The notes under the pieces are model-generated. The model was given only the letters and a program-made list of their open reading frames with translations. It searched no databases and was not told where the DNA came from. Positions 1-64,000 of a DNA stretch of 64,000 bases are shown piece by piece. The stretch spans positions 3,712,001 through 3,776,000 of the forward strand of contig OZ242005.1 in the NCBI GenBank assembly GCA_965204725.1. The letters are read 5' to 3'. How positions within the stretch are numbered: position 1 is the stretch's first letter; every line of letters begins with the position of its first letter. This DNA is from Candidatus Latescibacterota bacterium (GTDB lineage: Bacteria; Latescibacterota; UBA2968; UBA8231). The position numbers were made by a program, and so were the translations under genes.

Positions 1-335
1 CGAAATTTCGTTGACACGATTCCCAGTTCAAAACCCATTTCGCTCAATCGCCTAGTTGTCGCGGGGACGCTGTCAAACACAAGCGTTAGCTCAGCCATAA
101 CCTGATCGGCGCGTTCAACAAAGCTGCTTATGAACAAGCTGACATCCTGACTCTTTGTTTGCTTGGTCAGACGTAGAAAGGTGTCCTCTAAGGACAGGCC
201 GATGGTCCGCTTAATCTGCTCGTCATCCGCGTGGGGCAGCCCCAACCTTTCCAGCGCAAAATTGACACACTCAATGGTGCCCTTTGTTGGGTCTGCTAGC
301 GTAAGGTCGAAGTCAAAGATGATCGCCCGAGCCAT
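1..335 (-). CDS. HAD-family hydrolase (phosphoglycolate phosphatase-like), 3' end runs off the window
   Basis: Manual translation from ATG at 335: MARAIIFDFDLTLAD...GFELGIVSTKF; HAD motif I (DxDxT) and motif II (S/T). Not in the ORF track because it is truncated. Confidence 0.85.
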   Translation of the reverse strand, partial: MARAIIFDFDLTLADPTKGTIECVNFALERLGLPHADDEQIKRTIGLSLEDTFLRLTKQTKSQDVSLFISSFVERADQVMAELTLVFDSVPATTRRLSEMGFELGIVSTKF

Positions 336-351
336 AGTCCCCTTGTCGCGG

Positions 352-702
352 TCAATCGCATAGATGAGCCGACGCCAACACCATCCCGTCGCGCAATGCC
401 TGTCGCACAAAGGCATTGCCCGCCGCCAGCAACGCCGCCAGTTCCTCTCGCGTGTACGCCACTACATCGACACCCACGCCCACACCCTCTGGTCGATAGC
501 GCACCGCCCGATCCAAAAACGGCTCGGCGCTGTGGCTCACCACGATTAGCAGATCGGCATCGCTACCCGGCACCGCATCTCCTCGCGCCAGCGAGCCGAA
601 CAACACGATCTGCTCGATCTCGGGGTGCTGCTCAATCAGTGCCTGAGCAGCGCTCTTGAGACGCTCTATGAGGTGGGGGCGGTCCAGCCAGAACACCTTC
701 AC
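352..702 (-). CDS. Minimal nucleotidyltransferase (MNT), antitoxin of a HEPN/MNT pair
   Basis: FGSLARGDAVPGSDADLL = GSx10DxD motif; start uncertain (GTG 702 or TTG 732). Confidence 0.85.
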   Translation of the reverse strand: MKVFWLDRPHLIERLKSAAQALIEQHPEIEQIVLFGSLARGDAVPGSDADLLIVVSHSAEPFLDRAVRYRPEGVGVGVDVVAYTREELAALLAAGNAFVRQALRDGMVLASAHLCD

Positions 703-1072
703 AGAAGCTGATGACTTGGCCGGCGTGGCCAAGCGCACACCCTGCCTCATCGTGGGTGTAATACTCATAGGGTGCTCCTTGTGGATGCGAATTGGGGTAG
801 CGAGCAGGGATATAGTGTTTGTCCAACGCTTTGGCGGCATCCAGCAGCCGCTGATCGGGCTTGAGCGACTCGGGCAAAGACTCTAGCAAGGCCGTAACAG
901 AATATCCCCAAGCCGCGCCGCCCGTCTTCTCGACAACCGCCTTGACTGCTTTTTCCGCGCCTTGTTGGGCGGCAAAGCAAGCCCACTCATAGTCCCCAGC
1001 GTTGAGCGAGCGGCGTCCGTGGTCCAAGTCTCGCCGGCCCTGTTTTAGCCAGTCGGCGTATCGGCTAGCCAT
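632..1072 (-). CDS. HEPN domain protein
   Basis: WLKQGRRDL...WACFAAQQGAEKAVKA...LDKHYIPARYP, typical HEPN; adjacent to MNT. Confidence 0.9.
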   Translation of the reverse strand: MASRYADWLKQGRRDLDHGRRSLNAGDYEWACFAAQQGAEKAVKAVVEKTGGAAWGYSVTALLESLPESLKPDQRLLDAAKALDKHYIPARYPNSHPQGAPYEYYTHDEAGCALGHAGQVISFCEGVLAGPPPPHRASQERCSGTD

Positions 1073-1080
1073 GGCTATTC

Positions 1081-2235
1081 TTAGAACACCGGAATGAACT
1101 TATGGCACACGGGCGACGACACTTCCGCTTTGTGTCCGGTGGGCGTGAGCTTGCCGGTGGCTGGATCGATGCGGAAGGTGAAGATGTCGTTGGTGCTGTG
1201 GTTGCCGACGATTAGGTACGTGCCCGTAGGGTCGAGGCCAAAGTTGCGCGGGTTGGCTCCGCCGGTCGGCGCGATCTCGACGAGTGCGAGTTGGCCGGAG
1301 TCTGGGTCGATGGCATAGACGGCAATGGAGTCGTGACCGCGATTGGACCCGTAGAGGAAGCGGCCGTTGGGATGGACGTGAACGTCCGCGGTGTGGCTGA
1401 CCTCGGTATAGCCAGCGGGCAGCGTCGAGATGGTCTGAGTGGTGGTGAGTGTGCCAGCGTCGGCGTCGTAGTCGAAGGCCGTGATGGTGTTGCTCAGTTC
1501 GTTGATGACGTAAGCCCGTTGGCCGTCGGGGTGAAAGGCGAGGTGGCGCGGACCACTGCCGGGGGCTATTGCCGCGGGCGTCTGGGCGCCGAGCGTCCCC
1601 TTGTCGTGGTCAATCGCATAGACGAGCACCTTATCGATGCCCAAGTCTGGGGCCAAGGCGTGTTTGTTGTTGGGGGACACCATAATCGAATGGGCGTGTG
1701 GCCCCTCTTGGCGGCTTGGGTTGACCGAAGACCCCTCGTGTTGGACGAAGTCCGTGGCCGCGCCGAGCGAGCCGTCTTCGCGGATTGGCAAAATGGCGAC
1801 GCTGCCGCCGCCGTAGTTGGCTACCAGCGCGTACTGGCCCTCGCGGTCAATGCTGATGTGGCAAGGGCCGGCACCAACGGTTGATTCGGTGTTGATGTGG
1901 GTCAGGGCACCGCTCTGCTGGTCAATAGCAAAGGCCGCTACCGCGCCGCCGGGCCGGTCGCCGACCTCGCTGGTCTCGCCGATGGCGTAGAGGAAGCGGC
2001 GGTTGGGAGCGATGTCGAGGAAAGAAGGATTGTCAATGCCGCCAATGCTGCTTTGGTGCGCGAGCGCACCCGTGGCCATGTCGAGGCGATAGACGTGGAT
2101 GCCGTCCTCGTCGCCCTTGGAATAGGTGCCGATATAGACGAGATAGTCGCTCATGGTAGAACTCCTTTGCGTTGTGAAAGCGATGGAAGGGAAGAAGAGA
2201 AGAATGGGAAGAATCCATTTCATAAAACGTCTCAT
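1081..2235 (-). CDS. pgl: 6-phosphogluconolactonase / lactonase family 7-bladed beta-propeller
   Basis: YIGTY, GPCHISID, ANYGGGS, PHAH, GSGPRH, SNRGHDSIAV motifs; start may be ATG 2154. Confidence 0.9.
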   Translation of the reverse strand: MRRFMKWILPILLFFPSIAFTTQRSSTMSDYLVYIGTYSKGDEDGIHVYRLDMATGALAHQSSIGGIDNPSFLDIAPNRRFLYAIGETSEVGDRPGGAVAAFAIDQQSGALTHINTESTVGAGPCHISIDREGQYALVANYGGGSVAILPIREDGSLGAATDFVQHEGSSVNPSRQEGPHAHSIMVSPNNKHALAPDLGIDKVLVYAIDHDKGTLGAQTPAAIAPGSGPRHLAFHPDGQRAYVINELSNTITAFDYDADAGTLTTTQTISTLPAGYTEVSHTADVHVHPNGRFLYGSNRGHDSIAVYAIDPDSGQLALVEIAPTGGANPRNFGLDPTGTYLIVGNHSTNDIFTFRIDPATGKLTPTGHKAEVSSPVCHKFIPVF

Positions 2236-2236
2236 T

Positions 2237-2533
2237 TCATTGGCCGCTAGACACCCGAACCCCAGCGTACTCCGGCACAGCTTTAACGACGAGTAGGGCG
2301 ATGGCGTCGCAAGCGTCTGGGTGTGCGACCACGGCGTCGGCAGAACTGGGTTGGGGAATCTTCATGTCTGAATAGGCCATGCCCTCGATGTGAAGGGTTA
2401 GGGCTTCGGCGGCCATTGCCCGGGCCTCCTCCAAGGTGCCGCCAGCGGTGATACAGCCGGGAAGGTCGGGGAAACTCACGCCGTAGTCGCTGTTCGGCTC
2501 CTTGTGAATTAAGCCGATGTACGTTCTCTCCAT
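2237..2533 (-). CDS. hicB: HicB family antitoxin
   Basis: YGVSFPDLPGCITAGGTLEEARAMAAEAL motif; downstream of hicA. Confidence 0.92.
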   Translation of the reverse strand: MERTYIGLIHKEPNSDYGVSFPDLPGCITAGGTLEEARAMAAEALTLHIEGMAYSDMKIPQPSSADAVVAHPDACDAIALLVVKAVPEYAGVRVSSGQ

Positions 2534-2542
2534 AAGGTCTCC

Positions 2543-2731
2543 TTACCGTAGTTTAAGCCCAGATTGTCTTTCGATACTCCGTAGCGTACCGGCTGGAAGA
2601 TCTCGCCGCGGATGCGGAACGGTCACCAAACCGCGCTTTGCGGGGTGTTTCAGATGGTAATGCGATCCACGAATGCGATCTATTTCCCAGCCATCAGCCC
2701 TTAGTCGCCTCAAAACGGTCTGGCTGTCCAT
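2543..2731 (-). CDS. hicA: HicA family mRNA interferase toxin
   Basis: MDSQTVLRRLRADGW...RGSHYHLKHP...VTVPHPRRDLPAGTLRSI, 62 aa from ATG 2731. Confidence 0.92.
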   Translation of the reverse strand: MDSQTVLRRLRADGWEIDRIRGSHYHLKHPAKRGLVTVPHPRRDLPAGTLRSIERQSGLKLR

Positions 2732-2745
2732 TGATGTGGGCCGCG

Positions 2746-5100
2746 CTAATAGACGACGGAAACGACACCTGTGCGCGTGTCGCGGCCCGACTCGGCTCCT
2801 AGATCGAGGCGGTAGAGATACATGCCCGGCGCGACCAGAGTGCCCGACTCGTCGCGGCCCGTCCAAGTGAAGCGATGGCCCGTTGCGGTCGGCGTGGATT
2901 CGATCGCGGCAACTTGGCGGCCCGCTAGGTCGTAGAGCGCGAGCGTGGGAGTGGCCGCGGCTAGCTTGAAGACCACAAAGCGCATGTCGAGCGCGTCGTT
3001 GACGCCATCGCCGTTGGGCGTAATCGCGGGCGAGGCCAGTTCCAGCGCGTCGATGAGTTGGCCGCGTGCTGCGAGTTCGGGCAGCATTACTACTTGAGCA
3101 CGGCGCTCGGCTGGAACGACCGACTGCCAGAGGCCGGGCCGCTCGCTCAGCCCGAGGTCGAGGGAAAAAACCGTGGCGTTGTGCAAAACCCGCGTGGTAA
3201 AACCCACCCGAATTGAGTCCGCGGTCACAGTGCGCGGCAGGGCGACCAGCAGCGAGTCGCCGCGCTGGTCAACGCGGGCTGGCGCGACCGACTCGGGGCC
3301 AATGTGTAATTCGAGACCCTCAGCGTCAATCCGACCCGGCACAATAAAGCGCAACAGGTCGAAACCCGAGTCCCCAGCCGTCATCTGCGGCCAAAGCGTA
3401 TAGGTGAAACGAGTGTCCTCGTTGGGGACGGCTTGGCGCGGCTCAATGCGGCCGGCCGCGCCCTGCAACAGCGCGTCCTCAAACTCGACCGCGAGCGAAT
3501 GGACCACCGGCGCCACGCTGGGGTCCTCTGTGGAGAGAATCATCTCCAGCAGGATAAAGCGGCGCGGGCTTTCCGACAGGAATGCCTCGCCCGAGAACTG
3601 ATAGACGTTGCTCCATTCTCCCCAATCCTCGCCCACCACGAGGGTCGTATCGACGGGGCCGCGCAGCACCTTGGGCGAACTCTTCCACTTCTCCTCGGTG
3701 ACCTGTTCGCCGATCTTGTTGTAAAACGTATAGACCGGCTCTAGCGCATTGCCCGAGCGCGAACGCAGTTGCAGGCGGGTGCCCGCGGCTAGCTCGGCGT
3801 CCCAAGAGAGGTTTTTGATGACTTTCGGGCGGCCATCGCCCGCGAGTTGGCCCAAGTCCACGAAATCCGAGTGCAAGACAACTTCGGCGGGATAGCCCGG
3901 AGAGAACAGCATGAACTCGGCCCACTTGACGATACCCCAGCCGGTGTCGCGGATGCCGTGCCAGAAGAAGTAGCGCATCTTGCGCGGCTTGAACATGTAG
4001 CGAATGTAGAGCAGGCGGTCGGCGTTGGGATCGATGTGGGTCAGCAGCTCTGTGTAGTCAAACGCATCGGGCACGGGCAGGTTGGAACTGAGGCTGCGGG
4101 AGCCATCGGAGTAGAGCACTGTATGGCCCGGGCCAGTGCCATTGATCGAGAAGCCCACCAAGCCCTCGTCGGGCCGAAAGGAATAGAGAAAGAATTCATC
4201 GACGAAGAACACCGCCCCCAGATCCACTCCGAACCACACCCCACCCTCCTTCCAGCCGAGGCTGCCATAGGAAGAGCCGATTAGGTTGTTGGTGTTCATG
4301 TCGGCGTCGAAGAGGTTTTGCGGATCGACCGAATTGATCCCGTTGACAAAGCGCCCCCGCTGCATGGTGCCAATGCTGAGGTTGTCGCCGATGGCGCGGA
4401 CCTCGATTTCGGCCAAGGCCGCGCCCGGGGATTTCTCTTCGACCTCAATGCGGATGCGCTGGATCACCCTATAGTTGTTTTTGGTCTCCGGGTCGCCATC
4501 CAAGTCCGCGTCGAGCTGAAGGACGGTATCGCGGGCGGCGAACCCGAGGGGGATGACGATTTCGCTGGCTGCGTTGGGCTGGGTCGTGCGGAAGAGCGGG
4601 TCTAGCAGCACTAAGTCGTCTTGGACCGAGATGCGGGTCCCCGGGCTGCCGTACACGGTAAACTGGCGGAAGGGACGCACGTCCTCCGCGTCGGGAAAGA
4701 CGAGGCGGATCTCCCGGGCCAGCACGGCCCGGCCCAAGTCTATTTCAATGGCCCAGTCTTCGATGGCATCGGCTGGGTCTGGACGCCAGAAGGTCTGGAC
4801 ATCCCCGTCGATGATGTGGTCGGCATCGGCTGGATTGGAGGCCGCCTCCCAGATGCCGCCGGCAACGCGCCCGCGCCTCTTGCTTTCGTAGGAGAATCGA
4901 TGGGCATCAGCGACCGCGTTGATGTCCTTGCGGAACTTGACGAGTTGTAGCTGGCCGTTTTCGCCCACCTCGGTCAGGCCGAAGGGCGTCTGCCAAGTCG
5001 CCCAAGCATCTCGCCCTTGGAAGGTCAGGGTTTCGCTGTTAGCGGCCATGACGGCCAACGCGACGCAGACGAGCGGCAAAAGAAATCGCATCGTTCCCAC
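2746..5100 (-). CDS. Large secreted protein with discoidin-like beta-sandwich domains and a C-terminal FlgD-Ig/CHU_C-like domain
   Basis: Signal peptide; DGDVQTFW...IEIDLG discoidin-like motif; C-terminal ITPNGDGVND...YDLAGRQV...WTGRD...PGMYLY. Confidence 0.75.
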   Translation of the reverse strand: MGTMRFLLPLVCVALAVMAANSETLTFQGRDAWATWQTPFGLTEVGENGQLQLVKFRKDINAVADAHRFSYESKRRGRVAGGIWEAASNPADADHIIDGDVQTFWRPDPADAIEDWAIEIDLGRAVLAREIRLVFPDAEDVRPFRQFTVYGSPGTRISVQDDLVLLDPLFRTTQPNAASEIVIPLGFAARDTVLQLDADLDGDPETKNNYRVIQRIRIEVEEKSPGAALAEIEVRAIGDNLSIGTMQRGRFVNGINSVDPQNLFDADMNTNNLIGSSYGSLGWKEGGVWFGVDLGAVFFVDEFFLYSFRPDEGLVGFSINGTGPGHTVLYSDGSRSLSSNLPVPDAFDYTELLTHIDPNADRLLYIRYMFKPRKMRYFFWHGIRDTGWGIVKWAEFMLFSPGYPAEVVLHSDFVDLGQLAGDGRPKVIKNLSWDAELAAGTRLQLRSRSGNALEPVYTFYNKIGEQVTEEKWKSSPKVLRGPVDTTLVVGEDWGEWSNVYQFSGEAFLSESPRRFILLEMILSTEDPSVAPVVHSLAVEFEDALLQGAAGRIEPRQAVPNEDTRFTYTLWPQMTAGDSGFDLLRFIVPGRIDAEGLELHIGPESVAPARVDQRGDSLLVALPRTVTADSIRVGFTTRVLHNATVFSLDLGLSERPGLWQSVVPAERRAQVVMLPELAARGQLIDALELASPAITPNGDGVNDALDMRFVVFKLAAATPTLALYDLAGRQVAAIESTPTATGHRFTWTGRDESGTLVAPGMYLYRLDLGAESGRDTRTGVVSVVY

Positions 5101-5102
5101 CC

Positions 5103-7154
5103 TCAGTACGCGATGCCCAATGGGCGGAGCAAGGCGGCAGTGCGGAGCTCGGATTGCAGGGCTACGGAGAGTAAGTACACGCCCGGCGGCAGGGCTTGGC
5201 CTTCTGAGTCGCGTCCGTCCCAGCGCGCCATTTGCGGCCCGGCCGTTTGCAAGCCTTGGGGCACGGTCGCCATGCGGCGTCCGTCGAGCGCATAGACCAC
5301 CAATTCGATGGGCACTTGTTCCGGCAGGCCATAGAGGGCATAGGCCACGCGGAGCTCGTCGTGAACGCCGTCGCCATTGGGCGTCAACACGGGCGTTGAA
5401 AAGCGCAGGTTTTGCAGCAGGGCCGGTTGCTGATCCGAAAAACTGAGGACGCGCAGGCTATTGGTGGAGAGCATTTCGCTCGCGTCGCCCGCGACGATGG
5501 GTTGGGGCAAGGTCTCGGCCTGTGAATCGGTGACAGTGCCCAAGAACGTGGTGGCTAGTTCAAAAACCTCCGCTGCAAAGACGATGCGCAACGGCGCGTT
5601 GTTGGCGCGCGTGACGCGCTCCGGCAGGATCACCGTTAGCCCGTCGTCCTCCTCGCGGACGGTGGCTGGGTCGGCTGCTTGGCCGCTGACGAGCAGCTCT
5701 TTGAACGCGGGCCGGGCCCCGGTGTGGATATGCACTTGGTCGAAGCCGCGCTGATTCCCCCCTGAGAAGGAGGCCGACAGGTCGTACGCAAACTCGACCA
5801 TTTCGCCCAAGGCGACCTCCCCGAAGCCGAGCACGGGCTGCGGGTCGGCGAGCGGGGCCACTTCGCCGAGAACGCGCGCCGCCAACAGCGGTGCCCGCTC
5901 GACCCACAGCGAGTCCAAACGCACAAAATCCTCAAAGCGGGTGCTGTGAAAAGTGATGAATACTTGGATGAAGGAGCCGCTTTGGAGGTTGAGCGGCAGG
6001 CCCGACTGGGTCGTGGGCGTTGACCAGAAGGTCCAGTTATCGCTGTCGTAGGTGACTCCGGCGCGCATTCCGGGCCGGGGGCTGCGCTGGACGAAGTCGC
6101 AGGAGGCGCATGTGCGGGCGAACCCCGTGCGGAGGTCGGTCTCGTAGCGGGCGCGGGAGACGACCTTCTCCTTGCCGGTTACTGTGTATTCGTGATAAAT
6201 GTTCGGGTCGTCGTCGCGGCCCGTGCGAACCTCAACCTCGACGAAGGCCCGGGCATCGGGTGCTTCAACGGCCTCGCCAGCGACAACGCGCATTGGCGTG
6301 GCAGCAAAGAACAAGCGGCCAAAGTTTTGCTCGGCTCCGAGGTCGATGATCTTGGAGCGGTACGTAGCTCGCTTGGGAAAGCCCTTGCCATAGACCTCGA
6401 ACTCGCTGATGGTGCCCAAGAGCGAGCGGGCCTGATTGCCTTGGCCGCCGGCCGTGCCGCTAACGCGGGTCAGGGCCGTTTCGTCGATGATGGAAAATTT
6501 GCGGGCCCAGCGGAAGAAGCGCACGTATTGCTGGTCGAAACCAATATGCACGTCGGGCGCGAAGTTTTCGGTGGGCGCGGCGACGATCCGGGCGAGGGGC
6601 TGCGGCCCTTTGACGGCGAAAATCTCGCTGTTTTCCTCTTGGATTGAGACTTGGAAAGCCGGCGTCGAATCCGTGGGCAGCGGCGTACCGTCGGAGCGGA
6701 AGCCGCTCGAAGGGGTGTGGAAGCCGAAGGTGTGCGCCGGCATGGGCACGGCTAAGTCGATGGTGAAAAACTGCTTGTCAATGCCCTCGGCCTTGGAGGA
6801 GTTGTACGTGGTGCTGTCTGCATCGATGAGGGCGACGCCGTTTTCGGTGGGGTCGCCGTTGCCCTCGTTCCACTTCCAGATTCGGGGGCGCTCGCCGTCG
6901 ATATAGCCCAGCTCTTTGGGCTGGCGAAAGGTCGTCCAGTTATCGAGCAGGGAAATGATGTTGACGCCCGGCTCGACGCGCACCGGCTGGATGGCACCTG
7001 GGACGCGCTCAAAGTCGATCATAATGCTGACCGTGTCTTGGCCGGCCCAAGGCTGGCTGCCGCCGAGTTGCCAAGTCGTCACCTCAGCTTTTAGGGCTAT
7101 GGGTGCCAGAAGCCCGATACTAACGGCAAGCCCGAAGCTGCGAATGCTCGGCAT
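5103..7154 (-). CDS. Large secreted protein with C-terminal FlgD-Ig/CHU_C-like domain (paralogue of 2746..5100)
   Basis: Signal peptide; SEFEVYGKGFP...SKIIDLG; C-terminal LTPNGDGVHD...WDGRD...PGVYLL. Confidence 0.75.
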   Translation of the reverse strand: MPSIRSFGLAVSIGLLAPIALKAEVTTWQLGGSQPWAGQDTVSIMIDFERVPGAIQPVRVEPGVNIISLLDNWTTFRQPKELGYIDGERPRIWKWNEGNGDPTENGVALIDADSTTYNSSKAEGIDKQFFTIDLAVPMPAHTFGFHTPSSGFRSDGTPLPTDSTPAFQVSIQEENSEIFAVKGPQPLARIVAAPTENFAPDVHIGFDQQYVRFFRWARKFSIIDETALTRVSGTAGGQGNQARSLLGTISEFEVYGKGFPKRATYRSKIIDLGAEQNFGRLFFAATPMRVVAGEAVEAPDARAFVEVEVRTGRDDDPNIYHEYTVTGKEKVVSRARYETDLRTGFARTCASCDFVQRSPRPGMRAGVTYDSDNWTFWSTPTTQSGLPLNLQSGSFIQVFITFHSTRFEDFVRLDSLWVERAPLLAARVLGEVAPLADPQPVLGFGEVALGEMVEFAYDLSASFSGGNQRGFDQVHIHTGARPAFKELLVSGQAADPATVREEDDGLTVILPERVTRANNAPLRIVFAAEVFELATTFLGTVTDSQAETLPQPIVAGDASEMLSTNSLRVLSFSDQQPALLQNLRFSTPVLTPNGDGVHDELRVAYALYGLPEQVPIELVVYALDGRRMATVPQGLQTAGPQMARWDGRDSEGQALPPGVYLLSVALQSELRTAALLRPLGIAY

Positions 7155-7164
7155 GTCGTGTCTC

Positions 7165-7905
7165 CTAGCGGAAATGAGCGTCGGCCGCGTGGGCTACCCC
7201 CGGGCCGTGTTGCATCCTCATTAGCTGGCGCTGACGTGTGCTCAAGCCGTCCCACCACTCAGGCGGGAAGCCGTCGTGCGGGTCGAGCTGAAAGACCAGC
7301 ATGTGCTTTCTGTAGTGGCCGAAGAGGGCGTGGCGGTTATGGCTGCCGGTGTTGGCGCCGCCGCCGTGCCAGCACTGGCCGTTAAAGACAAGGACCGAGC
7401 CGGCCGGGGCTGTCGGCTGGACCTCGTGCTGGACGGCAAATCCCTCTGGGGGCGCGGCGAGGCCGCTCTTGTGCGAGCCGGGCACCACGCGGGTGCCGCC
7501 GATCACGGGGCTGAAGTCGTCGAGCATCCACACCGTGTTCATCATCACCGGCGTGTCCATGTTGAGCATATAGACAGGGATGTCGCTGTGTAGGTCTTGG
7601 AAGCCGTCGCCGGGGCGAACGATACGCGAGTTGAGGCTGCCCAAAATCAGCGAGGGCTCGAGAAAGTGTTCGAGAATCGGCAAGACGCGGGGGTGGTCAA
7701 TGCACTGGTGGAAGATGCGATCCATGACCGGGAGATTGGCTACGTGGCGGGCCGAGCCGCGGTGCGTGTGTTCGGTGCCGTGCTCTTGTTCACAGCGGAT
7801 CAAGGCTTGACGCATGGCAGCGGCCGTGTCGGGGTCGAGGACGCTTTCGAGCAAGGTGAAGCCGTAGAGTTCGATTTCTTGGATGGCTTGTTCGAGTTCG
7901 TTCAT
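7165..7905 (-). CDS. Phytanoyl-CoA dioxygenase (PhyH) family 2OG-Fe(II) oxygenase
   Basis: LHSD HxD motif, GGTRVVPGSH, WHGGGAN...R. Confidence 0.9.
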   Translation of the reverse strand: MNELEQAIQEIELYGFTLLESVLDPDTAAAMRQALIRCEQEHGTEHTHRGSARHVANLPVMDRIFHQCIDHPRVLPILEHFLEPSLILGSLNSRIVRPGDGFQDLHSDIPVYMLNMDTPVMMNTVWMLDDFSPVIGGTRVVPGSHKSGLAAPPEGFAVQHEVQPTAPAGSVLVFNGQCWHGGGANTGSHNRHALFGHYRKHMLVFQLDPHDGFPPEWWDGLSTRQRQLMRMQHGPGVAHAADAHFR

Positions 7906-7999
7906 AAGAGGTCTCCTTTACAAGGGTTCCTAAAATAAGCCCGCAAAGTTCACTTAGGCAACGTGCAAGGTGTCCAGTAAAAAGCGGTGCTTCCGCCGC

Positions 8000-8710
8000 C
8001 TAGAGGGCCTCGGCGATCATCCGTAGCGACAGGAGCGTGATTACTATCCTGAATACCTTGCGGAAGAGGCTCTCGGAAACCCGGTCGCGCAAGCGCGTCC
8101 CGCTCCACGAGCCGAGTGCCGCGGCGCCAATCATCCCGGCGACGAGCGGCAAGTAGGGCGCGAAGGCGAAGCCGACAAAGCCGAAGACCAAAATTTTGCA
8201 CAGGTGAGTGACGGCCATGACCGTGCCATGGGTAATGACCAAGCGATCCTTGGGCAAGCCCGCGCTGGCTAAGAAGGCACCAGTCAGGGGACCGGCGACG
8301 CCGACGAAGAGGGCGAGAACGGTCTGAAGGGCACCGAAGAGGGCGAAGTGACCGGGGAGGCGAAAAGCGCGTTTGGGCACGGGAACCCAAGTGACGAGGA
8401 GGATGAAGACGCCTAGATACAAGGGCAGGTCGTCGAAGTGAAAGCCGCCGACGACCTGCGCCCCCACGAAAGCACCGAGGACTGCACCGCCCGAGAACGG
8501 CCAGAAGATGCGCCATTCGATATGGTGAAAGCCAAAGAATACGCGGCTGACGTTGGAGGCTAGCTGCACGGCACCGTGGACGGGGATGATGGCCGCGGCG
8601 GGCAGAAGGCCCGGCATGACCGAGATCAGCGCGATACCGCCGCCCACGCCGATGATGGCGGTAAAGGCCGACGTCAGGAAAGAGACGCCGATCAGGAAAA
8701 AGGGGTCCAT
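8000..8710 (-). CDS. Sulfite exporter TauE/SafE family membrane protein
   Basis: GVGGG motif, multiple TM segments, duplicated halves. Confidence 0.85.
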   Translation of the reverse strand: MDPFFLIGVSFLTSAFTAIIGVGGGIALISVMPGLLPAAAIIPVHGAVQLASNVSRVFFGFHHIEWRIFWPFSGGAVLGAFVGAQVVGGFHFDDLPLYLGVFILLVTWVPVPKRAFRLPGHFALFGALQTVLALFVGVAGPLTGAFLASAGLPKDRLVITHGTVMAVTHLCKILVFGFVGFAFAPYLPLVAGMIGAAALGSWSGTRLRDRVSESLFRKVFRIVITLLSLRMIAEAL

Positions 8711-9736
8711 TCAGTCGGCAAGCACTTCCTCGGCATAGGCGAACAGGGCGGGGTTGCCGCCGGTGTGCAGGAAGATCGCCTCGCCGTCGAGCCTGCCGTC
8801 GCGTGTGTGGGCAAAGAGGCCAGCGAGGGCCTTGCTGGTGTACACGGGATCGAGGAGAATGCCCTCCTTGCGCGCCAAGGTCCGCAGGGCCTCCAAGCCG
8901 GCGAGCGTGGGGATACCATACCCCTCGCCGACGAAGGAATCGTCGTTGTCGAAGTCGGCGGCGTTCATGGCAATGTCGAGGCCGAGGCGACGAGCGGCTT
9001 GGTTGGCGAGGAGGGCCATGTCCTCGTGGCGGCTCTCGACGTTGGCGGTTGGGCAGAAGCCGCGCACTTGGATCGGCGACTCGATATAAGCTAGGCCTAG
9101 TGCCACGCCAGCTTGGGTGGTGTCAAGCGCGCAGAGATAGAGGTAAGACGGATTGATGCCTTGCTTTTGGCATTGGCGGGCAATTTCCACCCCCACTTCG
9201 GCATAAGCGATGGCGTCGAGGTCGATGGTATCTGCTCGGCGCGGCCAGTACGCGTTTTTCCCCTGTGCGGAAAGCTCCTCGACCTTGGCTTGCAGAGCGT
9301 CTTGTTGACCTCGCCGCTCGCCTTCCGCTAGGACGGTGATCTGTGCGCCGAGCAGGTGTTGTAGCAGGTTGTTGCCTTGGGATTGGGTGCGGTCGATTGC
9401 GCGCACTGGCCGGAGGACTAGGTGGAGTTCCAAGTCTAGCTTGGCGCAGGCCGCGGCGAGTTGGCGGCAGTAGTTGGACTGCACGGCCGCGCCCGAGACG
9501 ATGGTATCGGCCCCTTGGGCTAAGGCGTCGGCCAAGGCGAACTCGAACATCCGCGTCTTGTTGCCGCCAAAGGCCAGCCCCGTCAGGTCGTCGCGCTTGA
9601 TGTAGAGAGCAGGGCTGTTGAGGTGGGCAGTTAGGCGCGGCAGCGGCTCCAGCGGGGTGGGACGGATTGAGGCTAGCTGGACGCGAGGCAGTCTGGCGAT
9701 GGCGGCGGTGAGGGCGTTCGCTTTTGCAGGGTTCAT
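8711..9736 (-). CDS. D-cysteine desulfhydrase / ACC deaminase family PLP enzyme
   Basis: KRDDLTGLAFGGNKTR (PLP Lys), QSNY, LLDPVYTSKA, FLHTGG. Confidence 0.9.
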   Translation of the reverse strand: MNPAKANALTAAIARLPRVQLASIRPTPLEPLPRLTAHLNSPALYIKRDDLTGLAFGGNKTRMFEFALADALAQGADTIVSGAAVQSNYCRQLAAACAKLDLELHLVLRPVRAIDRTQSQGNNLLQHLLGAQITVLAEGERRGQQDALQAKVEELSAQGKNAYWPRRADTIDLDAIAYAEVGVEIARQCQKQGINPSYLYLCALDTTQAGVALGLAYIESPIQVRGFCPTANVESRHEDMALLANQAARRLGLDIAMNAADFDNDDSFVGEGYGIPTLAGLEALRTLARKEGILLDPVYTSKALAGLFAHTRDGRLDGEAIFLHTGGNPALFAYAEEVLAD

Positions 9737-9872
9737 GGGAGTCTCCTTGTTGCGGCGCGTGGCAAATGCGCGTCTATGTTGGGGGGTAAGATAAGGGGTG
9801 TCAAGGGTTTGTGAAGGAAGGGGGGGATGCGTAGTTTACGGGGCGGCAGAGCGTGATAGCGAGGGGAAAAGC

Positions 9873-10715
9873 ATGAAGCACGTTCACATCAATGATTTGA
9901 GCCAAGAAAACTCCCCAGTCTTTTCGGGACTGGAGCGACAGACGCTGTGGTTTGCATTCGACTATTGGGCACTGAAACCAAGGGAAGTGCGCCCGGTGGA
10001 AGATACGTGGCTAGCTTGTGAACAAGGCTATGTGTTTATGGGCGGGTCGGTGGAGCTGACAGTGCGGCAGCAGCGAGTAGAAAGCGGCGAAGGGGCCGGT
10101 TTTATCGTCGAGCCGACTAGGTCCGACCTCGTGCTGAAAAACTTGACCAACACGTTTGTCCATGTCCTGCGCGCCCGCGTGGCGCTGTCGGACTTTCGGC
10201 GGCCAGTGCAAATGGTGCTCCAGCGCGCTGCGCCGGCTGTGGGTATAGAGACACGGGGCATCCAAGTAGAGGTAGCACCAGATGTGCTGCCCAAAGCCGG
10301 AACCTTTGACGCGCAAGCCCTAAAGTGGCGCGACGCAATTCACGGCGGCTGTGGTCAGATCGCCACTCGGCACGTGCTGTCGCCCGAGGATTTTTATAGC
10401 GACTGGACTTTTCTCGACCATGCGATCCTCGCCCCGGATAGCTCCGTCGGGTATCACTATCACAACGAGTTAGAGGAGAGCTTTGTGGTGCTGAGGGGAA
10501 CGGGTTGGATGACGATTGCCGGTGAGACTTTTGCGGTGAGGCCGGGATCGGTTACTTGGCAGGGCATTGGGCAGGGACACGGCATCTACAATCCCGGTCC
10601 CGAAGAGTTGGAGTTTGTGCGCATTGCCGTGAAGCAAGCACGCAAAGCATACACGACCATTGACTTGCACGACGATTTATCGGCGCGCAAGCCGACTAGA
10701 GAAAGGAAATCATGA
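9873..10715 (+). CDS. Bicupin domain protein
   Basis: GYHYHNELEESFVVLRGTG...GHGIYN cupin motif plus a degenerate N-terminal cupin; start at ATG 9873. Confidence 0.75.
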   Translation: MKHVHINDLSQENSPVFSGLERQTLWFAFDYWALKPREVRPVEDTWLACEQGYVFMGGSVELTVRQQRVESGEGAGFIVEPTRSDLVLKNLTNTFVHVLRARVALSDFRRPVQMVLQRAAPAVGIETRGIQVEVAPDVLPKAGTFDAQALKWRDAIHGGCGQIATRHVLSPEDFYSDWTFLDHAILAPDSSVGYHYHNELEESFVVLRGTGWMTIAGETFAVRPGSVTWQGIGQGHGIYNPGPEELEFVRIAVKQARKAYTTIDLHDDLSARKPTRERKS

Positions 10716-11682
10716 ACCAGACCAATACAGTACAGCGCATGGCCGAGGCGGCCGGCAACTTCCTCGCGTCCTTAGATGCGGCCGGCCGGCAGAAGGCGGT
10801 GATCGATTTTGCCGACAGCACGGAGCGCGAAAACTGGCACTACGTGCCGCGGGAACGCGCCGGATTACCGCTAAAGGAAATGGACGAGCGCCAGCGGGCG
10901 CTCGCACACGCATTGGTAGTGACCGGAGTCAGCGCGTCAGGGTACGAAAAAGTCTCGACGATCATTTCGTTGGAGCCGATACTGGCCGAGTTGGAGGGGG
11001 CTGGGCGACGCTTCCAGCGCGACCCCGCGCTGTACTACGTGAGCATTTTCGGCGAGCCGGGTGGAGACGCGCCTTGGGGCTGGCGTTTTGAGGGCCACCA
11101 CGTCTCGCTCAACCACACGGTGGTAGAAGGGCGGATGCTGGGGTCAACGCCGTTGTTTTTTGGCTCAAACCCCGCCGAGGTGCGCCACGGCGCGCAAACA
11201 GGGCTGCGGGCCTTGCGGGAGGAGGAAGATCTAGGGCGTCAGCTCTTGCACGAATTGGACGGCGAGCAGAAAGCGGCAGCCATCGTCCATGCCGAGGCCC
11301 CAAGCGACATCCTCACGACCAACGCACCCACGTGCGCGACGAAATCGCGCCCAAGGGCTTGGGCCGCGCAGATATGAGCGCGGCGCAGTGCCAGATTTTG
11401 GACGCGCTGATCGAAGTGTACGTCCAGCGCCTGCCCGAAGCCGTGGCCGAAGCCGAGTGGGTGCGCCTCAAAGCCGCAGACTTGTCGGCCGCGCACTTTG
11501 CTTGGGCCGGTGCAGAGGAACGGGGAGGGCCGCACTACTACCGAGTGCAGGGGCCGAGCTTTTTGGCCGAGTACGACAACACCCAAAACGACGCCAACCA
11601 CATCCACGCGGTCTGGCGCGACCTACACAACGACTTCGGCGAGGACATGCTCCGGCGACACTATCGGCTGAGCCACACTTAG
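10712..11682 (+). pseudogene. DUF3500 family protein with one frameshift near 11330 (pseudogene or sequencing error)
   Basis: WHYVP...WGWRFEGHHVSLN...FFGSNP in one frame; YYRVQGP...EYDNTQNDANHIHAVWRD..NDFG in the next frame. Confidence 0.8.
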
Positions 11683-11703
11683 GGCCGCGCCGCATCCCCC
11701 TTC

Positions 11704-13845
11704 ATGCTTGGAGAGATTTCTTTGACCGTTACGGCCGTCTTCAGTTTACGCGCCGCGTTCTACGAACAACTGCACTGCCGCTACCCGCGCCGCGAGTTCG
11801 ACAACTGGCAGGTCTGGGGCGGCAACCTGACCCTTGAAATCGACGGTCGGATTTGCGAGCCGCCCCTCGCTAGGGCCTATATCGAGCCGGGCACAACAAC
11901 GGCTCGCGCCCGGGTGCGTTGCGAGCTTTTCGTCGCGGCCGTTGACCTGCATCAAGTTCAGCCGGGCGATGTGGATGCGCGGCTGTGGACCGATGCCAAT
12001 GAGACCAACGCCTATATAGAGATGCGGCTGCTCATCGACGCGGAAGGCACGCCCGTGCTCGCCGGCAACAACCTCGTCTTTGAGTCGGCCGCTTTCGCGC
12101 TTGAGCGCACAGGCACCTTCAACTACGCGGTGGAGTTCTCCGCCGACAGCTACGCCGAGGCCGGGCGCAAGGAATGGGTCAGCCTCAACGATTTGGCCGA
12201 AAATCGCGACGGGATCGTGGTCGTCAGCCCGGAGTGGGTTCGCAAGGGGCCGACGGTCGCCGAGGTATGCGCTCGCAAAGTCGGCGCACGGGTCGTTGGA
12301 GGCCGCTTCCGCTCGGGTCGGCTCGCCGAACTGACGCGGCGGCTAGACGCCATTGCGGCCGACGTGATTTACCTGTTGCCCTTTTTTCGCCCGGGTTTTG
12401 CGGACCTGCACACCGGCGAGGACGTGCGCAAGGGCACCCTCGGCAGCGTCTATGCGGTGCGGGACTTTTTCCAAATTGACCCCGCGCTCGTTTCGCCAGC
12501 CGAGGAAGTGGATTGGGGGTCGCTGGTGGCGGAAGGTCTCGTGCGCCCCAGCGAGCTGGAAGGTCTCGCCGGACTGTCGGCGGCCCAAGCGGAAAAGGCC
12601 CTCGGCCGCCAAGCCTTCGTCCAGCTCGTCGGTCGCGCCGAGCTGCGGGCGCTGACCAAGCGGGCACACGCCCTCGGCAAGAAGGTCATCTTCGACTTGG
12701 TGCTGATGCAGAGCAGCCGCGACTGCCCGCTGATCGTTGAGCACCCCGAATGGTATTTGCGCGATGAACGCGGGATGCCGCAAATCCATCAGATCGCTTG
12801 GCTGGTCTATTCGGACGTGGCGCTCTTCGACTTGGTTTACAATCGGCCATTGCAGGAATACCTGCTGGCGATCGCCCCGTATTGGATTGAGCAATGCGGG
12901 TTCGACGGGGTGCGGATCGACGCCAGCCAGACCATTGATCGGCCTTTCCTCAAAAAGCTCAAGAACCGCATTCAAGCGACCGCGCCCGAGGCGCTCGTGC
13001 TGGGCGAGACCCTGTGCCCGCTAGCCGAAGCCGTGGATGTCCCGGCCGACGCGATCTACGCGCTCTTGGTTGACTTTCACCGCGATGTCGAGTACGCCCA
13101 GCCCCTCATTGATTTCCTAGAGGAGATGAATCGCACCTTCGCGGCCGGCACCGTGGCCATGGCTTACTTTGAAAACCACGATAGTCCGCGCGCCACCCGC
13201 GTGTGGCACGAGCGGTTCCGGGAACTTTTGCACGGCGACGAGCAGGCGCGGTCGTACTGGCAGGGCCTGACCTGTCCCATCCAGCCCGACCCGGGAGACC
13301 GCGCCCTGCTGATGGCCCTGCTCAAGAACTTGCAGGCCGCCCTGATTGATTGTTCGGCTGGCTCGGCCGCTGGGTGCAATCTGACGCGGGGTTTGGAGTT
13401 GGGCAGCGAGTGGGGCGAGGAAACGCGCACGGACTTTGAAAACGAGACCCTTCTGCATTTCGACCAAGCCGAGCGCGAGCCATACGCCAGTCTAGTCAGG
13501 GCCTACGAGCGTCTCTTCGCGCTGCAAAAGGAATGGCCGGAATTTTGCGACGGAGCGATCTACTTCCACCGCAACGAGTTCGCCGGCGGCGACCCAGACG
13601 ACCGCGTTTTGGCATACGGGCGCTATACTGAGCGGAGCGCGCTATTGGTGGCGCACAACTTCGATCCGCGCACCGTGCGGCGGACCTGCTACCGCTTTGA
13701 TTACCTGCCGCAGCCGCCCACAGCGCGCCAAACGTGCTTCGACTCGTACGAGGCCCTTGCGGTTGAGGCGATACCCGCCCGCGACGAGGTCTGGGAGGTC
13801 CGCCTCATGCCGTTACAGACGAAGGTGTGGCGGCTTTGCTGTTAA
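11704..13845 (+). CDS. Atypical GH13 alpha-amylase family protein
   Basis: IYLLP, GSVYAVRDF, GFDGVRIDAS (nucleophile), LGE (acid/base), ENHD. Confidence 0.8.
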   Translation: MLGEISLTVTAVFSLRAAFYEQLHCRYPRREFDNWQVWGGNLTLEIDGRICEPPLARAYIEPGTTTARARVRCELFVAAVDLHQVQPGDVDARLWTDANETNAYIEMRLLIDAEGTPVLAGNNLVFESAAFALERTGTFNYAVEFSADSYAEAGRKEWVSLNDLAENRDGIVVVSPEWVRKGPTVAEVCARKVGARVVGGRFRSGRLAELTRRLDAIAADVIYLLPFFRPGFADLHTGEDVRKGTLGSVYAVRDFFQIDPALVSPAEEVDWGSLVAEGLVRPSELEGLAGLSAAQAEKALGRQAFVQLVGRAELRALTKRAHALGKKVIFDLVLMQSSRDCPLIVEHPEWYLRDERGMPQIHQIAWLVYSDVALFDLVYNRPLQEYLLAIAPYWIEQCGFDGVRIDASQTIDRPFLKKLKNRIQATAPEALVLGETLCPLAEAVDVPADAIYALLVDFHRDVEYAQPLIDFLEEMNRTFAAGTVAMAYFENHDSPRATRVWHERFRELLHGDEQARSYWQGLTCPIQPDPGDRALLMALLKNLQAALIDCSAGSAAGCNLTRGLELGSEWGEETRTDFENETLLHFDQAEREPYASLVRAYERLFALQKEWPEFCDGAIYFHRNEFAGGDPDDRVLAYGRYTERSALLVAHNFDPRTVRRTCYRFDYLPQPPTARQTCFDSYEALAVEAIPARDEVWEVRLMPLQTKVWRLCC

Positions 13846-13848
13846 TTT

Positions 13849-13983
13849 CTTACTACACGACACCAGTCGCTATCCTGCTAAGGATCGAGGGCATCTTGCC
13901 CTCGTTGAGGGCGGGACGCCCTCGATCCCGGACATAGCGGCAACACCAGAAAAGACATACGCAACGTTAGGTCACGCACTAGG
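13849..13983. repeat. REP-like palindromic element (family C)
   Basis: cttactacacgacaccag..gatcgagggcatcttgccctcg...gagggcgggacgccctcgatcc; partial copies at 57602-57642 and 61275-61316. Confidence 0.7.
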
Positions 13984-14021
13984 CGTAACGTCTGTTTTTA
14001 ACCTCAACAGGAGAACTCATC

Positions 14022-14831
14022 ATGGCGAAAATCGGCGCGATTCACTACAACTGGCCCGGCTGCGACTTAGAGGGCTTCGCTCGGCGGGCCAGCGAAATCG
14101 GCTATCGGTACTGCGAGTTGCAGATTGGCGATATATGGGATGGCGAGTCCAAAAACGGTGAGCAGACGGCCGCGGCCACGCGCGAGTTATTGGCCCAATA
14201 CGGGATGCAAGCCTCGGCCGTAGCAGCGGGCAACGACTTTTTGCAAGCCGACCGCGGCGACTTGGACGCGCAAATTGAGCGCTACCGCTACGTCTGCCAG
14301 ATCATCTCCATAACCGGCACGGACATCGTGCGCTCGGACGGCGGCTGGAACCGCAACGGCGACGTGCCAGAAGACCAGTGGGACGGGATGTTGCTCGAAG
14401 CCTTCAAGCGCTGCGCCGATTTTCTCGAGGAGTACGATGTGCGGATTGCCCTCGACAATCACGGCGTTTCCACCAACGATGGCGACTGGCAGCTCAGCCT
14501 GATCGAGCGCGTTGGCTCAGACCGGCTCGGCGTCAATTTGGATACGATGAACTATCGCTGGTTCGGGCACGAGTTGGACCAAATCGACCGCTTCTATGAA
14601 ATACTGGCGCCGCACGTTTTCCACACCCACCTAAAGGACGGCACTGGCTCGCGGCAAAACTACAAGGGGGCGGCCTTGGGCGAGGGCGAAATCCACCTCG
14701 GCCACGCGGTCGAATGCCTCAAGGCGGCTGGCTACGACGGGGCTTGGACGGCGGAATACGAGGGGCCGGAGACCGAGGGGCAGGTGGGATACGAAAAGTG
14801 CTATCAATGGCTGGTGGAGAACGTGTCCTGA
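14022..14831 (+). CDS. Sugar phosphate isomerase/epimerase (xylose isomerase-like TIM barrel)
   Basis: IALDNHG, NLDTMN, HTHLKD, GEGEI, AEYE motifs. Confidence 0.88.
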   Translation: MAKIGAIHYNWPGCDLEGFARRASEIGYRYCELQIGDIWDGESKNGEQTAAATRELLAQYGMQASAVAAGNDFLQADRGDLDAQIERYRYVCQIISITGTDIVRSDGGWNRNGDVPEDQWDGMLLEAFKRCADFLEEYDVRIALDNHGVSTNDGDWQLSLIERVGSDRLGVNLDTMNYRWFGHELDQIDRFYEILAPHVFHTHLKDGTGSRQNYKGAALGEGEIHLGHAVECLKAAGYDGAWTAEYEGPETEGQVGYEKCYQWLVENVS

Positions 14832-14833
14832 GC

Positions 14834-15625
14834 CTACGACCCCGTCCCCTGATACGACCTGATCCCTAGCTTCCAAAACTGGTAGGTTGCCGCAAACAGC
14901 AGGATTGCCACCAGCGGCGAGAACGCGCCCCAATGGCCGTCGGCCCCGCTCTTGCCCAGCAAGTACAGGGCCGGATAGTACGCGACAAACGCATAGGGGA
15001 CGATAAAGGTGAGAAACCCCTTGAGATACGGCCCGTAGATGCTGAGGGGATACCGCGTCAATTCGTACAGGCCAATCACCAGATTGCACAGAGCGTTGGT
15101 GCGCGTGACCCAAAAGGACATGGAGCCAAAGAAAAGCATGATGGAGAACCAGATCAGGTTCCCGGCGAGGACGAAGACGATCACCAACCCAACCTTGAAG
15201 ACGTCCCACTGTACCTCGGCGAGTTGGCCGGCGACCACCAGATAGAAAACCCCAATGATCAGGTTGCCCAAGCCGAGCGGCGTGTAGCGGCGAGCCACCA
15301 TGTAGAACAGGGTGTTGACCGGCAGGCAGAGTAGCTGGTCGAGCGTGCCTTCCCGTATGTACTGCTCCATGTAAATGACGCTGTTGGTGAACGCATGGTG
15401 GAAGCTCATGCCGATGATGGAAAGCGCGTAAAGAAAGAACAACTCGCGGAACGTCCACCCGGCAATCGCATCGACATGGGTGAAAACCACCCCGATGGTC
15501 GCCAGCCCCGCGGCCGTGGTCGCGATGATGGAGATGAACGAGAGCCAGAAGCTAGTCTTGTATTCCAACATGCTCCGCAGGTGGCTCGTGAAGAGGAAAC
15601 CGTACAATGCCGCGTACCTACGCAC
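14834..15625 (-). CDS. ABC-2 type transporter permease
   Basis: IAGW..ELFFLY, IREGTLDQLLCLP, RYPLSIY, YYPA; real start GTG 15625 or TTG 15631, coupled to the upstream stop. Confidence 0.88.
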   Translation of the reverse strand: MRRYAALYGFLFTSHLRSMLEYKTSFWLSFISIIATTAAGLATIGVVFTHVDAIAGWTFRELFFLYALSIIGMSFHHAFTNSVIYMEQYIREGTLDQLLCLPVNTLFYMVARRYTPLGLGNLIIGVFYLVVAGQLAEVQWDVFKVGLVIVFVLAGNLIWFSIMLFFGSMSFWVTRTNALCNLVIGLYELTRYPLSIYGPYLKGFLTFIVPYAFVAYYPALYLLGKSGADGHWGAFSPLVAILLFAATYQFWKLGIRSYQGTGS

Positions 15626-15627
15626 AC

Positions 15628-16458
15628 TCAACCTCCCAAGATGACGATCTTGCGTAGAGCCTTCTTCCACAGCACTTGGGACAAGCCCAGCATGATGAGG
15701 ATCCACGTCACCTGCTCGGTTATCAGCAATAACTCGTAGCTCGGCACGTGCGCGAGCAAGCTGTCGTACAGGGCGTTGTCTTGAGGGGCGACTCCGAGAT
15801 AGATGGCCAGCGGACTGTAAAAACAGCCCTTGAACGGCATGAGGACCAGCGCGTCGCGCAGGAAGGCCGGGTAGAAATCCAGTGGCATAATGCTCCCGGC
15901 ACAGAACGCCATGAACGCGTTTTTGAACTGGTTTACGCCGAAGGTCTGGGTGATCCAAAACGAGACGCAGCCCAACGATAGGTCAATGAGGAAGTACATC
16001 GCGAACCCCAGCCCGCAGCTAAGGGCCGCCAGCAGCAGGCGCGTCGGCTCGAACGGGATGGCTATGTCCAAGAGGTAGCCGAAGAGGATGAACACGGGCA
16101 CCCCTTTGAAGAACAGATTGAAGAGGGCCTGCCCGACCGCAGTGTATAAAACGATCCGTTGATAGCTCGTGGGTTTGATCAGTTCAGGGGCGATGTCGCC
16201 GGTATAGACTTTATCGCCGATCATTATGTTTACGTCTTGCCGCACGATAAAGCCGATGAGCGTTGAGACGAGCGTATAGGCGACCATGGAGGCCAGCGAT
16301 ATGCCCGCTATTTCCGCTCGCCCAGCGTATATCGCGTGCCATAGGTAGTAGAACGACAGCAGGTACACACACCCGACGGATACGTCGGCCAAAAATTGCG
16401 TTCTATACGTCAGCCCTTCTAGGAAGGTTATTTTTACCAGCCCGATGAAGCGGTTCAT
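15628..16458 (-). CDS. ABC-2 type transporter permease
   Basis: YRTQF, GDIAPELIKP, GSIMPLDFYP, C-terminal ILGG. Confidence 0.88.
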   Translation of the reverse strand: MNRFIGLVKITFLEGLTYRTQFLADVSVGCVYLLSFYYLWHAIYAGRAEIAGISLASMVAYTLVSTLIGFIVRQDVNIMIGDKVYTGDIAPELIKPTSYQRIVLYTAVGQALFNLFFKGVPVFILFGYLLDIAIPFEPTRLLLAALSCGLGFAMYFLIDLSLGCVSFWITQTFGVNQFKNAFMAFCAGSIMPLDFYPAFLRDALVLMPFKGCFYSPLAIYLGVAPQDNALYDSLLAHVPSYELLLITEQVTWILIMLGLSQVLWKKALRKIVILGG

Positions 16459-17444
16459 TAGTGTATCCGCTCGTGGTACAAGCTCTTGACGATGGTGCCG
16501 ATTTCCGGCTCCTGTACGACGAGATCGCGCACGTCGTTGTGAGCGGCGATCTCGGTGATCAAGCGAGTCGTAGAGAGCTGATCCCCGTCGAATTCTATCT
16601 TGAGCTTGTTGCCTTGGCTTTCGACGACGGACATGGCACTCAAGCGGTCGAGATGCTGCGGGGGATGGGCTAGTTCCAAGGTCATGATCCGCGTCTTGCC
16701 CGAGATGTTTTTGAGCTTTTCGAGGCTGCCGTCAAACAGCTTCTGGCCCTTGTCGATGACGATAATCCGCCGACACAGCTTTTCCACTTCCTCTAAATCG
16801 TGACTGGTAAGTATGATGGAGACGCCGTGCTCGCGGTTCATGTAAACGAAGAATTCGCGGAAACGTTCCTTGACCACGATGTCCAAGCCGATGGTCGGCT
16901 CGTCGAGATAGACTATCGGGGGCTTGTGCAGCAGGGAGAGGGCCATGTCGCACAGCATCTTCTGCCCCAAGCTCAAGCTGCGGGCGTTTTTGGCGAGCAA
17001 GTCGCCGAGGCCCAAAATAGACGCGAAGAGTTCCATCTGCTGTCGATAGAGCGAGTTGGAAAGGCTGTATAGCCTGCGGTGGAGCTCAAACGACTCGATG
17101 ACCGGCAAGTCCCAACGCAGTTGCGAACGCTGACCGAACACCACGCCGATATTCCGCGCATTCTCGATGCGTTTCTCGTAGGGTTCGATGCCCAAGACCT
17201 CAATGCGGCCGGCCGAGGGCGTGAGAATGCCAGTCAGCAGCTTTATGGTCGTTGACTTGCCCGCGCCGTTGGGGCCGAGGTACGCGACGATTTCTCCAGC
17301 CTCGATGGCAAAGTTTATATCTTGGACAGCGTGTATGAGGGAGGTCCGCGGCCAGAACAGGCTTTTGAACGCGCCTTTCAGGCCCGGGTCTTTCAGGGGG
17401 ATTTTATACGATTTGGATAGGTTGCTGACCGTGATGATCGACAT
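16458..17444 (-). CDS. ABC transporter ATP-binding protein
   Basis: GPNGAGKST, VVFGQRSQL, LSLGQ, LDEPT, TSHD. Confidence 0.95.
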   Translation of the reverse strand: MSIITVSNLSKSYKIPLKDPGLKGAFKSLFWPRTSLIHAVQDINFAIEAGEIVAYLGPNGAGKSTTIKLLTGILTPSAGRIEVLGIEPYEKRIENARNIGVVFGQRSQLRWDLPVIESFELHRRLYSLSNSLYRQQMELFASILGLGDLLAKNARSLSLGQKMLCDMALSLLHKPPIVYLDEPTIGLDIVVKERFREFFVYMNREHGVSIILTSHDLEEVEKLCRRIIVIDKGQKLFDGSLEKLKNISGKTRIMTLELAHPPQHLDRLSAMSVVESQGNKLKIEFDGDQLSTTRLITEIAAHNDVRDLVVQEPEIGTIVKSLYHERIH

Positions 17445-17481
17445 TTCCCGTTCCTTTCTGGAAGGGGGAAACTGGAGCGGC

Positions 17482-19617
17482 TCAAAAGTTTGACATGTAG
17501 CTAATTTTCGTCAGCAACACGCGCTCCACGGCCTCGTCCTTGGCCCGGTGTTCGTTGTACGCGATGTAGAACCGGCTGTCGTTCACGCCGAACCTGTAGC
17601 TCAGAAGAAGATTGAGATCGAGGGTGTCCTCGTGGAAGCTGCGCTGAAAAAAGCTGCGGACGAACACGTCGCGCTGGAAAAAGTACGTCGTCCGCAGCAG
17701 CAGGACGCGCTTGACTTCGTCCAACTCCCCGGAAGGAAAATACTCCCACACGGCTTCGGAGCTAGAGTCAAAAAAGAACCCCTTCCCCAAGTTGAATTGC
17801 AGCAGCCCGGATACGCGCCGGATGTCGCCGAAGTATTCGTCGGCAAAGTCGTACTGATCGCGGAGTTGGCCGGTGAGGCGGATGCGGTATTTGCGCCCGT
17901 TGCCCGTGTCAAAACCTGCGTTAAACGAATCGCCCTTGTACGTGTGTTGCTGCCACCGCAACTGCCAATTCTCATGGGTGAAAAACGCCCGCGAATCGTC
18001 CCAGCGCTGCACGTACAAATCGACGTTGGTCCACTGCCATTCCCACCCCTCTTCGTTGGTCCGCTTCTCGGCGGTGAATGCCTGCCCCAAGTAGATTTGC
18101 TTAATGCCGAAAAACTGCGGACGCAGCGCGTAGCTGCCATCAACGCCGAACTCGCGCTCGCCAACATTGGCGTCGTGCGGGATGAAGCCGATTTGATCGA
18201 CGTTGAATCCCGGGTCAATCCAAGACGCCCAAGCCCGGAAGGGCAAGCGGTCAGAATTCCGCGTCAGGCGGCCGGTGTGCATTTTGTTTTGCTCGCCGAC
18301 GTCCGTGCCAAAGCTCATGGCCGAACTGAGGAAGAGCTTGGCGTTTTCAGTCAAGCTCAACACGAGGTCGCTGCCAGCGGCCTGCTGCCCGGAGCGGCCA
18401 TCCTTGCCATCCTCGCCGACCTTGCCGACCGCTAACGCGCCAATAGAGGAGTTGACCCCGAGGTCGCGCTTGAGGCGCAAGACGCCAAAATGCGGCTTGT
18501 CGCCATCGGCTTGGCGGTTGCGCGCCGCGATTAGGCCGAGGCTGTTCTTGCCGATCTTGCCCGTTATTTTGCTGCCGACATCCGGGTCGCTGATCCGGCG
18601 GCTGTAAAAGAGATCCATCGGCGTAAAGAGCGTTTGACCTTCGAGGAAGAAGGGCCGCTTTTCTCTGAGGTAGAGTTCAAACCGCGTCAGGTTGATTTGG
18701 CTTTCGTCGGCTTCGATGTGGGCAAAGTCCGGGTTGAGGGTGGCGTCGAGGGTGAGGTTGGAGGCGATGCCGTATTTCAGGTCGAGCCCCAAGTCGCTGG
18801 CCCACCCTTCGGCGGCCTGATCGCGCAGCCTTTCGTAGCGCCCGGTCATGTAAGGCCGGGTCTCTAAGTGCAGCCCCTGTTTGATGCGCCCAATGCCGTG
18901 GAGGTGGCCGGCCTTGGACACCGTTAAGAGGTAGCGGACGTCTCTGGAGATAAACGCCCAGTTGCTGTTCTCGGTCCCGGTCCGGGCGATGCGTTGGACG
19001 TTGAGCCCCCACGTGTGCTGCTCGGATTCGGGGAACCGCAAGGTCTTGAACGGAATGGCCAGTTCGGCGCTCCAGCCGCGATCGTGGAGGTGGGTCTCGG
19101 CCTGCCAGACGCCGTCCCAATTTTGGTCGATGCCGCCCCAGCCGCCGGCCCCGTCGTCTTGGACGCGAAAGTCGTTTTGGATGCCATAAGCGTTTATGTA
19201 GAAGCCGTAGGCGTTTTGGTGGTCGTGATAGGTGTCTAGCACGAGGCCGACTAGATCGAGGGGCGCGAACCGGCCATCCCGCTCTACCATGCGCCCTTCT
19301 ATGTTACTGGGTTCCTCGTCTATCATGTCGAGGCCGATGTATAGGTAGTCGGCGTCGTATAGGATGCGGATGAAGGTTTGGTTGGTGGCGGCGACGCCTT
19401 CATGGGGGTCGATCAAAATGAAGCCGGTTGAAGGGATGGCGCTCTTCCAGCATTCGTCGTCTAAGACGCCATCTACTTTTGGTGGGACATGCGTCTGGAA
19501 GGCTCGCATTGCCTTGTTGCTCTCGTGGGCCGACGCGGATGGTGCGACGACGAGCGCGGCTCCCCAGAGTAGAACCGCGAGGATGCGCTTGGTCGCATAA
19601 GCTGGGTTCGCTGTCAT
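17482..19617 (-). CDS. CBM9-like + DUF5916 outer-membrane/secreted protein
   Basis: Signal peptide; PKVDGVLDDECW, WSAELAIPFKTLRF, LNPDFAHIEAD, EKRPFFLEG; ends in Phe; GGAGG RBS before ATG 19617. Confidence 0.82.
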   Translation of the reverse strand: MTANPAYATKRILAVLLWGAALVVAPSASAHESNKAMRAFQTHVPPKVDGVLDDECWKSAIPSTGFILIDPHEGVAATNQTFIRILYDADYLYIGLDMIDEEPSNIEGRMVERDGRFAPLDLVGLVLDTYHDHQNAYGFYINAYGIQNDFRVQDDGAGGWGGIDQNWDGVWQAETHLHDRGWSAELAIPFKTLRFPESEQHTWGLNVQRIARTGTENSNWAFISRDVRYLLTVSKAGHLHGIGRIKQGLHLETRPYMTGRYERLRDQAAEGWASDLGLDLKYGIASNLTLDATLNPDFAHIEADESQINLTRFELYLREKRPFFLEGQTLFTPMDLFYSRRISDPDVGSKITGKIGKNSLGLIAARNRQADGDKPHFGVLRLKRDLGVNSSIGALAVGKVGEDGKDGRSGQQAAGSDLVLSLTENAKLFLSSAMSFGTDVGEQNKMHTGRLTRNSDRLPFRAWASWIDPGFNVDQIGFIPHDANVGEREFGVDGSYALRPQFFGIKQIYLGQAFTAEKRTNEEGWEWQWTNVDLYVQRWDDSRAFFTHENWQLRWQQHTYKGDSFNAGFDTGNGRKYRIRLTGQLRDQYDFADEYFGDIRRVSGLLQFNLGKGFFFDSSSEAVWEYFPSGELDEVKRVLLLRTTYFFQRDVFVRSFFQRSFHEDTLDLNLLLSYRFGVNDSRFYIAYNEHRAKDEAVERVLLTKISYMSNF

Positions 19618-19791
19618 CGCGGAGGTTCCTCCGTTCCTAGCGGACAAACTGCAAGGTCCCGAACACCGATAGGTCGTAAAAATTCCTGCCGCCGCCGCCA
19701 GACTATTATGAGAGTGGATTTTATGCCTTCTCTGGGAAAGTCGCTGTCGTCTATATCAATGTCAAACCACAGGGTCTTTGCGCACACTCCG

Positions 19792-20697
19792 CTATTCCTT
19801 GCCCAACATTGCCAACAGTTCCCTACTATGTTCGATGAAGTGTTCTGCTCGTTGTCTGTCTGGGGCTTCCGAAAGAAACACAACCGCAAGCATTATCGCG
19901 GTGTCAAGCCGGCATAAGATCATTGCCGCTTCTTCAAGCGGATCTTCAAGCTCTCCGTAGCCTTGCAGAAACTCAGTGCTCAACAAGCCATACTCTTGGA
20001 TCCTAGCCAACTCTAGGTCCGGGGGGCCAATGAGTGCGTTTGCCCAATCAATGACGCTGACTATAGCACCTCGCCGGGTCAGTACATTCTTGTTAGGTCG
20101 GATGTCCATGTGAAGGAGACAGGGACGCCTGCTGTCCAAGCGGCCTAACAACTCGTAGAGGGTATCTAGTGACGGAGTAGGCAAGGTAGTTCCAGATATT
20201 CTCTGAACAGCTTCACTTCTCTGGACCACTCTTTCGGCAATCGTCTCAGCCAGAGATTTTCCCTGCATTGCCCAAGGAATCAATGGAGGCTTGCAATCGT
20301 GGATAGCTCGTACGACCTCTCCTAGCTCAAACTCGCAGGGGGCGTCAGAGTCATTGTCGATGTACTCGTAAGCAAGGAAATCAACACCGTCCCCAAGGGG
20401 TGCCTCGTGAACGGCAATCACCTCGGGGGTAGGAACTCCCAACTGCGCGACATGTCTTGCAATGGTCGCCTCTTGTCTGAGCAGTACGCGAGAGTCTATC
20501 TCGCCGTCATTCTCGTTTTTAAGGAATCGCTGTCTAGGCACCCTGATCGCTAAATCGCCATAAAGAGTCGATTTGGCTCGCCAAACCACCATATCGAGAC
20601 CTGTCCCTACTAGTGCTAGGTCCCGAACAGCCCAATCGCCGTAGTATCTAGCTATTGCCTCCTCAAGTTGAGCGAGGATATAGCAATCCGACATCAT
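19792..20697 (-). CDS. Aminoglycoside phosphotransferase (APH)-like kinase
   Basis: GTGLD glycine loop, GVPTP, LLHMDIRPNKNVL, IDWANA; sequence looks more AT-rich than the flanks. Confidence 0.85.
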   Translation of the reverse strand: MMSDCYILAQLEEAIARYYGDWAVRDLALVGTGLDMVVWRAKSTLYGDLAIRVPRQRFLKNENDGEIDSRVLLRQEATIARHVAQLGVPTPEVIAVHEAPLGDGVDFLAYEYIDNDSDAPCEFELGEVVRAIHDCKPPLIPWAMQGKSLAETIAERVVQRSEAVQRISGTTLPTPSLDTLYELLGRLDSRRPCLLHMDIRPNKNVLTRRGAIVSVIDWANALIGPPDLELARIQEYGLLSTEFLQGYGELEDPLEEAAMILCRLDTAIMLAVVFLSEAPDRQRAEHFIEHSRELLAMLGKE

Positions 20698-20701
20698 TCA
20701 A

Positions 20702-20788
20702 GACTGGATTCCCGCCCCGTGTCGGGCACGGGGTGACGTTCTTTCGCGGGAGTGACGCCTCGTAGATAAAAAAGACCGGGCCGATCAA
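20702..20788. repeat. ~87-bp dispersed palindromic repeat (family B), copy 1
   Basis: Near-identical to 41302-41389; ctggattcccgc...tttcgcggga core with an inserted ccccgtg/cacgggg hairpin. Confidence 0.85.
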
Positions 20789-20812
20789 GTTTGCGGTACA
20801 CTTGGGGTGTGG

Positions 20813-21214
20813 TCAGAGTTTGATGACGGCAATGAGGATGCCAGTGATGGCGATCAAGGTCGTCATCGTCCACCTGAAATAGGCATCCATGCGCTTATTG
20901 GTCTCGTCGATGCGGCGGTGAACCTCTTGGATTTGCTCTCTCAACGAGAGATTGGTCTCATCGATGCGGTGGTGAGCCGCTTGGATTTGTTCACTCAACG
21001 AGCGGTTGGTCTCGTCAATGCGGAGGTGAACTGCTCCCACCTGATTACGCAGGTCTTGGATTTGTTCACTCAACGAGCGGTTGGTCTCGTCGATGCGGTG
21101 ATGAACGGCTCCTACTTGATTACGCAGGTCTTGGATGTCTTCGCGCAGATAACTGATGCCCCAGTGCAGTTCTTCGGAGGCAGGACGAGATTGAGGGGCG
21201 GGACTATCGGTCAT
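20813..21214 (-). CDS. Coiled-coil protein with tandem HxRIDETN repeats and a C-terminal membrane anchor (CCDC90/DUF1640-like)
   Basis: Four HxRIDETN units; hydrophobic C-terminus WTMTTLIAITGILIAVIKL; aaggag RBS. Confidence 0.75.
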   Translation of the reverse strand: MTDSPAPQSRPASEELHWGISYLREDIQDLRNQVGAVHHRIDETNRSLSEQIQDLRNQVGAVHLRIDETNRSLSEQIQAAHHRIDETNLSLREQIQEVHRRIDETNKRMDAYFRWTMTTLIAITGILIAVIKL

Positions 21215-21409
21215 GGCAAACTCCTTGAGGATGGCGGGCTAGGAGGGAATATGGCGACGCAAGGATCGTAAAGCAATCTATGTGCCAACGCCGATCTCTG
21301 AGTAAAAACGGCGATCCGCTAGCTCGATCTGTGTGTGTTTGCACACGCAGGTGGCTTCTTTTCGATACACGAGGAATCGGCGGGGGGTGCTACGGTATCA
21401 GGGCGTAGC

Positions 21410-24400
21410 TCACCGGATTTGGCGAATTTGCTCGATCTTCTTGTTGAGTCGCTTGGGGGAGATCGGGTGGGCCGTGCCTAGCTCTTGGGCGAAGACTGAG
21501 ACGCGATATTCCTCCAGCATCCAGCGCAACTCCTTGATTTGCACCTCCCGCTTGGGCGAATGGGCCGCCCCAGCGAGCTGTTCCAACTGGCTCTCGTACA
21601 TCGCGATCAACTCGGCCTTCTGCGCGTCCTTGCGCGGGTCGCTCGCAGCGCGCTCGGTACGCACCTCAACGGCCTTTAGGTAGCGGAGCAAGTGGCTGAG
21701 ACGGTGGAAGGGAACGCGGGCGAGGAAATCGTCTGGCAGCAGTCGCTCCAAGTCGGCGTCCAGCCCGCGATAGGACCGGCCCGCAAGGCGGATTGCCCGG
21801 CGAGCTTCGAGCAGGCTATCGACCAAGGAGATGAAGCGCGGGGCCAAGCCGCGCAGCCGCTGCTTGGCCTGCTCCAGCACGGCGTCGAAGTCCCGTTGAC
21901 GCAGGGGTAGGATTTGCTCGAGGTGGAAGAGATAGCGCTCTAGATGTTCAAACGCTTGGGTGCGCAGTTCGAGGGGACTGCCTTGGTAGCGCGCCTTAAA
22001 CTGCGCCAGCTCTTGGAGTTCGCGCCGGAGCCACGCTAGCTCGTCGCGGAGCGCGAGGGCACAGAGGCCCAAAAACCCCTCGCGCGAGCGGGCTTCGGCT
22101 TCGGCGCGCCTTTTGTAGAGCCGCAGCGACACGCCGCCTTCGTCCCGGCCCAGGCCGGGCCATCCATAGAGCGGCACCCCGCCCGCTTGGGTCACCTCTA
22201 TGCGCTCAGGCAGGTCGCCGAAATCCCACGTAGTGATCCCGGCTCGTTCCCACTGTTGGGCCGCCTTTTTCCAAGCGTCGAGCTCGACGGGCGCGTCGTG
22301 CTGTTCGAGGCGTTGGGTCAGTTGCTGCAAATCGCGGCCGGCCGCGACGGATTGCTCGCTGGTCCCTTGGATCTCGACGCGCATCTTGAGGTGGTCGGGC
22401 AGGTCGGCCGCGTTCCAGTCTGACGGCTCGATTTGGATCCGGTGGTGCTGGCGGATGTGAGCTTGCAGCGACTGCAAAAAGGTGGGGTGCGTCGGCTTGA
22501 GCGCGGCCGCAATGCGCTGAGCCTTCGCGGGAATCGGCACCAGTTGCTTGCGGATGGACTTGGGCAACGAGCGCAGCAGGACGGTAATTTTTTCTTCAAG
22601 CAGGCCCGGCACCAGCCATTCGAGTATTTCTGGATCGACGGCATGGGCCAGCTTGTAGGGCAATTTGACCGTGATGCCGTCCTCGTCTTGCCCTGGGCGA
22701 TAGGCGTAGCTAAGCGCTAGTTTTTTGCCGTCGAGGTCGAGTGCGTCGGGGAAGGCCTGCTGGTCGAAGCCAGCGCGGGGGGTGCCGAGCAAGTCCTCCT
22801 CCTTCATCACCAGGAAATCGTCGGCTCGGTCTTTGAGGAATCGGTTGAGGTCGTGTAGCGAGGAAACATCGTCGAGGTGCTGGGCGTAAAAGCGGGCCGC
22901 GGCCTCTTCGACGTGGACATCGGCCAAGCCGCGGGCGCGGGTCTGCCAAGTTTCGATCTTCTGACACAAGCGAATGTTGTGCGCGAGAAACTTGTGCGGA
23001 GTATGCACTGCCCCGGGCACCAACGCCTCGCGGATGAATATGTCGGTGGCCTCGCGGGCGTTGATGCGGCTATAGGGGATGCGGCGACTGAGCACTTCGA
23101 GGCCGTAGAGGGTCTGCTTTTCTCGCACCAGCACCCGGCCTGAGCGCGGGTTGAAGTAAGGCTGGTCGTACGAAGCGCGACACAGGTGACTGCCTAGCTC
23201 AGCGAGCCATTCGGGCTGGATGCGGGCGACGGTGCGGGCGAACAGGCGCGAGGTCTCGACGATCTCGGCCGCGACCAACCAGCCCGGTGGCCCGCCTTCG
23301 CCCGCCTGCTTCCGCTTGTTGGAGCGGAAAAGCCCCGAGCCGGGAAAAACCATCACCTCGCGACCGTGCGCCGCCTGATAGATGTTGCCCTCCTCTTGGT
23401 GCGCCACACTCGAAAGCAGGCCGGTGAGTACGGAGCGGTGGATCGCGTCGTACCCGGCGGGTTTTGAGTTGAAGCGAAAGCCTTTTGTTTCGCTCAGTGC
23501 CTCGCGGATCTGCGCGTGGATGTCGCGCCATTCGCGCATCCGCAGGTACGAGAGATAGTGCGCCTTGCAGAATTTGCGGAGCTGGTTCTGCGAAGCGTTT
23601 TCCAATTTGTCGTGGTAGGCGTTCCATATATTGAGATAGGCTAGGAAATCGGAGTTTTTGTCGTGGAACTGCCGGTGCATTCGGTCGGCCGCATCCTGCT
23701 CTTCGAGAGGCCGCTCGCGCGGGTCTTGAATGCTGATGGCCGCGGCGATGACGAGCACTTGGGAAAGGGCGTGCTCCTCGCGGGCTTGGAGCAGCATCCG
23801 CGAGACGGTGGGGTCGATGGGCAGGCGGGCCATGGCGCGACCAATGGGCGTGAGGGCGCGGTTTTCGTCGAGGGCGTTGAGTTGGCGCAGGAGTTGGAAA
23901 CCGCCGGCGATAGCGGCTTTGGTCGGGGGGTCGATAAAGGGGAAAGCCGCAATGTCGCCTAGCTTGAGGTGTATCATCCGCAGGATGACTTCGGCGAGAT
24001 TGGCCCGCTGGATCTCGGGCTGGGTGTATTCGGGCCGCGCGAGAAAGTCCTGCTCCGAGTAGAGGCGAATGCACACCCCGTCCTCGACCCGCCCACAGCG
24101 TCCCTCCCGTTGGCGGGCACTGCTCTGGGAGATCGGTTCGATGGGCAAGCACTGCGTGTGGGTGCGGGGATTGTAGCGCGACAGACGCGCCAAGCCCGTA
24201 TCGACGACGTAGCGGATGCGGGGAATAGTCAGGGAAGTCTCGGCGATGTTGGTGGCCAACACGACGCGCCGGCGGTCCCCCGGAGCAAATACGCGCTGCT
24301 GCTCCCCGGCTGTTAGGCGGCCAAACAGCGGCAGGACCTCGACCCCGCGCCACTTGCGCCCTTCGAGCCGCTCGCGGGTCTCGCGAATATCGCGCTCGGA

Positions 24401-25288
24401 CGGCAGAAAGACTAAGAGGTCGCCCTGCCGCGACGTCCGCACTATTTCTTCTACCGCGCTGGCGGCCGCATCCAAATACGTGTAGTCGCCGCGGTCTTGC
24501 AGGAGCTCGTCGAGCGGCCAATAGCGGACCTCGACCGGAAACATCCGGCCCGAGACTTGGATGACCGGGGCGTCGTCAAAGGCCCGCGAGAAGGTTTCTG
24601 TATCGATGGTAGCCGAAGTAATGACGATCTTGAGATCGGGCCGCTTGCGGCGAAGGACCCGCAAATAGCCGAGCAGGAAATCGATGTTGAGGCTGCGCTC
24701 ATGGGCCTCGTCCACGATAATGGTGTCGTATTCGAGCAGGTCGGGATCGGTTTGGGTCTCGGCAAGCAGCATGCCGTCGGTCATGACCTTGATGCAGGTC
24801 TCGGGTGCAGTCTGGTCGCGGAAGCGGATTTTGCAGCCGACATCGCTGCCGTAGGCCACGCCCAGTTCCTCCGCGATGCGGCCGGCGATGGAGAGCGCGG
24901 CAACGCGACGCGGCTGGGTGACAGCGATGCGGCCGGCCTCGCCCCGGCCGGCCTCTAGGCAAATTTTGGGCAGTTGCGTGCTCTTGCCCGAGCCGGTCTC
25001 GCCGGCGACGACGACGACGGGGTGCGCTTGCAGCGCCGCGAGGATTTCGTCCCGGCGGTCGCTGATGGGCAGGGCGGGTGGGTAGGTGGGGATTGGGCGA
25101 TTTTCGCGTCGCCGCTCGCGCAAGCGAGCCGAGCTGCGAGCTTGGCCCAAGAGACGCTCGACCTCTTCGGGGCTGAGGTGCCGGCGATTCAGACGCCGTT
25201 CAATGTGCGCCCGATCTTGGAGCATACACTGCGGCAGGAGGGTTTTGAGCGCAGTGATGGGGTGGAGGCTACTAGGCGATTGATTCAA
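21410..25288 (-). CDS. hrpA: ATP-dependent RNA helicase HrpA
   Basis: GETGSGKST, TQPRR, DEAH, SAT, ATNIAETSLT, C-terminal WMLEEYRVSVFAQELGT. Confidence 0.96.
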   Translation of the reverse strand: MNQSPSSLHPITALKTLLPQCMLQDRAHIERRLNRRHLSPEEVERLLGQARSSARLRERRRENRPIPTYPPALPISDRRDEILAALQAHPVVVVAGETGSGKSTQLPKICLEAGRGEAGRIAVTQPRRVAALSIAGRIAEELGVAYGSDVGCKIRFRDQTAPETCIKVMTDGMLLAETQTDPDLLEYDTIIVDEAHERSLNIDFLLGYLRVLRRKRPDLKIVITSATIDTETFSRAFDDAPVIQVSGRMFPVEVRYWPLDELLQDRGDYTYLDAAASAVEEIVRTSRQGDLLVFLPSERDIRETRERLEGRKWRGVEVLPLFGRLTAGEQQRVFAPGDRRRVVLATNIAETSLTIPRIRYVVDTGLARLSRYNPRTHTQCLPIEPISQSSARQREGRCGRVEDGVCIRLYSEQDFLARPEYTQPEIQRANLAEVILRMIHLKLGDIAAFPFIDPPTKAAIAGGFQLLRQLNALDENRALTPIGRAMARLPIDPTVSRMLLQAREEHALSQVLVIAAAISIQDPRERPLEEQDAADRMHRQFHDKNSDFLAYLNIWNAYHDKLENASQNQLRKFCKAHYLSYLRMREWRDIHAQIREALSETKGFRFNSKPAGYDAIHRSVLTGLLSSVAHQEEGNIYQAAHGREVMVFPGSGLFRSNKRKQAGEGGPPGWLVAAEIVETSRLFARTVARIQPEWLAELGSHLCRASYDQPYFNPRSGRVLVREKQTLYGLEVLSRRIPYSRINAREATDIFIREALVPGAVHTPHKFLAHNIRLCQKIETWQTRARGLADVHVEEAAARFYAQHLDDVSSLHDLNRFLKDRADDFLVMKEEDLLGTPRAGFDQQAFPDALDLDGKKLALSYAYRPGQDEDGITVKLPYKLAHAVDPEILEWLVPGLLEEKITVLLRSLPKSIRKQLVPIPAKAQRIAAALKPTHPTFLQSLQAHIRQHHRIQIEPSDWNAADLPDHLKMRVEIQGTSEQSVAAGRDLQQLTQRLEQHDAPVELDAWKKAAQQWERAGITTWDFGDLPERIEVTQAGGVPLYGWPGLGRDEGGVSLRLYKRRAEAEARSREGFLGLCALALRDELAWLRRELQELAQFKARYQGSPLELRTQAFEHLERYLFHLEQILPLRQRDFDAVLEQAKQRLRGLAPRFISLVDSLLEARRAIRLAGRSYRGLDADLERLLPDDFLARVPFHRLSHLLRYLKAVEVRTERAASDPRKDAQKAELIAMYESQLEQLAGAAHSPKREVQIKELRWMLEEYRVSVFAQELGTAHPISPKRLNKKIEQIRQIR

Positions 25289-25426
25289 AATTTACAAGGG
25301 GTTACGGCGTTTGTACTGGCCCAAAAAATGTACGGCCGGGGCCGCATGGTGGCAAATACGAGGACGAGGTATTACTTTCTCGCAAAAGTAATACTTTGAT
25401 CGCGTCTCGCCAAAAGGAGCCAGAGG

Positions 25427-25654
25427 ATGTCTCGAATAACGAGCAAAGGACAGGTGACCATTCCCAAGAATATCCGCCAAGTGTTGGGGGTCAAACCGGG
25501 CGACCGAGTCGCGTTTGAACTGCTGCCCGACCGGAGGGTGGTGGTCAAGCCACTATTGGCTACAACCGTCTTTGAACGCTACGTCGGCTATCTAACGACC
25601 CAAGAGGGCGCGGACCCGGACCGCATCGTCGCCCAGCTCAGGGACGACGAATGA
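25427..25654 (+). CDS. AbrB/MazE family antitoxin
   Basis: SRITSKGQVTIPKNIRQVLGVKPGDRV. Confidence 0.92.
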   Translation: MSRITSKGQVTIPKNIRQVLGVKPGDRVAFELLPDRRVVVKPLLATTVFERYVGYLTTQEGADPDRIVAQLRDDE

Positions 25655-26124
25655 TTACCGCCGTTGATACGAATATCTTTTTGGATTTGTTGATTCCCAA
25701 TGCGCGTTTTGTGGATTCGTCTAAGGAGAAACTGGAAAAGGCCCACGGCGAAGGCGAACTGATTGTATGCGAGGTCGTTTGGGCTGAGTTGGCCTCGCAG
25801 TTTGTGGAACAGCCGGTGCTAGAGGCCTTTTTACGCGATGCTGGGATTAGGCGAGTGCCGGCGACCGAGGACGCCCTATTTGCAGCCGGCCTAGCTTGGA
25901 AAACCTATCGAGCGCGGCGAGGAAGTGGATGGTCCTGTGCGGCCTGCGGTCGCGTCCAGTGCGCAGTACCATGCGCCCAGTGTGGTGCGCGATTGCGTGG
26001 TCGGCAGCACATCGTCAGCGATTTTCTCATCGGTGCCCACGCCTTGCACCAAGCCGATCGTCTATTGAGCCGAGATCGCGGATTTTACGCGGCGTACTTT
26101 GAGGAATTGGTGCTGATGGTCTAA
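25651..26124 (+). CDS. vapC: VapC/PIN toxin with an inserted CxxC-CxxC zinc ribbon
   Basis: AVDTNIF, VWAEL, DFLIGAHA, LLSRDRGFY; CAAC...CAQC insertion. Confidence 0.9.
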   Translation: MITAVDTNIFLDLLIPNARFVDSSKEKLEKAHGEGELIVCEVVWAELASQFVEQPVLEAFLRDAGIRRVPATEDALFAAGLAWKTYRARRGSGWSCAACGRVQCAVPCAQCGARLRGRQHIVSDFLIGAHALHQADRLLSRDRGFYAAYFEELVLMV

Positions 26125-26137
26125 GTAGCGCGCCTAC

Positions 26138-27406
26138 TCAGGCGTCCGAACGCCACAGGCGCGGTATAGGGCTGGTGGCTTGGCGCTCGGGCAAGCGCCA
26201 GTATTCGGCCTCTGCTGGGATCTCTTGTAGGTGCGGGCAAGTCATGCCGTGGCGGTCCCACACCACTTTGCCCGCCCGCAGGGTCAGGGCACATTCGAGG
26301 CGGTGCCGGGCTTCGATGCAGGCCCAACCGCAGTCGCGAAAGTAGAAGTTGCCTTCGAGGACGCCCAGCACGGCGATGTTGGCCTCAGAACCGGGCGTCA
26401 AGGCCCCCAACTCGGGCCGGCGAATGGCGCGCGCCGGCGTGACGGTGGAGCGGTAGATCACTTCCTGTAAGGGCATGTCCATGGCCAAGCACTTGGACAT
26501 GGTGTCGAGCATGGAGTGAACGTGGCCGTTGATATTGCCCAGATGCAGGTCGGTGCTAATGGAATCGGGTGGGAAGCCGTCGGCGATGGCGGGCATGGCG
26601 GCGCGGTACCAGAAGCTGGCCGCCCCGTGCCCGAGGTCGAAGTGGATGCCCTGTTGCCGCGCCTGCCGCATGTAGTCGTACACCGCGCCGTTTTCGTCGA
26701 TGACGGGGAACTGGCGGGCAAAGACGTGGGTGTGGATGTCGCCTCGGCGCAGGTGCTTGAGGAGGAGATCGGGATAGGAGCGCTCGGGCGGGCGCGGCCA
26801 GAAGTCAACCATCACTGGCATTTTACAGCGCTCGCCGGCCTCGACGGCCGCATCAACCGAGGCCCAAGGCGGGTGCTCGTCGTCAAAGGGCTTGGTGGTC
26901 CAATAGTGGGCGGTCTTGATGCCCACGCACACATCGTCGTGGGCCGAGGCCATCTCGGCCGCCTGCTGAGGATCGAGGTTGGCGACGACTTGTTCGGGCG
27001 GGCCCATGCCGGGGGCGGCAATGTTGATATAGGCGAACATGCGGATCGCGGAGCGGTTGATCACCGTCTCGCGGAAGTGCTCAAACTCCTCGGCACCGGC
27101 CGTGCCCGTATCGACGCAGGCGGTTACGCCCTCTTTGAGGAAGTGGGCGTCGGCGTTGAGGCTGCCCACCAAGCCGCTCGATTTGCGGGCGCGGGTGTGG
27201 TAGGTATGGACGTGGATGTCGATTAGGCCCGGCACGACGACTAGGTTGCCCACATCGATTACGCAGTGGGCATCGGCGGTGGGGATGTCCGCTTCGACGC
27301 GGGCGATGCGGCCGTCGAGTACGCCCACGTCGGCGACGCCGTCCATATCGTTGGTAGGGTCGATTACGTGGCCGCCTTTGAGCAGCATTTCGAGCTTGCG
27401 GGGCAT
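26138..27406 (-). CDS. Amidohydrolase/deacetylase family metallohydrolase (dihydroorotase-like)
   Basis: GGHVIDP, PGLIDIHVH, GVTACVDTG, FDLGHG, SISTD. Confidence 0.9.
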   Translation of the reverse strand: MPRKLEMLLKGGHVIDPTNDMDGVADVGVLDGRIARVEADIPTADAHCVIDVGNLVVVPGLIDIHVHTYHTRARKSSGLVGSLNADAHFLKEGVTACVDTGTAGAEEFEHFRETVINRSAIRMFAYINIAAPGMGPPEQVVANLDPQQAAEMASAHDDVCVGIKTAHYWTTKPFDDEHPPWASVDAAVEAGERCKMPVMVDFWPRPPERSYPDLLLKHLRRGDIHTHVFARQFPVIDENGAVYDYMRQARQQGIHFDLGHGAASFWYRAAMPAIADGFPPDSISTDLHLGNINGHVHSMLDTMSKCLAMDMPLQEVIYRSTVTPARAIRRPELGALTPGSEANIAVLGVLEGNFYFRDCGWACIEARHRLECALTLRAGKVVWDRHGMTCPHLQEIPAEAEYWRLPERQATSPIPRLWRSDA

Positions 27407-27539
27407 GGCTTTTCGTTCCAGATGTCAGGGTGAAAATCAAAAAATAGGCTGGCCCAAAAGGAGGGTCAAATGGGGTTATTGACAATGGTTAGACGCTTGG
27501 GTTACAATCTATAGTCTCATAATTCATACAACTTAGATA

Positions 27540-28859
27540 ATGCGACGTCTTATTTATACACTCCTAATTCTGTCGGCTGGCAGTGCTCAAGCACAGACCG
27601 TCTATCGCGTCCACCTCAAGCTAGAGGGCATGATTGACCCCGGTGTGGCGGCCTTTGTCGAGCGCGTGATCGTCGATGCGGCCGAGGCCGATGCGGCCGC
27701 CATCATCTTTGAGATCGACACCTTTGGCGGGCGCGTTGATGCGGCCACTGTGATTCGCGACGCCATCCTCGACGCTGAGACCTTGACCATCGCCTTTATC
27801 AACAAGCGGGCGATTTCGGCCGGGGCACTCATCTCGCTAGCCTGCGATAAGATCGTCATGACGCAAGCCTCCACCATGGGCGCGACCACTCCGGTTGACG
27901 CTACGGGCACCAAGGCCAGCGACAAGGTGACCTCGTACATGCGCGCCGAGATGCGCGCTACGGCCGAGCGCACCGGCCGCAACATCAAGATCGCCGAGGC
28001 CATGGTAGATGAGCGCGTTGAGGTCCCGGGCCTGAGTGCCGAAGCGGGCCGGCCGGCCACCTTGACCACCGAGCAGGCACTCAACTACCAGATGGCCGAC
28101 GAGACGGCCGAGACGCTGGTTGAGCTGTTGCGCATCTACGATCTAGGCGAGGCCGAAATCGTGGAAGTCGAGCTCAACTGGGCCGAGCACGTCTTGCGCC
28201 TGCTGACCCACCCCATTGTCACTTCGATTTTGCTCGCCGTAGCCATGTTTGGCTTAATCGCCGAGGTCCGCACCCCCGGTTGGGGCTTGGGCGGTACGCT
28301 CGCACTGGTCGCGCTGGGCCTTTTCTTTGGCAGCCATTTGATCGTCCACTTGGCAAAGTGGCAGGAGCTCGCGCTCTTTGCTCTGGGCGCGACGCTTTTG
28401 GTCGTCGAGCTAGTCGCCATTCCGGGCTTTGGCATTGTGGGCGTGTTGGGTATCGGGGCGATGATTGCAAGCGTGGTGATTACCCAACTGGGCGATTTTC
28501 AGTTGTGGAGCTTCGACGAAATCGTCTCGGTGATAGGGCGGCTCGCCGGCTCGATGATCGGCGCGTTTGTACTCTCGCTCATCGTTTTGCGCTCCCTGCC
28601 TAAGTTCGCCGTCTTCAACCGCCTAGTCCTCCACAACGAAATCAAGGCCGCCGACGGGTACACTTCCTCCTCGCGGACGACCGACGAGGATCTGTTGGGC
28701 AAGGAGGGGGTCACGGTCAGCTACCTGCGGCCCTCCGGGATAGCCCTGTTTGAGGGCCGGCGGCTCACAGTGATTGCCGAGGGCGAATTCATTGAGGCGC
28801 AGCGGCCCATTAAGGTAGTCGAAGCCCGCGGTAGTCGGGTGGTGGTGAAGGCACTATGA
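27540..28859 (+). CDS. Long NfeD family membrane-bound serine protease (YqeZ-like)
   Basis: IDTFGG, AISAGALI, TM region, C-terminal OB domain LRPSG. Confidence 0.9.
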   Translation: MRRLIYTLLILSAGSAQAQTVYRVHLKLEGMIDPGVAAFVERVIVDAAEADAAAIIFEIDTFGGRVDAATVIRDAILDAETLTIAFINKRAISAGALISLACDKIVMTQASTMGATTPVDATGTKASDKVTSYMRAEMRATAERTGRNIKIAEAMVDERVEVPGLSAEAGRPATLTTEQALNYQMADETAETLVELLRIYDLGEAEIVEVELNWAEHVLRLLTHPIVTSILLAVAMFGLIAEVRTPGWGLGGTLALVALGLFFGSHLIVHLAKWQELALFALGATLLVVELVAIPGFGIVGVLGIGAMIASVVITQLGDFQLWSFDEIVSVIGRLAGSMIGAFVLSLIVLRSLPKFAVFNRLVLHNEIKAADGYTSSSRTTDEDLLGKEGVTVSYLRPSGIALFEGRRLTVIAEGEFIEAQRPIKVVEARGSRVVVKAL

Positions 28860-29365
28860 GCTTTCTCGGGGGGGAGGTATTGGAATGGGTTTATTCGCTG
28901 GCCCTGCTCGTGCTCGGGTTTGCGCTGGTGCTCTTGGAAATTTTCGTGATTCCGGGGCTTAACATCTTCGGCGTCGTCGGTTTTCTGACCGCCGTCGCCG
29001 GCATTGGCTATGCTTATGTAAACATGGGCAGCTTGGCGGCTGGAGTCGTGGCGGGCTTGGGGCTTGTGGGGACTGCCATCCTAGTGAAATTGATGCTCAA
29101 GGTCCGCGCTTGGAACCGCTTGGTGCTCAACGATGGCATGACGCGCAAGGCCGGCTACGATTCGGTCAAGCCCGGCCGCGAGGCGTTGCTCGGGCAGACG
29201 GGCGAGGCGGTTACGACGCTGCGACCGGCCGGGCGGGCGCAATTTGGCGAACGGGTGGTCGACGTAGTCAGCGAAGGTGGTTATATTGAACGCGGCGAAC
29301 AGGTTGAGGTATTGAAAGTGGCTGGCAACAGAGTAGTCGTTCAGTCAGTTCGCTCCGAGCCTTAG
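28856..29365 (+). CDS. Short NfeD family protein
   Basis: LEIFVIPG, TLRPAG, DVVSEGGYI. Confidence 0.88.
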   Translation: MSFLGGEVLEWVYSLALLVLGFALVLLEIFVIPGLNIFGVVGFLTAVAGIGYAYVNMGSLAAGVVAGLGLVGTAILVKLMLKVRAWNRLVLNDGMTRKAGYDSVKPGREALLGQTGEAVTTLRPAGRAQFGERVVDVVSEGGYIERGEQVEVLKVAGNRVVVQSVRSEP

Positions 29366-29389
29366 TTTATTCCCTTCAAGGAGCTAATA

Positions 29390-30370
29390 ATGGAAGTCCT
29401 ATTTTTGGTCTTGGCGCTTTTTGGCATCATCGTCTTTTTGTCGCTCTTTACTTATTTCATTCCGGTGGGGCTGTGGATTTCGGCCTATTTCGCCGGAGTC
29501 AAGGTGGGGATCTTCAAGGACCTAGTGGGTATGCGACTGCGCAAGGTGCCACCGCGCCAGATCGTCGGCCCCAAGATCAGCGCCACGAAGGCCGGGTTGG
29601 ATGTCGGCTTAGAGAGCATGGAAGCTCACTACTTGGCCGGCGGCAACGTCAACGCGGTGATTTTGGCCCTGATCTCGGCCGACAAAGCCAACATCGACCT
29701 GAGTTTTGAGCGTGCGGCCAGCATTGACTTGGCTGGTCGAGACGTGCTCGACGCGGTCAAGGTCAGCGTCAATCCCAAGGTGATCAACACGCCCCTGATT
29801 GCGGCAATCGCCAAAGACGGCATTCAGGTTAAGGCCACCTGCCGAGTGACCGTGCGCGCCAATATCGACCGCTTGGTCGGCGGTGCTGGCGAGGAGACGA
29901 TCATCGCCCGCGTCGGCGAGGGGATCGTTACCACCATTGGTTCGGCTACGACGCACAAAGAGGTGCTCGAAAATCCCGATCTGATCTCCCGACGGGTGCT
30001 GGAAAAGGGCCTCGACTCAGAAACGGCCTTTGAGATCCTCTCCATTGACATCGCCGATGTTGACGTTGGCGAAAACATCGGCGCCAAGCTACAGACCGAT
30101 CAGGCGGATGCCGATCTCAAAATCGCCCAAGCCAAGGCCGAGGAACGCCGGGCCATGGCCCAAGCGCGCGAGCAGGAGATGACCGCTCAAGTGGTAGAGA
30201 TGGAGTCGCGCGTCAAGGAAGCCGAGGCCGAAGTGCCGCGCGCCATGGCCGAAGCCTTCCGCGAGGGCAACCTGGGAGTGATGGACTACTACCGCATGCG
30301 GAATATCCAAGCCGACACGGATATGCGCGACTCGATTTCCGAAGGCGACGGGGAACGCGACAACAACTAG
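29390..30370 (+). CDS. floA: Flotillin-like protein FloA (YqfA)
   Basis: [47 protein letters not shown]. Confidence 0.95.
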
Positions 30371-30373
30371 TCC

Positions 30374-30847
30374 ATGGAACTCCTACTCTTTACCCTCGCC
30401 ATCCTGTTCAGCGTGTTTTCGGCGCTGATGGAGCGTCGCAAGCGCCGCAGACGGCTCGAAGAGGCCCAACAACAGCACGCCGAGGTCCATCCGGCCAAGC
30501 CCGTTGTCGCCGAGCCGGAGAAGGAGGAAGAGCCGACCTTTGGGTGGCCGTTTGACGGCGATCCTTTTGAGGAGCCGGTTCCAGCGGAGGTTGAGGTTGA
30601 TCCCGTCGAGGCTGAACGGGAGGCACTAGAAGCCGAGCGCGAGGCCCTAGCGGTTGAGCGGCGCACTGCGGCGGCCGAGAGGCAGGCCATGGAGCGGCTG
30701 ATGGAGACTAGGCCTCAGGATTCAGGCGAGGAGCGCCAGCCCCGTCGCACCCGGAACCACTGGTTCCTCAATCCGCAGACGGCGCGCGACGCGATCATCT
30801 ACATGGAAATCCTCAGCAAGCCTAAGAGCGAGCGCGAGGAGTGGTAA
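30374..30847 (+). CDS. Hypothetical membrane-anchored protein (YqfB-like position in the floA operon)
   Basis: N-terminal TM, acidic linker, C-terminal ARDAIIYMEILSKP. Confidence 0.7.
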   Translation: MELLLFTLAILFSVFSALMERRKRRRRLEEAQQQHAEVHPAKPVVAEPEKEEEPTFGWPFDGDPFEEPVPAEVEVDPVEAEREALEAEREALAVERRTAAAERQAMERLMETRPQDSGEERQPRRTRNHWFLNPQTARDAIIYMEILSKPKSEREEW

Positions 30848-30855
30848 ATGGTATA

Positions 30856-30942
30856 GCCGGAGTGGCGGAATTGGTAGACGCGCTGGATTCAAAATCCTGT
30901 ATCCGCAAGGGTGTGTGGGTTCGAGTCCCACCTCCGGCACCA
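30856..30942 (+). tRNA. tRNA-Leu (CAA)
   Basis: GCCGGAG/CTCCGGC acceptor stem, GGCGGAATTGGTAGAC D arm, TTCAAAA anticodon loop, long variable arm, GGTTCGAGTCC, encoded CCA. Confidence 0.96.
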
Positions 30943-30960
30943 TTTTTATAATCACTGCAC

Positions 30961-30992
30961 GCTAGCGATGCGGAGCCGCTCGCATCGCTAGC
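30961..30992. terminator. 12-bp stem hairpin downstream of the tRNA
   Basis: gctagcgatgcg / cgcatcgctagc perfect inverted repeat; no clear U-tract. Confidence 0.5.
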
Positions 30993-31106
30993 ACCATCCT
31001 TATCTCTTTGTACCTCATGGGCCGCGCAACCTTGCCTTCCTTTTCTTCATCCGTCGAAAGCTCAATTTTTCGCACGTACTCAAGCCCCGAAAGGAGATAA
31101 ACCGCC

Positions 31107-31265
31107 GTGCAATCTCCAGAAATAAGGCGTCTCCTCGACATCATCTCGGTACTCGTTCTGCTGATTGTAGTTCCGGCGTACCTCTTCTGCCGCTTGGGAC
31201 TCGTTCTGCTGATTGCCGTTCCGACGGCGTACCTCTTCTGCCGCCTAAAGTCACACGCAGACTAA
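31107..31265 (+). CDS. Small 52-aa membrane protein with an internal duplication
   Basis: aaggag RBS then GTG; MQSPEIRRLLDIISVLVLLIVVPAYLFCRLGLVLLIAVPTAYLFCRLKSHAD. Confidence 0.5.
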   Translation: MQSPEIRRLLDIISVLVLLIVVPAYLFCRLGLVLLIAVPTAYLFCRLKSHAD

Positions 31266-31277
31266 CGGGACGACGCC

Positions 31278-33068
31278 GTGAAAAAGCTAAAAGGCCAAAC
31301 GCGCACCGCGCCGCCGCTATGGGCGGTCTTGCAGCGGCGACTGATCGACGCTATCGACGAGGCGGCCCCGATTTTTTTGCAGAAGTACACCCGCCCCGGC
31401 GGCAGCCTGATATGGAAGGAAGAATACCCCGGCGACGGGGTCTGGGCCGACGACCTGTACGAGGCATTCTTCAATTGGCCTCACTACTATGCCCTAGGCG
31501 GCAGCGAGTACACAGGCGTCAAGGCCCTAGAGGAGTGGAACGCCATTACTCGGCAGCTAGAGCACGACTACGGCCGCGTTACCCGAGAGTTTATCAACGA
31601 CGACGACTGGTTCCACAACGCCGAAAACTACATCTACTTCTACCACTTGGGGATGGCCGACCCGACCAACGCCGACACGCGCCGCCGGGCGCAGCGCTTT
31701 GCCGGATTGTACTTGAACGACGACCCCGCCGTGCCCAACTACGACTCCGAGCACCGCATCGTGCGCTCGCCCTGTAGCGGCAGCAAGGGGCCACTCTTCC
31801 AAATGCGGCGCGGCGAAATCCACTACGACCTCACCCACGATCACGCCACGCTGGGGCCGAGCTTTGATTTGCCCGCTAACTGGTGGGAAGACCCCGAGAC
31901 CAAACGCCGCGTTGAGGAGCGATTTGACCAAGTGGTCATGCAGGGCGACGTGACCGTCAACCTAGGGGTCGCCTCACTAGTGGCAACGGCCTTTCTCCAC
32001 ACTGGCGAAGTGCGGTATCGGGAGTGGATCGAGGAATACGTGGGGGCTTGGATAGAGCGAACCGAGGCCAACGGCGGCATCGTCCCGGACAACATCGGCC
32101 CCAACGGCATCGTCGGCGAGATGCGCCAAGGGCAATGGTGGGGTGGGCTGTACGGCTGGACCGGGCGTTATGGACACGGCATGATGGCCCACGCGATCAC
32201 CGCCGCGGCAGAGGCCGCGCTGCTGGTCACGGGCGAGACCCGCTACTTGGACCTGCTCCGCATGCATCTAAATACGCTGGTGGAGCACGGCGAGGAGGAA
32301 GGGGGGCGGCTGCTCGTGCCCTACAAGCACACGGACGAAGGTTGGACCGACTTCAACCCCATTGATCCCAATGCGCCGATCCACTTGTGGGCTGCGTCTA
32401 TGGAGGCGCGGGATTGGCAGCGGCTGGAGGCCTTGCGCCGCGGTGCCGAAGACGAGTGGAGGCAGGTGGGGCCGCGCGGGCCGCGCTCGCTCGACGACCG
32501 CGCTTGGACCCGCTTTCTCGCGGGCGAGTTCCCGGATTATCCCGAGCGCATCTTGCAGGCCAACTACCGAGAGGTCTGTGACCGCATCGCCAAGGTGCTT
32601 GCCGACGAGCAGGATCTCACCCAGCTCGACGTGCATTGGTGGCAGCAGGTCAACCCGGTGGTCACCGAAGCCTTGGTGCAGCTAACGACCGGCGCGCCGC
32701 AGACCATCTACTGGGGCGGGTTGGCACAAGGGCGGGTGCGCTATTTCGACGGCGAGCAGCAACGGCCGGGTTTGCCCCCAGACGTAGCCGCGCTGGTGAC
32801 CGGCCTCAGCAACGAAAGTGCGGAGTTGACGTTGGTCAACTTGAGCGCGCGCCGCATTCGGCGCGTGATCGTCGGTGCTGGCAGCTTTGGGGAGCACTGC
32901 TTTGACCGGGTGCGAGCTGGCGACGAGGCCCTCGACGTGGACAGCACCTATTTCCAAGTCGAATTGGCACCGGCCAGCCAAATAGACTTGTCGCTCGCCA
33001 TGCGGCGGTACTGCCGGCCGCCCAGCTTTCGCCTGCCTTGGCACGGCGACGAGGTTCCCCAGCGGTAG
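31278..33068 (+). CDS. Conserved hypothetical protein, possibly an (alpha/alpha)-barrel enzyme
   Basis: 596 aa, host-like codon usage, Trp/Asp-rich motifs (ADDLYEAFFNWP, DWFHNAE, VPDNIGPNG, WWGGLYGW). Confidence 0.7.
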   Translation: MKKLKGQTRTAPPLWAVLQRRLIDAIDEAAPIFLQKYTRPGGSLIWKEEYPGDGVWADDLYEAFFNWPHYYALGGSEYTGVKALEEWNAITRQLEHDYGRVTREFINDDDWFHNAENYIYFYHLGMADPTNADTRRRAQRFAGLYLNDDPAVPNYDSEHRIVRSPCSGSKGPLFQMRRGEIHYDLTHDHATLGPSFDLPANWWEDPETKRRVEERFDQVVMQGDVTVNLGVASLVATAFLHTGEVRYREWIEEYVGAWIERTEANGGIVPDNIGPNGIVGEMRQGQWWGGLYGWTGRYGHGMMAHAITAAAEAALLVTGETRYLDLLRMHLNTLVEHGEEEGGRLLVPYKHTDEGWTDFNPIDPNAPIHLWAASMEARDWQRLEALRRGAEDEWRQVGPRGPRSLDDRAWTRFLAGEFPDYPERILQANYREVCDRIAKVLADEQDLTQLDVHWWQQVNPVVTEALVQLTTGAPQTIYWGGLAQGRVRYFDGEQQRPGLPPDVAALVTGLSNESAELTLVNLSARRIRRVIVGAGSFGEHCFDRVRAGDEALDVDSTYFQVELAPASQIDLSLAMRRYCRPPSFRLPWHGDEVPQR

Positions 33069-33089
33069 GGCAGCAATTTTGTATAGGCT

Positions 33090-33231
33090 CTTAGAAGCGT
33101 TCTTAAAATCAGGGTTTCCGTTTCTGATTCGGCTTGGTCCTTTTCTGGATTCCCGCTTTCGCGGGAATGACGGACCCCGTCTTTACGGCTCGTTCAACAC
33201 CCCCAAGGTGGGTTTTCAGACCGCTTCTAAG
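33090..33231. mobile_element. Putative MITE (~140 bp) with IS5-like terminal inverted repeats and an internal attcccgc/gcgggaat palindrome
   Basis: Left cttagaagcgttcttaaaa versus reverse complement of right end cttagaagcggtctgaaaa; inverted partial copy at 40258-40339. Confidence 0.65.
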
Positions 33232-33258
33232 CATTCAACCTAAAATGGAGACTGGACT

Positions 33259-34002
33259 GTGGACCAAGCCGACCGAGATTTCTTTGCCGCAAATGGCTAT
33301 CTCAACCTAGGGCAGGTGCTCGCCGACGAGGTGCAATACTTCCGCGGCCTGTTCGATGGGGATATGGAAAAGCATCCCTATTTCTGGCACCGCTACGGCT
33401 ACCACCAACACGCCAACTACGAGGCGTTGATCACCTCGCCGCAGTTCGACGAGTTGATTCGCCACCCGAAGATATACCCAACGGTCGAGGCACTGATGGG
33501 CGGTCCGCTCTGCTTTGGCGAGATCGGGCTGCGGATGATGCGGGCCTACGACGGCCCGTTGCACCAAGGCTGGCACCGCGACCGGCCGCATTGGGACGAC
33601 CATCCGCTACGAATGGACTACATCCAACTCATGGTCTATCTGACCGATGTCAACGAAGGAACGCATTGTTTTTCGCTGTCACCGGAGTCGATAAGCCAGC
33701 CGGTGCTCGAAGACAAGGAAGCACAGCTCAAGCGAGGCGGCGAGTACCACTTGCACGGTCCGGCCGGGACTTGTGCGCTGTTTAACGTGGCTGCACTCCA
33801 CACGGCGACGACGCGGCCCACGCCGGCCGAGCGGCGGACGGTGCAGATTTACTATGGACATCGCAGCCGGGCGCCGCTGGCGAACGATTCGACTATTCCG
33901 GCGGCGTTTTGGCGGGATAGCCAAGATGCAGAGACGCGGGCTTTTTACGGAGTTTTGAACGAGCGCACCAAGGCGTATTTGGCGGCGTTTCCCGGAGCTT
34001 GA
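33259..34002 (+). CDS. Phytanoyl-CoA dioxygenase (PhyH) family protein
   Basis: FFAANGYL, WHRD, MVYLTDV, GPAGT..LFN..LHT. Confidence 0.88.
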   Translation: MDQADRDFFAANGYLNLGQVLADEVQYFRGLFDGDMEKHPYFWHRYGYHQHANYEALITSPQFDELIRHPKIYPTVEALMGGPLCFGEIGLRMMRAYDGPLHQGWHRDRPHWDDHPLRMDYIQLMVYLTDVNEGTHCFSLSPESISQPVLEDKEAQLKRGGEYHLHGPAGTCALFNVAALHTATTRPTPAERRTVQIYYGHRSRAPLANDSTIPAAFWRDSQDAETRAFYGVLNERTKAYLAAFPGA

Positions 34003-34065
34003 CCCCTTCGGCCCGCAGCAAAGCTCCCTCCCTTTAGGGCGGGGAGATGTAGAGATCAGGTTATT

Positions 34066-35220
34066 TTGCACACCCCCCTGTTGCATATCGCACCCACGGA
34101 TCTGGTGGACATTGCAGTCGTCGGTTTGCTGCTTTGGGGTCTAGTCGCTTGGACCCGCCGAGTGCATACGCGGATGGCCCTGCTCGGGTTGGCTTTTTTG
34201 GGCGTCTTCTACCTGATAGCACAGCAGTTCGAGTTGCAGCTAACAGCTTGGATCTTCCAAGGCTTTTTCGCGGTGCTAGTGGTGGTCGTGGTGGTCGTCT
34301 TCCAAGACGACTTGCGCCGGCTCTTTGAGCAGATCGCCACGCTCGGCCTGCGCCGCAAGGCTCCGCGCCCCGATCCCTCCAACTTGGCGGCGCTGATTAG
34401 GGGGCTGCGTCAGTTGGCCGCGAAGAGACGCGGGGCCTTGGTGGTCCTACCGGGGCGCGAGCCGATAGCGCGGCATTTGCAGGGCGGAGTCTCTCTGGAC
34501 GCGGAGGTCCGCGAAGAACTCCTCGACAGCCTTTTCGACCCCGGTTCGGCTGGGCACGATGGGGCACTGGTGATGCAGAATAATAGGATCGCGTCCTTTG
34601 GGGTGCATTTACCGCTTTCCGAGAATCGGGACGAGCTAAAGGGGGGCAGTACGCGACACGCTGCCGCGTTGGGCTTAGCCGAGCGCAGCGATGCCCTGTG
34701 TTTGGTCGTATCAGAGGAGCGCGGCACCATCGGGATTGCAGCGCGGGGGCAACTCGAGGTTTTGGACGATCCGGGCGATTTGTTGGACCGGATCCAAGAC
34801 CACTTGCAGCATACCGGCACCGAGGTGACGGTGCGCCGGGCCGGCCAGCGTTTGGTAGAAGGTCTTTTGTCTTTCGCCTTGGCTTTGGGTGCGTGGGTGG
34901 TCTTTGTGCCGGGCGCGACGCTTGATAAAACAGAGCTCCAAGTGCCCATAGCCGTGGAGCATATACCCGAGGGATATGTGCTAGAGGACGTCAAACCCTC
35001 AGCGGTGGAGGTCGCGGTGGCCGGATCGCGGGTGGATCTGTTTTTGGCGAGCAATGCGGATTTCCAAGTCGTCATTGACGCCAAGCTGGTCGAGTGGGGG
35101 CGGCGGACCTTTGAGGTATCCGCCCAGTCCGTGCGCCATGCAACCGGCCTAGAGGTCAAAAGCGTCAAGCCAGAGAAAGTGAGACTAACCGTGCATAAAG
35201 CGCGAGGAGGTGCGCGATGA
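34066..35220 (+). CDS. Diadenylate cyclase (CdaA-type) fused to a TM helix and a YbbR (CdaR-like) domain
   Basis: N-terminal TMs, VVFQDDLRR, HDGAL, TRHAAALG, VVSEERG; C-terminal PEGY...PSAVEV...PEKVRL. Confidence 0.88.
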   Translation: MHTPLLHIAPTDLVDIAVVGLLLWGLVAWTRRVHTRMALLGLAFLGVFYLIAQQFELQLTAWIFQGFFAVLVVVVVVVFQDDLRRLFEQIATLGLRRKAPRPDPSNLAALIRGLRQLAAKRRGALVVLPGREPIARHLQGGVSLDAEVREELLDSLFDPGSAGHDGALVMQNNRIASFGVHLPLSENRDELKGGSTRHAAALGLAERSDALCLVVSEERGTIGIAARGQLEVLDDPGDLLDRIQDHLQHTGTEVTVRRAGQRLVEGLLSFALALGAWVVFVPGATLDKTELQVPIAVEHIPEGYVLEDVKPSAVEVAVAGSRVDLFLASNADFQVVIDAKLVEWGRRTFEVSAQSVRHATGLEVKSVKPEKVRLTVHKARGGAR

Positions 35221-35343
35221 AAATTGAATCGCTGTGAGAGGAGCCGCTCAGCCCCCTGTGAAATTTGCCCGTTTCAGCAGAATCGTATAATTTTTGTACC
35301 ATTACGCCCTCTACCAGTCACCTTTCATCCTGCGGGAGTTACA

Positions 35344-35589
35344 ATGGCCAAGTCGATGTTTTCTCGGGAAGTCGCTCTCAAGTTAGAAAGCGAAATCAAC
35401 GCCTTTCAAGCCTGTCGCAGCCTGTCGCATCGCGCACGAGACATTAACATAGAACGCAAAGTGAGAGAATCCGAAGGCGCAGTTTCCGAGGAAGAGCAGC
35501 CCAATTCGTCGGCCAGTGCCATGCTGGATTTTGCCGAGGGGCGCATCGTCCTCGTGCCGGAAGAAAGTGCAGACTCAGACGAGGTCTGA
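35344..35589 (+). CDS. rpoZ: Probable RNA polymerase omega subunit (divergent)
   Basis: 81 aa; NAFQACRSLSHRARDI...PNSSASAMLDFAEGRI matches the omega pattern (RAR.I...KP...AL.E...G.I). Confidence 0.6.
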   Translation: MAKSMFSREVALKLESEINAFQACRSLSHRARDINIERKVRESEGAVSEEEQPNSSASAMLDFAEGRIVLVPEESADSDEV

Positions 35590-35667
35590 ATCGCTGCGGC
35601 CCGCCTCCTCGTGGGCCTTGCTGTCTCCACCCAAAGAGCCGAAAAGCCTGCCGCTGGTCGCCTAGCT

Positions 35668-36600
35668 ATGCTTGCAAACTGCTGCCCCCGCCGCCGCTGG
35701 GGCAAAACCGAGCTTTCCATACCCGTAATCCCATTCGGGACGCAAGGATTCGGCGGCCACTTTGGGCCGGTCAGCGACGAAGAGGCCATGGCCCTGATGC
35801 GCCGAGCCGTCGATTTGGGCGTCAATCACTTCGACTGCGCCCGCTGCTACGGCGACTCACTGCCCAAGCTGGGCCGAGCGATCAAGGAAGGCGTCATCGC
35901 CCGCAGCGAGATCATCATCAGCGGGCGCGTATGCTGCCACAGCGCGGCTGAGTGGGGCGGCTACGGCGTGGGGCGGCCCGACTACTCGGCGGCGCGAGCT
36001 TTGGCCGATGTGGAAGACCAGCTAGAAATTTTGGGGATCGACAAATTCGATGTGCTCTTCCTCCACGACCCGCCCGAAGTGGAGCCGACCCTTGAGGCCG
36101 GCGGCGCGCTCGAAGGGCTGGAACGGGGGCGTCAGCAAGGCGCTGTGGACTTCATCGGCTATGGCATGAGGCCCCACGACTTTCACCTCGTACATATTGC
36201 TTCGGGCCGCACCGACGCCATGCTGTGTTTCAGCGACTACAACTTGCTCCGGCAGAGCGCGGCCGACGCTATCCTACCAGCGGCCGCGGCGGCCGACCTG
36301 GGAGTCCTCAACGGCTGGTCCATCATGCGCGGCTGGCTGACGGGCGTGCCCGTGGAGCGCTTTATACCACGCGACAAGTGGGGCGAAGACCAGCAACGAG
36401 CCGAGGCCATGCGCTTGTGGTGCGGCGAACAGGGCATCGACATGCTCGCGCTGACGTTGCAATTTTGCCTGCGCGAGGAACGAATCCACGGCAACCCAAT
36501 CGGCTCGCTGAACATCGAGCAGCTAGAGCGGAATGTCGCGGCCGCCATGGCCTCTGTCGCGGACGACACCATCGCCGAGTTTCGGGCCGCGGCACTTTGA
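35668..36600 (+). CDS. Aldo/keto reductase
   Basis: RRRWGKTEL, GVNHFDCARCYG, LFLHDP, EQLERNV. Confidence 0.9.
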   Translation: MLANCCPRRRWGKTELSIPVIPFGTQGFGGHFGPVSDEEAMALMRRAVDLGVNHFDCARCYGDSLPKLGRAIKEGVIARSEIIISGRVCCHSAAEWGGYGVGRPDYSAARALADVEDQLEILGIDKFDVLFLHDPPEVEPTLEAGGALEGLERGRQQGAVDFIGYGMRPHDFHLVHIASGRTDAMLCFSDYNLLRQSAADAILPAAAAADLGVLNGWSIMRGWLTGVPVERFIPRDKWGEDQQRAEAMRLWCGEQGIDMLALTLQFCLREERIHGNPIGSLNIEQLERNVAAAMASVADDTIAEFRAAAL

Positions 36601-36618
36601 ACAGGAGAAACTGCGTGC

Positions 36619-37389
36619 ATGAGCGCTGCTGAAGAGTACTACGCGCAGACGATGGAGTTGTTGCAACGGCTGCGCGATACGCAGATGGATTCTATAGACC
36701 GGGCCGCCGAAATCTGCATCGAGAGCATTGCCAACGGCGGCCTGGTCTTTCTCTTTGGTGCTGGGCACTCGCGGATGATGTGCGAGGAAATGACGCCGCG
36801 CCAAGGATGTTTCGTGGGCTTTTTTGCGTTGGTCGAGCTCGCGGTATCGACCCATGCGTCAATTGTCGGCACCAATGGATTGCGCGGGCCGCTCTTTTTG
36901 GAGAAGTGCGAAGGCTACGCCGAAGAGATCCTGCAAGGATTTGAGTTCGGGCCGCACGACGCCTTTATCTTGATCTCGACGAGTGGCATTCGGCCCCTAA
37001 TCGTCGAGATGGCCATGGGGGCTAAGGCGCGGGGCCTATCCGTAATCGCCATGCTGTCGAAGCCGCACGGCGACCAGTCGCCGCCCGCGCACTCGTCGGG
37101 CAAAAAGCTGATGGATCTGGCCGATGTCGTCCTCGACAATCAATGTCCGCCGGGAGACTGCGTTCTGGAGCTAGAGGGCTTGGAGTGGCGGACTGGCCCG
37201 GTATCGACGGTGACCGGCGCGATGATGATGAATATGCTCCGTTGCGAGGTAGCCGAGCGATTGTTGGCGCGGGGGATCAAGCCGGAGCTATTGCCGAGCC
37301 ATCAGTTCGTGGGCAATGCAAGTGCGGAAGAGCAGCTAGAGCGGTTCTACGAGGGCTATCGCAAGAGCCTCAAGCATTTGTACGCGTAG
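36619..37389 (+). CDS. SIS-domain sugar isomerase
   Basis: FLFGAGHS, ISTSG, HSSGKKL, PPGD. Confidence 0.88.
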   Translation: MSAAEEYYAQTMELLQRLRDTQMDSIDRAAEICIESIANGGLVFLFGAGHSRMMCEEMTPRQGCFVGFFALVELAVSTHASIVGTNGLRGPLFLEKCEGYAEEILQGFEFGPHDAFILISTSGIRPLIVEMAMGAKARGLSVIAMLSKPHGDQSPPAHSSGKKLMDLADVVLDNQCPPGDCVLELEGLEWRTGPVSTVTGAMMMNMLRCEVAERLLARGIKPELLPSHQFVGNASAEEQLERFYEGYRKSLKHLYA

Positions 37390-37435
37390 GATCGTAGAAC
37401 AAATGCCTATCGCCCCGACTCCAATCCACTGAACC

Positions 37436-38215
37436 GTGGGCACTCTCGAAAACAGGGTTTGTCTGATTACCGGCTCCACCGGCATCGCAGAAGCCACGGC
37501 TCTACACGCCGCCGAGGAAGGGGCCAAGGTTTTCGTCACTTCGCGCACGGAAGACCATTGTAGGACCCTTGCCGAGCAGTTGGGGGGCCAAGGAGCGCAT
37601 CGGGCCGCCGATCTGACCCAGCAAGAACAGGTCGCCGAGGCCGTGGGGGCCTGCGTGGAGCGGTGGGGGCGGATCGACGGGTTGTTCAATGTGGCGGGGA
37701 TCAGCGGACGGCGCTTTGGCGACGGGCCGCTGCACGAGTGTACAGAGGAGGGATGGGACGCGACGCTGGACGCCAACGCCAAGAGCATGTTCTTGGTGTG
37801 CCGCACCGTGCTGCAACAGATGTTGACCCAAAAACTGCGCGCTGGCGGCGTGCGCGGGGCGATTCTCAACATGGCCAGTGTGTTGGCCTTTGCGCCGGAG
37901 CGGAGGTTTTTTGCCTCGCACGCCTATGCGGCCAGCAAGGGGGCGATTGTGTCGCTGAGCAAGGCGATGGCCAGCTACTACGCGCCCCACGGGATTCGGG
38001 TCAATGCCATTGCGCCGGCCCTGGTGGAGACCCCCATGAGCAAGCGGGCCGGAGCAAGCGCGGAGATCATGGCGTTTATGCGCGACAAGCAGCCGCTCGG
38101 GGCGATGATGAGCGCGGCAGACGTGGCGGGGATGGCGGTCTTTTTGTTGGGGGACCGAGCGCGGGCCATTACCGGGGCCGTAGTACCCGTAGATGCGGGT
38201 TGGTGCGTAAGCTGA
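37436..38215 (+). CDS. SDR family oxidoreductase
   Basis: ITGSTGIA, NVAG, YAASK, IRVNAIAP, VDAG. Confidence 0.92.
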   Translation: MGTLENRVCLITGSTGIAEATALHAAEEGAKVFVTSRTEDHCRTLAEQLGGQGAHRAADLTQQEQVAEAVGACVERWGRIDGLFNVAGISGRRFGDGPLHECTEEGWDATLDANAKSMFLVCRTVLQQMLTQKLRAGGVRGAILNMASVLAFAPERRFFASHAYAASKGAIVSLSKAMASYYAPHGIRVNAIAPALVETPMSKRAGASAEIMAFMRDKQPLGAMMSAADVAGMAVFLLGDRARAITGAVVPVDAGWCVS

Positions 38216-38230
38216 CGAGGAGAGGGCACT

Positions 38231-39208
38231 ATGAAGGAATACGTCATCGGCTTTGACGTGGGCGGCACTCGGGTCAAAAGCGGCGCGGTGACTCGGCGGG
38301 GGCGGATGCTGGCACCGGGCATCAATCCGTCGGGTTTTGCGCTGGGCATGGGCAATTTGCTCAAGACGCTGCAAGGAGAATGCAGGCGGATTGCCAAGCG
38401 GCTGGGCGGCGAGCCGCTGGCCATTGGCTTGGGCTTTCCCGGGGCTGTGGATCCCGAGGTCGGCGTGGTGTACATGCCGGGGAAGATCAAGGGGCTGGAA
38501 GGCTATCCCATTGTCAAACGGCTGGCCAAGGCCACGGGGATTCCAGTCGTCGCCGACAACGATGGCCGCATCTCCATCTATGCCGAGCGACACTACGGCC
38601 TAGCGCGGGATTTGGATTGGGCGGTGACCATCACCCTTGGCACGGGCGTTGGCTCCGGGGTTTTGCTCGACGGCAAAATTCTGCGCGATCCCCATCTCCA
38701 GTTCGGGACCCAGATGAGCCATATCGTCATGCAGGCTCTGGGGGGGAGGCTGTGCCTGACCAACGCGCGGGGCACCGCCGAGATGATGTGCTCGGCCACG
38801 GCCCTGACTCAGCAGGTGCGGGACGGGCTGGCGCGCGGCATTCCCTCGGTCTTGAGCGACCAGTACTTCAAGGACTCCAGCGCAATTGACTTTAAGGCGG
38901 TGATCCGCGGCGTGGTGCGTCAAGACCGGCTCTGCATGGACGAGTTGGAGCACTGGACCCGCAATCTGGGTTGGCTGCTGGTGAGCGCGGTACACGTGTA
39001 CGCGCCCCAGCGGATTATCCTCAGCGGCGGGGCTACCAATGCGGCCAAGCACTTTCTCGAGCCGCTGCAAACGCAAGTGAACGAGCATTTATTTCGCCAC
39101 CCAGCGGGCGCGGGAGTGCCGATTGTGTTGTCCAAGCTACGCGACCACGCCGGCGTTTTGGGGACGGCGGCAATCGCTTGGGAAAAAGTCAATGGAGAAA
39201 AGACGTGA
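38231..39208 (+). CDS. ROK family sugar kinase
   Basis: GFDVGGT, GFPG, DNDG, TLGTGVGSG, ILSGG. Confidence 0.9.
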   Translation: MKEYVIGFDVGGTRVKSGAVTRRGRMLAPGINPSGFALGMGNLLKTLQGECRRIAKRLGGEPLAIGLGFPGAVDPEVGVVYMPGKIKGLEGYPIVKRLAKATGIPVVADNDGRISIYAERHYGLARDLDWAVTITLGTGVGSGVLLDGKILRDPHLQFGTQMSHIVMQALGGRLCLTNARGTAEMMCSATALTQQVRDGLARGIPSVLSDQYFKDSSAIDFKAVIRGVVRQDRLCMDELEHWTRNLGWLLVSAVHVYAPQRIILSGGATNAAKHFLEPLQTQVNEHLFRHPAGAGVPIVLSKLRDHAGVLGTAAIAWEKVNGEKT

Positions 39209-40233
39209 AAGAGCAACCCCTTCGCACCACCGTTATCGGCTCTTACCCCTTCCCGAGCTGGCTCGAACACGCGGCTGAGCACCTCAATGCTTTCGGGCCG
39301 GACGACATCGCCGAGATGCAGGACGACGCGGTCGTTGCCGCGCTCGGCGACCAAGTGCGTGCCGGGTTGGACGTCGTCTCCGATGGCGAGCAAACCCGTT
39401 TTGATTTTAACCTCTCCTTTTACGGCTATCTAGAAGGCATCGACCTAGAGTCCGCACCGCCTAGACGCTTCGGTCCGCCCGCCCACGACCAGCGCGGTCG
39501 CCATGCAATCACCGGACCGCTGCAAGCGCCGCACGGCTTGGGGGCCGTGGAGGAGTTTGCGCGGCTCAAGCGGTTGGCGCCAGCAGGGCCAACGCTCAAG
39601 GCCAGCGTACCGGGGCCTTATACCTTGAGCGGCCGCTTGGTGCCCAACGGCCAGTACCCGGACCGCTGGGCCGTGACCGAGGCGTTGTTGCCGATTGTGC
39701 GGAGCGAGTTGGCGGCGCTCTGTGCGGCGGGTTGCACGGAACTGACCGTTGATGAGCCGTCGATGAGTTGCTACGCCCACCGCGAGGATCCAGCGCGTTT
39801 TGTCGATATCTTCAACCGCACGGTCGAGTCTGTCGTGGGCCAGTGCCGGCTCTCGACCCACCTGTGCTTTGGCAACTACAAGGGCCGCGCCGTAGGGCTG
39901 CGCCGCTACGCGCCCATGTTCCCGGCATTCTTGGACATGCAGGTCAATGAGATGCACGTTGAGATGGCCAGCCGCGAGTTCGCCGAGCTGGAGACCATCG
40001 GCCCGATCGCCGAGAAGATGGACGTGGCGGTGGGAATCGTCGATGTGAAGAGCTATTACCTAGAAACCGTAGAAGACATCGCAGCGCGGGTGGAGGCGTG
40101 CTTGGAGTATGCTCCAGCCGACAAGCTCGCCTTCGCGCCCGATTGCGGGCTGAGCCAAACGGCGCGCTGGGCGGCGCGGCAGAAGCTGGAGAACATGGTG
40201 GCTGGGGTGTGCGCCGTGCGGGAGAAGCTGTGA
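39205..40233 (+). CDS. Cobalamin-independent methionine synthase II (MetE C-terminal-like) family protein
   Basis: TTVIGSYP, DGEQTR, VDEP, HLCFGN, PDCGL Zn ligands; GTG start overlaps the ROK stop. Confidence 0.9.
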   Translation: MKEQPLRTTVIGSYPFPSWLEHAAEHLNAFGPDDIAEMQDDAVVAALGDQVRAGLDVVSDGEQTRFDFNLSFYGYLEGIDLESAPPRRFGPPAHDQRGRHAITGPLQAPHGLGAVEEFARLKRLAPAGPTLKASVPGPYTLSGRLVPNGQYPDRWAVTEALLPIVRSELAALCAAGCTELTVDEPSMSCYAHREDPARFVDIFNRTVESVVGQCRLSTHLCFGNYKGRAVGLRRYAPMFPAFLDMQVNEMHVEMASREFAELETIGPIAEKMDVAVGIVDVKSYYLETVEDIAARVEACLEYAPADKLAFAPDCGLSQTARWAARQKLENMVAGVCAVREKL

Positions 40234-40257
40234 GAGGATTGCCTGACGACGCTAGGG

Positions 40258-40339
40258 GTCATTCCCGCGCAAGCGGGAATCCAGAAAAGGACCCAGCCGA
40301 ATCAGAAACTGAAACCCTAATTGTAAGAACGCTTCTAAG
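40258..40339. repeat. Partial inverted copy of the 33090-33231 element
   Basis: Reverse complement matches 33090-33171 closely; its end overlaps the stop codon of the adjacent PhyH gene. Confidence 0.8.
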
Positions 40340-41141
40340 GCGTATGATCCGTGTCAACCGGCATTTCGTCGTTGGTCAGAAAGCGTTCCGTAGTATTGTG
40401 GGTCGCTGGGTTGGTGCGGAAGTCGGCGATCCAAGGCTGGCGGAAATAGGCCTGCTTTTCGCGCGGCAGGCTGTGCAGCACCGCCGGGGGGATCTTCAGC
40501 CGGTGCCAGTGGGTGGCCAAATGCGAATAGGCGTGGAGGATGGCCACACGCGGAGTGTCGCGACGCCACACCGGTCCAGCGTGGCACAAGTTTTCGGTAA
40601 AGAAAACCGCGCTGCCGGCCGGGCAGGAATATGTGGTGAGGAAAGGGCTGCGCTTGCCCTCTTCCAGCGACAAATGATCCTCGTGGATGGGAAATTCCGA
40701 CTTGTGGCTGCCGATTAAGAAATGGGTGCTCTGGTCTGCTAGCGCAATATCGGTCAATTCAAAAATAACCCGCACCATACCGGCGTGGATGCGCCCGTTC
40801 TTTACCCGATAGCCAAAAATGGGATCGGCTTGTCTAGGCCCGCCCCCGTGTAGCGGGCCGTGTTCCTCGCCCTTTTTGCGCCAAACGCAGCCACAGCCTT
40901 CCACTCTTATATCGGGTCCGATTACTTCGCGGATTACATCAACCACTTGGGGATGGTCAATCAGTGCGCTGGCCGGGCCGCCGGGCACGTCGCGGTGCTC
41001 GGGCGGCAGCGACTGCGGGTCGTGTTTGATGCGGTCAATCTGATCGACGATGGCGGCGACTTGGGCTGGCTCCAAGATGGCGGGGCGGACCAAAAAGCCG
41101 GTGAGGTCAAAGCGGAAGCGTTCTTCTTCGGTCATGGCCAT
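40335..41141 (-). CDS. Phytanoyl-CoA dioxygenase (PhyH) family protein
   Basis: EERFRFDLTGFL, LIDHP, LHGG, GSHKS, FFTENLCH. Confidence 0.85.
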   Translation of the reverse strand: MAMTEEERFRFDLTGFLVRPAILEPAQVAAIVDQIDRIKHDPQSLPPEHRDVPGGPASALIDHPQVVDVIREVIGPDIRVEGCGCVWRKKGEEHGPLHGGGPRQADPIFGYRVKNGRIHAGMVRVIFELTDIALADQSTHFLIGSHKSEFPIHEDHLSLEEGKRSPFLTTYSCPAGSAVFFTENLCHAGPVWRRDTPRVAILHAYSHLATHWHRLKIPPAVLHSLPREKQAYFRQPWIADFRTNPATHNTTERFLTNDEMPVDTDHTP

Positions 41142-41301
41142 GAGATACCTTTCGGGAAACGTTTTTGGTGAGTGTAGGAGAAGCCGACGACCGCCGGCCT
41201 CAGTTGACCCCCTGCATGAGGCGTTGGGTGATAAATTGGCGTTCAAGATACCCCGATCCACCGCTGCAATCAAGCACAGCGCACCCTCGGAAAAAGGCGC
41301 G

Positions 41302-41389
41302 GACTGGATTCCCGCCCCGTGTCGGGGCACGGGGTGACGTTCTTTCGCGGGAAGGACGCCTTATATGCAAAAAAGACCGGGCCGATCAA
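41302..41389. repeat. ~87-bp dispersed palindromic repeat (family B), copy 2
   Basis: Near-identical to 20702-20788. Confidence 0.85.
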
Positions 41390-41436
41390 CATTCCATGCT
41401 TTCGAGTCATTTAGGACTGCTATATAGTGGTTCATA

Positions 41437-42280
41437 GAAGCTATCTCATAAATACCGTAGCAGTATGAGGATGCATCCGAGTTGTACAAAGCCGAGGTAG
41501 TTTTCAGCATAGTATTCGTATCGAACCACGATGCGGCGGAAGTTATGCAACCAAGCAAACAGTCTTTCTATTTTCCAGCGTCTTTTGTAGCCCCGCAACC
41601 GCCGCCCGTCCTGGGTTTTGGCCTGCGTACGATTGCGGCGATGCGGCGCGATCATCTCAATGCCTTGGTCGGCCAGGCTCGCATCCAATCGATCCGAGTC
41701 GTAGGCTCGGTCCCCGATGAGTCGTTGCGGTCGGGGCTGGACCCATCGGTTTTCCAGGGTGGCTTCTACGAGGGTGACTTCGTGCGGCGAAGCACTTTGG
41801 ATGAGTACGGCGATAGGAAGACCAGCGCGGTCTGCCACTGCCATGAGCTTCGTACCTTTGCCCCGCTTGGTCGGACCCACTTGGTCCCCCCTTTTTTCGC
41901 CGCGACAAACAGGCCATCGATGAAGCATTCGCTCACATCAAGGCCCCCGCGCTCATGCAAGTCGTGCGCGAGGGTGCGCAGAATATGTTCAAAGGTGCCA
42001 TCAGACGACCACTGTTGGAATCGACGATGGCAGGTCTGGTAGGACGGATAGCGAGCAGGCAGGTCATGCCCAGGCGCCCCGGTGCGGAGAATCCACAGAA
42101 TACCATTGAGCACCGCTCGGTTACAACGCCACGGACGACCCCGGCCATCGCGGCGTTTGGGACACGCCGGCAGCAGTGGGGACACTATCGACCACTGTTC
42201 GTCTGTAAGATCCATAAGAGATACCTCCGAAAGGGAATACCACTAACGTAGCACAGCCAGACTATTTATGAGATAGCTTC
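41437..42280 (-). mobile_element. IS5 family insertion sequence (IS427-like group)
   Basis: Perfect 18-bp TIRs gaagctatctcataaata (41437-41454 and 42263-42280) enclosing a split transposase. Confidence 0.93.
41446..42215 (-). CDS. IS5 transposase, two ORFs joined by a probable programmed -1 frameshift
   Basis: OrfA LTDEQW...RTGAP.HDLP...HRRFQQW; OrfB GDRAYDS...[11 protein letters not shown]; A6G6 slippery site at 41886-41897. Confidence 0.92.
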
Positions 42281-42929
42281 AAGTGCCCAACAGGGCAAGT
42301 TCACCCTGCAACTGATCCTACGCCGCCATCTTTTGCGCCTCGGCTACCGAGTCGGTCAGATCGGCACGGAGCACCATGCAGCACTGTTTGGCATGGACCT
42401 CGCCTTTCCCATGGGCTATGCCTCCAATGTGTCGCTGCCGTTGCAATACTACGTGCCCTATCTGGACTATAAGTTGCGGCAACTCAGCCAGCAGCAGCCC
42501 GATCTCATCTTGGTTGGCTCGCAGTCGGGCACCATCCCCTACGATGTACATGAACATCGCACCTATTCTTTGACTTCGACAGCCTTTCTGTTGGGGACTA
42601 AGCCGGATGCGTGTATCCTCGTGGTCAACAGCATCGACGTCGACGAGTATATCCAAGACACCATCGACGCCCTTCGTGCGCTCGCCAAAGCACCGACGCT
42701 GCTGTTGGCTATGAGCGACCAAGAAAAGCACATCCGCGCCGCTTACGGGCGCACGTTCATCAAGCCACGTCCGATGACTGCGGAGCACATCAAACGCACC
42801 TTGGGTCGGCTCGAAGACCGCTTTGGCTTGCCGGCGGTGTCTATCCTTTCAGAGGCCGGCCAGCAGCGGATGGTGGATACGGTGGTCAACCACTTTGCCG
42901 AGGAGTCTGTATCGTGTCCGATCAACTGA
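42281..42929 (+). pseudogene. 5'-truncated DUF1611-like P-loop protein
   Basis: Frame starts at the IS end: SAQQGKFTLQLILRR...GYRVGQIGTE...LILVGSQSG...FLLGTKPDACIL; no start codon or N-terminus. Confidence 0.75.
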
Positions 42930-43174
42930 AAGCAGAGATTAAACACCTGATCGTCGCCGCGCTTGGATTGGACGTGGACCCGGCGGAGATTCCCGACGAC
43001 GAGACGCTGTTCGGTGGAGGCATGGACCTCGACTCAATAGCCACCTTAGAGATCATCGTCGCCGCAGAGGAGGCATTCGGCATTACGGTCGAAGATGACG
43101 AACTGACCGTCGAACTGTTTGACTCGGTAGAAGCACTGGCTGAATACGTCGCCAGTAAGCAGATGGCAGATTGA
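42914..43174 (+). CDS. Acyl carrier protein
   Basis: gaggag RBS; LFGGGMDLDSIATLEIIVAAEEAFGI with the phosphopantetheine Ser. Confidence 0.9.
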   Translation: MSDQLKAEIKHLIVAALGLDVDPAEIPDDETLFGGGMDLDSIATLEIIVAAEEAFGITVEDDELTVELFDSVEALAEYVASKQMAD

Positions 43175-43207
43175 CTCCGTGCAACGTACCCTACCCCTGC
43201 ACCCACT

Positions 43208-43813
43208 ATGCAACATTATCCTCTTGACCTCAGCCAATACTTAAATAATGACGGCATCTCTTTCGAGATCGATGTAGAAGATGGCGACTTCGATGGATTA
43301 GGTAACACCTATCCGGCTGAAAAACTACCGGACTCAAAGCAGCTCACCACCCTGTATGGGACTCCGATGCTATTTCCCGACAAATGCGACGGTGCCTTTA
43401 ATAATATCGTCCTCGAAGCCCAGCAGATTGTGGTACCTTCTGGGCACTATTCCACGTTGGCAGTTATCGGAGCTTCGGACTCTGGACGCTATGTGAACGG
43501 CGGTTATCAAGACCTGCTCGTCTTCTCGTATCGGGACGCTGAGGAATGCGCGACATTGAGATTGAAAGACTGGATATGTATAGAGGAGCAGCGGTCAGGA
43601 GGACGCGAAGCACTGCGCTGTCCCTATATGCACGGCCCTACCGGTCGCTGCGCGTTGTCTGAGCGAGGATATGAGACCTATCCGACCCTTTGGTACGAGG
43701 AAATCGAGATAGACGAGTCAAAAACGCTGGAACGCATCCAGCTACCGGACAACCCCTGTATGCACATCTTTTCAATGACCTTGATGGCGCGAAGATGTTC
43801 TCGAAAGGAATAA
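43208..43813 (+). CDS. Hypothetical beta-sandwich protein
   Basis: DLSQYLNNDGIS..GDFDGLGNTYP...L..IQLPDNPCMHIFSMTL; resembles accessory domains of some glycoside hydrolases (from memory). Confidence 0.6.
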   Translation: MQHYPLDLSQYLNNDGISFEIDVEDGDFDGLGNTYPAEKLPDSKQLTTLYGTPMLFPDKCDGAFNNIVLEAQQIVVPSGHYSTLAVIGASDSGRYVNGGYQDLLVFSYRDAEECATLRLKDWICIEEQRSGGREALRCPYMHGPTGRCALSERGYETYPTLWYEEIEIDESKTLERIQLPDNPCMHIFSMTLMARRCSRKE

Positions 43814-43814
43814 C

Positions 43815-44813
43815 ATGAAGCGACGAGCTACGTTATACCATTTAGATCGGCGGCCGATGTACTACGGCTGCGCGGGCACGACCATGGCTGCACTCCAATA
43901 CTATAATCCCGTATTGGCTGATCCGCTAGCGTACTACGCCTCTCTGCTGAGTTGGACTTTTTTCTTTGATAAAGATCGGGGTATGCCCCTCAAAATTCCG
44001 GCAAGCCAGCTCATGCAGCGGAATTTGCAGCACTTGTACGGAATTATCCAAGATGAAATCCGCGAGGACCGTTTTGACGACTTATGGCTAGCGATTGAAA
44101 GCCTGTTGGTACAAGGGCGCGTCGTCGTCGTATGGGTTGACGCCAACCATATCAACGACAACGCGTTCCATTATAACCGAGTTTCCGGGGAAGTTGAACT
44201 CATGGTCATTTGCGATTGCGACCACAGCAACGACACATTGGAGATCATCGTCAATCCTCAGCGTTTCCATGGCTCCATACCGCTTTCGTGCCTTTCAGAC
44301 ATCTTAATGTTCAATCTTGCCTATGATTATCGAGTGCCCGAACGTTTGGTCCCGTGGCCTGCAAGCCAAGGCAAACAGCTTTTGCAAGCAGACGTATTGG
44401 GAATGCTGCACGGAGGCACTAGGGGAATGGTAGAAACAGGCTTCTCCGCGATCCGTTTGTTCATAGAAGAAATGAAATCGCACACTGGTTCCAGCGATGA
44501 TGTACTGCGTCCGTGGATGCACGAAGCATTTAAGCAGTTGGCCTTTACCGGGCCGCAACGCACGGTCTTCGGCCAGACGCTCGAACGACTCGCCGATCTA
44601 CATTGTGTCCCCAAGCTGGAGACCATCGCCCAGCGTTTTCTTGCTATCGCCCAGAGTTGGGAGGTCGCCCGCAATATGTTCTTCAAAGGCTGTAAGCGAG
44701 CACCAGCCGCCATGTTGCCGCGTATTCTCAAACGAGTTGAAGCACTGCTTATCGAGGAGCAAGAACAGGCCTACATGATCCAAACGTGGCTGCAAAAATC
44801 CCCGAACCAATGA
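43815..44813 (+). CDS. BtrH-like (papain-like fold) protein
   Basis: N-terminal GC..T...L, VVVWVD, C-terminal R..F...L...F..IA..W helical region; adjacent to an ACP as in butirosin-type clusters. Confidence 0.6.
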   Translation: MKRRATLYHLDRRPMYYGCAGTTMAALQYYNPVLADPLAYYASLLSWTFFFDKDRGMPLKIPASQLMQRNLQHLYGIIQDEIREDRFDDLWLAIESLLVQGRVVVVWVDANHINDNAFHYNRVSGEVELMVICDCDHSNDTLEIIVNPQRFHGSIPLSCLSDILMFNLAYDYRVPERLVPWPASQGKQLLQADVLGMLHGGTRGMVETGFSAIRLFIEEMKSHTGSSDDVLRPWMHEAFKQLAFTGPQRTVFGQTLERLADLHCVPKLETIAQRFLAIAQSWEVARNMFFKGCKRAPAAMLPRILKRVEALLIEEQEQAYMIQTWLQKSPNQ

Positions 44814-45257
44814 CAACAGCAAAATCCGAGTGCGGGCGATACGCTTCGCCCATTGGCGACAAACTGAGTGCGTTGCTCTGGCCCGATGACGTGGTGCCCT
44901 TTTGGGTTGATGGCGAATTCAGCATTCCGCTCTTCCGTGGGATCCAGAACATAATGCCCGCTGTGTTGGTTGGACCGCTACATAAGGAAGTCTTCTTCAC
45001 GTGGCGTTCTGTATCAAACCTTGCAGACAAAGCTCTTTTGGGTTTTCAGTACGCTGTTATGCACCGCCGCTTTCGCGTCGCTACACGATCCTCCGGCGCA
45101 GATGACAGATGCGTTGTTGCTCGGCTTGGTTACATGCTATGTCATGAAAAAGCGCGGTTCGATTACGGAATGCTTCGCAATACATGCTGTGAATAATTTC
45201 TTTGTCTTAGCTGAGCGGATTGGATACGAATACATGACCACGGTCGCGTATCCGTGA
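44810..45257 (+). pseudogene. Degraded CPBP (Abi/CAAX) intramembrane protease
   Basis: GPLHKEVFF/RGVLY (decayed EExxFRG, frameshift near 44999), FASLH, IHAVNN. Confidence 0.7.
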
Positions 45258-45295
45258 TATAATCCGCGGCCCGGCCTTGAGCTGACCATGGTGTA

Positions 45296-46240
45296 TTACG
45301 AAAGCGGCCCGTAGGCGCTGAGAGCCGCGTCGTGGAAAAGTGCCCGGCACTCGTCGCCCGAAAAGCCGGTGGTCCATTTGAGGAACTTGGCGTAGAGATA
45401 GCCAATGCTAATGCCCCGCAGTTTATCAACCGGATAGTTGCTGGCAAACATGCAGCGGCTACAGCCAAAGCGTTCGATCAGCTCGTGAACGACCGCGGCG
45501 ATTTTGGCCTCTTTGGCCGCGTCTTCGTGGAAGGCGTCCCGGGCAAACCACGCCATAGACAGCTTCATATAGACATTGGGCAAAGCGGCCAGCGCGGCCA
45601 TGCCTTCGCGCCAGAGGGCCTCGTGCGCTTGGTCCTCGCCGTCGTGGAGGAAGCCGAGGTGATTGGCGACGACGCGGAGGTTGGGGAAGTCGCGGAAAAC
45701 CGCGACCGCGTCGGCCACTTGGTGGGGATTGCAGGAAAGGTCAAAGGCGAGGTTGTGGCGTTCTAACAGGGCCAAGCCCGTGCGGAAGCGGCTGCTTTGC
45801 AACACGCCATCTTCGACCTGCGGCCAAGTCAGGTCGGGGTTGTCGGGATGGTGATTGAGGATCATGCGCACACCGCGCAGACGGCCCCCAGCGGCCTCTA
45901 AGTGTTGTTCGATGGTGCGCTCGGCCGCGGCTATGTCGCGCTCCAGATGCACGTACGCGACTATGCCAAAGGGCTGTTCGGCCGCGGTCGGTTCGAGCTG
46001 GTCGCGCACCCAGCGCGTTTCCTCAACGGTATCGACGGGAACGCCGCCCGCGACTTGGCCGACGACGGTTTCGACGTGGACGCCGCTGACCCGTTGCAAC
46101 TCAGGAGGGAGCTCGCTCATGTCTTGGGCGTAATCGGCGGCTCGGTACGCCGGCATGACGGCCCCGAGGTTGGGGTTGGGCCGCTCGGCTAGGTCCCAGA
46201 GGTGGAAGTGGGGGTCGCACAAGGGGATGGGAGTCTGCAT
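45296..46240 (-). CDS. Amidohydrolase_2 family protein (sugar lactonase-like)
   Basis: DPHFHLWD, RGVR, NHLG, FASNYPVD; start ATG 46240. Confidence 0.88.
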   Translation of the reverse strand: MQTPIPLCDPHFHLWDLAERPNPNLGAVMPAYRAADYAQDMSELPPELQRVSGVHVETVVGQVAGGVPVDTVEETRWVRDQLEPTAAEQPFGIVAYVHLERDIAAAERTIEQHLEAAGGRLRGVRMILNHHPDNPDLTWPQVEDGVLQSSRFRTGLALLERHNLAFDLSCNPHQVADAVAVFRDFPNLRVVANHLGFLHDGEDQAHEALWREGMAALAALPNVYMKLSMAWFARDAFHEDAAKEAKIAAVVHELIERFGCSRCMFASNYPVDKLRGISIGYLYAKFLKWTTGFSGDECRALFHDAALSAYGPLS

Positions 46241-46266
46241 GGAGAAAACCTTTCGCTGATAAGTAG

Positions 46267-47130
46267 CTAAGCAAACGCCGCTTTCACGGCTTGGGGCAGC
46301 GGGCAATGCGCCCCGCGGTGCTGCACCGCGCTGGCGCCGGCGGCACACGCTAAGTCTAGTGTCTGTTGCGGGTGGGTGCCGAGCAGGGCACTGGCGGCCA
46401 AAACCCCGCTGAAGGCGTCGCCCGCACCGACCGCATCGACGACGGACACAGGCGCGGGCCGGGCGGCAAACGAGGCCCCCGGAAGGTGGAGCTGAGCGCC
46501 GTCGCGGCCAAAGGTAATCGCGAGGCGGTCCAGCGCGTAGCGGGCGAGCAAGTCGGCGGGCGCGGAGACTGCGGCAAGGTCCCGCACGGCCTCCCACTCT
46601 TCGCCGTTGAGTTTGACAGTGGTCGCCGCTTCGAGACCCAAGCGCACGGTCTGCGGCGTATAGCAACCTGCACGCAGGTTGACATCGAAAAACCGATGCC
46701 GGGGCTGGGCGGCCAGCAAGTGGGCTAGTCCCGGGCGATTGGCCGGGCTGCGCTGCGCGGCCGTTCCATAGTAAATCAGGTCGATGGGCCGGTCCAATGT
46801 CGGCTTCGTTTTGATGTGATCCCAAGCCACGCCGGCGCGAATGGTGTAGGAGGGCTGGCCATTGTTGAGTGATACATCGACCGTGCCCGTAGGCTCGGGC
46901 CGATCGGCGACCCATTGCTGACCAATGTCGGTGCGCCGCAGAAAGCCCCGCGCTTGTCGCCCTAGCTCGTCCCGCCCCACAGCGCTGACCATGGCCACGG
47001 GAAAGCCGAGTTGGCGCAAGTTCCAAGCGAAGTTCAGGGAGGCCCCTCCCAAGCAGGTGCGATCGGGGAAGCAATCGTAGAGGATCTCGCCAAAGACGAT
47101 GGAAGTGAAGTGCGCTTTGTCCATTGCCAT
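46267..47130 (-). CDS. PfkB family carbohydrate kinase
   Basis: FGEILYD, GGASLN, VGRDELG, DVNLR, DAVGAGDAF. Confidence 0.92.
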   Translation of the reverse strand: MAMDKAHFTSIVFGEILYDCFPDRTCLGGASLNFAWNLRQLGFPVAMVSAVGRDELGRQARGFLRRTDIGQQWVADRPEPTGTVDVSLNNGQPSYTIRAGVAWDHIKTKPTLDRPIDLIYYGTAAQRSPANRPGLAHLLAAQPRHRFFDVNLRAGCYTPQTVRLGLEAATTVKLNGEEWEAVRDLAAVSAPADLLARYALDRLAITFGRDGAQLHLPGASFAARPAPVSVVDAVGAGDAFSGVLAASALLGTHPQQTLDLACAAGASAVQHRGAHCPLPQAVKAAFA

Positions 47131-48098
47131 CACAACGCGGGAAAGAGCACATAGCCCACTGCGCTGCGCTCCAACCAGATTTTGCAAAATTCCTCGAGGT
47201 CGTACGCTCGTGCAACCTCGGCGGGCGCGGCCGGGTCGTTGACCAGCACGGTAGGCCCGGCGCAACCCCGCACGACCAGCAAATGCCCAGCCGTCCGCTC
47301 AATAGCCGCCCGGGTCAACTCGCCTGCCTCGTAGCGGACGGAGGCAATAATGGGAAAGCCTGCGTTGAGCAGCGCGTACGCCGCCGCCCAAGAGGGAAAG
47401 TGCAACAGATAGCCTAAGAGCCCTTGGCCGGCCGCGGCGTGGATATTGGCCGGCCACACGCCGTATAGTCCGCTCGGCTGGTGGTGCGCCGCTGCGATCA
47501 CGTCGTAGATGTCGGGGCGATGGCCGTAGTACGCGAGGACCATGGCGACGCTGGTCGGCGAGCAGACGCGGGAAGCGAGCGCGGGCCGCAGAGCCATCTG
47601 GCTTTGCTGTGGCACCGCGAGGGCCGTATCGCGGCCGGCGAGCGTCGGAGCGGGCACTGCGCCCTTGTGGCGCACCGAGACCGAGAGCAAGGCCGGGGCC
47701 TTGGGGGCGACGCCTTGGACGCGCAGGTGGAGGGTGACCGCTTGCAATGGGGTGCGGATGCGCAGGAGGTCGGTAGCCGCTTCGACCGCCTCGGTTGCCT
47801 CGCCGACTTCGGCCCCGAGAAACGAGCCGACCGGTTCGAGGACGGCCCGGCTGCGCTGACCCGTTTTGGTTTCGCATTCCACTGCGAACTGATAGCCCCA
47901 CGCGCCGTCGTGGACGACCGAGAGGCACGGCAGGATTTCTAGCGCACCGTCTAGCACTGCGGGTGGCAAGCCAAACGAGAACTCGTCGCCATGCCATGCC
48001 AACGGCTCGATTTGCTGGGGCCAAAGGGACGGCGGGACAGCGCGTTTTAGAACGGCCTCGTCCAGCCTGTGGGCAAACAATAGAAGGGCGTTGTTCAT
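47130..48098 (-). CDS. C39-like peptidase
   Basis: VPQQSQM...CSPTSVAMVL...YGVWPAN...GHLLVVRG...VNDPA (Q-C-H-D residues); start ATG 48098. Confidence 0.85.
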   Translation of the reverse strand: MNNALLLFAHRLDEAVLKRAVPPSLWPQQIEPLAWHGDEFSFGLPPAVLDGALEILPCLSVVHDGAWGYQFAVECETKTGQRSRAVLEPVGSFLGAEVGEATEAVEAATDLLRIRTPLQAVTLHLRVQGVAPKAPALLSVSVRHKGAVPAPTLAGRDTALAVPQQSQMALRPALASRVCSPTSVAMVLAYYGHRPDIYDVIAAAHHQPSGLYGVWPANIHAAAGQGLLGYLLHFPSWAAAYALLNAGFPIIASVRYEAGELTRAAIERTAGHLLVVRGCAGPTVLVNDPAAPAEVARAYDLEEFCKIWLERSAVGYVLFPAL

Positions 48099-48154
48099 CA
48101 GATTGAAAGGGGAAGAATACACTGAATCGCTACCTGCGTCCAGCAAGCAACAGC

Positions 48155-49135
48155 CTATCCCCAGAGTTGCGGATGGGGCGGATGGAGGAGGCTGCCTTCG
48201 TAGCGCAGCCCGTGTTGCCGATCTTTTTGCAGGAGCAGGGGACCGTCGAGATCGACGAAACGGGCGCGTTGCGCCAGCAGGACCGCCGGTGCCATGGCCA
48301 GCGAGGTGGCGACCATGCAGCCGACCATCAGGTCCAATCCACACGCGCCCGCCTCGGCTGCCAAGCGCAGGGCCTCGCTGAAGCCGCCGGTCTTGTCCAG
48401 CTTGAGGTTGACGCATTCGTAGCGGGAGGCCAGCTCAGGGAGATCGGCGGTGGTGTGGCAGGATTCGTCGGCGCAGAAGGGGACCGGGTGTTCAAACTCG
48501 GCGAGCAGGGCGTCTTGGTCGGCGGGTAAAGGCTGTTCGATGAGCGCGACGCCCAAGCGAGCCAGTGCGACCGCGAGCGGCTCGACTTGGTCGGCGGACC
48601 AACCTTCGTTGGCATCGACGATCAGGGTCGAGTTTGGGGCGTTGGCGCGGATCGCGGCGACGCGGTCGAGATCGTCGCGACCGGCGAGTTTGACCTTGAG
48701 CAGCGGGCGGTTGGCGTGCAGGGCCGCGGCCCGACCCATGGCCGCTGGGTCGTCGAGCGAGAGGGTGTAGGCTGTCGCCACCGGGCGCGGTGCTACTAGG
48801 CCGGCTAGCTGGTAAGCCGGGCGGCCGCTGAGCTTGGCTTCTAGATCCCACAGGGCGCAGTCCAAGGCATTGCGGGCCGCACCGGGCGGCAGGGCGCGGT
48901 GCAATGCCGCTCGGTCGAGGTCGGCTTCCACCTGTGGGCGCAACGATTCTAACGCTTCTATGGTCCCGACCACGCTTTCGCGGTAGCGGGGATAAGGGAC
49001 GCATTCGCCGCGGCCAACGCAGCCATCGCGGCTCAATTCAACGACGACGACCTCGGCGGTAGTTTTGACGCCGCGCGAGATGGTGAAGGGCTGGGCGAGG
49101 GGAAAGTGCTCGCTGCGCACGGAGAATCGGGTCAC
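48155..49135 (-). CDS. dgcA: L-Ala-D/L-Glu epimerase family / N-acetyl-D-Glu racemase
   Basis: FTISRG, KVK, DANEGW, EQP, DES, KLDKTGG, GCM, DLDG; adjacent to a DUF1611 gene. Confidence 0.85.
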   Translation of the reverse strand: MTRFSVRSEHFPLAQPFTISRGVKTTAEVVVVELSRDGCVGRGECVPYPRYRESVVGTIEALESLRPQVEADLDRAALHRALPPGAARNALDCALWDLEAKLSGRPAYQLAGLVAPRPVATAYTLSLDDPAAMGRAAALHANRPLLKVKLAGRDDLDRVAAIRANAPNSTLIVDANEGWSADQVEPLAVALARLGVALIEQPLPADQDALLAEFEHPVPFCADESCHTTADLPELASRYECVNLKLDKTGGFSEALRLAAEAGACGLDLMVGCMVATSLAMAPAVLLAQRARFVDLDGPLLLQKDRQHGLRYEGSLLHPPHPQLWG

Positions 49136-50130
49136 AGGGCATCAACCAAGCGCGCGGCCCCTTGGCGCAGCGGATCAACGGCGGGCAGGCCGGCTTGCTG
49201 TTCTATGGTCCTGAGCAGGTCTAAGGCGTGGTTTTCCGGCAAGTGCGAGGTGTTGACTGCAATGCCAACGGTGCGGCAGGCCGGGTTGGTGAGCCGGCCG
49301 CATTGCTCGTTGAGGCGAATGCAGTCGAGCAGATCGGGGAGCCGGTATTCGGGCAGGCCGCGCATGTGGGGGCGGTTGGGATCGTGGCAGAGGACGAGCG
49401 CGTCGGGCTGGGCACCGTGCATGAGGCCCAGCGACACGCCGGCATAGGAGGCGTGGAACAGCGAGCCTTGGCCTTCAATTAGGTCCCAGTGCTCGGGGTG
49501 GTTGGCCGGGGTCAGGAGCTCGACAGCCCCAGCGAGGAAGTCGGAAACTACAGCGTCCACAGCAACGCCCGTCCCGGCGATGAAGATGCCGGTTTGGCCG
49601 GTGGCGCGAAAGGTACAGGCCATGGCTCGCGCTTGCATCTCGCGCTCAATGGCCAGCGCGGTAAACATCTTGCCGACCGAGCAGTCCGTGCCAACGGTGA
49701 GCAGGCGTTTGCCCGGGCGTTTGACGCCGGTTGCAATGGGGAAATCGCGGTCGGAAAAGCGCGCATCCACGAGGCGAGTGCCCTTTGCGCGAGCGCGGTC
49801 GGCCAAGCCGGGGATGGTGCCAAGGCGGGTGTGTAGGCCACTGGCGAGGTCGTAGCCGAGGTCAATGGCCTGCAAGAGGGTCTCGCGCCAGAGGTCGGAG
49901 ACCATGCCGCCGCGATTGACGACGCCGATGATGAGGGTGCGGGCACCGGCGGCTCGGGCTTGGGCGAGGGTTTGGTCCGGTAGGCCGAGGTCGGCGCGGC
50001 AGCCCGGAAGGCGAAGCTGACCAAGGCATTGTTCGGGACGCCAATGGGCGATGCCAACGGCCGTTTTGGCGGCTAGCTGGTCGGCAGCATCGCCGAGGAA
50101 CAACAGGTATGGGGGCGCGAGTTGGAACAT
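49132..50130 (-). CDS. dgcN: DUF1611 N-acetyltransferase (D-glutamate acetyltransferase-like)
   Basis: PYLLFLGD, AAKTA, GTDCSVGKM, ATGQTG, EGQGSL, HGAQPD. Confidence 0.88.
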   Translation of the reverse strand: MFQLAPPYLLFLGDAADQLAAKTAVGIAHWRPEQCLGQLRLPGCRADLGLPDQTLAQARAAGARTLIIGVVNRGGMVSDLWRETLLQAIDLGYDLASGLHTRLGTIPGLADRARAKGTRLVDARFSDRDFPIATGVKRPGKRLLTVGTDCSVGKMFTALAIEREMQARAMACTFRATGQTGIFIAGTGVAVDAVVSDFLAGAVELLTPANHPEHWDLIEGQGSLFHASYAGVSLGLMHGAQPDALVLCHDPNRPHMRGLPEYRLPDLLDCIRLNEQCGRLTNPACRTVGIAVNTSHLPENHALDLLRTIEQQAGLPAVDPLRQGAARLVDAL

Positions 50131-50296
50131 GGAGATAAGATAGGAATTGCGGCAAAACGCGGATAGCGCGGGGTTTCCGCAGAGTGTACCTTATTGACAA
50201 GAGCAAGGTGGATTTTCCCCGTGCCCGAGCGCATGGGGTATTCGCCTGATGCGGTTTTTCCGCACTCCATAAAATGATAACTCTTAGAAATAGACC

Positions 50297-53200
50297 ATGC
50301 TAAGCTCATCAACTGATCCCCTTGAAATACTCGCGGACGCGCTTGAGGAGAAGCGGCCGCTGGTGTTGTTCGCAGGCCAGAGTCTCGACTCGGCCCATGA
50401 TGCCATACTTGGTGCCCTCCTCGATCGCTTTGGATGCACAGATCGCAATTCGGGATGGTGCGTAGCCCTCAAGCAGGGCATAAGTGTGGACGATATGGCG
50501 TGGCTTTCTGAACGGTTTGAACGAAGTGTTCCCTCTGCCGCCGCCGCCGCTATCTTCGATGTCGCATGGAGTGCGGTGTTCACTTCATCTATAGATCCCC
50601 GGTTTGCGAGGCGTTTCGAGACCAGAGGGCGGCAGCCCGAATCCGTGCTTTCCAAAGACACCTACTCGAAGGTGCCGCGTAGCCGCTCAAGGCCGCCGAT
50701 CCACTATCTCTTTGGAAAATCCAATGAAACCGTTGAGTATGCGCGAGCACCCGGAAACCAAATTGATCTGACGCGCCGCCTTAGCCTACACGCGACGGAA
50801 TTGCTGAACCGCATTGCGGAAACCGCGACAGTGCATGGCTTGGTGGTCATAGCGGGCTACGACCCAAGCAAAGATTGGATGCAACTGGACTCGTTATTGG
50901 CCCCGCTATCTGTCCCCGTCGGCCCCAAGGTTCTATTGTTGGGCTGTCCCGGCAAACTGGACTCGATCTTCGCTGACGAAATGATCCAGCGCGGTTCGCT
51001 CACTGTGACCGAAACGACCCTTGCAAGCGCGATAAGCCAACTCGAACTCCGCGGTGTGCTCGACATTGCGGGATCCGCTGCCCCAGATAATCCGGGCATG
51101 GTGTCGCTTTCCGAGGAAACGGCACTGGACATCACGCCTGCCCTGCGGCTCCGAGTGGAAGCGTCGGCAGCTATTGTCGATGACGGATGGACGGAAGAGA
51201 TCGAACCCTTAGGCGACTTAGAACGATACGACGCATTCCGCCGCTTTCACAGTACGCTCGGTAACTTCAGATTGCTGGTGGAGGGAATATCGCGTGGATT
51301 TGCAGTAGAACGCGAGTTCGAGCAAACCCTTTGGAGGACAGTGAACGACGAGTTCGAGCGATTCGGGCAAGCTGATTCCGACAATGTGGTTATTCTGCAT
51401 GGGCAGTCGGGCACTGGAAAGAGCATCGCACTCGCACGGCTGGCTTGGAAGATTCGTCGCAAACTGCACCTGCCCGTTGTGGTCGCGACGAATCGGATAC
51501 CGAATCCCACAGACATCGAAGCATTCTGCTTGGAGGCCGAACGCTTGGGAGCGAAAGCGACGGTCTTGGTCTGCGACGCCAGCCAACCCCCACAACGCTA
51601 CGACGATTTGGCCTCTGCGCTGCGAAGTATGGGGCGCCGATTGCTCATCGTGGGCACTTGTTATCGGATGGAGGATCAAAATGGCGGCGCGTTGAATCGA
51701 CATGTCGAGTCCCCCGCCAGCGTTTCACAGGGCGAATTATCCGCGTTTGAGGAACTGTTGAACAAATTCGACCATCCCTCAACAAGCTACTACACTCAAC
51801 TCACCACTGACTCGATCTTTGCCATGCTATACCGCAGTTTGCCTTCCTCACGCGAACGCCTCACCACAGGCGTGTCATCGGAAGCGAGGGCTACCGAAAG
51901 TGTGGTACGGGATCGGGCAAGGTATGCGCCGCGGTCATCTACTGGGCTATCTCTCTTAGCGGAGCAGTTGATTAAGTCGGGCATTGCTAGTCCAACTTCG
52001 CCGTTGTTTGAGGAGGATGAAAAGCTCGCGGCTTTGGGCTTGGACGAAGCAGGACGATTGGTTGACTATGTGATGGTAGCTGGTCGGCTGGACTGTGCAG
52101 TGCCCGTTAATCTTATTTTTCGTCTGCTCGGTCAGGCAGGTGGTCTGCATCTGGATCAAATCACCTATCTCCTCGCCGACCTCGATCTGTTCCGTTGGAT
52201 AGATGACCAAGAAGGAGCGGATTTTCTGATTTCGCCACGCATACAGCTCGAGGCAGAGCTTATATGTAGGCGAAGGCTTACTCCCGAGCAGGAAATCGAC
52301 CGCCTGCTCGATCTAATCGGCAGCGTCAGATTTGGATTGGATCAAAGTGCCGAGCGTTCGTTCTTGCTCAACTTGCTGTTCATGATTCGGAATGGACCGC
52401 GCAAAGAGGCGTACCGCTCTGGTTACCTTCGGTTTGCCGACGCGCTCAAGCAGTTGCGGGAGCAGAATAGAATATCCGATCCAGACCTCGTCTTGCCCGA
52501 GTGCGTGTTCCGACGAAGAGCGGTCTCCCGGTCACAAAGCGATTACGATGCAGATAGAACTGACGACGAGCGATTGGCTATTCTGGATGAGGCTCGCGAT
52601 ACAGTCGAAAAGACGCTCCGCCAGATTGACGACGGGAAGATTTTAGTGTCCAGAAAAACAAAACAAAGCCTAATTGCAGAACGCTCGGCGATATACGGAT
52701 ACCTTGCAATTGAGCGTGCTCGATCCAGTGGCAGCGAGGACTTTTGGTCGGACTATCTCGCTGCAAGGACAGCAAGCGAGAAAGCTATTGGGCTTGGCAG
52801 AAATACCCATCCCATTGACATCGCCCTTTGGACAGCGAGCGATGTGCTCAAACTAAAAAAGGACGAAATGTCCGATGCACAACATGCGGAAGTTTTAGCC
52901 GACCTGCACGCAACCATTGATGTTGCCGATGAAGTCTTCAGGGTGAAGGGACAAAAGACAGGGATGTCGAGCGATTTACCAGAATACAGTGACCCGGACG
53001 AGGGGTTAGCCGCTTTAGATCAAAAAACGAAGTATCTCTATCGTCGAAGCCGTGTTGCAGACGTTATGGGCGACGCGAAACTGAGCGATGAGACACTTGC
53101 CGAGTTGGAAAATATCGCGCCCGCGGCAGCAACCTTCCTCATCGCAAAGCGGCAGGCGGAGCAGGTGTATATGGGCGAGCCGCCTTTCGACTACAAGATT

Positions 53201-53791
53201 CGCGGAATCGCAGCAAAAGCGGCGGACTACATATCCCGCCGCGTCAATAAAGGAATTGTGCTGGATGACCGCTGCCAACGGCTCTTGCTCAGGTTGCGGT
53301 GGGCACAGGCAACGGGCGAGCGTCTGATGTTCAATCAGCGTAGCCGTACGCCCGTGGACACGGACCTGATTTTTGAGTTGCGTAAAATCGTAAATGTTCT
53401 CAACGAACAAGCCGGGGCCGACGCCCGCAACCGGGAGCGGTTTCTCGAAGCAGTGTTATGCTGGCTGCTCAAGGATACGAACCGCGCCATCGAGATATGG
53501 CGGGCGCTGTCGCGTGATACAGAATACGAAGATCGAGCACGAGTAGTTCGGTGGCTCGTAGCGACGGACGAGAACGGTTCCCCGCGTCAATTTCGCGGGC
53601 GCGTCGAAGCGGGAAGGGAGAACAACTGGCAAGTGCGAGTAGAGGGTGTTGAAAGGCCCATCTCATTGCTAGCGCGCGATTTCCCAAACGCTGAGCTCGC
53701 CCATGGTCGAGAACTGAGAGAGTTTGGCATCGCCTTCAACTATATTGGCCCCATTGCCGATCCGCTCTCCCACCCGAGGCGCGGACGATGA
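50297..53791 (+). CDS. SIR2-like + STAND P-loop NTPase + helical/TPR-like + OB-fold protein (SAMD9/Avs-like), putative defence sensor
   Basis: LVLFAGQS / WSAVFTSSID / IHYLFG / VIAGY (degenerate SIR2); GQSGTGKS Walker A (about 51401); VLVCD Walker B; C-terminal FGIAFNYIGPIAD. Confidence 0.75.
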   Translation: MLSSSTDPLEILADALEEKRPLVLFAGQSLDSAHDAILGALLDRFGCTDRNSGWCVALKQGISVDDMAWLSERFERSVPSAAAAAIFDVAWSAVFTSSIDPRFARRFETRGRQPESVLSKDTYSKVPRSRSRPPIHYLFGKSNETVEYARAPGNQIDLTRRLSLHATELLNRIAETATVHGLVVIAGYDPSKDWMQLDSLLAPLSVPVGPKVLLLGCPGKLDSIFADEMIQRGSLTVTETTLASAISQLELRGVLDIAGSAAPDNPGMVSLSEETALDITPALRLRVEASAAIVDDGWTEEIEPLGDLERYDAFRRFHSTLGNFRLLVEGISRGFAVEREFEQTLWRTVNDEFERFGQADSDNVVILHGQSGTGKSIALARLAWKIRRKLHLPVVVATNRIPNPTDIEAFCLEAERLGAKATVLVCDASQPPQRYDDLASALRSMGRRLLIVGTCYRMEDQNGGALNRHVESPASVSQGELSAFEELLNKFDHPSTSYYTQLTTDSIFAMLYRSLPSSRERLTTGVSSEARATESVVRDRARYAPRSSTGLSLLAEQLIKSGIASPTSPLFEEDEKLAALGLDEAGRLVDYVMVAGRLDCAVPVNLIFRLLGQAGGLHLDQITYLLADLDLFRWIDDQEGADFLISPRIQLEAELICRRRLTPEQEIDRLLDLIGSVRFGLDQSAERSFLLNLLFMIRNGPRKEAYRSGYLRFADALKQLREQNRISDPDLVLPECVFRRRAVSRSQSDYDADRTDDERLAILDEARDTVEKTLRQIDDGKILVSRKTKQSLIAERSAIYGYLAIERARSSGSEDFWSDYLAARTASEKAIGLGRNTHPIDIALWTASDVLKLKKDEMSDAQHAEVLADLHATIDVADEVFRVKGQKTGMSSDLPEYSDPDEGLAALDQKTKYLYRRSRVADVMGDAKLSDETLAELENIAPAAATFLIAKRQAEQVYMGEPPFDYKIRGIAAKAADYISRRVNKGIVLDDRCQRLLLRLRWAQATGERLMFNQRSRTPVDTDLIFELRKIVNVLNEQAGADARNRERFLEAVLCWLLKDTNRAIEIWRALSRDTEYEDRARVVRWLVATDENGSPRQFRGRVEAGRENNWQVRVEGVERPISLLARDFPNAELAHGRELREFGIAFNYIGPIADPLSHPRRGR

Positions 53792-54687
53792 CGCCGATCG
53801 ATCTCAGCAACCTGTATCAAACACTTCGCACTCGTGTCTCTATCCACTGCCCGAACAGTTGTGCCGAAATCTCCCTGCGGTTGCCATCCAACTTCGGCGA
53901 TGAGTTGGCGTTCTATCGGCTGGTCAATTGGGGCTATGTTCTCGTCCAAGAGTCAGCAAAAATTCCGCTTGCCTTTCTCACCAACCTGCCGCCCCTGAAG
54001 GCGGACAATTCGTTCCGAAAGGAAGTTTCTCGCCTGCGAACCTATGTGGCCCACAATCTCGATACAAAAAGCACGAGAGATCAGAAAACGTATGCCTTCG
54101 TTCATCGTTGGTTCAAGGAGGCGTGTGGGCGCGGAACTCCAGACAGCGTCGCCCATTACGGGGATTGCTGTGCTTACCTTGCTAGCAGGCTTCAAGAAGT
54201 GCTCAATGGCGCGATTGAAGCATGCGACCTGCTCGACGCCCCAGAGGATGGGCCAAGGCTCGTTGCCGATCTCAAGGGCCGCATTGACCTCGTTTGGGAG
54301 GCGCATCGCTTCGATCCAATAGTTGCAAAGTGTGCCGCTCGGTTGGGCAATCCGGGGCTCGATCTGCTGGCGATCCGATCAAGGCACCTTGAGAAGTGGC
54401 GCGATGTGTTGGCCCAAGCCGACGAGAACGAACGCGAGCGCGTCCTCGAACAGCGAATTGAATCCGATCTACTGCAAGCCATCGGCGACGCCCTGCCGCT
54501 AATCATACGTGAAAACTTGCAACGGGTTGCGGCGAACATCCATGCGACCGTCGCCGCATTGCTCTTGTTGCGCGAGGCCCGACGCATTGGTGCTATGACA
54601 CTGCCGCAGATTATTGAGTTTGTAAGCCGGCAAGTCTTGGGGCGGGATAATTCCCAAGGCGACGCGGAGCTTGTTGATGCTCGCTGA
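53788..54687 (+). CDS. Hypothetical helical protein with an Rx4H (HEPN-like) motif
   Basis: ATGA overlap with the NTPase gene; LRTYVAHN at about 54034-54057. Confidence 0.55.
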   Translation: MTPIDLSNLYQTLRTRVSIHCPNSCAEISLRLPSNFGDELAFYRLVNWGYVLVQESAKIPLAFLTNLPPLKADNSFRKEVSRLRTYVAHNLDTKSTRDQKTYAFVHRWFKEACGRGTPDSVAHYGDCCAYLASRLQEVLNGAIEACDLLDAPEDGPRLVADLKGRIDLVWEAHRFDPIVAKCAARLGNPGLDLLAIRSRHLEKWRDVLAQADENERERVLEQRIESDLLQAIGDALPLIIRENLQRVAANIHATVAALLLLREARRIGAMTLPQIIEFVSRQVLGRDNSQGDAELVDAR

Positions 54688-54784
54688 TCCTCCCACGGCG
54701 AGACAGGGCCAAGTAGAGCTTTAATCAATTCTCAGATAATTTAGTTTCAACTTGTCAGTTAAAAAGATCTTTGTCTTAATTAAA

Positions 54785-54973
54785 GTACACTTTTTCGCAC
54801 TTTTAGATGTACATACAAGTATGTGCTTTTCTCGGGATTCGCCGAACTAGCGTATTATTAGTGAGTTATACGTTAGCAGGTTCCACGCGCTCGCAGGTTC
54901 ATGGAGAAATCCTACAATTATGAGCCAACTAAACCGTCGGCTAGAGTACTTAATTTAGTACCATATAAGGTAC
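54785..54973 (+). promoter_or_regulatory. AT-rich promoter region with GTAC boxes at 12-bp spacing (probable Phd/YefM operator)
   Basis: GTAC at 54946, 54958, 54970; GTAC/GCAC/GTAC at 54785, 54797, 54809. Confidence 0.55.
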
Positions 54974-54985
54974 AAAAGAGGAAAT

Positions 54986-55243
54986 ATGATCCAATCCATG
55001 CCCATTGCCGAAGCTCGCAAAGTCCTGAATCAACTACCCGATCGCTTCGTCGCCGAACCCGAAGCAAGTGCTCTCGCCGTAACGCGCCGCGGTCAGCCGG
55101 TACTCGCGCTGATGCCGTGGTCGCTTTATCAGGGCATTGTCGAAACCTTAGAGGTACTCGGGGACGAGGCCCAGTGTGCTGCGTTGCGCGAAGGCATCCG
55201 CCAGATTGAGGCGGGCGAGCGCACCGTTTGGGAGGTGCAGTAA
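54986..55243 (+). CDS. Phd/YefM family antitoxin
   Basis: MPIAEARKVL...VTRRGQPVLALMP...YQGIVETLEVL. Confidence 0.9.
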   Translation: MIQSMPIAEARKVLNQLPDRFVAEPEASALAVTRRGQPVLALMPWSLYQGIVETLEVLGDEAQCAALREGIRQIEAGERTVWEVQ

Positions 55244-55274
55244 GCCACCGCCCGCTGAAGGGAGGAGTTGTGCT

Positions 55275-55592
55275 ATGAGATTCCGCGTCGTCTTGGCGCA
55301 GTGCGCCTTAGAGTCGCTGCAAGGTCTGCTCAACCGGCGGATTGCCGAGCAGGTTGACCAATACATCACAGGGCTAGCCAGCGATCCCGAGGAACAGGGC
55401 TGGCCCTTGGTCGGCGAGTTAAAGGGCTATCGCTGCCTGCGTCCGCCGGGAGGCTGGTTCCGCATTGTCTATCGGATAGGGCTGGGTGAGGTCGAGGTGG
55501 TACTGGTGTCGGTAGGGCAGAGCCATTCGGCAGGCGAGCGAGACGTGCGCACCTTGGCGCGGACGCTATTTAGCGAGCGGTTGCTGCGCTAA
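55275..55592 (+). CDS. RelE/ParE family toxin
   Basis: ggagg RBS; LASDPEEQGWPLVGELKGYRCLR...FRIVY...VSVG. Confidence 0.85.
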   Translation: MRFRVVLAQCALESLQGLLNRRIAEQVDQYITGLASDPEEQGWPLVGELKGYRCLRPPGGWFRIVYRIGLGEVEVVLVSVGQSHSAGERDVRTLARTLFSERLLR

Positions 55593-55723
55593 GCGAGGGC
55601 TTCCCCGCCCTTGGGGGTGCTTCATTCATTGAACCTGTGAAGCTATCTGAATACATGATAAATGCGTATATTAAGTGCGCTCAAGTGATGGCCCAAAAAT
55701 AAAGCGAGTTAAGGAGGCATGAC

Positions 55724-56890
55724 ATGCGCTGTACGCTGTATCTCACCTTGCTATGCACTTATGTCGTTTGCGACTGGGCTTACGCCGAAAGGGAAATCAG
55801 CCTAAGTGGCCAGATCCGGCCGCGCTACGAATTCCGCGAGCCGCTCCGCGACGGCACCGAGGCTACCGAGGCTTTTACCTCAATGCGGGTACGCGCCCAG
55901 CTAAGTGCTGCGCTCGCTGGCGATGTTGACGCGATGATTCAGTTCCAAGATGTGCGCTTCTTCGGCGAGGAGCAGAATACCTTAACCGATTACAACGCCG
56001 ACAACTTCGACGTGCATCAGGCCTATATTCACCTCAGACAGCTCGGCGGCAGCCGCCACGCGCTCAAGATCGGGCGTCAAGCCGTTGCCTTCGGCGGCCA
56101 GCGCCTGATCGGGGCCGTTGAATGGACCCAGCAAGGCCGGGTTTTCGACGGGCTGCGATTGTCGCTCGCGCCGTCTTGGGGCAAGGTGGATGTAGTGGCA
56201 ATCCAGCTAGCCGAAGCGAAGTCGGCGCAGTTTTCCGACGACGCCTATTTGGCCGGTATCTATGCGACGTCGGGGGACTTGGACATGTTCGGGCTCTACG
56301 ACAGAGCGTCTGGTGCGCCGACTACCGACCGAGCTACGCTCGGTTTGCGTCTGGCGGGGCAGAGAGCGGCCTACACGTACCGCTTGGAAGGTTCGTATCA
56401 GACCGGTACGCACCGCGGCGAGGATGTGGCGGCGTTTATGTTCGGTGGTCGGGTCGGCCGCCCCTTTGGCCGCCTGAAGCTGGACCTGTGGTACGATTAC
56501 CTGTCCGGCGATAGCAACCCAAATGACGGCGAAACCAAGGTCTTTGACACGCTCTTTGCCACGAATCACAAGTTCTACGGTTTCGCCGACCGCTTTCTCA
56601 ATATCCCAGAACACACCAAGGGATTGGGCCTACAGGACTTCGCGCTCAAAGGCTCCGTGCCGCTGAGTACCCGCACCTCGCTGGCCGTACACGGGCACTC
56701 GTTTTTCACGGCCGCAAAAGGCGAGCACTTGTGCGAGGAGGTCGATTTGACGCTGAGCTATCAGTATCGGCCAAACGTCGCCGTAGTAGGTGGGCTATCG
56801 CAGGTCGTCTCCGACGAGGCCATGGAGGAGGTAAACGGATTGAAGGGCAACATGACTTTTGCGTTTCTACTAACCAACGCGACCTTCTGA
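55724..56890 (+). CDS. Alginate export (AlgE-like) outer-membrane beta-barrel protein
   Basis: Signal peptide; QIRPRYE, DVHQAY, KIGRQ..FG.QRLIG..W, YLSGD, TNHKFYG; C-terminal Phe. Confidence 0.85.
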   Translation: MRCTLYLTLLCTYVVCDWAYAEREISLSGQIRPRYEFREPLRDGTEATEAFTSMRVRAQLSAALAGDVDAMIQFQDVRFFGEEQNTLTDYNADNFDVHQAYIHLRQLGGSRHALKIGRQAVAFGGQRLIGAVEWTQQGRVFDGLRLSLAPSWGKVDVVAIQLAEAKSAQFSDDAYLAGIYATSGDLDMFGLYDRASGAPTTDRATLGLRLAGQRAAYTYRLEGSYQTGTHRGEDVAAFMFGGRVGRPFGRLKLDLWYDYLSGDSNPNDGETKVFDTLFATNHKFYGFADRFLNIPEHTKGLGLQDFALKGSVPLSTRTSLAVHGHSFFTAAKGEHLCEEVDLTLSYQYRPNVAVVGGLSQVVSDEAMEEVNGLKGNMTFAFLLTNATF

Positions 56891-56979
56891 CAATAAGTGC
56901 AGCAAGGGGCGCGAGGCCGACAACGCTTGTGCGGTGTCTAGCCTATTAACAACACACTCATGGAGAGGAGCAGTTCATT

Positions 56980-57567
56980 ATGCAGAAGAGCAAGTTCATT
57001 GCGCGTTTTGTGTGCGTACTAGGGCTGGCGGTCTTGTTTTGCAGCTCGGGGCCGACCTTTGCCCAAGACGACGAGATAACGGCTAGCGACGTGGTGGATC
57101 GGGCTACTTTGGAAGCCTTTGTCCTGAGAGCTAAGGGAGTGGTGGAGAGCTTTACCTCCCTTGCAGAGGCGTTGGGGTCTTTTGGGACCTTCAGGGAAGA
57201 AGGCGAGTGGAACAAAGGCCCGATCTATCTTTACGTTTTTACCGTTGAAGGGGTCGGCATCTTTCACGGCGAGGATCAAAGTCTCGAGGGCCAAAACCTA
57301 ATCGATCTCGAGGATGCCAACGGCGTCAAAATCCTGCAAGAGCTCATCAGCGCGGCCGCCGATGGGGGTGGTTTTGTCGAGTATCTTTGGGACAATCCGG
57401 TCGTAGATGGCGATGAAGAAAACGGCTCGCTTAAAGTGGGCTATGCCGCTCCGCTCAACGTCTTTGGGCAAGAGCTCATAATTGGTTCGGGCTTTTATCC
57501 GGCCCCCGATGCGATGACGTCGGTTGAGCACACTGCTTGGGGCCAGCTAAAAAGCAGTTTTAGATAG
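56980..57567 (+). CDS. Secreted stand-alone Cache domain protein with a C-terminal WGQLK motif
   Basis: Signal peptide; YLYVF...HG...GQNLIDLEDANG...GGGFVEYLW..P...K..Y; tail TSVEHTAWGQLKSSFR. Confidence 0.82.
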   Translation: MQKSKFIARFVCVLGLAVLFCSSGPTFAQDDEITASDVVDRATLEAFVLRAKGVVESFTSLAEALGSFGTFREEGEWNKGPIYLYVFTVEGVGIFHGEDQSLEGQNLIDLEDANGVKILQELISAAADGGGFVEYLWDNPVVDGDEENGSLKVGYAAPLNVFGQELIIGSGFYPAPDAMTSVEHTAWGQLKSSFR

Positions 57568-57637
57568 AGACAACGCCGAGGCGGGGCCATAGGACACCCG
57601 CGGCCAGCCTTCCAAGGGTCGAGGGCATCTTGCCCTC

Positions 57638-57925
57638 GACCCCAGATTCATCGGGAACAACCACCTGTCTGCGGCGGAACGGGCGATTGCGGAGGATGTC
57701 TGGCAGCAATACGGCCATTTGCCCCCATGGGGTTCCAATAGCATCGTCGAGCATACTCATCGCCTCCCCGAGTAGGAAAATCCCGCAGAAAATCCGCACG
57801 GTCCCCAAGCGACGCCCATCCCTATCCAACGCATCCTGCTCGCCTTGAAGAAGAGCGACGAAGAAATCCAAGCCCTCTTGGAGTTGGAACAGACCGACGC
57901 TTGGCTGGATAGGGTCTTGGCGTGA
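57638..57925 (+). pseudogene. Panacea (SocA/DUF4065)-like antitoxin fragment, 5'-truncated with an in-frame TAG
   Basis: LSAAERAIAEDVWQQYGHLPPW...IVEHTHRLPE*(TAG 57773, Trp expected)...PIPIQRILLALKKSDEEI. Confidence 0.6.
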
Positions 57926-58104
57926 TCCGAGCCGGTGCCGTCGTCCAGTCGAACGTCGCTCCTTACCACCACTTCATCGTTCTGACCAGTCCCAACGCGG
58001 CCGACGAAGTCCTCCCTCTGAATGCCGCCGTGCTCCAACGCCTTCAAGCCGCAGCCAAAGCGTCGGGCCGTTTGCCGCCCGCTTGGATAGACGATCTGCC
58101 ATAG
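57922..58104 (+). pseudogene. Short remnant of the putative partner gene of the Panacea-like antitoxin
   Basis: GTGA overlap with the upstream fragment; only 60 aa, appears internally deleted. Confidence 0.4.
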
Positions 58105-58214
58105 ACGGTGTTGGTTCGCGGACCTAAGTGCGCGAGACCTATTTGAGTACGCTTTTCTGGTATTTCAACCGACGGCATTGAAATCAGCATGAACAACCCC
58201 ATGGAGATTCCACC

Positions 58215-59330
58215 ATGATACCGCATAGACTGGCTATCGTCGTGTGGTCCGTCTTGGTCCTGCTGGCGGGTCGTGCGGTAGCGGTAGATGGGAAGGCAGA
58301 GACGCTGCCGAGGAGTGCGGCGCAAGCCATCGACCATACCGACGACACGCGCCCGTATTGGACGGGTCGGATCGAACAGGACACGACGTGGCGCGATACG
58401 GTGTATGTCGGCGGCGATGTGACGATTGCGGCAGCCGCGACGCTGACGCTGGCTCCCAATACGCAGGTTCACTTTCTACCTTATCACGATGCGACCCAAG
58501 GCGGCTTGGACTCGACCCGTGCGGAACTGATCGTCGAAGGGCGGCTGGCGGCGCAAGCCGGTGGCATCGTCTTTCGTTCAGCGGATGCGGGTTCGTTGGG
58601 GGCCGATTGGTATGGCCTTGTCGTCGAGCGGGGTGGGCAAGCCGACGTATCCCACGCTGCGATACGAGACGGCTTGCGCTGTGTGTATGCCAAGCGGGGT
58701 GGGCGCGTCACAATGGACGCTATCGCCTTTGCCAACTGTGGGAAGCCGACCGCGCCAGAAGACGCCGCTGGTCTTTCGATAAGTCAGAGGCGTACCCAAC
58801 CGCTGCCCGCTCTCCGCCAAGAGCTACCACCTCTTTCGATGAAAGCGAGTAGAGGGGACGACAGAGGGATTGACAAACGTATTGCCAAAAAGTTGAAGGC
58901 CGGTGCTTTAGGAGGATTCGTGGGGTTCTTAGGTGGGACTGTCTTGGGTTTTGCCGCCTTGGGTGTCGGTGGTGGTGGCGACGGTATTGGTGGCCGTGAA
59001 GTTTTCTATTTCGTCGGGTCTGTCGGCTCTGCGGTCGGATCCGCGGTCAGCGTGAGTCAAGTTGATCCGCATGATCTCTTCGCAGCCTCACTGATGGGCA
59101 GTATACTAGGATTTGGAGCAGGTTTGGGGCTGGCCTACATATCTGGAAATCCTAATGCCTTTCTTGTCTCCCCCGTTTTCTCAGTTGCCTCGGCAGTATG
59201 GCTGTCAGAAGACTCTCGCAATCGTTCGGCTGAACCCACACTGAAGCCTCCTGAAACCGGCCGTTTCTCGCTCGGACTAGGCACGAATCCCCGGAGGCAT
59301 TTATTAGCTATCGCCAAGTTACGATTCTGA
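58215..59330 (+). CDS. Secreted modular protein A (beta-rich N-module + Gly-rich hydrophobic module + LRF tail)
   Basis: Signal peptide; GRIEQDTTW...GDVTI...LTLAP.T; N-module nearly identical to 59485..60480. Confidence 0.7.
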   Translation: MIPHRLAIVVWSVLVLLAGRAVAVDGKAETLPRSAAQAIDHTDDTRPYWTGRIEQDTTWRDTVYVGGDVTIAAAATLTLAPNTQVHFLPYHDATQGGLDSTRAELIVEGRLAAQAGGIVFRSADAGSLGADWYGLVVERGGQADVSHAAIRDGLRCVYAKRGGRVTMDAIAFANCGKPTAPEDAAGLSISQRRTQPLPALRQELPPLSMKASRGDDRGIDKRIAKKLKAGALGGFVGFLGGTVLGFAALGVGGGGDGIGGREVFYFVGSVGSAVGSAVSVSQVDPHDLFAASLMGSILGFGAGLGLAYISGNPNAFLVSPVFSVASAVWLSEDSRNRSAEPTLKPPETGRFSLGLGTNPRRHLLAIAKLRF

Positions 59331-59484
59331 ACGAATACGTCGAGGAAAACATCCAATTCAGTAGCGGAGGAGGCTAGGGCACTATTGGATAATTGCTTGT
59401 CTGATAATTGATAAAGGCGGACGCCAGTAATTGCTTTTCTTCCGTCTCTTTTCACGAAAGTAAACCCTTCATGAAGGCCCCACC

Positions 59485-60480
59485 ATGATACCGCATAGAC
59501 TGGCTATCGTCGTGTGGTTCGTCTTGGTCCTGCTGGCGGGTCGTGCGGCTCAAGCCATCGACCATACCGACGACACACGCCCCTACTGGACAGGTCGGAT
59601 CGAACAGGATACCACGTGGCGCGATACGGTGTACGTCGGCGGCGACGTGACGATTGCAGCAGCCGCGACGCTGACGCTGGCTCCCAATACGAAGGTTCTC
59701 TTTCTACCTTATCACGATGCGACCCAAGGCGGCTTAGACTCGACCCGTGCGGAACTGATCGTCGAAGGGCGGCTTCATGCCCAAGCCGGTAGCATCGTCT
59801 TTCGTTCAGCGGATGCGGGTTCGTTGGGAGCGGATTGGTATGGCCTTGTCGTTGAGCGGGGTGGGCAAGCTGACTTATCCAACGCTACGATACGCGATGG
59901 CTTGCGCTGTGTGTATGCCAAGCGGAGTGGGCGCGTCACGATGGACGCTATCTCCTTTGCCAACTGTGGGAAGCCGACCGCGCCAGAGGATACCGCTGGC
60001 CTTTCGATAAGTAGGAGGAGTGCCCAACCGCGGCCCGCTCTCAACGTGGCAGTAGAAAACCCAGTCATTCGGGTTGCTAAAAAGTTGGGGGCCGGTGTTC
60101 TTGGGGGCAGCCTTGGCGTTCTAGTAGTGTTTGTCATCGGAGAGAGTGCCGACTCCGACTCCGACCCAATCGCTGCTGCTGCTGCTGGTCCTCATATTGC
60201 CCTTATCGGATACACGCTCGGCTCTCCGATTGGCATGAGTCGGGTTGATTCACGAGATAAAGGGATACTGACATGGGCTGGTAGCATAGCGGGATGGTTT
60301 GTCGGCAGAATGGCACTAGAACGCGATACTTCTTGGCCCTTCGCTCCTCTCATTGGTGCAACACTGGCGTCTGAACTATGGCGCAAGCCTCCTCAAGATA
60401 GTCAAAACAGCCGCGTCTCCGTCAATTTAGGACCGGCCCCCAACGGCGGCCTCTCCGCCGTTGCCACCTTACGCTTTTGA
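59485..60480 (+). CDS. Secreted modular protein B
   Basis: N-module shared with A, C-terminal tail shared with C. Confidence 0.7.
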   Translation: MIPHRLAIVVWFVLVLLAGRAAQAIDHTDDTRPYWTGRIEQDTTWRDTVYVGGDVTIAAAATLTLAPNTKVLFLPYHDATQGGLDSTRAELIVEGRLHAQAGSIVFRSADAGSLGADWYGLVVERGGQADLSNATIRDGLRCVYAKRSGRVTMDAISFANCGKPTAPEDTAGLSISRRSAQPRPALNVAVENPVIRVAKKLGAGVLGGSLGVLVVFVIGESADSDSDPIAAAAAGPHIALIGYTLGSPIGMSRVDSRDKGILTWAGSIAGWFVGRMALERDTSWPFAPLIGATLASELWRKPPQDSQNSRVSVNLGPAPNGGLSAVATLRF

Positions 60481-61265
60481 CCCTTATGCCCATTGTGATC
60501 GCTGTACTTACCCTATTCGCTGCTCTCATGGCAGCGGAGGCCGATGCGGAAACAGAGCCAACAGAAATCACGATTCATATCCGCGGCGAGCACAAGGAAG
60601 TGGTTTCGGCTCTGTTGGAAGCTGCTGACGAGGGGACGCCAGTTACCGGAATCGCCGAGTTGGATTCTCTGGCGGCTACATACGGCCTGATTGGGATATA
60701 TCGTACGAATAGGAGATCGTCTGGCTTTTATGGGTATCGTTTTCGGTTGACGTTTCCGCCGGGTGCGGATGTGGCCGTCATGGCCAAAGCCTATCGGAAC
60801 TATACAGAGAAAATGGACACCCAACGTTCCATGCGGGTTGATCGAGTAGAAAATCCAGTCATTCGGATTGCTAAAAAGTTGGGGGGCGGTGTTCTTGGGG
60901 GTATCCTTTCCGCGGGACTGTTTGCGGTCTTACCTTCCAGCGACGACCCATTCGTTGAAATTAATGCTTCTTTTGAGATGGCTCTTCTCGGAGAGATGGT
61001 CGGAACTGCGGTTTGCGTCAGTTGGGTCGATCCACGGGATAGATGGATGCTGACATGGGGTGGCAGTGTAGCGGGATGGTTGATCGGCAGAATGGGAGTA
61101 AAACGGGACTATTGGCCCTTAATATACAGCCCTATTGCTGGTGCAATCATTGGGTCTGAACTATGGCGCAAGCCTCCTCAAGATAGTCAAAACAGCCGCG
61201 TCTCCGTCAATTTAGGACCGGCCCCCAACGGCGGCCTCTCTGCCGTTGCCACGTTGCGCTTTTGA
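60477..61265 (+). CDS. Secreted modular protein C
   Basis: Different N-module; C-module related to B; identical tail SELWRKPPQDSQNSRVSVNLGPAPNGGLSAVATLRF. Confidence 0.7.
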   Translation: MTLMPIVIAVLTLFAALMAAEADAETEPTEITIHIRGEHKEVVSALLEAADEGTPVTGIAELDSLAATYGLIGIYRTNRRSSGFYGYRFRLTFPPGADVAVMAKAYRNYTEKMDTQRSMRVDRVENPVIRIAKKLGGGVLGGILSAGLFAVLPSSDDPFVEINASFEMALLGEMVGTAVCVSWVDPRDRWMLTWGGSVAGWLIGRMGVKRDYWPLIYSPIAGAIIGSELWRKPPQDSQNSRVSVNLGPAPNGGLSAVATLRF

Positions 61266-61379
61266 CCTTGTAACCTTACTACACGACACCAGCCGCTAGC
61301 CTGCCAAGGATCGAGGACGGGACGCAGTGGGAACCGCGAAAAGGGCCTAAGCAAAGTAAGTGTCGCGTACTTAGGACTG

Positions 61380-61420
61380 CGGGCATTGCGCACAAGTAGC
61401 GCAATGCCCGTAGCCGTTTT
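61380..61420. terminator. Hairpin between convergent genes, probable terminator
   Basis: cgggcattgcgc / gcgcaatgcccg 12-bp stem followed by a short T tract. Confidence 0.6.
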
Positions 61421-61445
61421 TGGCCCGCCTAACGCACCAAGCGGC

Positions 61446-63755
61446 TCAGTAGCTCAAACCGATGCTGCGGATTAGGGTGCGGGTGAGCGAGTCGCCAGCG
61501 ACCCGCAAGCGGAGGAGGTAGAGGCCGGGCCGGGCCATAGCACCGGAGTTTCGGCGGCCGTCCCACGTTAGCTGGTAGTGGCCGGCCACGCCGCTGGCGT
61601 CTCGCAGAGTGCGGACGAGGCGACCGCGCAGGTCAAAGATGCGGGCGTCAATCGGGCGGGCGTCGATGACCTTGAGCACGTCAAAAGAGATGACGAGCGC
61701 GTCGTTTATGCCGTCGCCGTTGGGCGTAAAAATCCCGTTGCCGATGTCGAGGTGGGCGAGCAGGCCCTCGTTGATGGGCAGAGCAACGACATCGCCGCTG
61801 CCCGCTAGATCCGGGACGGCGTCGCCCGGGTCAACCTGCTGACGCAGGGTATCAGGCCCGCTTACGCGCTCTAAGAAAGCGCGAAAGCGGGTATTGTTTT
61901 GAAACACGGTAGCGGCGAAACCCAGCTCCACGCGCTCGGCCACGGCGACCGGTGCGGGCAAGTGCAAGCGGAAGCCCGCATCCGTCTTTTTTATCTCGGC
62001 GTTGACTGACGCGCCGTCGATTTGCAGGGCGCGGAACGCGAGGGGAACCGAGGCTTCGAGGGCGATCGCGGCAAAGCCTTGACTGTCGCGGGCGAATTCT
62101 GGGCGGAGGAAGTACGTGAAGTCGGTTTGCTCCCCCGGCTCCACGCGCGTCGGGTGGACTTCGCCTACGGCGGTACGGGCCAAAGGACGGGAGTAGTTCA
62201 AGATAAGCGCGTCGAGGGCAATGCCGGCCTGCGGATTGTCGGCGTGCAGTTCGGCTTCGAGTTGCACGTAGCGCCGGGGCGAAGGCGAGCGGAAGCGGGT
62301 GCCGGCTTGGATGTACTCCTCGCTCCACACGCTCCAGCCATCGCCCGGTTGAAGCGTGGTTTCGATGGGGCCGCGGAACGAGGCGATCAGCTTTTCGTAA
62401 CGCCTTTTGGACACCTCTTTGCCGTTTTTGTCAAAGTAGCGCATCTCCTCAACGACGTGGTCGCCGGTGCGGCTACGCAAGGCGAATTGAGCACCGAGCG
62501 GCGCGTCAATTTCCCAGTCAATCGCAGTAATGTTCCAATTGGTGCCGAGGTCGATAACGGGCGAGCGAAGGACGACGCGGGCCGGGTATCCCTCACCGTA
62601 AACTTGGAACTCACTGACTAGACCCAATCCGTCCAAGCGGCCGGTGTTGTCGAAAGCGTTGCCCGACAGGCCGCCGCCGATGATGTAGCCGCCTTGGCTC
62701 GTGGGATAGATCAAACGCAGATAGCGGGCGGCGATTAGGGGGACATCGTGGCGAAAATTGCGGACATCGAAGAGGTTGCGGGGGTCGAGGGGAATGGAGG
62801 CCAATGCCTGCCAAGCCAGCGAACCGTCGGGGGCCAGCGAGCCATCGGAGTACTGCATCTGATAGGCGAGGAAGTTGGCGTAGGACTGCCGCAGCCGTGG
62901 CGGAATGCCCAACGGCTCACCCAAGAGCCAGACCGAATCGATCCAATAGGTCGCTCCCAGATCAATGCGGTAGTCGCCGAAGGTCTCGCTGCCGCCGCTG
63001 GAGCCTTTGGCGAGGGGGTTGACGCGCCACATGGTCGAAACATTGCCGTCGAACATGACGGAAGGGATGCCGGCCACGGCGACAATGGCCGCTTCAACAT
63101 CAACGGTGCCGCCTTTGGCAATCAAGTCAAAGGCGATATTGTCGCCAAAGGCCCTGACTTGGATTTCGGCAAGCGCGGGTGCCCCAGCCACTTCGCGCGT
63201 GGCCTCGATGCGGAGAACTTGAACGAATTCGTCGTCGAGGTCGATCGTCACATCATGCGCCTCGTTGAAGGCGAAGTGCCTGCTGTGGCTGTAGATTAGG
63301 GTCCCTTCGACGACGACATTGGCACTGTTGATAAAGCGCTCGCCCTTGGAGAGTGAAACATTAAAAAAGGGCAGGGGCGGCGCACCGGGGGCGAAGCGCA
63401 AGCGAATCTGCTGGACCGGAAAGACTTGTCCCAAGTCGATCTCGATCCACCAGTCCTTTGGGGCCGTGCCCGGAGGTGGATTCCAGCTTGTGGCAAGGTC
63501 GCCGTCAAAGGCTTGGGCAGCAGTAGATTGTGCCGCTCCGACCCCGCGAATGGCAGCCTCGGAGAGCGGGTCAATGCCCTTGCCGATTCGCACTGGCCGC
63601 ACCGAGCCTGCTTCGTCTAGGCGCAGGGCACCGGGGGGATAGACCCAGTGTTCCCATATATCCTCCGAGGTCATAACTAGGCGCTCGGCACGCATGGGGC
63701 TGCTGAACGGCACGATCATGCACAGTGCTAAGGGCAAGAGGCGGAATGGCGACAA
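61446..63755 (-). CDS. Large secreted protein with discoidin-like domains and a C-terminal FlgD-Ig/CHU_C-like domain (third paralogue)
   Basis: Signal peptide; AFDGDLATSW...IEIDLG; SEFQVYGEGYP..SPVIDLG; FTPNGDGIND...WDGR...PGLYLL. Confidence 0.75.
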   Translation of the reverse strand: MSPFRLLPLALCMIVPFSSPMRAERLVMTSEDIWEHWVYPPGALRLDEAGSVRPVRIGKGIDPLSEAAIRGVGAAQSTAAQAFDGDLATSWNPPPGTAPKDWWIEIDLGQVFPVQQIRLRFAPGAPPLPFFNVSLSKGERFINSANVVVEGTLIYSHSRHFAFNEAHDVTIDLDDEFVQVLRIEATREVAGAPALAEIQVRAFGDNIAFDLIAKGGTVDVEAAIVAVAGIPSVMFDGNVSTMWRVNPLAKGSSGGSETFGDYRIDLGATYWIDSVWLLGEPLGIPPRLRQSYANFLAYQMQYSDGSLAPDGSLAWQALASIPLDPRNLFDVRNFRHDVPLIAARYLRLIYPTSQGGYIIGGGLSGNAFDNTGRLDGLGLVSEFQVYGEGYPARVVLRSPVIDLGTNWNITAIDWEIDAPLGAQFALRSRTGDHVVEEMRYFDKNGKEVSKRRYEKLIASFRGPIETTLQPGDGWSVWSEEYIQAGTRFRSPSPRRYVQLEAELHADNPQAGIALDALILNYSRPLARTAVGEVHPTRVEPGEQTDFTYFLRPEFARDSQGFAAIALEASVPLAFRALQIDGASVNAEIKKTDAGFRLHLPAPVAVAERVELGFAATVFQNNTRFRAFLERVSGPDTLRQQVDPGDAVPDLAGSGDVVALPINEGLLAHLDIGNGIFTPNGDGINDALVISFDVLKVIDARPIDARIFDLRGRLVRTLRDASGVAGHYQLTWDGRRNSGAMARPGLYLLRLRVAGDSLTRTLIRSIGLSY

Positions 63756-64000
63756 GAGCGATCCGTTGTTTTTTTAAGGGAGAAGCGCCGCTTAATCGGC
63801 GAATATAAAATATAAGGTTGCCGAAAGATATATCGGCTTTGTCGCGGGCGAAAACACCCATGTTTAAGCGCAACAACATTACTTTAATCATCGTTCCAGA
63901 AAAGGGTCGCAAGACCTTTGAGTTTAAGATCTCCGGCACACTCGTGTGGTTGCTGGGGCTGTGTGGCGTCGCCTTGCTGGTGCTCTTGTCCTTTGGGCTT

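Follow-up and report, generated by a model that had tools for sequence, protein, structure and literature searches.

A mobile two-gene cassette pairs a SAMD9-like STAND protein lacking the SIR2 catalytic residues with a small all-helical partner

The human genes SAMD9 and SAMD9L are antiviral factors as well as disease genes, and their SIR2-like domain is now considered a scaffold rather than an enzyme. The OB domain of SAMD9 is reported to dock on SIR2, and its activation to need both SIR2/SIR2 and OB/SIR2 contacts. Bacterial SAMD9-like STAND proteins have already been published (Mekhedov et al. 2017; Legrand et al. 2025), and the bacterial Avs5 has been published as a SAMD9 analogue. The SAMD9 family of Mekhedov et al. 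2017 was defined by BLAST, and some of its members have lost AlbA_2. A first-pass annotation of the DNA studied here had linked it to a human antiviral architecture; such a link exists in print, and its authors argue for convergence. We found no description of a two-gene nSTAND5 system with a dead SIR2 domain in the literature searched, in which subscription papers were little covered, and the 198 clades of defence-associated STAND proteins in PMC12803255 may include the family. A table in Legrand et al. has a Rhodovulum marinum entry that is possibly the same as the family member at locus L021.

The window, by which we mean the whole stretch of 64,000 nucleotides that was analysed, carries a gene of this kind followed by a second, small gene, which we refer to as the partner gene. 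The domain order of the large protein is SIR2-like, linker, nSTAND5 NTPase, helical repeats and C-terminal OB-like barrel. The features of the two genes are given below.

50297..53791, + strand: large gene, SAMD9-like STAND protein (open reading frame with ATG start, 1164-aa translation)
50297..51064, + strand: SIR2-like domain without the catalytic Asn and His (aa 1-256; from structural matches and column counts)
51065..51313, + strand: linker module (aa 257-339; three short strands and helices between SIR2 and NTPase, from DSSP of the model)
51314..52276, + strand: STAND NTPase module (aa 340-660; Pfam PF25199, nSTAND_NTPase5), with Walker A GQSGTGKS at aa 369-376, Walker B Asp D427 and a winged-helix hairpin at about aa 632-647
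52283..53545, + strand: helical-repeat (TPR-like) region, presumed sensor arm (aa 663-1083; all-helical in the model)
53582..53767, + strand: C-terminal OB-like barrel (aa 1096-1157; five strands in the model)
53788..54687, + strand: partner gene, all-helical 299-aa protein; its start overlaps the stop of the large gene by 4 bases
54037..54054, + strand: candidate partner active site R84-x4-H89, invariant along with E39 and E55

Translation of the large gene gave no internal stops. Using an exhaustive HMMER search, 582 cluster representatives of the large protein were recovered at E<=1e-3, of which 265 also passed E<=1e-30. The 582 representatives are distributed over many phyla and many are full length at about 1140 aa, so 50297..53791 is not a chance frame. 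A decaying pseudogene was also considered and was ruled out by the intact frame and by the invariant residues retained across phyla. The motif strings named in the first-pass annotation were all present in the translation, namely AGQS (aa 26-29), TSSID (aa 96-100), LFG (aa 138-140), VVILHGQSGTGKSIALARLAWKIR (aa 364-387) and FGIAFNYIGPIAD (aa 1143-1155). The AF2 model of the large protein was confident (pLDDT 89.2).

When this model was superposed on known structures, the best whole-chain match was to SAMD9/SAMD9L (9zjr, 9zjs and related entries) and the next best was to Avs5. The six best Foldseek PDB rows were all human SAMD9, with E values of 3.7e-18 to 2.3e-17, and residues 3-1160 of the model were collinear with residues 389-1588 of SAMD9 (of 1589), reaching into its C-terminal OB domain. 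At the level of sequence profiles no SAMD9 chain stood among the best 60 of 97 full-length-profile matches at E<=10, a set from which the 2026 SAMD9 entries are possibly absent, and SAMD9 was absent among the 3 matches of the C-terminal profile. Because the profiles gave no SAMD9 among the matches listed, the likeness appears to be one of fold and domain order only. The SAMD9 resemblance that the first-pass annotation had proposed stands for fold and domain order (Foldseek E 3.7e-18), but the proposed resemblance in sequence was not reproduced. The core order of Mekhedov et al. 2017, a SIR2-like domain of variant type, a P-loop NTPase of the STAND kind and helical (TPR) repeats, is present in the large protein. 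The N-terminal AlbA_2 (Schlafen-like) domain of that core gave no Pfam match, and the SIR2-like domain begins at about residue 3.

We found that residues 3-256 of the model matched ThsA, KomC and DSR2 (VIA Z 16-17, rmsd 3.4-4.2 A). The match to BcThsA, at Z 17.1 and an rmsd of 3.4 A over 230 aligned residues, agrees with the SIR2-like N-terminus proposed earlier. Pfam SIR2_2 (PF13289) did not match the window protein at E<=1, and it matched 3 of 41 homologues, all sub-threshold. We aligned the family column for column with L094, a relative whose SIR2 domain is intact, and the GAGAA, TTNYD, KLHG and GYSFAD of that relative stood against LGQ, TS[AS]ID, LFG and GYxxxxDW in the family. This profile alignment confirmed the canonical assignment on which the decayed motifs of the first-pass annotation had rested; an alignment to SeThsA agreed, more weakly than the intact-SIR2 homologue.

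Among 77 family members the column of the catalytic Asn holds A36/S34/T4/N1/H1/M1 and that of the catalytic His holds F63/Y8/M2/C2/L1/H1, the window protein having S98 and F139 at these positions. Both canonical residues occur together in none of the 77. This indicates that the decay of the SIR2 motifs is a property of the whole family, beyond the window's gene alone. Other positions are kept: G27, Q28, R112, R128, G181, D193 and W194 stand in all or nearly all members (G27 and D193 in 77/77), and G187 is found in 69/77. An N110A mutant of PaAvs5 is reported to be inactive. Since PaAvs5 is also reported to be functional when NG stands at its HG motif, motif variation alone is no proof of inactivity. 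From the missing Asn and His we infer that the domain no longer hydrolyses NAD+, which agrees with the apparent inactivity noted before. Because the invariant Gly, Gln, Arg and Asp residues and the helical sub-domain are kept, it may retain nucleotide binding.

The linker corresponds, by position alone, to the 'Delta' domain reported for SAMD9. The NTPase was recognised by PF25199 at aa 331-455 with 35.6 bits against a gathering cut-off of 34 bits (E 9.9e-9), and the same family was found in 40 of 41 homologues at E<=0.01, with 21 of the 41 above the cut-off. The nSTAND3 score of the large protein was 13 bits against a cut-off of 27.2 bits. G369, G374 and D427 are present in 77/77 members and K375 in 75/77. 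Pfam TPR families gave no match in the large protein; by structure, the helical-repeat region matched TPR proteins such as LGN (3ro2, VIA Z 12.8).

The last 65 or so residues were modelled by AF2 as a five-stranded OB-like barrel, in line with the first-pass annotation, which had also suggested that the C-terminal OB fold may sense nucleic acid. The strands lie at 1099-1105, 1110-1115, 1122-1125, 1139-1147 and 1152-1156 (pLDDT mostly 81-95), and strands 3 and 4 are joined through a short helical turn, as in an OB topology. The barrel contains F-x-I-A-F-N-[YF]-x-G-P-I-A-[DE]-P, the best conserved motif of the C-terminus, where F1147 is found in 77/77 members, N1148 in 71/77 and G1151 in 74/77. 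The OB region of proteasome-activating nucleotidase gave a weak profile match to the C-terminal region (E 0.7).

The partner gene had been missed in the first-pass annotation, and it changes the mechanistic reading of the locus. Of 62 related loci in genomes, 60 have a homologue of the partner directly downstream of the large gene, the 2 misses being cut by contig ends, and so do 5/5 viral-contig loci; the 4-base overlap is seen at 39 of 58 loci. Across loci, no genes other than the pair are conserved around the cassette. We found that E39, E55, R84 and H89 are invariant in 37/37 partner sequences, which range from 21 to 82% identity. Because these Glu, Glu, Arg and His residues are invariant, the partner is probably an enzyme, and it possibly acts on RNA or tRNA. 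Sub-threshold matches to tRNA_NucTran2_2 were seen in 11 of 37 partners, and the CCA-enzyme-like tail motif is degenerate in the window's own partner.

The partner gave no Pfam, NCBIfam or PADLOC match, none of 37 partner sequences matched PADLOC, and the named homologues are all annotated 'hypothetical protein'. Searches by structure returned no PDB row at E<=0.001 (Foldseek), a best Z of 6.1 against 48,161 chains, which is helical-bundle background (VIA), and a best E of 0.17 against viral folds (Foldseek BFVD). R84-x4-H89 fits the Rx4-6H motif of HEPN proteins and serves as a lead only. The HEPN Pfam families did not match any of the 37 partner sequences, no HEPN chain stood among the best 50 VIA matches listed, and PF18869 was silent on the window's genome and equally silent in 14/14 control genomes. 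The pointer to HEPN was a single protein-atlas row at 0.75, a level graded 'often chance'. Complex prediction with aa 1-335 and aa 815-1164 of the large protein plus the partner gave scores of 0.00, 0.63 and 0.00 and is uninformative on binding.

The distribution of the cassette is patchy: it is carried by 12 of the 168 genomes that represent the phylum and by 6 of 31 genus members, and the copies most similar to it belong to a different family within this phylum. The genes that flank it are 5.6 kb apart in the window versus 1.3 kb in a genus mate, and relative to genus mates the cassette is an insertion or deletion. Across phyla the flanks differ, and transposase, integrase, restriction-modification, toxin-antitoxin or Schlafen-type neighbours were found at 16 or more of 41 loci (at least 16/41). 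At locus L109 two phage tail-fibre homologues adjoin the cassette, indicative of a prophage-borne copy; this copy was unmatched in near and distant searches of E. coli complete genomes. No copy of the cassette was found at E<=1e-10 in 72,556 plasmids and 50,697 phage records, and a search for repeats around the cassette gave short matches of chance size alone. In the window the neighbours are metabolic and outer-membrane genes with no defence island, and the corresponding site in a relative holds nitrate-assimilation genes; both observations weigh against a defence reading.

The cassette is probably anti-phage. We put at an even chance the proposal that the pair is one mobile antiviral-STAND (Avs-like) module, in which the large protein would be a switch with a scaffold SIR2 domain and the partner would be the output. 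The helical-repeat and OB arm of the large protein would recognise an invader-derived ligand, after which the nSTAND5 NTPase would open and oligomerise the protein in a nucleotide-dependent manner. The non-hydrolysing SIR2-like domain would act as an assembly platform, the role proposed for its counterpart in SAMD9/SAMD9L. Output would have shifted to the small partner encoded in the same operon, which would be brought together or released upon assembly of the large protein. A tentative and unlikely extension is that the partner represents a novel effector class in immunity without a known fold, an RNA or tRNA enzyme activated by oligomerisation on a dead-SIR2 platform. If this is true, the cassette is a bacterial 'in trans' SAMD9 design that joins a scaffold SIR2 domain and a tRNase, and it is a tractable model of how activation is transmitted through a non-catalytic SIR2-like domain.

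The residues that the SIR2-like domain has kept allow a different account, in which NAD+, ADP-ribose or a signalling nucleotide is still bound by the domain, or the domain does non-canonical chemistry through Q28, R112, R128 and D193, and the partner is an inhibitor, chaperone or specificity factor. Consistent with this are the Rossmann-type elements retained (G27 and D193 throughout, G187 in most members, R112 and R128 invariant or nearly so), the alignment of 230 residues with the full ThsA SIR2 domain, helical insert included, and the reported function of PaAvs5 with NG in place of HG. However, no member of the family has both catalytic residues, the Asn is reported to be essential in PaAvs5, and a regulatory partner is at odds with its absence beside the intact-SIR2 relatives (2/2 loci). 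Intact-SIR2 relatives without a partner fit an output that was replaced, rather than a retained output that is regulated, and we regard the ligand-binding account as unlikely. It is quite unlikely that the pair serves housekeeping signal transduction instead of immunity, as a MalT/AfsR-type STAND regulator with a small partner that binds DNA or RNA polymerase and controls expression. The patchy spread in phylum and genus, the insertion or deletion relative to genus mates, the variable flanks across phyla and the association with mobile or conflict genes and a prophage tail-fibre region all argue against such a role. Metabolic neighbours in the window and at several loci speak for it, as does the signal transduction proposed for bacterial SAMD9 homologues (Mekhedov et al.). 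Partner residues 169-245 do weakly match sigma-factor domains (VIA Z 5.0-5.6), but these rows are at background and no DNA-binding Pfam domain was found.

The partner could also stand on the sensor side, as a guarded host-like protein or a decoy on the repeat/OB arm, with the large protein killing by way of a host factor or by a sequestration that depends on oligomers. Extra proteins are reported as components of other Avs complexes, such as EF-Tu in Avs7, and no effector fold was found for the partner with Foldseek, VIA or BFVD. Yet four charged or polar residues that stay invariant even between distant members resemble an active site more than a decoy surface, and there is no sign of another effector; we consider this arrangement very unlikely.

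The cassette combines the SAMD9 domain order with an apparent loss of SIR2 catalysis, but its presumed output would lie in an unannotated protein of its own. Should it be a defence system, the antiviral STAND repertoire gains a two-gene type, there is a case of an effector domain retired into a structural role with a new effector enlisted in trans, and SIR2-scaffold signalling can be tested in a small system that is genetically tractable. Otherwise, the partner family and its strictly conserved pairing with the large gene still call for explanation.

Among known systems, Avs5 (AVAST type 5; EfAvs5 9jap, PaAvs5 9nc9) is the second-best structural match of the large protein. EfAvs5 was found at a Foldseek E of 1.5e-13, followed by PaAvs5, and Avs5 matched at VIA Z 14.4 over residues 4-931 of the model. 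Both proteins have an N-terminal SIR2 fold, then a STAND NTPase, then a helical-repeat sensor. Avs5, however, consists of one gene, whose product has an active NADase and Pfam nSTAND3, whereas the large protein has dead SIR2 motifs, nSTAND5 and a partner gene, as well as about 230 additional C-terminal residues that include the OB-like barrel. Membership of Avs5 was ruled out by the lack of competent SIR2 residues, the nSTAND3 score below cut-off and the absence of a PADLOC Avs match. With PADLOC, the sole match of the window's large protein was the PbeC P-loop (E 0.006), and 38 homologues gave no Avs or SIR2 match, with a single weak row for the mad8 P-loop.

Avs9 (P. fluorescens A0A7T4VS34, Legrand et al. 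2025) and an AlbA_2-nSTAND5 protein of a genus mate (L095) are also SAMD9-like bacterial STAND proteins, and L095 has nSTAND5 and helical repeats in common with the large protein. Both carry a fused N-terminal Schlafen/AlbA_2 nuclease as effector, whereas the large protein starts at its SIR2-like domain, and L095 aligns with the family over the NTPase region alone and weakly (hhalign E 2.8e-4, probability 41%). Two intact-SIR2 nSTAND5 proteins, L094 (G055) and L096 (G145), show homology to the family that spans SIR2, linker and NTPase (family HMM against L094, E 8.7e-20) and have the Pfam NTPase family and helical repeats in common with the large protein. In contrast to it they keep GAG/TTNYD/KLHG, match Pfam SIR2_2 (5e-25 and 1.8e-14) and the PADLOC ThsA models, fall short of its length by about 100 aa, and lack a partner gene within their 12-kb loci. 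They are the 2 proteins with intact SIR2 among 7 loci of other nSTAND5 proteins at which the partner gene is absent. The SIR2 domains of Thoeris ThsA, DSR2 and KomC have the same fold as aa 1-256, but belong to NAD+-degrading effectors that have the catalytic Asn and His.

SAMD9 and the large protein have in common that a SIR2-like domain is followed by a linker, a STAND NTPase, helical repeats and, as predicted for the large protein, an OB domain at the C-terminus, and in both the SIR2-like domain appears to be non-catalytic, with a scaffold role thought likely. The large protein differs from SAMD9 in that the SAM and AlbA_2 tRNase domains are absent. SAMD9 is reported to lack the NAD lid, whereas the bacterial SIR2-like domain, from its full alignment with ThsA, seems to keep the helical sub-domain. 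The effector of SAMD9 is reported to be its AlbA tRNase, while the bacterial output would presumably reside in a separate protein.

The large gene is an uninterrupted open reading frame, and its end overlaps by 4 bases the start of a downstream partner gene that the first-pass annotation had overlooked.

50297..53791, + strand: large gene, uninterrupted ORF, 1164 aa
53788..54687, + strand: partner gene, ORF of 299 aa

HMMER was run exhaustively against 1.84 billion cluster representatives and found 582 homologues of the large protein at E≤1e-3 (438 at ≤1e-10, 265 at ≤1e-30). Many are collinear along the full ~1140 aa at 25-61% identity, which indicates that the gene is real. All of the strings quoted in the first-pass annotation were found in the translation of 50297-53791.

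aa 26-29: AGQS
aa 96-100: TSSID
aa 138-140: LFG
aa 364-387: VVILHGQSGTGKSIALARLAWKIR
aa 1143-1155: FGIAFNYIGPIAD

Seven loci (L004, L025, L034, L040, L041, L050, L063) carry the large gene broken into two or three ORFs; these could be pseudogenes or assembly errors, several being long-read MAG assemblies.

The sole Pfam domain above cut-off in the large protein was nSTAND_NTPase5 (aa 331-455, 35.6 bits against 34); no SIR2, TPR or OB match was found in Pfam. An AlphaFold2 model built from a 77-sequence alignment (mean pLDDT 89.2, pTM 0.72) was divided as follows.

aa 1-256: alpha/beta domain
aa 257-339: small mixed linker
to about aa 660: P-loop NTPase and winged helix
~420 residues after the NTPase: helical repeats
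aa 1099-1105, 1110-1115, 1122-1125, 1139-1147 and 1152-1156: five strands of the C-terminal module

In this model a short helical turn follows strand 3 of the C-terminal module, which is OB topology. Both Walker motifs are intact in the family of homologues (K375 in 75/77 sequences, D427 in 77/77). When the model was searched against the PDB with Foldseek, the top six rows were human SAMD9 chains (E 3.7e-18 to 2.3e-17), followed by EfAvs5 (1.5e-13), PaAvs5, and then DSR2, ThsA, Avs3/4 and KomC.

Structural alignments of the large-protein model (second structural aligner)
SAMD9 9zjs_A: Z 17.1, 778 residues aligned, model 3-1160, target 389-1588
BcThsA: Z 17.1, rmsd 3.4 A, 230 residues aligned, model 6-256, target 8-281
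EfAvs5: Z 14.4, 740 residues aligned, model 4-931, target 18-844

The domain order of the model and the ranking of SAMD9 first bear out the SAMD9-like architecture proposed at first pass. The superposition on SAMD9 that had been suggested as a check gave a collinear order over model residues 3-1160 and no rigid-body fit; with an rmsd of 31.6 A the likeness is one of domain order. The EfAvs5 alignment extends no further than residue 931 of the model, so that ~230 residues at the C-terminal end, barrel included, are matched in SAMD9 and not in Avs5. We base the tentative OB assignment on the strand topology, on the SAMD9 alignment reaching the SAMD9 C-terminus, and on a profile match, itself not significant (E 0.7), to the OB region of an archaeal proteasome-activating nucleotidase.

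The N-terminal domain had been described as a SIR2 domain with decayed motifs. Pfam SIR2_2 was touched by only 3/41 homologues, each below cut-off. The motif register was taken from an alignment of the family HMM (E 8.7e-20) to L094. This protein of 1031 aa, encoded in a different genome of the phylum, has an intact SIR2 (SIR2_2 5e-25), nSTAND5 and TPR.

Motif correspondence in the HMM alignment (L094, then family)
GAGAA: LGQ
TTNYD: TS[AS]ID
KLHG: LFG
GYSFAD: GYxxxxDW

A weak profile hit to SeThsA also gave the TSSID/TTNYD pairing. Across the 77 family sequences the column of the canonical Asn (TxNxD) reads A36/S34/T4/N1/H1/M1 and that of the canonical His (HG) F63/Y8/M2/C2/L1/H1; none of the 77 has both residues in these columns. 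ThsA and DSR2 need both Asn and His. In the PaAvs5 paper, replacing the Asn (N110A) is reported to abolish activity and NG in place of HG to be functional, so loss of the His by itself is weak evidence. As read from the alignment, losing the two together argues strongly against NADase activity, and the earlier expectation that such activity is unlikely holds across the family. Strong constraint on the domain is still evident (G27, R112, G181 and D193 invariant in 77/77; Q28, R128 and W194 nearly so); it does have a function, though not the canonical one.

Using tblastn, we found a partner homologue directly downstream of the large gene in 60/62 related genome loci; the two loci without it (L041 and L059) stop at contig edges. 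The partner HMM also matched in 5/5 viral-contig loci. The 4-base overlap is kept in 39/58 loci, and most of the remainder lie within 8 bases. Among clustered neighbouring ORFs this pair is the sole conserved unit, with flanks that vary beyond the closest relatives. Identities of the two proteins to the window copies correlate (Spearman 0.94, n = 54, a figure inflated by relatedness), as expected for co-inherited genes. Among 12-kb loci around nSTAND5 proteins of the phylum, the partner HMM matched the single family locus and gave no match in the seven others, both intact-SIR2 loci included. The partner is obligatory and translationally coupled to the large gene.

The partner model has 13 helices (pLDDT 84.8). 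No match was found in Pfam, NCBIfam or PADLOC, no solved or viral fold matched in structure searches, and none of 176 homologues is named. Eleven residues are invariant in 37 sequences down to 21% identity: E39, F42, W48, E55, L83, R84, H89, W108, P118, W204 and P237. R84-x4-H89 resembles the HEPN motif, and nothing beyond this motif supports a HEPN identity. Sub-threshold tRNA_NucTran2_2 hits were seen in 11/37 partners over ~30-50 residues near the C-terminus (best 22.6 bits against 27), and the family profile weakly matched the tail of human CCA-adding enzyme (E 0.077); this tail motif is degenerate in partners of the window's own clade. We consider it rather doubtful that the partner is an RNA-directed effector. 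Four metagenome proteins (P0273-P0276, 907-911 aa), each on a different contig, are in-frame deletion fusions joining large protein 1-765 directly onto partner 144-299 at a short stretch of similarity (LDEA.D / IEACD). Missing from these fusions are the repeat/OB arm and the partner half bearing the invariant E/E/R/H; they may be decayed or rewired derivatives.

The nearest loci are in Latescibacterota MAGs (77-90% identity), and others are found in Binatia, Gemmatimonadota, Spirochaetia, Alpha-, Beta- and Gammaproteobacteria, Chloroflexota, Acidobacteriota, Myxococcota, Chlorobium and more. Within the phylum 12/168 genomes carry the large gene: six belong to the window's genus (6/31) and six to a single genus in another family. 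The top-identity copies (85, 83 and 81%) come from this second family, with those of the window's own genus at 77-80%, which points to transfer of the gene. G+C of the cassette region is 51-57%, against about 66% immediately upstream. It is flanked on one side by a DUF1611 gene and on the other by an alginate-export-type porin gene; the spacing between these two is 5.6 kb in the window, and 1.3 and 2.6 kb in two cassette-free genus mates (G133 and G130, respectively). In a further genus mate, G135, the spacing is 13.1 kb and a nitrate-assimilation cluster (NirB-like reductase, molybdopterin oxidoreductase and nitrate ABC transporter) occupies the cassette site. This is a site of general variability rather than a hotspot reserved for defence.

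Other features were observed nearby.

41446..41928, - strand: 160-aa ORF ~8 kb upstream of the cassette, DDE_Tnp_1 transposase match (E 1.8e-17), likely a truncated insertion-sequence remnant
43208..44813, + strand: ORFs of 201 and 332 aa, stop and start 1 base apart, no Pfam match, G+C 51-52% where the surroundings have about 66%; perhaps also an acquired module
54901..55592, + strand: pair of short ORFs (102 and 138 aa) that overlap each other, no Pfam match, in the ~1 kb separating the partner and porin genes
61446..63755, - strand: 769-aa protein with F5/8 type C, FlgD_ig and CHU_C (type IX secretion sorting), which suggests a T9SS-type export signal in this organism

We scanned 143 neighbours in 41/62 related loci, excluding close Latescibacterota relatives. 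Transposase, integrase, resolvase or TniQ genes were present in at least 8 of the 41, and restriction-modification, toxin-antitoxin, Schlafen/AlbA_2, STAND, DUF499 or similar conflict-type genes in at least 8 further loci; the remaining neighbours listed were housekeeping or unannotated. On a viral contig, two lambdoid-type tail-fibre homologues (60% identical to the tail fibre of phage HK544) lie just downstream of the cassette, a typical site for prophage accessory cargo.

Other nSTAND5 proteins of the phylum differ at their N-termini. An intact SIR2 is joined to nSTAND5 in L094 and L096. L095, from the cassette-free genus mate G130 (ORF 4134-7829, 1231 aa), carries SLFN_AlbA_2 at aa 21-160, then nSTAND5 and helical repeats, and so shares the published 'Avs9'/SAMD9-like layout of a Schlafen/AlbA_2 N-terminus on nSTAND5. 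L097 and L098 have unassigned N-termini and adjoin restriction-modification genes. Swappable N-termini on nSTAND5 are the modular pattern of antiviral STAND proteins, and tie nSTAND5 to the SAMD9-like bacterial group.

The cassette combines a SAMD9-like order, intact Walker motifs, a SIR2 fold without the catalytic pair, and mobility. Against a defence role, there is no defence island around it in the window, no copies were found on 72,556 plasmids or 50,697 phage records, and PADLOC recognised 0/38 large proteins and 0/37 partners. We judge the chance that it is a defence module to be about even. By analogy with SAMD9 and SAMD9L, a ligand would be sensed by the repeat/OB arm, leading to NTP-dependent assembly, with the dead SIR2-like domain as assembly platform and the partner as output. 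According to cryo-EM work on SAMD9 and SAMD9L, activation requires SIR2/SIR2 and OB/SIR2 contacts, NAD binding by the SIR2-like domain is considered unlikely, the effector is the AlbA tRNase, and an OB loop (1557-1569 of 1589) docks on SIR2. Strands 4-5 here hold the best-conserved element of the C-terminus, F-x-I-A-F-N-[YF]-x-G-P; it is likewise near the chain end, and by this likeness may serve for docking within or between molecules, in place of the nucleic-acid site proposed at first pass. The first-pass interpretation is supported in part, in its SAMD9-like domain order and its SIR2 fold without the catalytic pair.

A bacterial SAMD9-like architecture is in general already known. Bacterial SAMD9-family proteins were described in 2017, Avs5, 'Avs6' and 'Avs9' were put forward in 2025 as structural analogues of SAMD9, with convergence argued for the AlbA_2 fusion, and the likeness of Avs5 to SAMD9 was remarked on once more in 2026. 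The table of 238 Foldseek hits of Legrand et al. includes a Rhodovulum marinum protein; the R. marinum locus L021 carries a family member, which may be that entry. In the literature searched we found no account of a SIR2 that is dead family-wide, lacks a fused effector and has a strictly linked partner matching no known fold, and this sub-family might conceivably already be listed in the clade tables of the 2026 STAND survey. Defining features of Avs5 and of Avs9 were looked for in the large protein and were absent, and membership of either was rejected. By analogy, the large protein most likely works most like SAMD9, with its effector supplied in trans.
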